Source: Euglena gracilis (Eukaryota). From it: a stretch of 64,000 nucleotides of DNA. This document shows, one piece after another, positions 1-64,000 of this stretch (position 1 is the first letter of the stretch; each line of letters begins with the position of its first letter). A program made the position numbers and the translations under genes. Location of the stretch: positions 30,756,395 to 30,820,394 of the forward strand of contig CP154954.1 in the NCBI GenBank assembly GCA_039621445.1, in the 5' to 3' direction. The notes below the pieces were generated by a model. That model was not told the DNA's origin, made no database searches, and was given only the letters and a program-made list of their open reading frames with translations.

Positions 1-1557
1 AATCGTGCCACGTCTTGAGCAACCTGGGCGACCCACAGTGCCATCACATTTTGCACGCAGGCATTTTGTGTGCACTAAAACAGTTCCAACTGCTCCAATT
101 CCCACCCCAAGCATGCACAACGCCATCGGATTTCATCGAGGTCACAAAGGAGCTGCAATGCACCTTGGGCGTACAGTTCTCTCCACTACCAGAGTGGGTA
201 GAGAGGAAGCAACCGGTGAACGTCGAGGATGACCACAGAAGTCAGCGTTGGTGGTCAGATAAGGTCCATCTAGCACGAAAAGATGCCCTGAAGAAGGTCC
301 TCCCACTCCGGGACAAGTGCCGGCTGCGCCTGCAATCCATGCCGCACACCACAGCCTGGGTGCAGACGGTCCCAAACAAAGGAATGGGGACGCGCATACA
401 AGCAACAAAGTACCGCCTGCTGCTACGGTGGTGGCTTGGAGCCAAGATCTCTCCATGGGCATCCGGAGCCCCATGCCCCATGTGTGGTGATTCCCTGGAT
501 CCCTTCGGGGACCATTTGCTATGCTGCAAAAAAAACAAACTCGTCTTGCGCCACAATGCAGTACGAGATGCGCTGGCAATGGTCCTCCGGGAGAATGGTG
601 TCCACACAAGGACAGAGGTGGCCGTCGGTGGAAAGAAGCGCCCAGCCGATGTGGCATTTGATGGAGTTGATCCTGCGGGGCCCTTGGCGGTGGACCTTGT
701 CGTCTTTCACCCGCTCCGAAAAGGGTTGTCCTGGGAAGAAGACCTAGCAGTGAAGAACATGGCCATGGCAGAACACAAGAAGATCACCAAAAACCAGCCA
801 ATATGCGAGTCGGCCGGATGGCTGTTCAGTCCACTGTCATTCCACCCATGGTCAGGTCTGGGCCCCCTGGGCTCAGGGCTACTTGGCCGGCTGGTGAAGC
901 AAGCACTAGGCGACAAACAAGGCTGGGCAAGGCAACACTTGGCCCAAGACATTTGGCACCGTATATCCTCGGCATTGATGGCGTTTGTGGCTGAGCAACT
1001 CTCTGCTGTGTTGGCAGCACGAGGGCACGAGGAGCTCCCGCTAACATCAGCGCCGCGGGATGCACCACCGCCTAGGACAGCACCAGGCCCACAACGAGGA
1101 ACCTCCGTGGCGGCGGTGGATATGCAAGGATGGCAAAGAGCATCCATGACCGAAGATGGAATGAATGTGGGCCCCATCCGCATCCAATGCACACGGCCGA
1201 GGTGAGAAACCTCGCAGATGGTAGCACCATCCCCCCCCACAAAAAAAAAGAAAGAAAGGGCCCACGCCCCTCAGGGTCAGGCCAACGGAAATCGAAGTGA
1301 AACCGCCCAAGTGACAGGCGGGTGCAACGGCACGCGGTGACCCGTCCCGACGGCAAAAGAACAGCACGCCGACACGGGCGACGCGCCCGCACGGGCGACG
1401 CGCGAGCACGGGAGCCGCGCGAGACGCGAGACGCGCGCCGTGCTGTGCCGTGCCGTGCCGTGCCGTGCCGTGCCGTGCCGTGCCGTGCCGTGCCGTGCCG
1501 TGCCGTGCTGTGCCGTGCCGTGCCGTGCCGTGCCGTGCCGTGCCGTGCCGTGCTGTG
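1..1557 (+). mobile_element. 3' fragment of CRE/SLACS-like non-LTR retrotransposon (zinc knuckle + restriction-like endonuclease), 3' UTR and (GTGCC)n end
   Basis: ORF 15-1205 has CPMC..DPFGDHLLCC, RHNAVRD, E..RPADV..AVD RLE motifs. Near-identical inverted copy at 12340-14150. This copy has an internal deletion of about 230 bp near position 57. Confidence 0.9.
1438..1557. repeat. (GTGCC)n pentanucleotide microsatellite
   Basis: About 23 units seen directly. Confidence 0.97.
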
Positions 1558-3640
1558 TCCCGGCAAATTGGGCAAGCCTGCAATTGGATTTCTCCAATGC
1601 CTTCAATTGCATGGTCAGGTCACACCTTTTGTTGGAGGCAACTACCAGGACACCCTGCCTCTTCAATTATCTCAACTTCGCATACAAGAACCCCGCCCCC
1701 CTTTTCTGCGCTGACAAAGTCCTCTGGTCCCGCTGCGGCACACACCAGGGATGCCCACTGGGCCCCGTCGGCTTCTGCATCGGCCTGCAACCCCTGGCCG
1801 AAACCATCACAAACAACGCAGAATTACTGTGGAGTTCCTGGTACCTGGATGATGGTATCATGGTGGGACAGCCTGACAAACTGCAGAAAGTCATCTCCTT
1901 CCTCCAGGGTGAGGCCACACGCTGCGGGTTACAATTGAACCTCCGGAAGTGTGTGGTCTGGGGGCCAGCCGGCAATTCAATCACTTCTGCACCAGAAATG
2001 ACCCTGATTGCCTGGGAAAAAGATACAGGGATCACGGTATTGGGGGTACCCGTGGACTTCCCCACAAGCCACCACAAGACAGCAGAAGCATGGGACTGCG
2101 CCACAGAAAAAATCGAACACGCGGCAGACATTGTTACCAGAATGACGGATGCCCAAATCTCTCATCACCTCCTACGCTCATGTCTTGACGGATGCAAAGT
2201 CAACCACCTGCTTCGCGGCTCCAACAGCTACCTCTGCCAGGAGGCAGTCAATCGGTCCTCCGAAGTCATCTTACAAGCCTTTGAGGACGTGGTGGGAGTC
2301 GCACTGAACACGACACAGAGATTGCAAGCAGCACTTCCACTCTCTAAAGGAGGATGCGGGCTGCGCGTCCCCTCACACAACCAAGCAGCGGCCCGCACAG
2401 CAGCGCTTTGTGGTTTCTACACCGAAGGGCATCGGAAAATTGGTCTGCCCCAGTATGCAGGAAGTCCCGTGGCAGATCTCATTGAGCAACCACTGAGAGA
2501 ACTGTGTGCTGCCCTACCCAACCACCCGACAGCCCCGAGACTGCTTGGAAACCTGGCAACAACTCAGACCGCAGGAAAAGATGAGCAGTCCCAAAAATGG
2601 TAGTCCAAAGAAATAGGCAAAACCACAATGGACAACCTGATTAATCAATGCAGGCCACGGGACCAAGCCCGCCTTCTGGAACAGTCCTCAGGAATTGGCC
2701 ATGGTTGGATGGCCTCTCCCCCCTCACCGGCTCTACACACAGTCTTCTCAAGTGATGAGTACTGTCTTGGGCTCAAATGGTGGCTTGGGCTGCCCATCAT
2801 TGACGATGAAACACAGAAATGCCAAGGCTGCTCAGCACCACTGGACAGGGAAGGGGACCACCTCATCTGCTGCCCTCGAAACAACTTCACCGCCAGACAC
2901 ACGGCCGTTCAGGATGCAATTTTTACTCTTTTGTCCTCCACAGGCCAAGGTGTCCAAAAGGAAGTCACGATCCCCAATGCTCTAGATGCCAACCTGCGCC
3001 CCGCTGATCTCCTACTATCGTGTTGGCAGGATGGCAAACCCACAGCCCTGGACCTCACAATCTGGCATGGTTGGCAAGTCCAAGAACAGAACACCTCACG
3101 GGAACGATGGAGGTCCTTTTTACGGTGCAAAGAAACGGCCAAGCACTCCAAATATGACGTCACCTGTCAAAACGCCGGTTGGTCCTTCACAACCTTGGCA
3201 ATGGGCACGTGGGGAGGCCTGGGCCCAGAGGCCGCCCGCCTGCTTGGCCGCATCATTAAAAGAGCCACTGCATGGCAAGAAGGTGAAATCAGGGACTTGA
3301 AACAGTCGGAATGCTATCAAGCCATAGCAGTCGCACTGACTCGCCAAATCTGGCAACTACTCAGCGTAAAGCATGCTGTTCGCTAAAAAGGATACCCAGA
3401 AGCCACCAAAAGCTGCGCAAACAGGAGGCAACCAGGAAAACCCCAAGCACCCAAGCACACCAAACACCAAAATCACAAGGAAGAGGCTCCTACGGCACCA
3501 TAAGACCAAAAAGACAAATCGCACCAACAACCAAGGCAATACGACACAAACACGCCCCGCCAGGCAGGCACCGACCAAACCCCCCCCCCCCCGCACTATA
3601 TCCAAAGTGGGCTTTGCCCACTTTCGGCTAACCACTAACC
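1558..3640 (+). mobile_element. 5'-truncated CRE-like non-LTR retrotransposon (RT + RLE) with a premature stop
   Basis: LQLDFSNAFN, QGCPLGP, WYLDD (ORF to 2603); in-frame TAG at 2601-2603; then CQGC..DHLICC, RHTAVQD, RPADLL..ALD (2628-3386). 3' end approximate. Confidence 0.9.
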
Positions 3641-3928
3641 ACCAACAGGTTCCGTACGTTGTCATGTACACTACCAGCAGTATGCACACCCGCGACCTGT
3701 GGCGGCACAGGAAGTCACAAGGGGGTTCCTCTTGTGGCGAGGGCCAAAAGAAACGCTACCCTGGGCCCGGGGCACGGTCTGGGTGAAGCTGTGCTACCCG
3801 CCGTGAATGTTACCTGTGCCCCGGCGTCTTATGTTTATCCTTTTTCAGCACAATGCCTGGTGGAAGACCGACAGATGGTGTTTGGCATTACTTCGTGAAC
3901 CATCAATTGTGCGATGGGCGCACTCGTG

Positions 3929-5880
3929 CTACAAAACAAATGGTTTGTCTGGCTTAACGTGTTGTAAAATTAATTCACTGCACAACAGTGATTTAATTTT
4001 TTCAAATGCCTCAATGTCGGATGGTTCCCAAGAAATCCTTTTCTTGGAACCCTTCTTGCCGTCCACTCGAGAAACTTTGAGCTTATCTTGAAGGCAAGCG
4101 ACAATGTGGGCGTAATCCTTCACATGGGAGCTGTAATAATTTGTGAACCCCAAAAAAGCACGTAGACCCGTGATTGTTTGGGGTAGCTCCCATTTTTCAA
4201 TGGCCATCAGCTTTCCAGGGGATGGTTTTCTCACCCCACCACCCAGAACATGGCCACAAAACTCAACTTCTTTTACGAAAAGACGGCATTTTCTTTTGTC
4301 GGCTACAAATCTGTCTTTTCGTAAAACTTCAAGGACTCTTCGCAAATCCTTGTCATGTGCTGCGAGTAAATCCTCACCAGGACCCACTCGAGTTCCAACC
4401 AAAATGTCGTCGATGTAAGGATCAGCCACGTCCCCCACCGGGAAGAGGCGATCCTCCATCATTTGCTGAAACTGCTGGCTTGTGTTTGTTAGACCCATCA
4501 CATTAACCCTCCACTGAAAAAGACCGAGGGGGGTACTGCAACATGTGATGGGCCGGCTTTCCGGGGCCAACGGCTGTTGGTGGAAAGCCTGCCGTAAATC
4601 CAAGATGGAAAACATCACGTTTCCACCTTGTTTTACAAGGAGGTCTTCAATTACGGGAAGGGGGTAGGACACACGCCTAGTTTGAATGTTAGGCCCTCGC
4701 ATGTCTACCACTCCCCTCCATTCGCCTCCTTTTTTCGGCACAACAAATGTTACGGACAGCCATTCCGAAACTGTTCCCTTGGGCAATCGCTCAACAAATT
4801 TCCGGTCCCACCATTCCTGGGTGACCTTTTTGTGAGCTTCAAATCTTTCACCGTGTAACACAAAGGGTTTTTGCCTTGTGGGTACAGCCCCCTCCTTCAG
4901 AGGAATCTGGGCGTAACCATAAGGTCCCCGAACGGGAGGGTCGGGGGGTACCTCCGTACCCAACACCTCCCCTTCAAAATCCTGAAAAATTCTGTTCCGA
5001 AATGCCACTACCCTTGGGTCCTCCTTCTCACCCGAGTCGCGAGCCTGGATTATGGCGTACACTGCCTTGTCCTCGGCTGGCGATTCGGTGAGATGCCTGG
5101 CTATGGTATGCAATTCCTTCTTGCCAAGGAATTTTGGTTGCATATCAAAGCCCTGCAAGGGCAGATGCAAATTCATTTTTTGCAAATCCAACCACACCTT
5201 TTCATTTTCAAGGGACTCCGTGGTTGGTGCGTTTTCAGGGGATTCTCCGAAGTCAGAAATCACAACCCCAATTCTTTTTTGTGAATTGTGTTTTTTCTTC
5301 CCCTTATGGGATTTCCTTTTCTGATTTCTTGTATCCCACACGTACAAGAAAGTCAGATTAGGATTGTCAAAAACCAGGGCCTTATGGTGTGGGAACACAC
5401 CCAAACCATGTTCGGCTAACCATGGAAAATATAATATAGCATCTACCTCAATATCCGCGAGGTAGAATTCCCCTTCGAGGTACAAGGCCTGGGTGGCCCC
5501 CTGCCCCGTACCCCTGCGTTGAAAACCCAACTCCAACTTAATACACTGGTCACCCCCCAAAACACATTGGCCGTTGGCAGCCACCAGCCGAATTGGCATT
5601 CGCGGTGACCTGGCCAAATGTTTTGGGACGATGGACCTTTTGACCAGGTTCACCTGGGCTCCCGTGTCCACCAAAACTTTGAGCTGCTTGGTATCTCCGT
5701 TAGGGAGATACGTCTGTGATGACATCAAAAGCTGCAGCTCGTTTTCAATGGGCAACACCTGATTGACCTTCAAGGTGTTGGCCAAATGACAGCAACGGTC
5801 TGGAATTTCCCATTCCTCAAAATCCTGGGAACTTTGGGAAATTTCTTTGGGCTGGTCCCCCTGAAAATCCCCAGCACTTA
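3929..5880 (-). CDS. pol: Gypsy pol: aspartic protease + reverse transcriptase (RNase H and integrase lost)
   Basis: LVDTGA; VVPKKGGEWRGVVDMRGPN; YIDDIL; EFCGHV; LRAFLGFTNYY. Confidence 0.92.
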
Positions 5881-6475
5881 GGAGATAATCAATCACCAGG
5901 GGGGGTATTCTTCCTTTTTGTCGGGGGGTAAACTTCATTTTTCTCCCCCCCCAACAATTCACGGTGCCGGAGTTGCCCATTGTCCCCCATCACCAGGTTA
6001 GGACACGATTCGCCATCACACAACACCGACCGTAGTTGTGAAATGGCTGGGCAGCACCAGAAACGTGTGGGCTTTTTATAACCCCAATCCGAAAACTGAC
6101 AATAATCAGTGTCGATATAGGGCAGGTTTTTCACCACCTCCCTATTTCGCAAAAGACCAGTGCGGGGGTTCTCCAACCACCACAACTTGGGCTGAAAATA
6201 ATTTATAATTTCATGGGTTTTCTCCACCAGGGCATCCGCCTGGGAGAAATCCCTTGGCCTGGGGTTATAAGCCGTGGAATAAATATTACAGGGGGGACTA
6301 GCGGCAATAACCTCAAAAAATCCAACCGGGTATCGCCTGTAGTCCCAGGTCAAAATGTGTGTGTGGGGGTGGAAGTCCGTCCAAGGAGCATTTTCAATTG
6401 ACAAAACTTCATACCCCCGTTCTACCAACCGCCTCCCAACCGAACCTGTGCCAGCGAATAAATCTAATGCCTGAG
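5880..6475 (-). CDS. C5-cytosine DNA methyltransferase domain inside the Gypsy polyprotein
   Basis: Motif I LDLFAGTGS, motif IV ASPPC, motif VI WLENP, then DYCQF..YKKPT. The C-terminal RIPPLVIDYLL continues in the pol frame after a homopolymer frameshift near 5945. Confidence 0.88.
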
Positions 6476-6649
6476 GTCGCTGAGCTGGTGGCAGGGGGTT
6501 GGGTTGTGGCAGATTTGAATGCAAAACGGGAACCCTTGAACATTTTCCTTCCCTCCAGGAGTAACGAGTCCGATTCAAAAATCTGGGGGGCTGATCCATA
6601 GAATGTTTTCCCCCACACCCTGAATCAGCCATAAAATCCTGTACAGCCC

Positions 6650-9600
6650 AGTTTTTTGAATCAGAAGAATTTACACCGTTTTCCTCACAGGGGGGAGAGA
6701 CACGGCCATGGGCAGCCCCCCCCTTCTCAAACTGCCCCTGGCCCCCCTATTGGGCCCCTGGGGGAGAAGAGGTGGGCCCACCCCCCTTTGACCATGCACC
6801 CCCCTTGCCCGAGGAATTTCGCTGAGTGGCTGGCTGCCCTTTACCCTTGGGCTGCCCCTTGCCTTTTCCATTATTTTGCCAAAATTCCTTAGATTTAGCA
6901 AGGGCCTCACTCAGCGGCTTGTTACACTCATAAAAATAATGCCCGCACTCCCCACAGTTGAAGCATGGATATGGGGACCTGCCCCTACCCGATGCCTGCG
7001 GGGTCCAGGTCTGCCCCCCCTTGCCTTGCCGGGCTGGGGGTGCTGGACTTTGGGTTCGCGACCATGAAGCTGCACCTGGCCGCGAAGACGAAGAATGGGA
7101 CCTGCCCCGCTGGGCTGGCTGGGCTGGCCCCTTATCTCCCTTTGGAGCTGGCTGTGGTGCAGATTTTGAGGTGTGACCCTGCCCCCCGGCTGCTGGTGTT
7201 GACACAGAGGTTGGGTTTGGCCTTTTTCCAACACCTGTATTTTCCCTGAGCCTTTTGTTGTCGATTTGCTGAATAATCTGGGAAAATGGTGCTGATTCAA
7301 AGCCAAATCCTGCTTCTCCCGAAGAGCTAACTTGCCCTCGGCAAAAGCAAACATTTCATCAACGGTCATTAGTTGTTCCACCAATTCAGTTTCCTTCCAT
7401 TTACGGCAGTTAATTTCAGTGCCTCCTCCGAAGAACTGAAATAAATAAGGCAAATGGCACCAGGGTTTTTGATAACCACCTTCCGTGGATCAATCCCCCC
7501 AGTGATCTGGCTCACACTCCTTTTAATCCCATCCACCGTGGGATTTGGTATCCCTGTGAGCCTGACAATGGGTTGTTTACGGGCTCGGTTATCCTCCTCT
7601 TCTATGCAAAACTTGCTTAAAAAAGGAGGAATTCTTTCCAAAAATAATCTCCGAGCCTCCCCGGCTGTGGCATCCTTAACATGGTGCCAGGCACTGCAAA
7701 ATTTAATCCAAAATTCTTGCAGATCAGCCCGGGTAATTTTTCCTTCGTTTACCATAGTTACCTCCTGCCATATTCTCCGAGCCGTTAGCCCCTTACTCGA
7801 GGCATAACGGTTCTGGAACTGAGCCAATATGGTGGGGTAACTTAATTTAGCTCCATTCAACCGATAGAGCCTGATTTCCTCCCTTAATCTGGGTCCTAAA
7901 CATGCCTCAAAAACCTGCAGCTTTTGCAAATCAGAATACGGTTTCCCTGATGTCAACCTGTCCCAGTAAAGATTCCAATCTACTTCAAAATCTTGCCAGG
8001 AAATGCTGCCCGATTCATCAAAATAGGGCTTAGCACCTCCCTGCAAAATTTCAAAAGCTACTGGGTCACCGATAAAAGGAAAACCCAACCCGTGTCCTGG
8101 GTTGGCTGCAGCCCCCCCTGTCCCGATAGGCCTAATCGAGAAAGCAGGGGCTGCAGAAATATGTGGAGGGACACACAATGACACAGAAGAAACCACTGCT
8201 GTGTCTTGCGTGTCCTCCAAAACAAATCCCCCCTCAATCACTAAGGGAGGGGAAATGTTTGAAACTGCAGATTTATTATGAGAAAAAATCTGATCTGAAA
8301 AAGCTGGGTCAGCACTGGGCACCGTGCTGGCCAGTGAGCTGGACTGAGGCTGCCCCAGGGGCTGCTGCTGTCCAGCCGACGGCAGGCTCAGCCCCATTGG
8401 CAGCCCGTGAGCAGGCTGCGGCTGGCCTGCTGGCTGGCTAGGCTGCTGGGCTAGCTGGACGACGGGCTGCTGGGCAAGCTGCTGCCCAGGCTGTGGCAGC
8501 CCCGCTGGGTGTAGGGGCTGCTGGCTGCCCTGCCGCAGCCACCACATGTCAGATTTTTTTTGCAAAACCCCTCTCGGTTCTGCAGTTGGGTGTACGGGTC
8601 CATTTTTTTGTAAATCCTGCAGCACTTTCTGTAACTCGAAAGTGTTCCCCCCAACTTTTGCAAGTCCCTGCCTTAATTCCTCCACCAGCCCACCAAATTT
8701 TTTCTCCTGGGAAAAAATCAGCCGATAAACACTCTTAAAATTCTGCTCACAATCCGTCAGCAGTTCTTGTATTTCTGAGTGTCGTTTCCCTACTTCATCT
8801 GAAATATTCTGGTGCAGTTTTTGAATACCCCCACCAAAACCATGGAGGGCTGTATTCATCGCTGAATTTTGTTCACCCAGCTGGCGAACATAATCAGCGA
8901 ACTGCTGGAGCTGCTGAGCCTGGCCCTGTACCGTACTACGCAGCGATACCAGGTCAGCCTGAACTTCAATGATTTTGGCAGCGACAACGGCCAGCTCTTG
9001 GAGAGTTTCTGCCTCCCCCCTCCTGAGCTGGCTGGGCGGCTTTAAAATTCTCAGCAAACCGCTGAAAATTTTTAAGCACGAGATCCTTAATTGGTAAGGC
9101 AGCCACCTGATTTTGCACTTGTTTCAAACTTTCCTGTGGCAGGCTGTCCAAAATTCGTAAAAATTCCTGCCTCAGGGCCAAAAACTGATCACAGCTCGAA
9201 GAAAACTGCTGGGCCAGATTTTCCTCAAAACTTTTTTCCTGCCCGACAAAATGTTCAAGTGCCTGTGCGTCAATTTTTTGCACAGAAATTTGCACCTGGG
9301 CCTCACATTTTTTCTCAAAAAGTTCAAAAATATGTTGGCAGTCAGCCCTGGCCGTTTCTTCGATTCGTGCAGCCATGTGCTCCACCAGGTGGATGTCGAC
9401 AGCGGGGGGTTGTTGTTGCTGCTGCTGCAGAACCCACTCTTCGTTGGCTTTTTCCAAAGCCAAAACCCGAAAAGTCAGGTGCTGCACTGTCCACTGGAGG
9501 TCTCTGTTACTTTGTAAAAATTGCCCCCAGGGGTCTTCAAATCCCTGATTTTGTGAACCCCCCCTGGGGGTGGCTTCAGAACTTTCATAGGCTGGGGGTT

Positions 9601-10950
9601 GAACCTCCTCCTCACCCCCCTCGATGAAAATATGAGGAGGCTGGGGGGCTGCAGCAGCTGCTGGCTGACCGTGATTAACCTCACGGTGCAGCCGTTTTTG
9701 CTGAACTTCATCACTACCTGGTGATGAAGCTGGTGTTCGGGGTGGCCGAGTAGAATTCGAGCTGGGCTGGTCCTTCGGGTTTTACTCTGCCCCCTCGACT
9801 TCTGCTATGACCCGCTCGTTGCTGTCCCAATTATTATTGTTTAAGCCCAGCACATGGCCCTGTGCTTGCTTTTCAAAGAAAACTGGGCTGGGGTTATCAC
9901 CCCCCTGCCCTGACGAGGCACTTGCCGTTTCCTTCGCCAGCCCATCTACCTGGGATGGTTGGGAAAACTGCAAAAGTGCCACCGGCTCTTGGGCTGGTGT
10001 TGAAGAAACTGGTTGAGCTGGAGGCAAAGGCAATGCAAAAGCGGGTAATGATGGCAGATTCCCTAAATTTTGCACGCATGAAAAGTCTGGGAGAGGTTGC
10101 AACTCAGGCAGCACAAAACCGTACCCCATATTTTGCAAAGGCAAAACCCCTGAAAAAGGCTCTGGAAAACACGGTTGGTTGGAAATGACAACCTGGCCAT
10201 CCCCACCCTGAAATTCCAACATCTGTCCCATATTTGTGGGGGTTCTGAGTTCAGCCAAACTGGTTTCGGGTCCCAACTCCCTGTTCCCCGAAATTCCAAT
10301 CGTCAGATTTGCCATCTGAGATTGGGCCATTGGCTGATCGTCAAAGAAAACATTCTGAGCAGGGATTTCCAACCCACAATTTCCGACAGAAGGCTGAAGG
10401 ATCAACCTCTGCTTACCATACTTCACACCCGTGCTGCCATGTCCCCCGGCAGCACTGGGGTGAAGCGGAAACCCCCGCCCCGGGCCAGTTTCCGGCGTAG
10501 GATCGTTTTTTTGGCTCCTGGAGCCGACTTGTGTCGGAAATTTTTTCCTATTCTGCTCCCCCCTGTGGCCGAAACTGGGCCATTATTTCCAAGGAGAAAC
10601 TTCCCAGTGGACCCTCCCCGACCCCTGAGGGGGGTGTCACTGGGATCTCCAAGGGGGGTGTCTTTGGGGTTTCAACCCCTCCCTGCTCAGTTGAACCAGT
10701 GAGAGCCAACACCCCCCCCTGGGTGTCATTTCTCACAGTTTCTGGGCCAAAAAGGGGGTTTTGGGGTGAAATTTGGCCAGTGGTTGCCTGAGTTGAAGAG
10801 TCCCACCCCCCTGCCCCTTTTCCCACAGATGAGGTGGGGGGGGAAGACAAACCTCACCTTCTTCAAATGATTGATTGTTTTGTTGATCTTCCATTTGCAA
10901 TTGAAATTCCAAATTCAATACTTGATTGTAATTGGATGCAATTGCCACAA
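6650..10950 (-). CDS. gag: Gypsy gag region (frameshifted): coiled coil, capsid-like segment, CCHC zinc knuckle
   Basis: ORFs 7369-9057, 8966-9487 and 9782-10850; CFNCGECGHYFYEC at 6924-6965. Confidence 0.75.
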
Positions 10951-11441
10951 CAAGTACAATGGTGCAACAGGTAAAGAGGAAAACCCTGTGAAAAGAAAAT
11001 GATTTTGATGCCCTTGATGGGCAGTTAAATTTAGGATTGAGTGCGCTGATTCCTAAGCGCTCTCAAATCCCAAATCTTAGCCCATTGCATCAAAATCAAC
11101 CAACCCAGCTCAAAATCAAGGTTTCCCCCCTTGATTTCGATAAATTTTGCTGAATTCCATCATTATTGAGCTTTGTAAACCCCTGCAAAAACTCCAGGAA
11201 CTCAGGCGCCAATCTCTTAAAATTCTGTTCCAAGCGTTTGCAAGCGCTCTCACCAAATCCAACATTTTCTCTTAAAACCAAAGGAAAAATGCATAAAAAG
11301 CTTAAAATGTGCTAAATAAACCCAAAATCACCATTTGGGAATACCTAGCATCACTCAATCTCTCTCCTTGCACAACCAAACCATGGGCGCCCTAGGAGAG
11401 GGAATTTTAATGGAAATCTTTAGAAAGCCTTAAAATTAGAG

Positions 11442-12005
11442 CTAAACCGCCCTTAAAAGGCCTTCTAAAAGGGAAAAACTCCGCCGCCCGGCGGTCGACC
11501 TCAAACGGTCGTCAGATCGTGTTTCCAGAAAATCCATTATCCAGTCCCAGCGTCTTTGTAGGAAGGTGGGGTTTTGAAAGATATTGCCCAGGGGTCGTCC
11601 AAGTTGACAGTCATGTGTTTCGATTCGCCAACGAGCCCAGAGGGGGAAGTTTTCCTGGCAGAGGTAGCACGTTACAAAGGGGAGCGTTGGTTGGATCTGT
11701 TGGTTGACTGACGTGCTTGGCCCTGAGGCTGCCGGCCTGGTGCGGGTCCAACGCCAACTTTGTCCATTTAGGCAAATGTCTTCCCAGACTTCCTCGGGGT
11801 TTTCTTGGGGGCGGGACCGGCCTGCCGGGGGACCAGGGTTTTGTTCAATGTCATGCGCCTGGCGGACCAGTTGTTTAGTCAGGTTGAAGGATTGAGGGGT
11901 GGCGGGTGGCGGGGGTTCCGAGTGAGGGGGGTTTGTTTGGACTAGGCTGTGGGGGGTGGTGCTGAGTTCCTTCGGGTTTGGTGATTTCCGGTCGATGATG
12001 AGCAA
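11442..12005 (-). CDS. Small ORF with 2A-like peptide (LVRQAHDIEQNPGP) and a putative CxxC..HxC zinc finger
   Basis: Exact D(V/I)ExNPGP consensus within 11829-11888. Confidence 0.6.
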   Translation of the reverse strand: MLIIDRKSPNPKELSTTPHSLVQTNPPHSEPPPPATPQSFNLTKQLVRQAHDIEQNPGPPAGRSRPQENPEEVWEDICLNGQSWRWTRTRPAASGPSTSVNQQIQPTLPFVTCYLCQENFPLWARWRIETHDCQLGRPLGNIFQNPTFLQRRWDWIMDFLETRSDDRLRSTAGRRSFSLLEGLLRAV

Positions 12006-12339
12006 GCCGAAGTGGTTTTTGGTTGGGCAGGGGTGGAAATGACGTTTTGGGAAAAGTACGGAGAGACTGCTGGAATTGGGGGTCCAGTCCTGAGGGAATC
12101 CCGGGTCAGATTTTTTTGGGTATCGGTGTTTTTTAAGGCCACAGGTTGGGGTGGACAGATTTTCCGCTGGTTCAGCTGAGTCAACTCCTGTTTTTGGGAA
12201 TGGGGGGGAAAAAGGTCCACTGGGTGGGAAAAGTGGGGGGGAACTGGGGGGGGGGAAGTGAACTCCAGTTTAGTGTTGGCTGTCTCCCGAACTGTAACAC
12301 AGGCTTCGACTGCAAAAGGAGGGCCAACGAACCAAGGTG

Positions 12340-12496
12340 AGCACGGCACGGCACGGCACGGCACGGCACGGCACGGCACGGCACGGCACGGCACGGCACG
12401 GCACGGCACGGCACGGCACGGCACGGCACGGCACGGCACGGCACGGCACGGCACGGCACGGCACGGCACGGCACGGCACGGCACGGCACAGCACGG
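12340..12496. repeat. (GGCAC)n microsatellite, the reverse complement of (GTGCC)n
   Basis: About 30 units seen directly. Confidence 0.97.
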
Positions 12497-14250
12497 CGCG
12501 CGACTCGCGTCTCGCGCGGCTCCCGTGCTCGCGCGTCGCCCGTGCGGGCGCGTCGCCTGTGTCGGCGTGCTGTTCTTTTGCCGTCGGGACGGCTCACCGC
12601 GTGCCGTTGCACCCGCCTGTCACTTGGGCGGTTTCACTTCGATTTCCGTTGGCCTGACCCTGAGGGGCGTGGGCCCTTTCTTTTTTTTTTTTGTGGGGGG
12701 GGATGGTGCTACCATCTGCGAGGTTTCTCACCTCGGCCGTGTGCATTGGATGCGGATGGGGCCCACATTCATTCCATCTTCGGTCATGGATGCTCTTTGC
12801 CATCCTTGCATATCCACCGCCGCCACGGAGGTTCCTCGTTGTGGGCCTGGTGCTGTCCTGGGCGGTGGTGCATCCCGCGGCGCTGATGTTAGCGGGAGCT
12901 CCTCCTGCCCTCGTGCTGCCAACACAGCAGAGAGTTGCTCAGCCACAAACGCCATCAATGCCGAGGAGATACGGAAATGTCTTGGGCCAAGTGTTGCCTT
13001 GCCCAGCCTTGTTTGTCGCCTAGTGCTTGCTTCACCAGCCGGCCAAGTAGCCCTGAGCCCAGGGGGCCCAGACCTGACCATGGGTGGAATGACAGTGGAC
13101 TGAACAGCCATCCGGCCGACTCGCATATTGGCTGGTTTTTGGTGATCTTCTTGTGTTCTGCCATGGCCATGTTCTTCACTGCTAGGTCTTCTTCCCAGGA
13201 CAACCCTTTTCGGAGCGGGTGAAAGACGACAAGGTCCACCGCCAAGGGCCCCGCAGGATCAACTCCATCTAATGCCACATCGGCTGGGCGCTTCTTTCCA
13301 CCGACGGCCACCTCTGTCCTTGTGTGGACACCATTCTCCCGGAGGACCATTGCCAGCGCATCTCGTACTGCATTGTGGCGCAAGACGAGTTTGTTTTTTT
13401 TGCAGCATAGCAAATGGTCCCCGAAGGGATCCAGGGAATCACCACACATGGGGCATGGGGCTCCGGATGCCCATGGAGAGATCTTGGCTCCAAGCCACCA
13501 CCGTAGCAGCAGGCGGTACTTTGTTGCTTGTATGCGCGTCCCCATTCCTTTGTTTGGGACCGTCTGCACCCAGGCTGTGGTGTGCGGCATGGATTGCAGG
13601 CGCAGCCGGCACTTGTCCCGGAGTGGGAGGACCTTCTTCAGGGCATCTTTTCGTGCTAGATGGACCTTATCTGACCACCAACGCTGACTTCTGTGGTCAT
13701 CCTCGACGTTCACCGGTTGCTTCCTCTCTACCCACTCTGGTAGTGGAGAGAACTGTACGCCCAAGGTGCATTGCAGCTCCTTTGTGACCTCGGTGAAATC
13801 CGATGGCGTTGTGCATGCTTGGGGTGGGAATTGGAGCAGTTGGAACTGTTTTAGTGCACACAAAATGCCTGCCATCCGTGCTGGTGCTTGGAGGACGGTG
13901 GGGACCTTGATTCCCAGCCCTGCCATGCGGAGTGGCAAGCTGCATTGGGCCCACTGGGATTCACTTGTCGATGGCTGGCCGATGGTGTCGTCCCATGCTC
14001 TGCGGATGACCCGATCTGCTGCTTGAAGAGGGCCCTGCAAGGCGTCTGACCGCAAAGCGCGAAGGAAATGCATGACCTTGCAAGCATCCAGACAGTACCG
14101 GAGCAAAATGTGCTGGCACTGTGGGTCGCCCAGGTTGCTCAAGACGTGGCACGATTCTTCAAGTTTGTCCACTACTGCTTGCATCTCCTTCTGGCGAAAC
14201 GTCGTCGTGGTTGGGTGCTCCACTGGAAAGCCGAGGACTCACAAGCCTTG
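12340..14250 (-). mobile_element. 3' part of CRE-like element, same family as 1-1557, inverted
   Basis: ORF 12955-14223 is nearly identical to 15-1205. A 4-nt deletion near 12975 frameshifts the C-terminus. Confidence 0.9.
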
Positions 14251-14953
14251 TCGGGGTGGGGGAAAGGCCGGCAGAGGGGACTGCGGCAGCACCCAGGGGA
14301 GGGACAGGCCCGCCCGGGCTCACCGAGGGAGAGATCCTTGGTGGTGTCTCCCTGGGATCACAGCCCATCGTAAACCCCGATAAGGTGTGGGCCAGCCTGT
14401 TGGTGCTTGGGGGAGTCGGAGTGGGGGAAAGGCCGGCAGAGGGGACTGCGGCAGCACCCAGGGGAGGGACAGGCCCGCCCGGGCTCACCGAGGGAGAGAT
14501 CCTTGGTGGCGTCTCCCTGGGATCACAGCCCATCGTAAACCCCGATAAGGTGTGGGCCAGCCTGTTGGTGCTCGGGGGAGTCGGGGTGGGGGAAAGGCCG
14601 GCAGTGGGGACTGCGGCAGCACCCAGGGGAGAGACAGGCCCGCCCGGGCTCACCGAGGGAGAGATCCTTGGAGGAGTCTCCCTGGGTCACAGCCCATCGT
14701 AAACCCCGATAAGGTGTGGGCCAGCCTGTTGGTGCTCGGGGGAGTCGGGGTGGGGGAAAGGCCGGCAGTGGGGACTGCGGCAGCACCCAGGGGAGGGACA
14801 GGCCCGCCCGGGCTCACCGAGGGAGAGATCCTTGGTGGCGTCTCCCTGGGATCACAGCCCATCGTAAACCCCGATAAGGTGTGGGCCAGCCTGTTGGTGC
14901 TCGGGGGAGTCGGGGTGGGGGAAAGCTCGGCAGTGGGGACTGCGGCAGCACCC
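14251..14953. repeat. 165-bp tandem repeat, about 4.2 copies
   Basis: The GAAAG anchor recurs at 14262, 14427, 14592, 14756 and 14921. Confidence 0.93.
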
Positions 14954-15628
14954 CGGCTGGTGCAGAAGGTGTTGCCTTTGCAGGGGTAACAGGGGTAACA
15001 GAAAGACTGAGGGGCGGGGTGGGGGGGGAACGGGAGGAGCAGTGAATAGCTGGTGAATTGGGCGGTGGAAAAAGGAGAAATTGTGATTTAAACAAGCAGG
15101 AGTGTCAAGCTACACCAAGCTGGCATTCAAATTTGGCGGTGTGGGTTGTCAGCGAAACTCGTTTGATTTGCTTTCTGAGGTGAGGGTTCGCGCGTGAGAC
15201 AGATGTACGGTGGTGGGGCGAACCGAGTCCACCGACCAGTGGCACAGCCTACTGGGTTTGCCAGATTTCGAAGGAGGAGGGCTATGTACAGATGGGCGCA
15301 GCCCATGGGCAGTGTGGTTGTGTGCGGTGGCAAGGTAGGGGGTAAGGGGGTTTAGCAGCGGGGCCAGTGGGCTTCAAGGCGGTCGTGTAAGTGCCAGGGG
15401 TCGACTGCTGGTGGGGTTGGTGCCCTTCGGGCAACCTGGTCCGTTATCGGGGAGATCACGTTCGCGGCTGTGGGGCATGGTTGTGGGCGGTGGTTGGGTG
15501 GCTTTGTGGGCCACCGTTTGGCGGCTTTGTGAGCCACCGTTTGGTTCCCGGGCCTCGGTTCATTTTTCCGGACGTTGTAGTGACCGGCGGGCGTGTTGAC
15601 GCGATCAACGCGGAGTCGGTCGGTGAGG

Positions 15629-18100
15629 TCAACGAAGGAAGTGTTTCGGGCGTAGCATCTGTGCCACTTGGCGGAAGAGGGCCAACGCGATAAGCTGATA
15701 GCCTTCGGCCTGTCGTGTGCAACGCACGTCACCCTGCTCCCACGTAGCGGTCCGTTTTACCATTCTGGTCAGTAGTTTGGCACTTTCCGGTCCCAGCCCA
15801 CCCCACGTGCCCATTGCCACAGTGGCGAATGACCAACCGCCGTTGCGACATGGGACATCGTATTTGGCGTGTTTCGCTTGCTCCCGACGCTTAAGGAAGG
15901 TTCTCCAGGGTTCCCGGGTCCCGCTTCTCTCCGCGGCTTGCCACCCGTGCGCAACGGTCAGATCGACAGCTGTGGGTTTGCCATCTTGCCAGGTGGCGAG
16001 CAATAGATCCGCTGGCCGGAGCGAGGTGTCCGGTTGATTGGGCACCTGAACTTCGCGCTGTACACTTTGGCCGTTTGCGGACAGGAGGTTAAAAAGGGCG
16101 TCCTGGACGGCATTGTGCCTGTTGGCGAAATTGTTCCGGATACAGCAAATCTCATGGTCACCATATATATCCGTGGTACTCTGGCAGCCTGCGCATGTCC
16201 CGTTGGCTTCAGCCAAGGGGAGGCCCAGCCACCAGTTCAGACCCAGGCGGTAGTCGGCCGCGTCAATTGTGGTGTGAAGGGCCTCGTTGGGTGTGGCGAC
16301 CATCCACCCGTGACCGATGCCATGCGCTTGCTCCATCAGCCGGGCTTGATCTCTTGCAGGGATCCGGCTCAGCAGACGGTCCACCGTGGTCCGGGCTAGC
16401 TGGGTCTGCCACCATCGCTGCGAGGTGTCATTACCCGAGGCTGAGGCGAAGGACGCGGTGGTTAGGAGCCGTTGGCTTTCGGGGTGCTGGGGGCCCAGCG
16501 TGGAACAGAGGTCGTTGGCGGGTTGCTGACAGATGCGTTCGGACAGGGCAGCGACGTAAGCAGGGCAGGCAACCTTCTTGTGTCCGTGGGTGTAGTAGTG
16601 GCATAAAGCCGCGGTGCGAGCCGCACCCTGACAGGCGGCGGGGATGCGAAGACCGCACCCGCCGTCAGAGAGGGGGAGGGCTGCCTGCTTTCGTTGGTCG
16701 GCGTTGAGTGCTCGGCCAAGGATGTCTTCAAAGGCGATGAAGATGGTCTCTCCGCACCGAGCGACTTCCTCTTGGGCCTCATAGGAGTCTGAAGCGCGTA
16801 GGAGGTGGTTTACCTTGCAACCGTCCAAGCAGGACCGGAGCAGGTGGTGCGCAAGCTGTGGATCAGAAACAGAGGTGACCAGGTCAGTGGCTTTCTCAAT
16901 TCGGCCCGTGGCTTCCGCCCAGGCAGCCGCCGTGTGGCCCGCGGTGGTTGGGAAGTCGACTGCAGCCGAGGACAGTGATGCCAGAGCCCTCGGTCCAGGG
17001 TACCAACTGGAGGTGCTCTCGCCCCGGAATGCGGGCTGCGGCAGGACCCCAGGCCACGCATTTGGCCAAATTCAGTTGCACCCCGGTACGTTCGCCCTCC
17101 ACTCGTAGAAAGTCCAGGCACTTCTGCAACATCGCAGGCTCACCGATCAGCAAGCCGTCGTCCAGGTACCAGGAAGACCAGAGCAGTTCCGCTTGTTGTG
17201 CAATTGTTTCAACTATGGTTTGGAGACCCACAGCGAAGCCAATCGGGCCCAAAGGGCAGCCCTGGTGCGTGCCCCTGGTGGATGGGAGAACCCGTCCGTC
17301 GCTGAACAAGTGCGCCAGTTGCCCGTACGCAAAGCGCAGGTAGTTGAACAGCGCGGGTGTGCGCGTTTGCGCTTCTTGGAGCAGCACCGTGCGGTCAAGG
17401 GTATTGAAGGCATTCTTCAAATCAACCTGCAAGACCGCCCAGTTGCCCATGGGGTCTAGCTTCCTGACCAAATTTTGGGCCGTGATGGCGACGGATTCAG
17501 CTGCGTTGGAGACTCCCACCCCAACTTGAAGGGGGCTCAACCGGGCAACTTGGTCCTTGGCGGTTCCGGTGTGAAGGAGCGCCTTTCCCACCAAGCGGCG
17601 GAGGGTTTCACCCACTGCGATCGGCCTTACCCCGTCATCCTTTTTGCGCAGGGGGGTCAGGTTAGCGGAGCACCAACTTGGGGCGTGGTCCGAAGGCAGG
17701 TTGCCCTCCACCCATGCTGCGGCCAGCAGGCCCAGTGCTGTCAGAAGGCGTGCGCCGTGACCAGGGCGGCGGACAGCGTCTTGTAAGTGACAGGGGCGCA
17801 GACCGGAGGGGCCGGGGGATGATGTGCGTGGGAAGCGCAAGATGGCCTCGCGCAAGAGCTCCTCCCACCGAATGCGTTGACCGTCTGGGAACGGCGGTAG
17901 CTTCCCCGGCAGGTTATTGGGGTTGACTGGCCGACCCGTTGGGTGCAGGTCCTGCAGCTTGGCCCACACTGCAGAGTCACTGGAGCGGTGCGTTCCCTCG
18001 GACAGAAGGACCTGCAGGGCTTTGGCTGGAGCACCTTCTCCACTGCGGGCGCGCCGGAGAACGTCGGACCGCAGGGGGCGGAGCTTCTCCACCGACGAGG
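15629..18100 (-). CDS. CRE-type reverse transcriptase + zinc knuckle + restriction-like endonuclease (frameshift near 16945)
   Basis: SSPGPSG, VRPIAVGETLRRL, QVDLKNAFN, QGCPLGP, WYLDD; CAGC..DHEICC, RHNAVQD, RPADLL..AVD. Confidence 0.92.
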
Positions 18101-19089
18101 GCGGGCGCCGCCGGAGAAGCGGTCGGCACCGAAGAGGGGTGCGAGATGCGTGCCTTTTTTGGCACTGGCCACCTGCGAGGACCAGCTTGGGTGGCCGACG
18201 GCGGAGTCGGTTGTCATAATGTCGTCGGCTGGCCCGTCACCTCAGCTGGGTGCGCTGCTGGAGATGGCTGTGGAAACATCTCTGCTGCCCTGCGGCTTCC
18301 CGGGCGTTGACTGGCGGACCGAGCCAGCTTGGGGAAAGCCATGACGCTGAGAGTGTCGCCGGGTGTGCTACTCGATGATAGCGTCGGCCATGGTCTCCGT
18401 CACCTCACGCTGGTTTGCAGGGGGGACGAGGACAGGTTGGCGCGGCAAAGGAGGATCTCCTGCGATGCCGGCTGCGGTGGAATAATGAGACGCGGGCGTG
18501 TGGGGAGTGTGGCGGAGGTCGATGCCGTTGCCGGGTCTGGGTGGATGGTGCGGCACGTCGGTCGCTGGTTTGCTCCGTGAATAGACGGCGCGGGGTGCGT
18601 GCGACTGCCGTACTGATGCGTTGCTCTGCCGGGTGCGTGCTGCCGGTGTCCGAGGTCCAGGGTGCTCTCGATGCAGGTCAGAAGCATCCCGCGACCTGTA
18701 GCGGTTGTGTGGGGTAGGTGTGGGGGTGGTGCGGGGGGGGGGGGGGGGGGGGGTGGGGGGGGGGCAGGGGGGGGGGGGGGGGGCAGGGAGCTGCGCAGCA
18801 GGACGTGTCACGGGTCACGCGTATTGAGGCGGCGGGGGGGGGGGGGGGGCAGAAAGGGCATGGGGGGGCTGGAAGCGAGAATCCCAGAGACCATCGCCCC
18901 ATAGGACGAAATCACGGCCACCCACGTTGAGTTCATACGGACGTTCAGGGTCAGAGGCATCGCGGACCCATTCGTTCATGGGGGGCAGATCGTAGGAGGA
19001 GAGGTACGGGACGCGACGGTGACGAAGTGGCTGGGCAGGAGGAGGCGGGTGCTTCAGCCCTTCGGATGTCCGCGGAGGGTCATGTGGTG

Positions 19090-19500
19090 GTGGCTTGATG
19101 TGGAGGTAGAGACACCAAGTGCGCCAGCGAGGGTGTGGAAGAAGCGCAGTGCCGCGGACGCGGAAGAGGGGGGCCTTAGGCAGCAGCGCGGACCGCAAGG
19201 CCGCCGCCTGCAGGTGTGGCAGGGCAGGGGACCATTCTGGAGCCCGGACCACGGCGTGTATACCATGTCGCAGGCCATGTTGGAGCAGTTTCGGCAGCAT
19301 GCAGAACGGCGGGTTCATCCACAGGGCCTCGGGACGACACCATGGCTGGTGGAAGGCATTCGTGGCCTCATCCCAGAAGGAGGCGAACTGGCTGTTGTGC
19401 CTGTCCGCAAAGGCGTCCACCGACGGCCATCTGTCCGGGCTGATGCCGAGTTCGTGAAGGCACCATGGCACCCACATGGGGTCCAGCATGTAGTCTGAAA
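19090..19500 (-). CDS. Dam-like N6-adenine DNA methyltransferase domain
   Basis: DYMLDP..SVDAFADRHN..F..NAFHQPW..LWMNPPF..APEW. Same motif series as the DIRS MT domain at 60370-60700. Confidence 0.82.
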
Positions 19501-19840
19501 GCGAGGAGGAAGGTCCTGGCAGGGGGTTGATATCACCGTCTGTCAGGATCGCCTCTCCTCTCCCCGTAGCTGGGTGATCCCCGTAGATGTCGGCCTCTGC
19601 TTCCAACAGCACTGGGCAGCTGGACTGGTGCTGCAGGCACCAACCGGCTCCAGACGTGGTAGTGTGAGACCCGCAGAGGGTGCACCGGACGTAGTAGTAG
19701 GTAGGCAGCAAAGGCGCGGGTCGCCCCCCGTCAGGGCCCGGCAGGGGCATGTCGGTGAGCCTTATGAGAAACAGGTCACTCATTTGGAGGCTGCGTAGGA
19801 TGTGCAGGAGGTCTCCAGAGTCCGGTCCTGGAAGACAACA

Positions 19841-19894
19841 GGGTCCGGGATTAGACTCAATGTCTCCGCATGTCAGCAGATTTTCCCCCCGCCC
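19841..19894 (-). other. 2A (StopGo) peptide GRGENLLTCGDIESNPGP
   Basis: Exact D(V/I)ExNPGP core; closely resembles T2A (EGRGSLLTCGDVEENPGP). Confidence 0.85.
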
Positions 19895-20969
19895 CTGGCA
19901 AGGCAGCGCGGCACAAGACAGGTAGGGTACACGAGTCGACACTGCCTTGTTCTGGCGGTGGTAGAGCACCTCTATGTCCGTCCAGGTGCAGCGAAGGCAG
20001 CACACTTTGTGCAGCCAGGGAGGAGGGCGGTCGGGGATGTCCGGCCACGCTGCCGTGCATGCCACTGGGGGGTAGGGGGCGAGACAATTCTTGTGCCCGA
20101 TCCGGGGTCGTGGCGGCGATGGGGGGGGTGGTGGGACAGCTGGGGGCGGCCGTTTCGGCCGCGCCGGGGGGGGCGACCACTGGAGGCCCTCCTCCCGGAG
20201 ATGACCCGGGCGCTGGGCATGGAGCGCCTGAGCGAGGCGGATGGCCTCCCCCCTGGTCGGGATGCGGCGCGGGCAAGGCGAGGGAGGCGGTGCAGCGGCT
20301 GGCGCCCTTGCGCTCTCCAGGGGGGCGCCCCACAAGCGGTGACGGCGCACGAAGTCCAGCTCCCGGCCGTGGAATTCCCACCGCTCTATGAGGAGCCGTA
20401 AGGTGCGGGCCAGCTTTTCGGTCCAGGTCTCCCCCCCTGCCTGCCGCCTGCTCTCCCTCCGAGCCAAAAATTTGGCCCGGAGTTCCCCCCGGGGGGTCCG
20501 TCCGCAGGGGCGGTCTTCTGCGCTCGGGGGGTCAGGTGGGCCTTCCTCCGGGCTTGGGGGAGGGGCCGGCACCGTTTCCTGCCACAACCCGGGCGGCTGT
20601 TCCACCCAGCCACCGAGGAACGTGGCGCCGTACTCCCACTGAGTACCATCCCAAGCATAGGGGGGCCGAGGGGGGGGTGCTGCGAAGATGCGGAAAGGGG
20701 CCGACTTGTTCCAGCCGGGGCCACTTTCATAGGCCAGGTCAAGCAGGGGGGCAGGAAGAGGGGACCAGGGGCCCCCAGCCTCGCTTCCATCTGCTGTGGG
20801 GTCCTCCGTTCCCCTTTGGGGGGTTGGGCCGTCTTGGGGGTCTCCTCCCTGCTGGCGACGGGTGGGCCTGAGCCTTGGCCCAGCCACCCCGCCGACCGAG
20901 CTGGGGGTCTCCTCTCCAGCAGTTGCCAATCTGAAAGGGCTCCCCGGTTCCCCCACTCCAATTGTATTC

Positions 20970-22635
20970 TGTGAGCGCGGGCCAGATTTGAGATTTATTT
21001 TTGTAAGAACTGCCAGCAAAAATTAAGCATTGCCTCACAGAGATTTTGGGGAATTACATTTTTCACAGGCAAGCTGGCAAACCGTGTACAAGTTTGCGTG
21101 GGACTCTGAACTGGATTCAAAGTATCAAGTCTTGTCTTCTGGGGTGCTGTGTGGGGAAGTTTGGGAAGAAGACCCCTGAAGGCTGAAAAGTTGGAATTGG
21201 CCAGAAGTCTGATGTGGTGAAATTATCTGGACACACTGGACCATCCCCCAACTTGCACAAACTTGTATGATATTTGCAGTGCAGAAAAGCCCCGTACAAA
21301 CGTACCTGTGGAGCCGGAAGACACTCAGAAGTGAAATGTCATGGAAGTGGCGGGCCAGCTCAGCAGCAGAAGGGGACAAGGCAGAGGAAGGCACCAGTTG
21401 GCACACAGTGAGATGCTGTGTTGGGCCACCATGATCAACTCTCCAGATCAAGCTAGCAGCGGGTGATCCTGGAGATGGTGCTGCTGTGGGTCTTGGTTGG
21501 AGCCTGGGCTGAAGGACAGACGGATGTCAATCACAGCCTGCCATCATCATCAATAATCTATCTCAATCTCCAAAATGTCTGTCAAGATGTCATTTCAGGG
21601 TCAAGTTCAAGTCAAAATGTCAAGTTCAAGTTCAAGATCCCAACGAATCTGTGGTGGAAGACAGTTGTCATTTCAAGATTTCAATTTCCCAAGGTCAAGC
21701 TGTGAAGGAGTTATGTCATCACTTTCAAATTTTCAAGTTCCCAAGGTCAATCTGTGGAGGAGCCAAGGTGTTGTCCAAGATTTCAAGTTCCCAAGTTCAA
21801 GATGTCAAGTTTCAACGTCATTGGTCAAGTTCCCCTTGGAGATTTCGGCGCGAGGAGCCTGACCTCGTAAAAAACAGTGATCAGGGTTGTGCAACAGCCC
21901 CACAAATGCACATCTGGTGACCATCTTCGAGTTCGTCTACCTGTTGCTGCTGTGATGGCTGTGGTGTGTGCCGCCTCCCCGTTCGGTGCTGGGCCGCTTC
22001 AAGGGGGCTCTGCTCCGGTTTGGCTCGGCGGGGGTCGCCGAAGCCCCGGCTGGACCCCATGGGGGGTCATGTTGTACGGGGTAGGTCGTATGACATGGCT
22101 CTCTAAGGTGGAAAGGCTGGGGTGGAGGTAGGCGGGCCCCACATGGTATTTATCTGTGGATTTGGACGTTTACGATTATCTGTGGATTCGAAGATTTGGC
22201 AATTTAATTTCGAGAACCGCCATTCGCCACTTTTGCATGTCGCTGCTGCGTGTGGGTGTGTTGTGTGTTGAATTTTTATCTCCGGCCCGCTCATTTTTTT
22301 ACTTCCGTTTTGGACAATTGCCTGGCAATTGTTTTTGGGAAGGGGGGTGTGAGCGCGGGCCAGATTTGAGATTTATTTTTGTAAGAACTGCCAGCAAAAA
22401 TTAGGCATTGCCTCACAGAGATTTTGGGGAATTACATTTTTCACAGGCAAGCTGGCAAACAGTGTACAAGTTTGCGTGGGACTCTGAACTGGATTCAAAG
22501 TATCAAGTCTTGTCTTCTGGGGTGCTGTGTGGGGAAGTTTGGGAAGAAGACCCCTGAAGGCTGAAAAGTTGGAATTGGCCAGAAGTCTGATGTGGTGAAA
22601 TTATCTGGACACACTGGACCATCCCCCAACTTGCA
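20970..22635 (+). mobile_element. Non-autonomous LTR element (TRIM-like) with 288-bp LTRs
   Basis: Direct repeats 20970-21257 and 22348-22635, each TG...CA; ATTC on both flanks; polypurine GGGAAGGGGGG before the second LTR; non-coding interior. Confidence 0.9.
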
Positions 22636-23903
22636 ATTCGCCTTGGGCTGTTCCAGTCCCGACCCATCTGGGAGGGGGGGGTGGTCCCCGATTTTTTCCG
22701 GATGCTTTTCTGTTTCAAACATGATTGGGCCATCTGGGTCATCAATTCCCTTGTCGGGATGTTTTCCAGTTTCTGGGGGTGTCTCCCCCCAGACCTGTGG
22801 GGATTCCAACTCAGATGGGAGGGGGGGGGTGGCTTCATGCGCAATGGGATAGCGACAGCAATGTGGAGAGTGGTGGTGTTTCGTGTATTTTTTAGAGGGG
22901 CGATGTCGGTGATGTCGACTATGATGTCGATGTGGGCACCTTCTCCTGGCTGTGGGTCGTTTCACCTGGCTGCATGATGATGATGATGCTGAGGAGGGTG
23001 ATGATGAAGTAGAGGGTGACGATGATGTGGTTGAGGTCGATCTTGTCGATGCTCGGGGTGGGGAATATGGAGGAGGTGGCTGGGCTTCCTGGTGCATGTC
23101 GAGGGGGGTGGGCTGCAGGAGTCTGGTTTGGTTGTGCAGCATTTGCTGCAGCTGCTGCATCTGTTGCAGCTGCTGTTGATGAAGCTGTAGCAGCGCCATG
23201 TCCATGTCCGGCTTGCTTCTGCTGTTCTTTTCCATCTCCACCCTGCTCCTCGGAGTCAGGTCCATGTCCCACATGCCTCGTTTGAGGACTTGATCTGTGT
23301 TAGATGATGATGATGCTACAGCTTTGGGCTCCATGCGGGGCTGGGGTTCCCGCCATCTGGGGCTGCAGGGCTGTCTCTGTCTCTCCTGCTGCCTGGGCCC
23401 TTCTGCATGGGGGGACCGTCTGGTGCTGCGGGGCTGTCTCTCCCGCTGCCTGGGCTGTCTGGGGCTGCAGGGCTGATACTCCTGCTGCCTGGGGTCATCA
23501 CGTTTGGGGCTGCAGCGGGGCTGATACTCCCGCTGTCCCCGTCTGTCGCCACTGCTTCGGGGCTGGTACTCCCGCTGCTCGCAGGGATCGGGGTACTCCT
23601 GGTAGCTCTGCTCAATGTCCAGCTTCCTTCTTTTTCTGGACTGCTGCCTCATGGCCTGTCTCTGGGCCTTGTCTTTGTAGCGGTCGCCATATCGTTGACG
23701 GAGTGCCTCTTCCCAGGCTTCATCAGAGGCGTACTGCTCTTCTTGTCTGGAACGCCTCCTCACTTCGTGGTACTTCTTCCCATCGTCCATCGCCAAATTC
23801 TTGAGTAACACACTCGCAATGTCCTGAAACTTCAGATTCCCCAGGTAAATGTTAATAAAGCTTGACCCCATCCCGGGGCTTTCAGGACAGGTTATGCGGA
23901 AGA

Positions 23904-23928
23904 CGAAAAAAAATAGACACTCAGAAAG
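23904..23928 (-). other. Euglenid spliced-leader exon relic
   Basis: CTTTCTGAGTGTCTATTTTTTTTCG matches 25 of 26 nt of the Euglena gracilis SL as I recall it. It is not followed by the GT donor of an SL RNA gene. Confidence 0.9.
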
Positions 23929-24467
23929 AGGGTGAGGCCGCTGTTGATCAGCTTCCGGAGTTCTTCGTCCACGTGAGTCCACGTGAGTATGAGAAAGCTA
24001 TGCGGTGGTGGGGCGAACCGAATCCACCGACCAGTGGCACTGCCTACTGGATTTGAGTGTTCAGGGGAGGAGGGAGCTATGTACATTTGAGGAGTGCAGG
24101 GGAGTAAGGCTATGTACAGAGGCGACAGTGAGGGAAGGTGAAACGGGTGAGCTTAGGGAATAGGAAACAGGGCGAGATGAGGTCGTTGTTGATCAGCTTC
24201 CGGAGTTCTTCGGCCACGTGAGTGGTACCGGCGGGTCGTAATCCAGTGGTTCATCGCGACATCCTTGCCCAATGGCCTTGGTCGTTTACCGACACGTGCC
24301 AGACTCAAATGGTCTCAGGAGAAGCTGTGCAGGTCGGGTGAACGAATCGATGCGGGAAGGAGGCGGACCGTAGGAAAAGCAGAGCAACGCCGCTGAAGAT
24401 CAGCCGATGCCTTGTATCCAGTGGGGCCTGGCCGCGAACTCGAAAACGATATTGCCGCTTTAGCGGC

Positions 24468-27130
24468 CTTTTTTTTTTTTTTTTTTTTGCAACAGGCGCG
24501 TGGCACCGATGGCGTTTTTAGAGTGAGTATGGATGATGTGAGTTGCTTCCACCATCATCTGTCAGCTCCTCCGCGCACTGACCCCATGCAAGCTGCTTTG
24601 CCAGCTCCCTGGCCAAGGCCATGCTGAGGCCCTGCCAGCAATTTGGCCTCTGCGGCCCTTCTTTCCCACGAGTCGTGTTGTCCCACCAGCAGGCGAACAC
24701 ATTGGCCAACGAAGCTGAGGGCTGCGTCTCCCATGCCTCCGTAACAATCAAGGACGAAGGGGATAAACGTCCAGCCCCTCCGTTTGCATCCTTCGCCATA
24801 CTTCTTGAATTTTTCCTCCTCCTGTGACTGGTGCCATTTCCCAAGCTCCTCTGTCCCAGGTCGGACACGGGAAGGGGCAAGGGGGTGACGGACAGTCACA
24901 TCGATGGCTGCTGGGCCATTGGCGTCATACCGCATCACGAACACGTCACCTGGACGAGAGCCATCAGGCGCACTTTCTTCTCTCCTGGCCGGGAATCCAG
25001 CTCTTTGGGCCAGGCCCAAGAGATAAGATTGCACCGCCCCGTGTCGCCTCACAATGTTATTTCGGTGGCAACAGACGAGATGGTGGCCTCTTACATCAAG
25101 GGGGTTGTGGCATCGCGGGCAGCCTAGCGGTCCATCGCCGGGAGTTACCACAGGTGCACCCACGGACCACTGAATCAGGGCCTGGAATTCTCTTGTTGGG
25201 ATGAGGGTTTTCAGCGCAGCAGAGGGCATCACTGATGCCCATGCCATGGCGTGGGGCTTCAGTTGGCATGTCAGCTTCAGTTTGTCCACTCCGGAGAGGG
25301 AATCGTGTAATGCTGTTTGTCGGGCCGTTGCGCACTTCTGGCCCCAGAATTTCTGGGGGATCACATCATGAGGAAGTATCTCGTGCCTTCGGGGATCTTC
25401 CAGGAAAGTTTTGACGACTGGTGGGAGTTCACATGATGTGCTGATGTCCCCGACTAGAGTCGCGAAATTTGTTGGCAGCGGGTTCGCTCCGTTGAGGGGT
25501 GGTAAGTCCAGGATGCGTTCGCCGCGAACTAGAAAATCCAGTGTGGCAGCCCATCTGGCATTCGTGCGTTCGGTGCTCGGATCTCGAATGCCCAACCCCC
25601 CAAGGCGTACAGGAAGCGTGACCTGGGTCCATTGATCTTCCTCAAGAGGCCGTCCGGCAATGACACTCATCGTGTTTCGCAAGGTTTTGCTGAGCAACGT
25701 GCACTGGGCGGTTGCCAGGGTGATTGGTGTGGTCCTCAAGAGATCGTTGACTTTGCAAGCATCCAAGCACATTCGGAGAATTGTGAACTGGATGTGTGCA
25801 GAAGGTACCTTTTGCAGGAGAGAGCATGCTTTCAAGGCCGCCTCACACCGTCCGAACCACACTCGATCTGCAAAGGTTTGATCTTCTGGGTGACAGACTG
25901 GCACTCCCAAAGACTTGAGGCCTGACCCCGGTACGTAGGGAGTGACAGGGATGCGCTGCAGCACACTTACCCCTTGTGGGATCGACGCCCACTCTGGGTT
26001 GAAGGCGGGGCCCCACAGTGTGCATTTCTCGGCATTCAAGGCAACACCAATCGGGGGTCCCTTCTCCAACACGAGGTGCACTACGGCTTCCAGTTGGCGC
26101 CGGTTCCCCACGACGTGGGCGTCATCTAAGTACCATGCCTGCCAGCCACACACTGCATGGATTTCCTCCACGAGGCTTTGGATTGCAAGAGCGAAGGCAG
26201 CCGGTCCACAGGGGTCCCCTTGCTGAACTCCCGTTTGGCTTCGAAGGCACGCATCACCAAGGAACAAGCTGGAGTGCTCGGCGTAGCAGGTCTCTAACCA
26301 CGTCACCATTTCTGGACATCGTTCGCGGGATGCCTCCAACAGGGAGTCCCTTCGGATGCAGTTGAACGCGTTGGAGAAGTCTAGCTGCAGAATTCCCCAG
26401 TCCTGGGACCCTCCTTGATGTAGTGTGGTGACAATGTGTTGGAGGCCCATTCCAATGAGCCCGCATGCATCCGGACAGCCCACACCGAACTGTCCCGGCA
26501 GCCCTTCCAGCGTGAATTTCCGGACGGGCGGTTGGCGCATCAGGACTTTGCCCACGAGTCTTCTTAGGCACTCTCCTGAGGCGATGGGGCGGGTGCCTTC
26601 TTGTGCGGGATCCGGTGTGGCAGGGATGAGGTTTCCCGCGCTGTCCACAGCGGTCGATGGCTTCACCTTGCGCAGGGCTGTGAGGCGTGCGGATGTGAGA
26701 ATCTCGGCCGCGCCAGCAGGCCATCCCTCGTTGATGCACCTGTACACAAAATTCGAGAGTCCCTCCAACAGTGTCTCCGCCTGGCCTCCTGCCTCTTTGC
26801 CAAGCATGTCCTTCAGGTGATCCGGCTTCAGTCCGGATGGGCCTGCCGCAGACTCCTTTCCGAAGCTGAAGACGGCCCTGCGTACCAAAGACAGCCGGTC
26901 CCTCCTCTCGTCCTCATCGGAAGGCGGCGGCACACCTTTCCGCTTGTCCGGGGGCCCTCGGCCCGGGGGCTCTTCGGAAGGGTGGAGATCCTTCAAGCGT
27001 TGGCGAACAACGGGGTTTTTGTTATCCTGTACGCCGTCGGACAGCAGGAATTGGCACGCTTTGCCAACTGCACCCTTGCTCACCAGGTGTTCAAGTCTGC
27101 GAAAGAGGGTTCGCTAAATTCAATAGGATG
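24468..27130 (-). mobile_element. 5'-truncated CRE-like non-LTR retrotransposon (RT + RLE)
   Basis: ORF 24555-27083: SAAGPSG, RPIASGECLRR, QLDFSNAFN, QQGDPCGP, WYLDD, CPRC..HHLVCC, RRHGAV, RPGDV..AID. A-run at 24468-24488. Confidence 0.92.
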
Positions 27131-29100
27131 AACCCTTCAGGAATTAGGACCGTCATCTGCTCGCGATCACATTCCACTGGTTGACAGACCAAGAAGTGAA
27201 ACCATGCAGTGACAGGTGGGTGCAATTGCTCGCGGTAGCCCTTCCAAACGACAAATAGCATGTCGACATGGGCCACGCGCACGTGCACGACACGCGCGAC
27301 ACACGTGTCGAGCCGTGCCGAACCATGCCGAATAAAAATGGGACAGACCCCCTTCCAACACTGCACCATTGCCCCCCCCCCCCCCAGCGATTCCCACAGG
27401 CGGGACGGGAGTAGCTCACTGTCAGAGCACTTTTTTAAAAGAAAACCCCCAAAAGTGTTCAAAAATCGTCGTTTTTGGGGACGTTTAAAAATCACCTTTT
27501 GGCAAATGTGCTTGAAATTAACGATTTTTTGCGAACATCCCAAAAACCAAAAAAACTTGCCAAAATGATTGAATGAGTGTCCGAGGTTCGGGTTGGGAAC
27601 AGCTCGGGGGGGGGGGGGGGGACCGATCCCCCCCCTGTTCCCTTTGGGCTCAGAGGTCCCATCGTGAAGTGGTGGGGAACAGGTGGTTTTTTCCAGTTTC
27701 CAAGTGGCATTTAACGTTGCTTTTTTGTTACAGGGCTCACTGATCAAGTTCCCTCCCGAACCCATTTTCAGCCAATTATCATAATCCTGGCAACCTCAAA
27801 ACCCCAAATCCCATAAATTGGCACTCCTCACCCAAGACGTTAGCTCACTTTTTTTTGCTTTTCTATGTTTACAGCTAAACCCGAAAATGTCGGCCCTGAG
27901 TGCCGAAAACCCCGGCTCCAAGTACAAAATACTGGCCCGTGGTGCCCAAACTTGGTGAAGACTGTCCTGGATAAAGCATCTTTTGCAAATTTTTTTGGGT
28001 ACAAGGAGCTGTTCCTGGGTTTTGGGGACTTGGGCTGAAATTAAAGAGATTTTTTTTTGCCGTGGACCTTCAATGGCGTTTGTTGGGTTTTTTTTTAGAA
28101 AAAGAAAACACGGTTCTTTTTTTTTTTAACCGTGCTTTTCTTTTCCGGTTCAGGCGTGAAGCCAGAGCCCCTGATACACGGTTTCCATATCGAGAACTGT
28201 GTCCCAAACGCCGGTTTGGGCGTGAACCTGGTGCCTGGGACGCCAGTTCGGGTGTCAGCCCGAACCGGCAGTTCGGGCGTGAACCCGGATCCCCCTAGAA
28301 AACCTTTTCAGCTGTGTCCCAGATGGGAATCACGGCCAATTTCGCCCCAAGTACCCATCAATCCCCAATGCCCATCAATCGAAAGCTTTCAGCAGATGGA
28401 ATTCGGCCATAATGCACATAGCTCTTATTTTCAGCGATCGTGTATTCCAAAATTTGACATATTAATTTGTCAAAACCCACAGTTCAGGTTGCATATTGCC
28501 CAAAATTGGCCAAAAGGAAATTGTTGTTCAAACCCCCAATTTCCGGAAGACCCCCCCTGCCTTAGCTGTTCCTCTGGGGCTGAAGGGGGGGGGGAAGTTT
28601 TCGCCCGTTTCGGAGCCTTTTGCAAAACCAGGAAAATTCCCAAATTTCAGGGGGGGGAAATTTTCGGGGGGGGGGGACAATTTACGGCTAGGGACTGTAA
28701 TCATATTTGAGTTTTGTGGGTTGGGACTTTTTTTTTGTACATGCAAGGGCAGCACAGCTTCACCACTTGCATGGCCCCTGGGTCGAGGACTTGACATCTT
28801 TTGGGTTTTTTTTGTCCATTGAACCATCCCCGGCATATATCTATCAATAAGACCCACCGCCCTGAACAGAGGTGTTCGGGAATATACCATAACAACCCCA
28901 CAACATACGGCAAATGAATTCCGAATCCCGGTCGGCTTCATGGCTTCAAAGAATAGAAGGGACGAGGCAAAGTGCCCGAAACGGCCGAAAATTCCCCCCC
29001 CCCTGGTCAAGAGCCCAAAAACCCCTCCCTAGGGGGGGGGGAAATTTACGCCCAGGGACTGCACCACATGTCTACAAACCCCTTTGGACACTTGTTGGTA

Positions 29101-29141
29101 CCTTTTTCTCTTTCCATTTCTTTCTCAGGATCGATCTACAG
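29101..29141 (+). promoter_or_regulatory. Probable trans-splice acceptor (polypyrimidine tract + CAG) of the kinase gene
   Basis: CCTTTTTCTCTTTCCATTTCTTTCTCAG (AG ending 29128) and a second CAG at 29139-29141, directly before the ATG. Confidence 0.65.
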
Positions 29142-52725
<23,584 letters not shown>

Positions 52726-53536
52726 AGGGTAGACACACCACTCCATTGATCATCAAGTGATTGCAAGCATTGCCCAGCGAAAACAGAGATTTTGCTCCGG
52801 GTACATTCAGTGATGACACAACCAGCCAGTTCGCCCCCCCCCCCCCAGAAGTTGGCCTCCTCTTCACCCGCCAATTTGGTTTCCCTGACAATTTCGGAAT
52901 TATTTTTTTTGGAAACGGCTGGGCGAAAATTCACCAGACGTTGACATTTGTGTATACATGCATTTTTCTTGTGGGGTGGGTAGGGTAGCACATTGTCTTC
53001 GCACATCTCTGTTGCCATGCCTGATGGTGGTTTTTGCCACCTCATTACCATTCAGGTGCTGAGGCACATTCATGTTCATCCACATCTGATCCCTTTGGGT
53101 CATGCTGGCACCCATTGCAAATGCCAGTCTTTTTCAATGTTTCGTTTTCCTCGAAATTAACGTTGGGAGATTGACCAGGGTTGTTCGCAAAATGTGCCAC
53201 GGAAAAAAATTGCCATGTGAAATGTGCCGCTTAGAAATTTTGCAAACAACAAATAACAAACAACAACTTCATTCAAAGTGAAACCATACCAAATCAAATA
53301 GAATCACACCAGATGATTTAAAACCACAACCATCTGCCTAACCATCTGAGGTTAATCTGATTTTGATCTTTCAGCCTCATCCACAATAGCCCATTTCCTC
53401 ACAACCAAAAATAGTTTATTTGGCTGTCTTGGGATCAAATCCAAACAGTAAAAAGAATATGTGCCGTGAAAGAATAATTTTCTCTTTTTGGGGGGTGAGG
53501 GATGTTCAAGCACTCTGCCATTTTGTACTTACCACA

Positions 53537-53760
53537 GTAGTTTAGTTTGATTGCCCGAGTCAACACTCAGAACATGTATGAAACAAATGCGTCAAAAACC
53601 GGGAGCCCGCAGTTGTGTTTGTAACCATAGATTCACTTGGGGGGGTCACTTGTGTGACCTTGAGACTTGTGTGACCTTGTGTCACTTGTGACCTTGTGTG
53701 ACCTCCCAAGACACCCCGAGGGGGGGTTTCGAGGGTTGTTGTGTGGGTTCAAGCTGAGGC
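53537..53760 (-). repeat. SINE-like repeat of about 225 bp; second copy at 61369-61632 with a (TAG)n tract
   Basis: Near-identical direct copies; a variable (CTA)n tail on the minus strand. Confidence 0.75.
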
Positions 53761-56439
53761 CGGGCCCAAAATTTTCCTCACCATTTTCGGCCGATTTTGG
53801 CTGGATTTTGGGTTGGTGGGAGGGTGGTTGACTCCCCGGGGGGGTCGTGGCACCTGGGTTTTTGAAAAAAGTGGGTGGGTGGGTTTGGGCCAGGGAAAAA
53901 GTGCCTATGTTCGTCACAAAGACGATGCATTTCCACATATTGCACATGTTTTTTTTTTATTTGACTGTGCCAAAATTTTGTCCACTTTTTTTGACCTTCG
54001 TTTCCCCCCCCTAAAAAGTAGCACATTTTCCCAAAATTGGTGAAAATGCTGTGGTGGGTGGGTCGACCCCCTCCCCCACCTCCTGGGCCGGGTCGGGGGT
54101 CGACCCCCCCCACCAGGCGCCAGGCCTTCCCGTTCTGCCCTGCCCCCCGGGGGGTCAGTGAGCAATAATGTGGTCCAACACATTTTTATGAAAAACCCTG
54201 GATTGACATTTTAAATGACCGCCCGCTTTTCGACTGCAATGGTCCGCCTTGCAACCTCCACCCAATTGTTTGTAAGATAAACGCTTTCGCGAAATTGTCT
54301 TCGGCTCATCCACTGGTGGGCCAAATGGGTGCACCCTTGTTGTGGTGTGCTGCTGCGTGTGCAAAGCAAACCTTTTGAAACAAAAAAAAATAAGCATAAT
54401 GTTTTGCCATCAATGCCATCCATGTCGATCCACGAAAGAAAAAATACTCAGCGATTTCTTTTTGCTTTTTTCTTCAGCTTCAAAGTCGACGCACAAAGCG
54501 AAGCCGCACCAGTCGGGCTTCGAACGGTGAGGTGGTGAGGTGAGGTCCTGCTTTCTTTGCCGGCTGCTCCGTTCCGGTGTGTGGTTGGTGTGCCTGGGGG
54601 TGCTGCTTGCTGTGTTTTTTTTTGTTTCCTTAGTAGGTTTACCCCTATCATTTATCTAACTCCGGTCATTTATTTAAAAAAGGCAGAACACACAATTGTA
54701 AAAAAAAACCTCCACTTGAAATTATACAACACAAGCTCAACTGGAATATTTCTCGGGATTATTGAAAGGAAACCCAGGAAAACACCAAAAGATGCAGACA
54801 CACCCCAAAAGCACCGGAGCCCCCCACCCAAGCGACCATGCGAAAGAGGTGTGCATGGCCACGACGGCCCCCGAGGTGTCAGTCTCACAAAAAAACCGCC
54901 GGCGAGCAAGGCGTGGCCTCACGGCACAGGAAGTGGGGGGGGAGGGTCAACGAGGGGAGAAGCACGACCATTCGGGCTGCGCACACTCCGGGCGTGAGGT
55001 CCTGCTTCTTTTGCCGGCAGCAGGACCTCGCCCCTCTCTCGTGCTTCGCCATCATGGTCCGTTCCTCCCAGTCATCCTTCCTGGGAGCTAAAAAAAACAA
55101 AGAGAGGCGATTCGCCCTCGACAATCCCCCCCGGTCGGTTTTACTCAAGGGAGTACCAGACCAAGACCTTTCGAGCCCGACCCTCCTCCCGCAAAAGGAA
55201 ATTTGCTCCCAAAAGCCCTCAAAAGCCCTCGGTCAGCAGAAAATGGGGGCCAGCGCCTGCAGGGTACAAAAGCGGCGCCACACGCCGGCCGTCTGTTTTG
55301 TGGATTGCGATGCGTTGGGCTCGGGTGTTGCCGCTTTGTGCAGCCTCGCAAAAAGTTGGCTGCGTTGTCTTCCAAGGGGCGCTCACCAGGCATGGCCTCA
55401 TAAGTTCTTTGCGTTCCGCCCCCGCAGCACCTCCCTCCCTTGTCGGTTTCCCGAGGGTTTTTGAGTCACAGACGAGCACCATCGGCCAACTCCGACGACG
55501 CGGAACGACGGGTGGACACCTGAACAAAGCGAACCCAACTGCACAGCACCGCCGGCGAATAAGGAAAGGCTCCGAAGGTCTTTGTGCTCCGCCGGCGGCG
55601 TCCCTTCCTCGCTTGTGGTTTTCCTCGCTCGCCTTCCCATCTTCTTGTGCTCCTCCCCTCTTCCTCCCTGAGACGTGGGTTTCCGTGGTGACTTAAAGTG
55701 CCTTAAAAGGAAGTGGGGACGTCGGGCTGTGCACAGCACAAGCCCCTGCTTGCCTGCGGCCGGGCTACTCCCGCACTGGCCTTCGCACGCAAGAATCCGC
55801 GGTATCCAACCGCTGAGAGTCCAGAAGTCAGGGATAACTTGAAAACAAGACTGAGATCAAGTTCAGAGAGTAGGAGAGTACCTCAGCTACGTCCTCTGAC
55901 TTCATTCATGTCAAAATCTCATTTTTTCTGGTTTCGTCTTTGCAGGCAGTTTTGGAGTTTTGGCAGGCAACACAACCCACAGTTACTTTGCTTAAACCCC
56001 AGAACACACCTTATTTCAGCCAACTTTTTTCCAACAGGTTTTCTGCACGGGTGTTGAAAATCATCTGCAGATGGAGCAAATTGTTCAAGAACTTCAAAGA
56101 ATGAGACAAGAATTTGAGAATCTGAAAACACATGTGGGGCAAAATGAAAAGCAAGGGCAACAACCAGCCCCCCCATGCCCCAAAGGACAATGAATTCGAA
56201 GAAGATGTTTCAATAGGAGCTGAAGAGGAGGCAACCCACACTGATTAGACTGCTGTCTTACCCCCCACACACGTTAACCCCACCCATACTGATGCCCTAG
56301 CCTTTAGCCAGAGGCTGGGCTCTCCTCCCCCCTTGACCTTTTGAAAATAATCTTCTGAGGATCTGAAAATGTATGTGAGGCTGAAAAAAAAATCAAAAAC
56401 TGCAGATTTCACACCAGCCGCACAGGAAACCGTTACCGA

Positions 56440-57100
56440 GTACTTGAACACAGGTACCATAGACCACTCACAAACGAGGAGTGGGCAAAAACCAGCCAGT
56501 GGACACTAAAATTTCCCGGAGAGAAAAAAATAAACCAGAAAAATCAGGTTGATCACAGACCTCAGGAACATAAACCAGTGCCAAAACATCGTACGACACA
56601 GTGCAGACGCCTGTAAGACCCTGCCGCAGACTCCGAAGCAAAAAGATTTGCACTGGGGGATAGCTCTGGACATCCAATCATTTTTCCACCACTTGCAGGT
56701 GCACTCCCACATTCAGAGGTAGATGCGTTTCTAAATCGGCGAAAACGCTTTTCAGATCCAGGCCCTTCCATTTGGATGAGCTTTCAGACCCTGGTGGTCA
56801 CAGAAACTGACAAAACCACTGAGGGCCTCGCTGAAACAGAAAAACATACAAAATGTGTGGTATGCGGACGACTTTCTTCTGCTGGGGAAGACATCATAAT
56901 CCACCAGGTTGAGGGCAGCTTCCCTCATCGAGCAACTGATAAAGTGTGTGTGTGATCAGGCTGATTTGGAAAAGAAAATGAACGACCCAGCACAGACATT
57001 GACGTACCTTGGACACCGGATCGCCCTGACAACCAACAAAATCAGGCCCCTGGAGCACAAGAACCAATTGAAATTGACTCAGATAAAACACAAACTGACG
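56440..57100 (+). pseudogene. Degraded DIRS-type reverse transcriptase remnant
   Basis: Fragments KIRLITDLRNINQC, WGIALDIQSFFHHL, FQIQALPFG, WYADDFLLLG and LTYLGHRI, broken by stops and frameshifts. Confidence 0.75.
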
Positions 57101-57479
57101 GGACAGTGGTTCCAACCCTGGCGGAGAGGAGGCCAGCAGCCAGCCTGATCGAGGACCCCAGCCACCCCCCCACCACATGAACCAGCGTGAAGGACAGTGC
57201 GGGCGCAGCCCAGCCACAGGCAAGCAGCGGCTTGCGCTATGCACTCCTCGCCCCCCTCAACCTTCCTATGTCGGTTTCGGTGAGGCACCCCGTCCTGGGT
57301 GGGGCTGGCTTGGGCGGCAGCCTGGCCGTAAGGGGGGGACGGTTCAATCGCAGCGACACCTCGGGCTCCGCACTTTGCCATTGTGAGGCCATGCCTTGCT
57401 CGCCGGCGGTGTTGTGTGATTATTCGCTGCGCTGGGTTAGGAGGTCCCGCTTAGTGCCTTTTTTCGCCGGAGTTGGCTG

Positions 57480-60400
57480 ATTCCTAACTTGCCCTTCGAC
57501 ACCCAGAAGAAAGGAAAAGAATTCACGAACGAAGAAGACCCGAGAAAAGAAGTCAATATCATTCAATATCCAGAAGGACACGATCCAGACGAACAGCAAT
57601 TGAGAATTCAATTGTCAATTTTCAATTTTGACTTCAATGAGCAATGCAGTGGAGAAGAAATTGGGAAGTCATGGCCACGGACGTCCTGGAGCAGTTGCCG
57701 CAGAAACAGGAGAACTTGGAGATGCGGTCGACACGCGACGAACCGTGGCCGTTTTTCCCCCCTAGACCCCCACCCCAGAAATTTGCCAGCCCAAACCCCC
57801 CCCCCCCCAGTGACGGCCACGGTCCTTGGACCACTGCGGCCAGAAGGCCCAGAAGGCAAAAGTCTGCCCCAGCCCTTGATGGGCAAAAGATGGGCCAGGG
57901 GGGGCCCAAATTGCTCCACAATTGAACAATCACAACGCACACATGTGGGGCATCTCCCCCAAAGGCGCCCAGTCGCCTACACAACAATTGGCCAAAGGAT
58001 GGCGAGATGGAATCAAGGCCAAGGAGGGCAACACTACAGGGGCCATGGGGGCCAGTTTTACAAACAAATCCCCTCATGAAGGGGCAGAAAAGGTCTGTCC
58101 AACCCCCCCAATTCATCCATCACAAGAGCCCCTCTCAAGGAGAAAAGGGGGGGCCACAGCAGCCCCCCCAGATTTCAAGTGGGGTTGGAGGCCAAATCAA
58201 GGCCTGAAGGATTATGGAAGAAAATTTACACATGGAGACCTTGGAGACCAGCAGGGTGGACCCACAGTGGCCACCAAGAAGCTAAGGGGCATCATGCCCA
58301 ACCAGCAGGGTGGACCCACAGTGGCCACCAAGAAGCTAAGACAGCTGCTGGAGAAATCCCCCGAGGGACCCACAGAGGCCCTCTGCCAAAAATTGGGGAA
58401 AAGGGGACCCACAGTGGTCCCTTTAATGACCCAGCCTCAGGAGGAAAAGGGACCCACAGTGGCCCTTTTGGAGGGAGGGGCAGATACCCATCCAACATTT
58501 ATTTCTCAATTCCCGATCAATCAATCAAGGGGGGGACCCACAGAGGCCCCCCTATGGTATGGCAACCAACCACATCAACATGGAGAAGACCAGATAGGCC
58601 AAACAGGGGCATTAAGCCCTATGGTATGTCTTCCAACAACAAGATCATCCAGAGAGGTGAGCAGAGAGGGAGAGAGTGCATGCACATCCCCCCAGAAAAC
58701 ATTTCATTTTCCAAGGGCACAAGCCCTAGGGGACCTAGGGGTGCAATGTCCAACACCCCCAACCCAGCCCCCCCAGCATCATCTCACCCAGAAAATAAAT
58801 TCAATGGAGGAGGTATGGGGAGACACCCCCCTCCATCAAAGGTTACAAAAAAGCCTAAAATGTCCAACATCTCCACCCCGGCCCCCCCTAAATCATCTTA
58901 TCCAGGAAATAAATTCAATGGGAGAAAAATGGGGAGACACCCCCCTCCATCAAAGGCTGCAAAAAAGCTTGAAATGGTGGGCAAAAAATGCCCCCCCCCA
59001 ACAACATGTCAACTCATCAGGGATGGCATTCAACCCCCCTGGGTAAACCCACCAAAACTGTCCACCCACCCAAAACCCAGAGCAAATTTGAACCTACCCC
59101 AAGCAGAAAAAATACTGCTGGATTACGAAAAATCTGGATCCGTAAGGAGGGTGAGGGATTCAACCACCCAGCACCTCATCCCCTGGTTTTTGATTTCAAA
59201 GCCAGAGGGGGGACAGACAAAATGGAGATTAATAAGCGATTGCAGGGAAATAAATCAAAGGTTCCAAGTGAAACCTTTCAAGCTGGATCACATCCAGCAC
59301 ATTTTTCCAGTTTTGGAAAAGGCCACTGGGCAGCAAAAATAGACCTGAAGGATGCCTATTTTCATATTCCAGTAAGTCCAGGCCTAAGGCCATTTTTAAG
59401 GCATCAGGTGGGGGGCAGACCTGGGAATTCCAGGCAGGCTGTTTTGGCCTGAACATAATGCCCCAAATTTTCATGTCAGTCATGAAGACATTCGAAAAGC
59501 TGTGGAGGAAAAGGGGCATCCAGGTATTTATTTACCTGGACGACATTTTACTGGTGGCCCCAACACAAAACATCTTACAAAATCACCTGAACACAGTCGT
59601 CAGGGATTTAATCAAATCAGGGTTCAAAATCAATGTAAAAAAGTCCACCCTGCAGCCCACCCAAATCGTAAATCATCTTGGATTTCAACTAAACTTCCAA
59701 GAGGGAAAATTACAGGTGCCCCCCCAGAAAATAAAAACAGTAAAAAATGAGCTGGGAAAAATGGTGAAAAAAGATTACATGTCAAAAAGGCAACTGGCTG
59801 CCATTTTGGGCCAAATAAGATGCAACCTTATGGCCCTGCCCTTTCTAAGGGCCTTTACAGATGCCCTGGCAGATTTTTTGGTAAAACAATCCACAGCCCC
59901 CTGGGACTCAAAACATCCCATTTCCCAAAGAATAAAGGACCAATTAAGAGAAATAAAAATTCTGCTGGACACCTGGGGGGGCAGACCCTTCCCCCAAAGT
60001 GCAACCAGAGAGTTGCACTCAGACAGCAGTACTCATGCCTGGGGGGGGGCTGGACATCCGAACAGGCAAAATTGTGCAAGAATTTTGGAGGTAAAACTCC
60101 ATTTTGCGCATAAATGTCAAAGAATTAAGTGCAGCAATAAGCACAGTTCAAAGCCTCAGCCAGCCAGGGGAAACTGTGTCCCTATCTGTGGACAATCAAG
60201 TAATTTACTATTACCTAACAAAAGGGGGGGGGGGCAGAAAAGACCCTTTCAATTCCATGCTAAGACCCTTCTTCAAATGGTGCATGGAACACAACATAAA
60301 CCTGCAAGTAAGATGGTCCCCTCAAAAGAATGCCTGGCAGACCCCATAAGCAGATGGGAAATGGACAGGGGGGATTACTCACTGGACCCCCAACTTTTTC

Positions 60401-61062
60401 AATGGCTGAGGCAGCAGTTCAAAAAGTACATCAGTCTAAAAACAGACCTTTTTGCCTCACCAGGCAACAAAAAACTGCCACAATTTGTGGCCAGGTGGCC
60501 CCACTGGGGAGCCACAGCAGTGGATGCATTACAATGTCCACTGGACAACATGGGGGATCTTTATGCAAACCCCCCCTGGTCTGTAATCCAAAAATTTCTC
60601 CCCAGATTGAAAATGTTTCCACAGACCAAAGTTTTGATGGTCACCCCCTACTGGGATTGAGCCACATGGTGGCCCCAGTTAATAAAAATGAAAGTTCCAG
60701 GGACCCCCTGCCTGAAAATCACCCCCTACATGGGTATGTTCACCAATTGCAGGGGGGAAGAAATGCCACCCCCCAGGTGGCCCCTCCTTTGCATGATTTG
60801 CTCAGGCAAATTTTGGAGGGGAAACAAATACAAAATTCATCCATTAAAGATTTCCTGGGAAGAAACCCCAGTTTGAAAAGGTACCAAAGTGCCTTTACGC
60901 TTTTATGGGTAATTTTGGACAAAATGGGGGTACCCCCCCCTGAAGCCACCACTGACCAAGTGGTTGACGCTTTAATCCAACTGTTTCAATTTTCAAAGGC
61001 CCAAGCACGCAATGCATACAGCGCTATGCTATTGATTCCTGGCTTTGGAGGCCTAAAGTTTG
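57480..61062 (+). mobile_element. DIRS-type (tyrosine recombinase order) retrotransposon, 3'-truncated: ORF1, RT, RNase H, Dam-like MT, probable start of the YR ORF
   Basis: WRLISDCREIN, KIDLKDAYFH, IYLDDILL, HSDSSTHAWGG, INVKEL, SVDNQV, LADPISR, DLFAS..DAL..LYANPPW; overlapping third ORF cut near 61060. The 5' edge is approximate. Confidence 0.88.
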
Positions 61063-61368
61063 AATTTTTTTTTGCATATTTTTTGCATTTTCTACATATA
61101 ATATTTTGCCCTGGAAAAAAATTTTGTTGTTGGTTGCCATATTTATGGATTTTTTTGCATTTTTTTGCATTTTTTTGCATAAAATATTTTGCCCTGGAAA
61201 TTTTTTTTGATCTTAGGCAGCAAAGCTCTGTTATATTCCAGCTTTTTCTCAGGTTTTTCATGCAAGTTGCATTTTTTTTGCATTTTTTGCTTTTTTTTGC
61301 ATTTTTTTGCATTTTTTTGACTTGCATAATTTGAAGGGCCCAGTGGCATTTCCCCCCCCCTGCTTACC

Positions 61369-61413
<45 letters not shown>

Positions 61414-61814
61414 TTAGTTTGATTGCCCGAGTCAACACTCAGAACATGTATGAAACAAGTGCATCAAAAACCGGGAGCCCGCAGTTGTGTTTGTAACCAT
61501 AGATTCACTTGGGGGGGTCACTTGTGTGACCTTGAGACTTGTGTGACCTTGTGTCACTTGTGACCTTGTGTGACCTCCCAAGACACCCCGAGGGGGGGTT
61601 TCGAGGGTTGTTGTGTGGGTTCAAGCTGAGGCACAAAAATATTTGTATGTTTGCAATAATTGTAAGATGAAAATTGTAGCTCCAAGTTTAAAAATGGATT
61701 GTATAGGACCGTAGTCCTTTGGCGAAAAGTCCTTCGCTAGGGACAAAATGGTTTGGCATCCGCCCATTATACATTTTGTCAAAAGTCCAAGCTATGGACA
61801 AAATCTTGGACACC

Positions 61815-62078
61815 TTAGAAGGTATTTACAGAAATGTCAATGTTGTTTCGTTTGTTCCATAGCTTCCAGTCTTGTTGGATGTAACCAACAAAACTAGTTG
61901 CTGGTTCCCAAGTGTCCTCTTCGGGACCATATCCTTTCCACCGTACTTTCCAGTAATGTACACCTCTGTCTATTTTGTGGTCGAGGATTTTGTCAACGAC
62001 AAAATCATCTGTTTCAGGCAGTTTTGACCGTGGTTTGAAGTAGAGACAGGGTATGGCTTTACCGTTTGGTGGAGTCAG
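61815..62078 (-). pseudogene. Chromodomain-encoding fragment (probable C-terminus of a chromovirus integrase)
   Basis: Hand translation: [40 protein letters not shown]...NTF*. No start codon, so it is absent from the ORF track. Confidence 0.85.
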
Positions 62079-64000
62079 CCAAAATTTTCCTCACCATTTT
62101 CGGCCGATTTTGGCTGGATTTTGGGTTGGTGGGAGGGTGGTTGACTCCCCGGGGGGGTCGTGGGCACCTGGGTTTTTGAAAAAAGTGGGTGGGTGGGTTT
62201 GGGCCAGGGAAAAAGCCCCCCCGGTTTTATATTTGGGCGGAAATTTCAAGACCCCGAGGGGGGGTTTTATATTTGGGGGGGTTTTATATTTGGTCGGAAA
62301 AATCAACTTCCCGGCGGGCTCCGGTAGTCACTTTTTTGGTCCAAAATCACAAATATGCCCACCCTTGGGGGTGGGCATATTTGTCCCCAAATATGCCCAC
62401 CCCCAAAAACTTCATTTTTCGGGTGAAGGAGCAATTTTGACATTTTTTGGTAAAAATTGTTCCCAATTCTGCCAAAAAATCACAATTTCGGGAGAGAATT
62501 GTCGAAAAATTTTCCTTCCGGCGCTTTGCGCCGGAGGGGGGGGTTATATTTGGGCGGGATTTCAAGGTCCTCAGGGGGGGTTTTATATTTGGGGGGGTTT
62601 TGTATTTGGGGGGGGGGGTTATATTTGGGGGGGTTATGTTCATCACAAAGACGATGCGTTCCCACATATTGCACATGTTTGTCCTGCCTCATTTTTCTTG
62701 CCTCTGAAGTGAGAGGAGGTGCAATGTGCCTGAAATGACATCTTTGGAGCAAAGGCAGGGCAGTCCATAAGGGATGGGAAGTTTTTTTTTCCCTCAAGGA
62801 CCACCCCTTGAGGACCGCCCTTAGGCCAAAGGGATGGCCAACTCTTTGGATATGATGCTGTTCAACAAGTGGGAAGAATTCTGTGACATTTGGCATTTGA
62901 ATGTTTCAGAGAAGCCTTTTCTTTGTAAGTTGTTGGGATGAACACCATAAAATGGCTGAAAGTGCCAAAAATTCTGTTTACAAATGGCAACAGCCCCCAA
63001 AAACGGCCACAGATTGCCCAAAATGACCAAATTGATGGAAATGTCTAAGAGTTTGACAAACAGCTGATTAGTGCTCAATTTTTTTTGGTCAAAGATGACC
63101 AAAGGTGGCCAAAAGTGACCAAAATTGCCGAAAATGCCCCAAAATCATGGCAAAAGTGGCCAAAAATGCCAGAATGGCCAAAAATGACCAAAACAGCCAA
63201 AAACGGCCCCACACCCCTGCTAAAACCCTCAAAATTTTTTGAGTCAACCCTGAGACCCAAAAATTCTGCAGAATTTTTGCTGCCAATTTCGACATCTAAG
63301 TCCGGTCCGTCTAGTCAAACTTTTTGTTGGCAATTCCCGCAGCCCAAGTAAGCGGGGGGGGGGGTGGCTGGTTTTTTTTGTGGTTTTGTTTTGGTGGCAG
63401 ACCCCCCCCATGCCACACCCACTCTCCCAAACTCTGCCCCTTCTTGCGCCAAAGGTGCTGGAATTTTTTGGGGCTTTTGGTCCCAAAAATTGATTGATAT
63501 TGATGCATTTTGTCCCGAGTAGCCAGGAAGTGGGGGGGAGAATGCAGGAAGTGGATGGTGGAAAGTGACCCCCTTCCCCCCGGGCAGGGCAGAACGGGAA
63601 TTGGCCGAACAGCCAGGGTGGTGGGTGGGGGGTCGACCCCCCCCCCCACCACCCCTTCCCGTATTTCCGGGAACACCAATTTTTGGACCCGAAAAATTTT
63701 TCCGGGCAAAAACCACCCAAAACCCCATTTTTTCACACCTTCCAAAAAAATCAACATTTTCTCAAAATGTTGATTTTGAGAGGTTTTTGAAGCAAAAAAT
63801 GCCATTGAAAGTCCAAAAAATATCAACGAGAAAAAATGTCAGTAAAATTTGACTGTGCCAAAATTTTGTCCACTTTTTTTGACCTTCGTTTTTTTCACCC
63901 CCTCCCCACCCTAAAAAGTAGCACATTTTCCCGAAATCGGTGAAAATGCTCTGGTGGGTGGGTCGACCCCCCCCCACCTCCGGGCCGGGTCGGGGGTCGA

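Follow-up and report, generated by a model that had tools for sequence, protein, structure and literature searches.

Does the adenine methyltransferase-like domain encoded upstream of a reverse transcriptase at this locus of Euglena gracilis belong to the same retrotransposon as that reverse transcriptase, and what would such a domain do in an element of this kind? The locus lies in a 64,000-nucleotide stretch of contig CP154954.1 (assembly GCA_039621445.1, positions 30,756,395 to 30,820,394 of the forward strand; hereafter the window, with all positions counted from its first letter), which is a pile of nested retroelements. An earlier note had described the locus as a CRE-like non-LTR element with an N6-adenine methyltransferase behind 2A peptides. 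Our analysis showed that it is a decayed copy of a non-LTR retrotransposon of the type that carries a restriction-like endonuclease (RLE). We estimate at about 0.8 the probability of our main reading, namely that this copy, probably truncated at its 5' end, comes from a family of RLE-type LINEs in which small Cys/His modules, a methyltransferase (MT) and a reverse transcriptase (RT) joined to the RLE are delimited by 2A peptides.

Extent, class and decay of the window copy

The features of the copy are as follows, from its 5' to its 3' end:

About 15207-20969, minus strand: full extent of the decayed RLE-type non-LTR retrotransposon copy, about 5.8 kb
20090-20968, minus strand: Pro-rich N-terminal open frame without Met (protein P0001, residues 19-311)
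19895-20089, minus strand: Cys-rich module ahead of the first 2A (P0001 residues 312-394), with CLRC at 19988-19999
19841-19894, minus strand: first 2A, canonical, GRGENLLTCGDIESNPGP, ending in GDIESNPGP (strict motif and family consensus)
19565-19840, minus strand: small Cys/His module (C-x2-C...H...C) between the first two 2As, with CTLC at 19673-19684
19511-19564, minus strand: second 2A, degenerate but of canonical length, GRGEAILTDGDINPLPGP, with GDINPLPGP replacing GD[VI]ExNPGP
19073-19510, minus strand: Dam/PCIF1-like predicted N6-adenine MT domain, with DAFA at 19406-19417 and NPPF at 19304-19315
18818-19072, minus strand: C-terminal extension of the MT protein, a three-strand beta region with a conserved LWD.R block, matching P0004, P0162, P0008, P0005 and P0010
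18815-18817, minus strand: TGA closing the MT frame; the same frame reopens behind it
18063-18814, minus strand: decayed linker with poly-C (poly-Pro) tracts (tblastn, depth)
18653-18702, minus strand: third 2A, broken, with GRGMLLTC in one frame and HPGP in the next (frame reading)
16965-18062, minus strand: RT, with the Pfam RVT_1 core at 17049-17648 (E 4.1e-14)
15632-16960, minus strand: C-terminal linker of the RT, CCHC knuckle and PD-(D/E)xK RLE (motifs, family profile)
15207-15628, minus strand: 3' untranslated region, with a terminal block at 15207-15260

The family is an RLE-type, that is early-branching, non-LTR retrotransposon. Its profile aligned with LINE-1 ORF2p over the RT alone (4e-15) and with the solved R2 proteins over both the RT and the RLE (E 1e-35), and Pfam found no Exo_endo_phos match, the signature of an APE domain, in the window proteins. 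The RLE part of the window copy holds the motifs CCHC (16145-16195), RHN (16106-16120), RPAD (16001-16018), D.T (15953-15970) and K (15860-15874), and residues C660, C663, H673, C677, H686, D737 and K769 are invariant in the RT-RLE family. By sequence comparison, R2 is the closest solved relative of the RT-RLE part (9nl3, 9dou, 8gh6): in both, the RT is followed by a linker, a CCHC knuckle and a PD-(D/E)xK endonuclease, but the present family has no rDNA target, no detected ZF/Myb N-terminus and additional 2A-delimited modules. The relation to R2 is distant, since P0006, a relative discussed below, when used as a single sequence retrieves no PDB chain within an E of 0.01. The named relatives of the RT-RLE part are unclassified proteins of Ephydatia, Porphyridium, Symbiodinium and Cymbomonas (26-35% identity), and a search of the ESM Atlas with this part returned generic RVT_1 clusters only.

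The label CRE-like is not borne out. Apart from the affinity to R2, no Rfam family of RNA genes, spliced-leader included, was found in the window, and the contigs that end at the 3' junction (15207) have unlike flanks, with an agreement of 0.36-0.70, some of these flanks belonging to other families that share the 3' block. The insertion into spliced-leader RNA genes by which the CRE clade is recognized was thus seen neither in the window nor in the junction contigs. In the same way, Pfam found no tyrosine recombinase, RNase H or integrase in P0001-P0003 and no Phage_integrase or RNase H in the relatives P0006, P0014 and P0027, which sets the family apart from DIRS elements.

The 5' limit of the copy is given by a 288-bp high-copy repeat (20970-21257, 99% identical to 22348-22635) that reaches 20970, the point at which one contig of run X9 diverges. 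The 3' limit is set by numerous contigs that stop at 15207 and differ in what flanks them; another element, element C, has the terminal block too, with similarity extending to about 15290 and 84% identity to 23990-24085. The word depth in run X1 was 19086 in the bin with this block versus 183-516 over the RT-RLE body; folded as RNA, the block gave a z-score of -0.21 against shuffles, which lends no support to a special structure. The interval 19090-19894 proposed earlier for the element does hold the 2A, Cys/His and Dam-like features, but it ends inside the copy and does not represent the whole element.

The stop-to-stop frame at 18815-21022 (minus strand) has 735 codons, a length with a chance of about 1e-7 from composition alone, and its first Met is residue 414. 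Its Pro-rich N-terminal part had no match among 223 fetched proteins and may be what is left of an upstream module that diverged or was truncated at its 5' end. Behind the MT, the linker is the stretch of lowest depth in all three DNA runs, and the region of about 190 residues that precedes the RT in relatives has no recognizable counterpart in it: tblastn with P0006 residues 198-479 recovered the split remnant of a 2A and nothing else, so that the continuous MT-RT frame suspected to be hidden in the homopolymer tracts did not materialize. The RT is 55% identical to P0006 residues 479-846, and RT and RLE lie in different frames, with a break near 16961. The window copy cannot work as such: a stop follows the MT, two 2As are defective, the linker ahead of the RT is scrambled and the RLE is out of frame with the RT.

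Every bin of the element was covered in the three DNA runs, MT depth being about half of RT depth. The other copies are mostly two bases longer at 16961 (depth 233/292 in X1 and 20.6/20.6 in X9) and differ by four bases at 18864; these positions are two break points of the window copy. About 5% of an RNA run, X24, yielded 36 reads, all of them partial matches and too weak to claim expression of the window copy, and run X20 contained 0.06 of the words.

2A peptides, Cys/His modules and the methyltransferase domain

As had been described, a canonical 2A, a Cys/His spacer, a degenerate 2A and a Dam-like domain follow one another in a single frame of the minus strand. The first 2A has the C-terminal D(V/I)ExNPGP in frame with both neighbours and fits a family consensus made from 83 2A sites; translation of the window in all six frames contains two instances of the strict motif D[VI]ExNPGP, and 30 shuffles contain none. 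The second lacks the E and N of ExNPGP (N, P and L replace E, x and N) and does not match the strict motif. A canonical 2A is found at its position, immediately before the MT, in the relatives P0020, P0009 and P0037 and at the metagenome locus L001, and relatives likewise have a canonical 2A between MT and RT, at the site of the broken third 2A of the window copy.

The two cysteine-containing modules are both conserved. The Cys-rich module ahead of the first 2A matches P0174, P0164, P0160 and P0041, and the small Cys/His module between the first two 2As is kept in P0056, P0177, P0045, P0022, P0027 and P0024. An AlphaFold2 model of the latter (pLDDT 72) predicts strands and a helix around the Cys/His residues. 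The best match in a fold search had a Z of 4.0, too weak to name the fold, and spliceosomal and TUT zinc-finger-containing chains were among the top rows.

The MT domain scored E 3.1e-5 and 24.1 bits against Pfam Dam (PF05869), below the curated gathering cut-off of 28.1; the HMM search suggested by the earlier note therefore falls short for the window copy itself and succeeds for relatives of the same architecture, P0006 (28.3), P0027 (31.5) and P0162 (29.0), with P0014 (27.3) just below the cut-off. A search with the domain found 296 relatives. Proteins of near-equal length yielded P0004 as the sole match and longer proteins yielded none for P0001 residues 440-735, a null result that marks a limit of sensitivity and not an absence, since an exhaustive search then found relatives. 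Across 59 sequences N66 is invariant and D32, F34, P67, P68 and F69 are conserved in at least 90%. All 11 LINE-linked domains retain the catalytic NPP[FYW], as do 29 of the 31 that are linked to a 2A only (40 of 42 in total), and D.F[AGS] followed by NPP[FYW] at the right spacing is retained in 36 of these 42.

The AlphaFold2 model of the MT (pLDDT 85, above 94 over residues 10-140) predicts a class I SAM-methyltransferase fold. With this model, the best Foldseek match was PCIF1 (E 1.3e-3), the top six matches all being PCIF1 entries (probability 0.97-1.0). Structural alignment gave PCIF1 a Z of 9.3 (rmsd 3.0, 122 aligned), followed by DIMT1 (8.3), ErmC (7.9), EcoDam (7.8) and T4 Dam (7.5). 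The nearest solved fold is thus that of an RNA cap methyltransferase and not of a DNA Dam, a point that goes beyond the earlier note, as do the decay of the copy and its broken third 2A just before the RT. The likeness to PCIF1/CAPAM (6irx and relatives) includes the motifs (D/E)xFA...N..F, NPPF and ...PEW, but the MT has neither the WW domain nor the helical cap-binding domain of PCIF1, and the similarity in sequence is marginal (profile E 0.1). The C-terminal extension of the MT has model strands at residues 192-210; in relatives it goes on with the motif CP.C..W.WPW.C, and this Cys-rich end is lost in the window copy.

Relatives with the modules in one reading frame

In P0006 (1294 aa), a single ORF encodes the MT (residues 1-130), a 2A (at 275), the RT (479-846) and the RLE (849-1293), the last of these 43% identical to the window copy. 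The same single-ORF layout is found in P0014/P0155 (two contigs), P0027, P0162, P0167 (5 member sequences) and P0177 (11 member sequences), and in partial form in P0010, P0024, P0035, P0041 and P0056. The fused ORFs were called on short, independent metagenome contigs drawn from two archives. They bear out the claim that the MT belongs to the same non-LTR family as the RT-RLE, and that its modules are set apart by 2A peptides. Intact relatives have one long ORF with, in varying order, small Cys/His modules, an MT of about 140 residues with a C-terminal Cys-rich extension, and the RT-RLE, each bounded by a 2A of the type ...LL(T/S)CGD(V/I)ExNPGP.

At least one strict 2A is present in 47 of 158 MT-domain proteins; where more than 150 aa follow the MT domain, a 2A lies downstream in 25 of 42 cases, and where more than 60 aa precede it, one lies upstream in 17 of 61. 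An RT of the window type is carried by 8 of the 150 MT relatives listed. Among the 67 RT-RLE relatives listed for P0006 (query included), those with at least 36% identity contain a 2A in 12 of 25 cases and an MT in 6 of 25, versus 1 of 42 and 0 of 42 for the more distant ones. A scan of metagenome loci yielded five short loci, with a 2A immediately before the MT in one (L001), the other four being uninformative. Most examinable RT-RLE relatives are without an MT. The other four RT-RLE copies in the window are also without one; they are 5'-truncated or belong to other families and are thus uninformative on this point. We considered P0160, which lacks an MT and shares 86-90% RT identity with P0006, as a case of cargo exchange and rejected it: its N-terminal 675 residues are low-complexity repeats and homology begins only after the MT, so that a copy truncated at the 5' end is the better interpretation.

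Ribosome skipping at each 2A, as predicted from these motifs, would free the modules as separate proteins from one mRNA and would take the place of the customary ORF1/ORF2 layout. The small Cys/His proteins and the MT may then stand in for ORF1p and act on the nucleic acid of the element.

Origin and possible role of the methyltransferase

One rival to our reading is that the locus is a chimera made by nesting, in which an MT segment derived from a DIRS or LTR element merely happens to lie upstream of an unrelated RT-RLE LINE. DIRS and LTR elements are where this MT family is chiefly known, the window is crowded with nested retroelements, and MT and RT of the window copy are in different frames. 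The fused ORFs contradict this explanation, since MT, 2A, RT and RLE occur together in single ORFs on independent contigs from two archives. In addition, the 2As on either side of the MT share their type with that preceding the RT, P0001-P0003 contain none of the recombinase, RNase H and integrase domains searched for, and the LINE- or 2A-linked MTs separate from the LTR/DIRS-linked MTs in a tree of the kind proposed in the earlier note. In that tree, a quick search with SH-aLRT support only, all 8 LTR/DIRS-linked rows fall in two supported clades (60 rows) that include 0 of 42 LINE- or 2A-linked rows; the distant matches of the MT search are LTR/DIRS-type elements (P0096, Gypsy-like; P0135; P0084; P0101). 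We therefore regard nesting as very improbable. The two outcomes that had been named in advance as counting against the original claim, a nested or foreign MT and the lack of a methyltransferase fold, are thus the reverse of what the single-ORF relatives and the predicted structure indicate.

If the MT is part of the element, what does it act on? LINEs copy their RNA directly at the chromosomal target. The conserved residues of the MT suggest that it is an active enzyme, most likely one that would N6-methylate adenines of its own element's RNA or else of the RNA/cDNA intermediate formed in target-primed reverse transcription. We propose, as a possible though doubtful scenario, that a clade of RLE-LINEs replaced ORF1/ORF2 by 2A-delimited cassettes, captured an MT independently of the DIRS-to-LTR transfers and N6-methylates its own transcript or nascent cDNA. 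If this is true, the LINE would write on itself a host-like 'self' or 'active' mark, on cap-proximal or internal adenosines of the transcript or on the cDNA, which would aid RNA stability, translation or escape from host surveillance.

It is also conceivable, if rather unlikely, that the MT writes 6mA on the DNA of the new insertion or of the target, mimicking the 6mA-marked active chromatin of the host in the manner proposed for DAM-LTR elements, or, in a variant resembling restriction-modification, that it protects DNA against cleavage by the endonuclease of the element. The Pfam family is that of the phage DNA Dam, EcoDam, T4 Dam and DpnM are among the matches of the predicted fold (Z 6.7-7.8), and the accessible text of a recent preprint reports that DAM-LTR copies have more 6mA and more transcription than other LTR elements in several lineages (bioRxiv 10.64898/2026.05.21.726589). 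In the fold comparison, however, an RNA cap methyltransferase ranks first and most of the high-ranking matches are RNA methyltransferases, and heterologous expression of eukaryotic DAMs in E. coli brought no gain of 6mA according to that preprint. The restriction-modification-like pairing of endonuclease and MT is not supported. An R2-type endonuclease nicks its target once, for priming, and nothing points to methylation-sensitive cleavage. Alternatively, the MT may be catalytically dead and serve only as a nucleic-acid-binding or PCIF1-mimicking module in place of ORF1p. Iyer et al., 2016 (PMC4738411), who placed the MT domains of DIRS elements in the PCIF1 clade and judged them catalytically inactive, proposed such a role for them. 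At about 140 aa the domain is short, it has no counterpart of the helical cap-binding part of PCIF1, and the activity assays of related eukaryotic DAMs in the available part of the preprint were negative or inconclusive (bioRxiv 10.64898/2026.05.21.726589). Against this stands the retention of NPP[FYW] in 40 of 42 and of the full D.F[AGS] plus NPP[FYW] pair in 36 of 42 LINE- or 2A-linked domains, together with the invariant N66; conservation of catalytic residues to this degree is not expected of a mere binder, and we consider a dead enzyme unlikely.

We found no published description of the MT-2A-RT-RLE architecture, the scope of the search lying outside subscription journals, Repbase Reports and supplements, which agrees with the earlier view that it was undescribed. 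That view also held the MT to be typical of DIRS elements, which is correct as to its occurrence there and too narrow: a survey of DAM-DIRS and DAM-LTR elements describes DAM, as far as its accessible text goes, in DIRS and LTR elements and in Euglena elements with an RT that groups with L1 (Fernandez-Moreno et al., bioRxiv 10.64898/2026.05.21.726589). The word 'endonuclease' is absent from that text and its sole mention of 'non-LTR' is in a general definition. These elements resemble ours, on the same partial text, in placing an MT of the same Dam/PCIF1-like family, with an NPP(F/Y) pocket, inside a retrotransposon polyprotein, and differ in that the carrier here is an RLE-type non-LTR element without integrase, tyrosine recombinase or RNase H and the MT is delimited by 2As. 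The retrotransposons known to carry an adenine methyltransferase would now include RLE-type non-LTR elements, which bears on the current proposal of a DIRS-to-LTR transfer of these domains, and an MT module in a LINE offers a clean system in which to ask whether the 'Dam' domains of retroelements act on RNA, hybrid or DNA. A further parallel is SymbioLINE-DNMT, a LINE with a nucleic-acid methyltransferase upstream of its RT, for which the authors suggest an RNA or cDNA substrate; it differs, in the portion of the article available, in being of APE type, with a C5-cytosine DNMT in a separate ORF1 and no mention of a 2A (de Mendoza et al., 2018, PMC5890265).

2A peptides have hitherto been reported mainly in APE-type LINEs, and those available parts of the literature that we consulted list L1Tc, Ingi, Rex1, L2, Crack and CR1 (Odon et al., 2013, PMC3708506; 2026 survey, PMC13405545). 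In these elements, as here, an in-frame D(V/I)ExNPGP lies within a polyprotein, usually before an enzymatic protein; the accessible text of the 2026 survey does not contain the word 'methyltransferase'. They have one 2A, whereas up to five per protein, the maximum being that of P0043, separate several modules in the present family, suggesting that an early-branching type of LINE uses them repeatedly to make several proteins from one ORF. The short and highly conserved 2A variants of the family are candidate co-expression tools. They presumably resemble closely the viral 2As already in wide use.

Modules of the element and of its relatives

The retrotransposon studied here (about 15207-20969, minus strand) carries a stop-to-stop frame of 735 codons (21022 to 18815), a length that base composition alone would give with a probability of about 1e-7. 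The frame holds the following modules.

Modules of the long frame, in order of translation
To about 20090, minus strand: Pro-rich N-terminal part, with no Met and no homologues
19895-20089, minus strand: Cys-rich stretch
19841-19894, minus strand: canonical 2A peptide ending in GDIESNPGP
19565-19840, minus strand: Cys/His module
19511-19564, minus strand: second, degenerate 2A, of true-2A length, without the E and N of ExNPGP
19406-19417 (DAFA) and 19304-19315 (NPPF), minus strand: motifs of a Dam-like domain
To 18815-18817, minus strand: C-terminal extension, closed by TGA

Two strict 2A motifs are present in the six-frame translation of the window, against none in 30 shuffles. Further downstream, the minus strand encodes a reverse transcriptase (RT; RVT_1, E 4e-14) and, in a frame differing from that of the RT, a CCHC knuckle and the PD-(D/E)xK motifs of a restriction-like endonuclease (RLE). 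The 2A peptides, Cys/His spacer and Dam-like domain that an earlier note, made from the sequence alone, had described upstream of RT-RLE were all located on the minus strand. The Pfam family it named was also matched (Dam, PF05869, E 3.1e-5), but the 24.1 bits of the window copy fall short of Pfam's curated threshold (28.1).

The 231 residues that follow the second 2A served as query in an exhaustive HMMER search, which gave 296 proteins at E <=1e-3, 46 at <=1e-10 and two at <=1e-30. The methyltransferase domain (MT) belongs to the RT-RLE element, as had been proposed: MT, 2A, RT and RLE stand in single ORFs in the related proteins P0006, P0014, P0027, P0162, P0167 and P0177, these fused ORFs being gene calls on short metagenome contigs. 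In P0006 (1294 aa), one ORF encodes the MT (1-130), a Cys-rich extension, a canonical 2A at 275, RT and RLE, with 55% identity to the window in the RT and 43% in the RLE. P0014 and P0155, from two contigs, have the order MT, 2A, short peptide, 2A, RT, RLE, and P0027 an N-terminal part, MT, Cys/His module, 2A, RT and RLE. A window-type RT follows the MT in 8 of the 150 MT relatives listed from the 296 found; P0162, P0167 and P0177 are three further full forms from the RT-RLE side (67 proteins, P0006 and 66 relatives). On that side, 12 of the 25 proteins with at least 36% identity have a 2A and 6 have an MT, many of the 25 beginning at or just before the RT and being uninformative, while the 42 more distant ones have a 2A once and an MT never. 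Of the 158 MT-domain proteins, 47 have one or more strict 2As, the largest number being the five of P0043. The window-type Cys/His module is kept between two 2As in P0056, P0177, P0045, P0022, P0027 and P0024, where it lies behind the MT rather than in front of it as in the window, and module order therefore varies. A quick maximum-likelihood tree built from 131 MT domains, with SH-aLRT as its only support, places all 8 LTR- or DIRS-like domains in two supported clades (60 rows), which include none of the 42 LINE- or 2A-linked domains. The fused ORFs, the association with 2A and the MT tree thus argue against the MT being a nested foreign segment, absent from other RT-RLE copies.

An R2-like RT-RLE and a PCIF1-like methyltransferase fold

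A family profile of the RT-RLE part (23 relatives, 917 positions) aligned with solved R2 proteins across both RT and endonuclease (positions 165-872 of 917, E 1e-35), whereas its match to LINE-1 ORF2p was confined to the RT (4e-15). C660, C663, H673, C677, H686, D737 and K769 are invariant among the relatives and Pfam found no APE domain; by these sequence characters the element is classed as an RLE-type non-LTR element. It had been called CRE-like, but the spliced-leader insertion typical of CRE was not seen: no RNA gene was detected by Rfam in the window, and the sequences flanking the 3' junction vary, with the caveat that the terminal block is common to other families. The RT-RLE relatives with a name come from Ephydatia, Porphyridium, Symbiodinium and Cymbomonas; these proteins are unclassified (26-35% identity).

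N66 is invariant in an alignment of 59 MT sequences, and conservation is 90% or more at D32, F34, A52, W57, W64, P67, P68, F69, P91 and W129. All 11 LINE-linked domains and 29 of the 31 domains with a 2A only retain the catalytic motif NPP[FYW]. The AlphaFold model of the MT has a mean pLDDT of 85 (above 94 for residues 10-140), and Foldseek's six top PDB hits for it (best E 1.3e-3, probability 0.97-1.0) are without exception PCIF1/CAPAM, the cap-specific adenosine N6-methyltransferase. A structural search against representatives likewise gave PCIF1 (Z 9.3, rmsd 3.0, 122 aligned), followed by DIMT1 (Z 8.3), ErmC' (7.9), EcoDam (7.8) and T4 Dam (7.5), and methyltransferases made up nearly all of the 50 matches shown. 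By sequence, PCIF1 was reached by the MT family profile at E 0.1 with an agreeing motif pattern. The PCIF1-like fold of the model agrees with the placement of DIRS MT domains, thought to be inactive, in the PCIF1 clade (Iyer et al., 2016, PMC4738411, in the part available to us). The model, the fold matches and this agreement thus speak against the absence of a methyltransferase fold, which would have undone the original proposal.

Proposed ribosome skipping and the possible role of the methyltransferase

Over 83 2A sites, position -6 is V or I in 98%, and positions -8 and -7 are G and D in 92%; the search pattern itself fixed E at -5 and NPGP, which therefore say nothing about conservation. 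By analogy with established 2A peptides, the ribosome would free the upstream product at each NPG/P junction and carry on, so that a single mRNA would yield small Cys/His proteins, the MT protein and RT-RLE separately, in replacement of ORF1 and ORF2. More tentatively than for skipping, we suggest that the MT may be catalytically active and may methylate adenines of the element's RNA itself or of the RNA/cDNA intermediate that arises during target-primed reverse transcription.

An RNA or hybrid substrate is favoured by the predicted PCIF1-like fold, by the position of the MT where LINEs normally encode the RNA-binding ORF1p, and by negative E. coli DNA assays of related domains reported in a 2026 preprint (bioRxiv 10.64898/2026.05.21.726589). 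With the same assays in mind, DNA 6mA marking of the insertion by this Dam-like domain seems unlikely. That the MT is a non-catalytic binder, as the presumed inactivity of the DIRS domains might suggest, is slightly more doubtful still, the NPP[FYW] motif being so widely kept. MT and endonuclease could also be read as a restriction-modification-like pair, a role that we consider very improbable.

An adenine MT placed behind 2A peptides in an RLE-type LINE, undescribed according to the earlier note, was likewise not found described in full-text searches; supplements, Repbase Reports and subscription journals lie outside these, and an earlier description may exist there. The preprint proposes DIRS to LTR transfers among DAM-carrying retrotransposons of these two types, its only odd cases being Euglena elements with L1-like RTs; its main text lacks the word 'endonuclease' and has 'non-LTR' once, in a general definition. 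SymbioLINE-DNMT is a precedent as a LINE with a methyltransferase but, as described in PMC5890265, is APE-type, with a C5-DNMT in a separate ORF1. In the parts available to us, Odon et al. (2013, PMC3708506) report 2A peptides in APE-type LINEs and treat the RLE clades as single-ORF elements of RT and REL-endo, and a 2026 survey of 2As (PMC13405545) mentions mostly APE-type ORF2p, without the word 'methyltransferase'.

Decay of the window copy and its neighbourhood

Past the TGA at 18815-18817, the MT frame reopens and runs through poly-Pro (poly-C in the DNA). A third 2A at 18653-18702, matching in position the canonical 2A between MT and RT of the relatives, is divided by a frame break (GRGMLLTC in one frame, HPGP in the next); beyond this remnant, no similarity to the approximately 280 residues that relatives carry there was found in 18875-18080. 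RT and RLE are in different frames, with a break near 16961, and the first Met of the 735-codon frame is residue 414, downstream of the first 2A. The 5' boundary is marked by a 288-bp high-copy repeat that ends at 20970 and the 3' boundary by a terminal block (15207-15260), at whose end, 15207, many contigs with unlike flanks stop; the block is 84% alike in a second RT-RLE element of the window. On these grounds the copy, of about 5.8 kb, is decayed and probably 5'-truncated, and is itself non-functional.

Every bin of the element is covered in three DNA runs (organisms A and C) by many short contigs of 90-100% likeness, and the family is therefore multi-copy. In one DNA run, X1, the RT-RLE has a summed word depth, which is not copy number, of 183-516, the MT-2A part 89-251, the linker (17998-18825) 11-68 and bin 15100-15306, which holds the terminal block, 19086. 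Most other copies have two more bases at 16961, where the window copy changes frame, and some have four more at 18864, shortly before its MT frame ends and where relatives continue into a CP.C Cys-rich motif; these differences fit a decayed member of a family with better-preserved copies. One RNA run gave 36 reads, each matching the element only partly, too little to conclude that it is expressed. The terminal-block bin is about 35 to 100 times deeper than the element body in the DNA runs, possibly because many copies are heavily 5'-truncated, because families share the block, or because short non-autonomous elements use the same end; as RNA, 15207-15260 folds no better than shuffled sequence.

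Other features of the window
57-1557 (plus) and 12377-13872 (minus): two copies of another RT-RLE family, inverted to each other, both 5'-truncated and sharing 99% identity over 1501 bp
1437-1557 and 12341-12497: (GCCGT)n tails ending these copies
1563-3386, same strand: RT-RLE copy directly behind the first tail
11442-12269 (minus), same strand: ORF directly behind the second tail, with a second canonical 2A (DIEQNPGP, 11829-11852), then a C-x2-C...H-x-C finger; no Pfam match, and no RT found behind it
3929-7355 (minus): LTR- or DIRS-like retroelement, including a gag-like ORF (6747-7355, with a CCHC knuckle) and a pol ORF (3929-5989) that contains RVT_1 and the beginning of an RNase H
5889-6746 (minus): ORF with C5-cytosine methyltransferase-like motifs by eye (DLFAGTG, SPPC, ENP) and a weak Pfam DNA_methylase match below cut-off (E 0.0086, 16 bits)
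14250-14953: tandem repeat of a 165-bp unit (4.3 copies, 97% identity), lying between the studied element's 3' end and the next RT-RLE copy
20970-21257 and 22348-22635: 288-bp direct repeat (99%) of high-copy sequence, its copies 1090 bp apart, one adjoining the element's 5' end
22495-23997: 500-codon low-complexity ORF, its end overlapped by the other repeat copy; no Pfam match
24555-27113 (minus): intact RT-RLE ORF of 852 codons from a third family, with 28-35% identity to the studied element, 5'-truncated compared with full-length relatives
23990-24085: 3' terminal block of that element, about 98 bp, common to the studied element
about 29200-30140 (plus): ORFs resembling exons, with motifs of a Ser/Thr protein kinase (GQGSYG...; ...REIKLM...) seen by eye only
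42566-42629: interstitial telomere-like repeat, (CTAACC) x 10.7

Since a retroelement starts directly behind the tail in both cases, insertion into (GCCGT)n microsatellite tails is suggested, and the 2A-bearing ORF may be the 5' end of a further element severed by the next insertion. The ORF with C5-methyltransferase-like motifs, if real, would make a second methyltransferase-carrying retroelement in the window. The exon-like ORFs with kinase motifs suggest an intron-bearing host gene beside the retroelement cluster.
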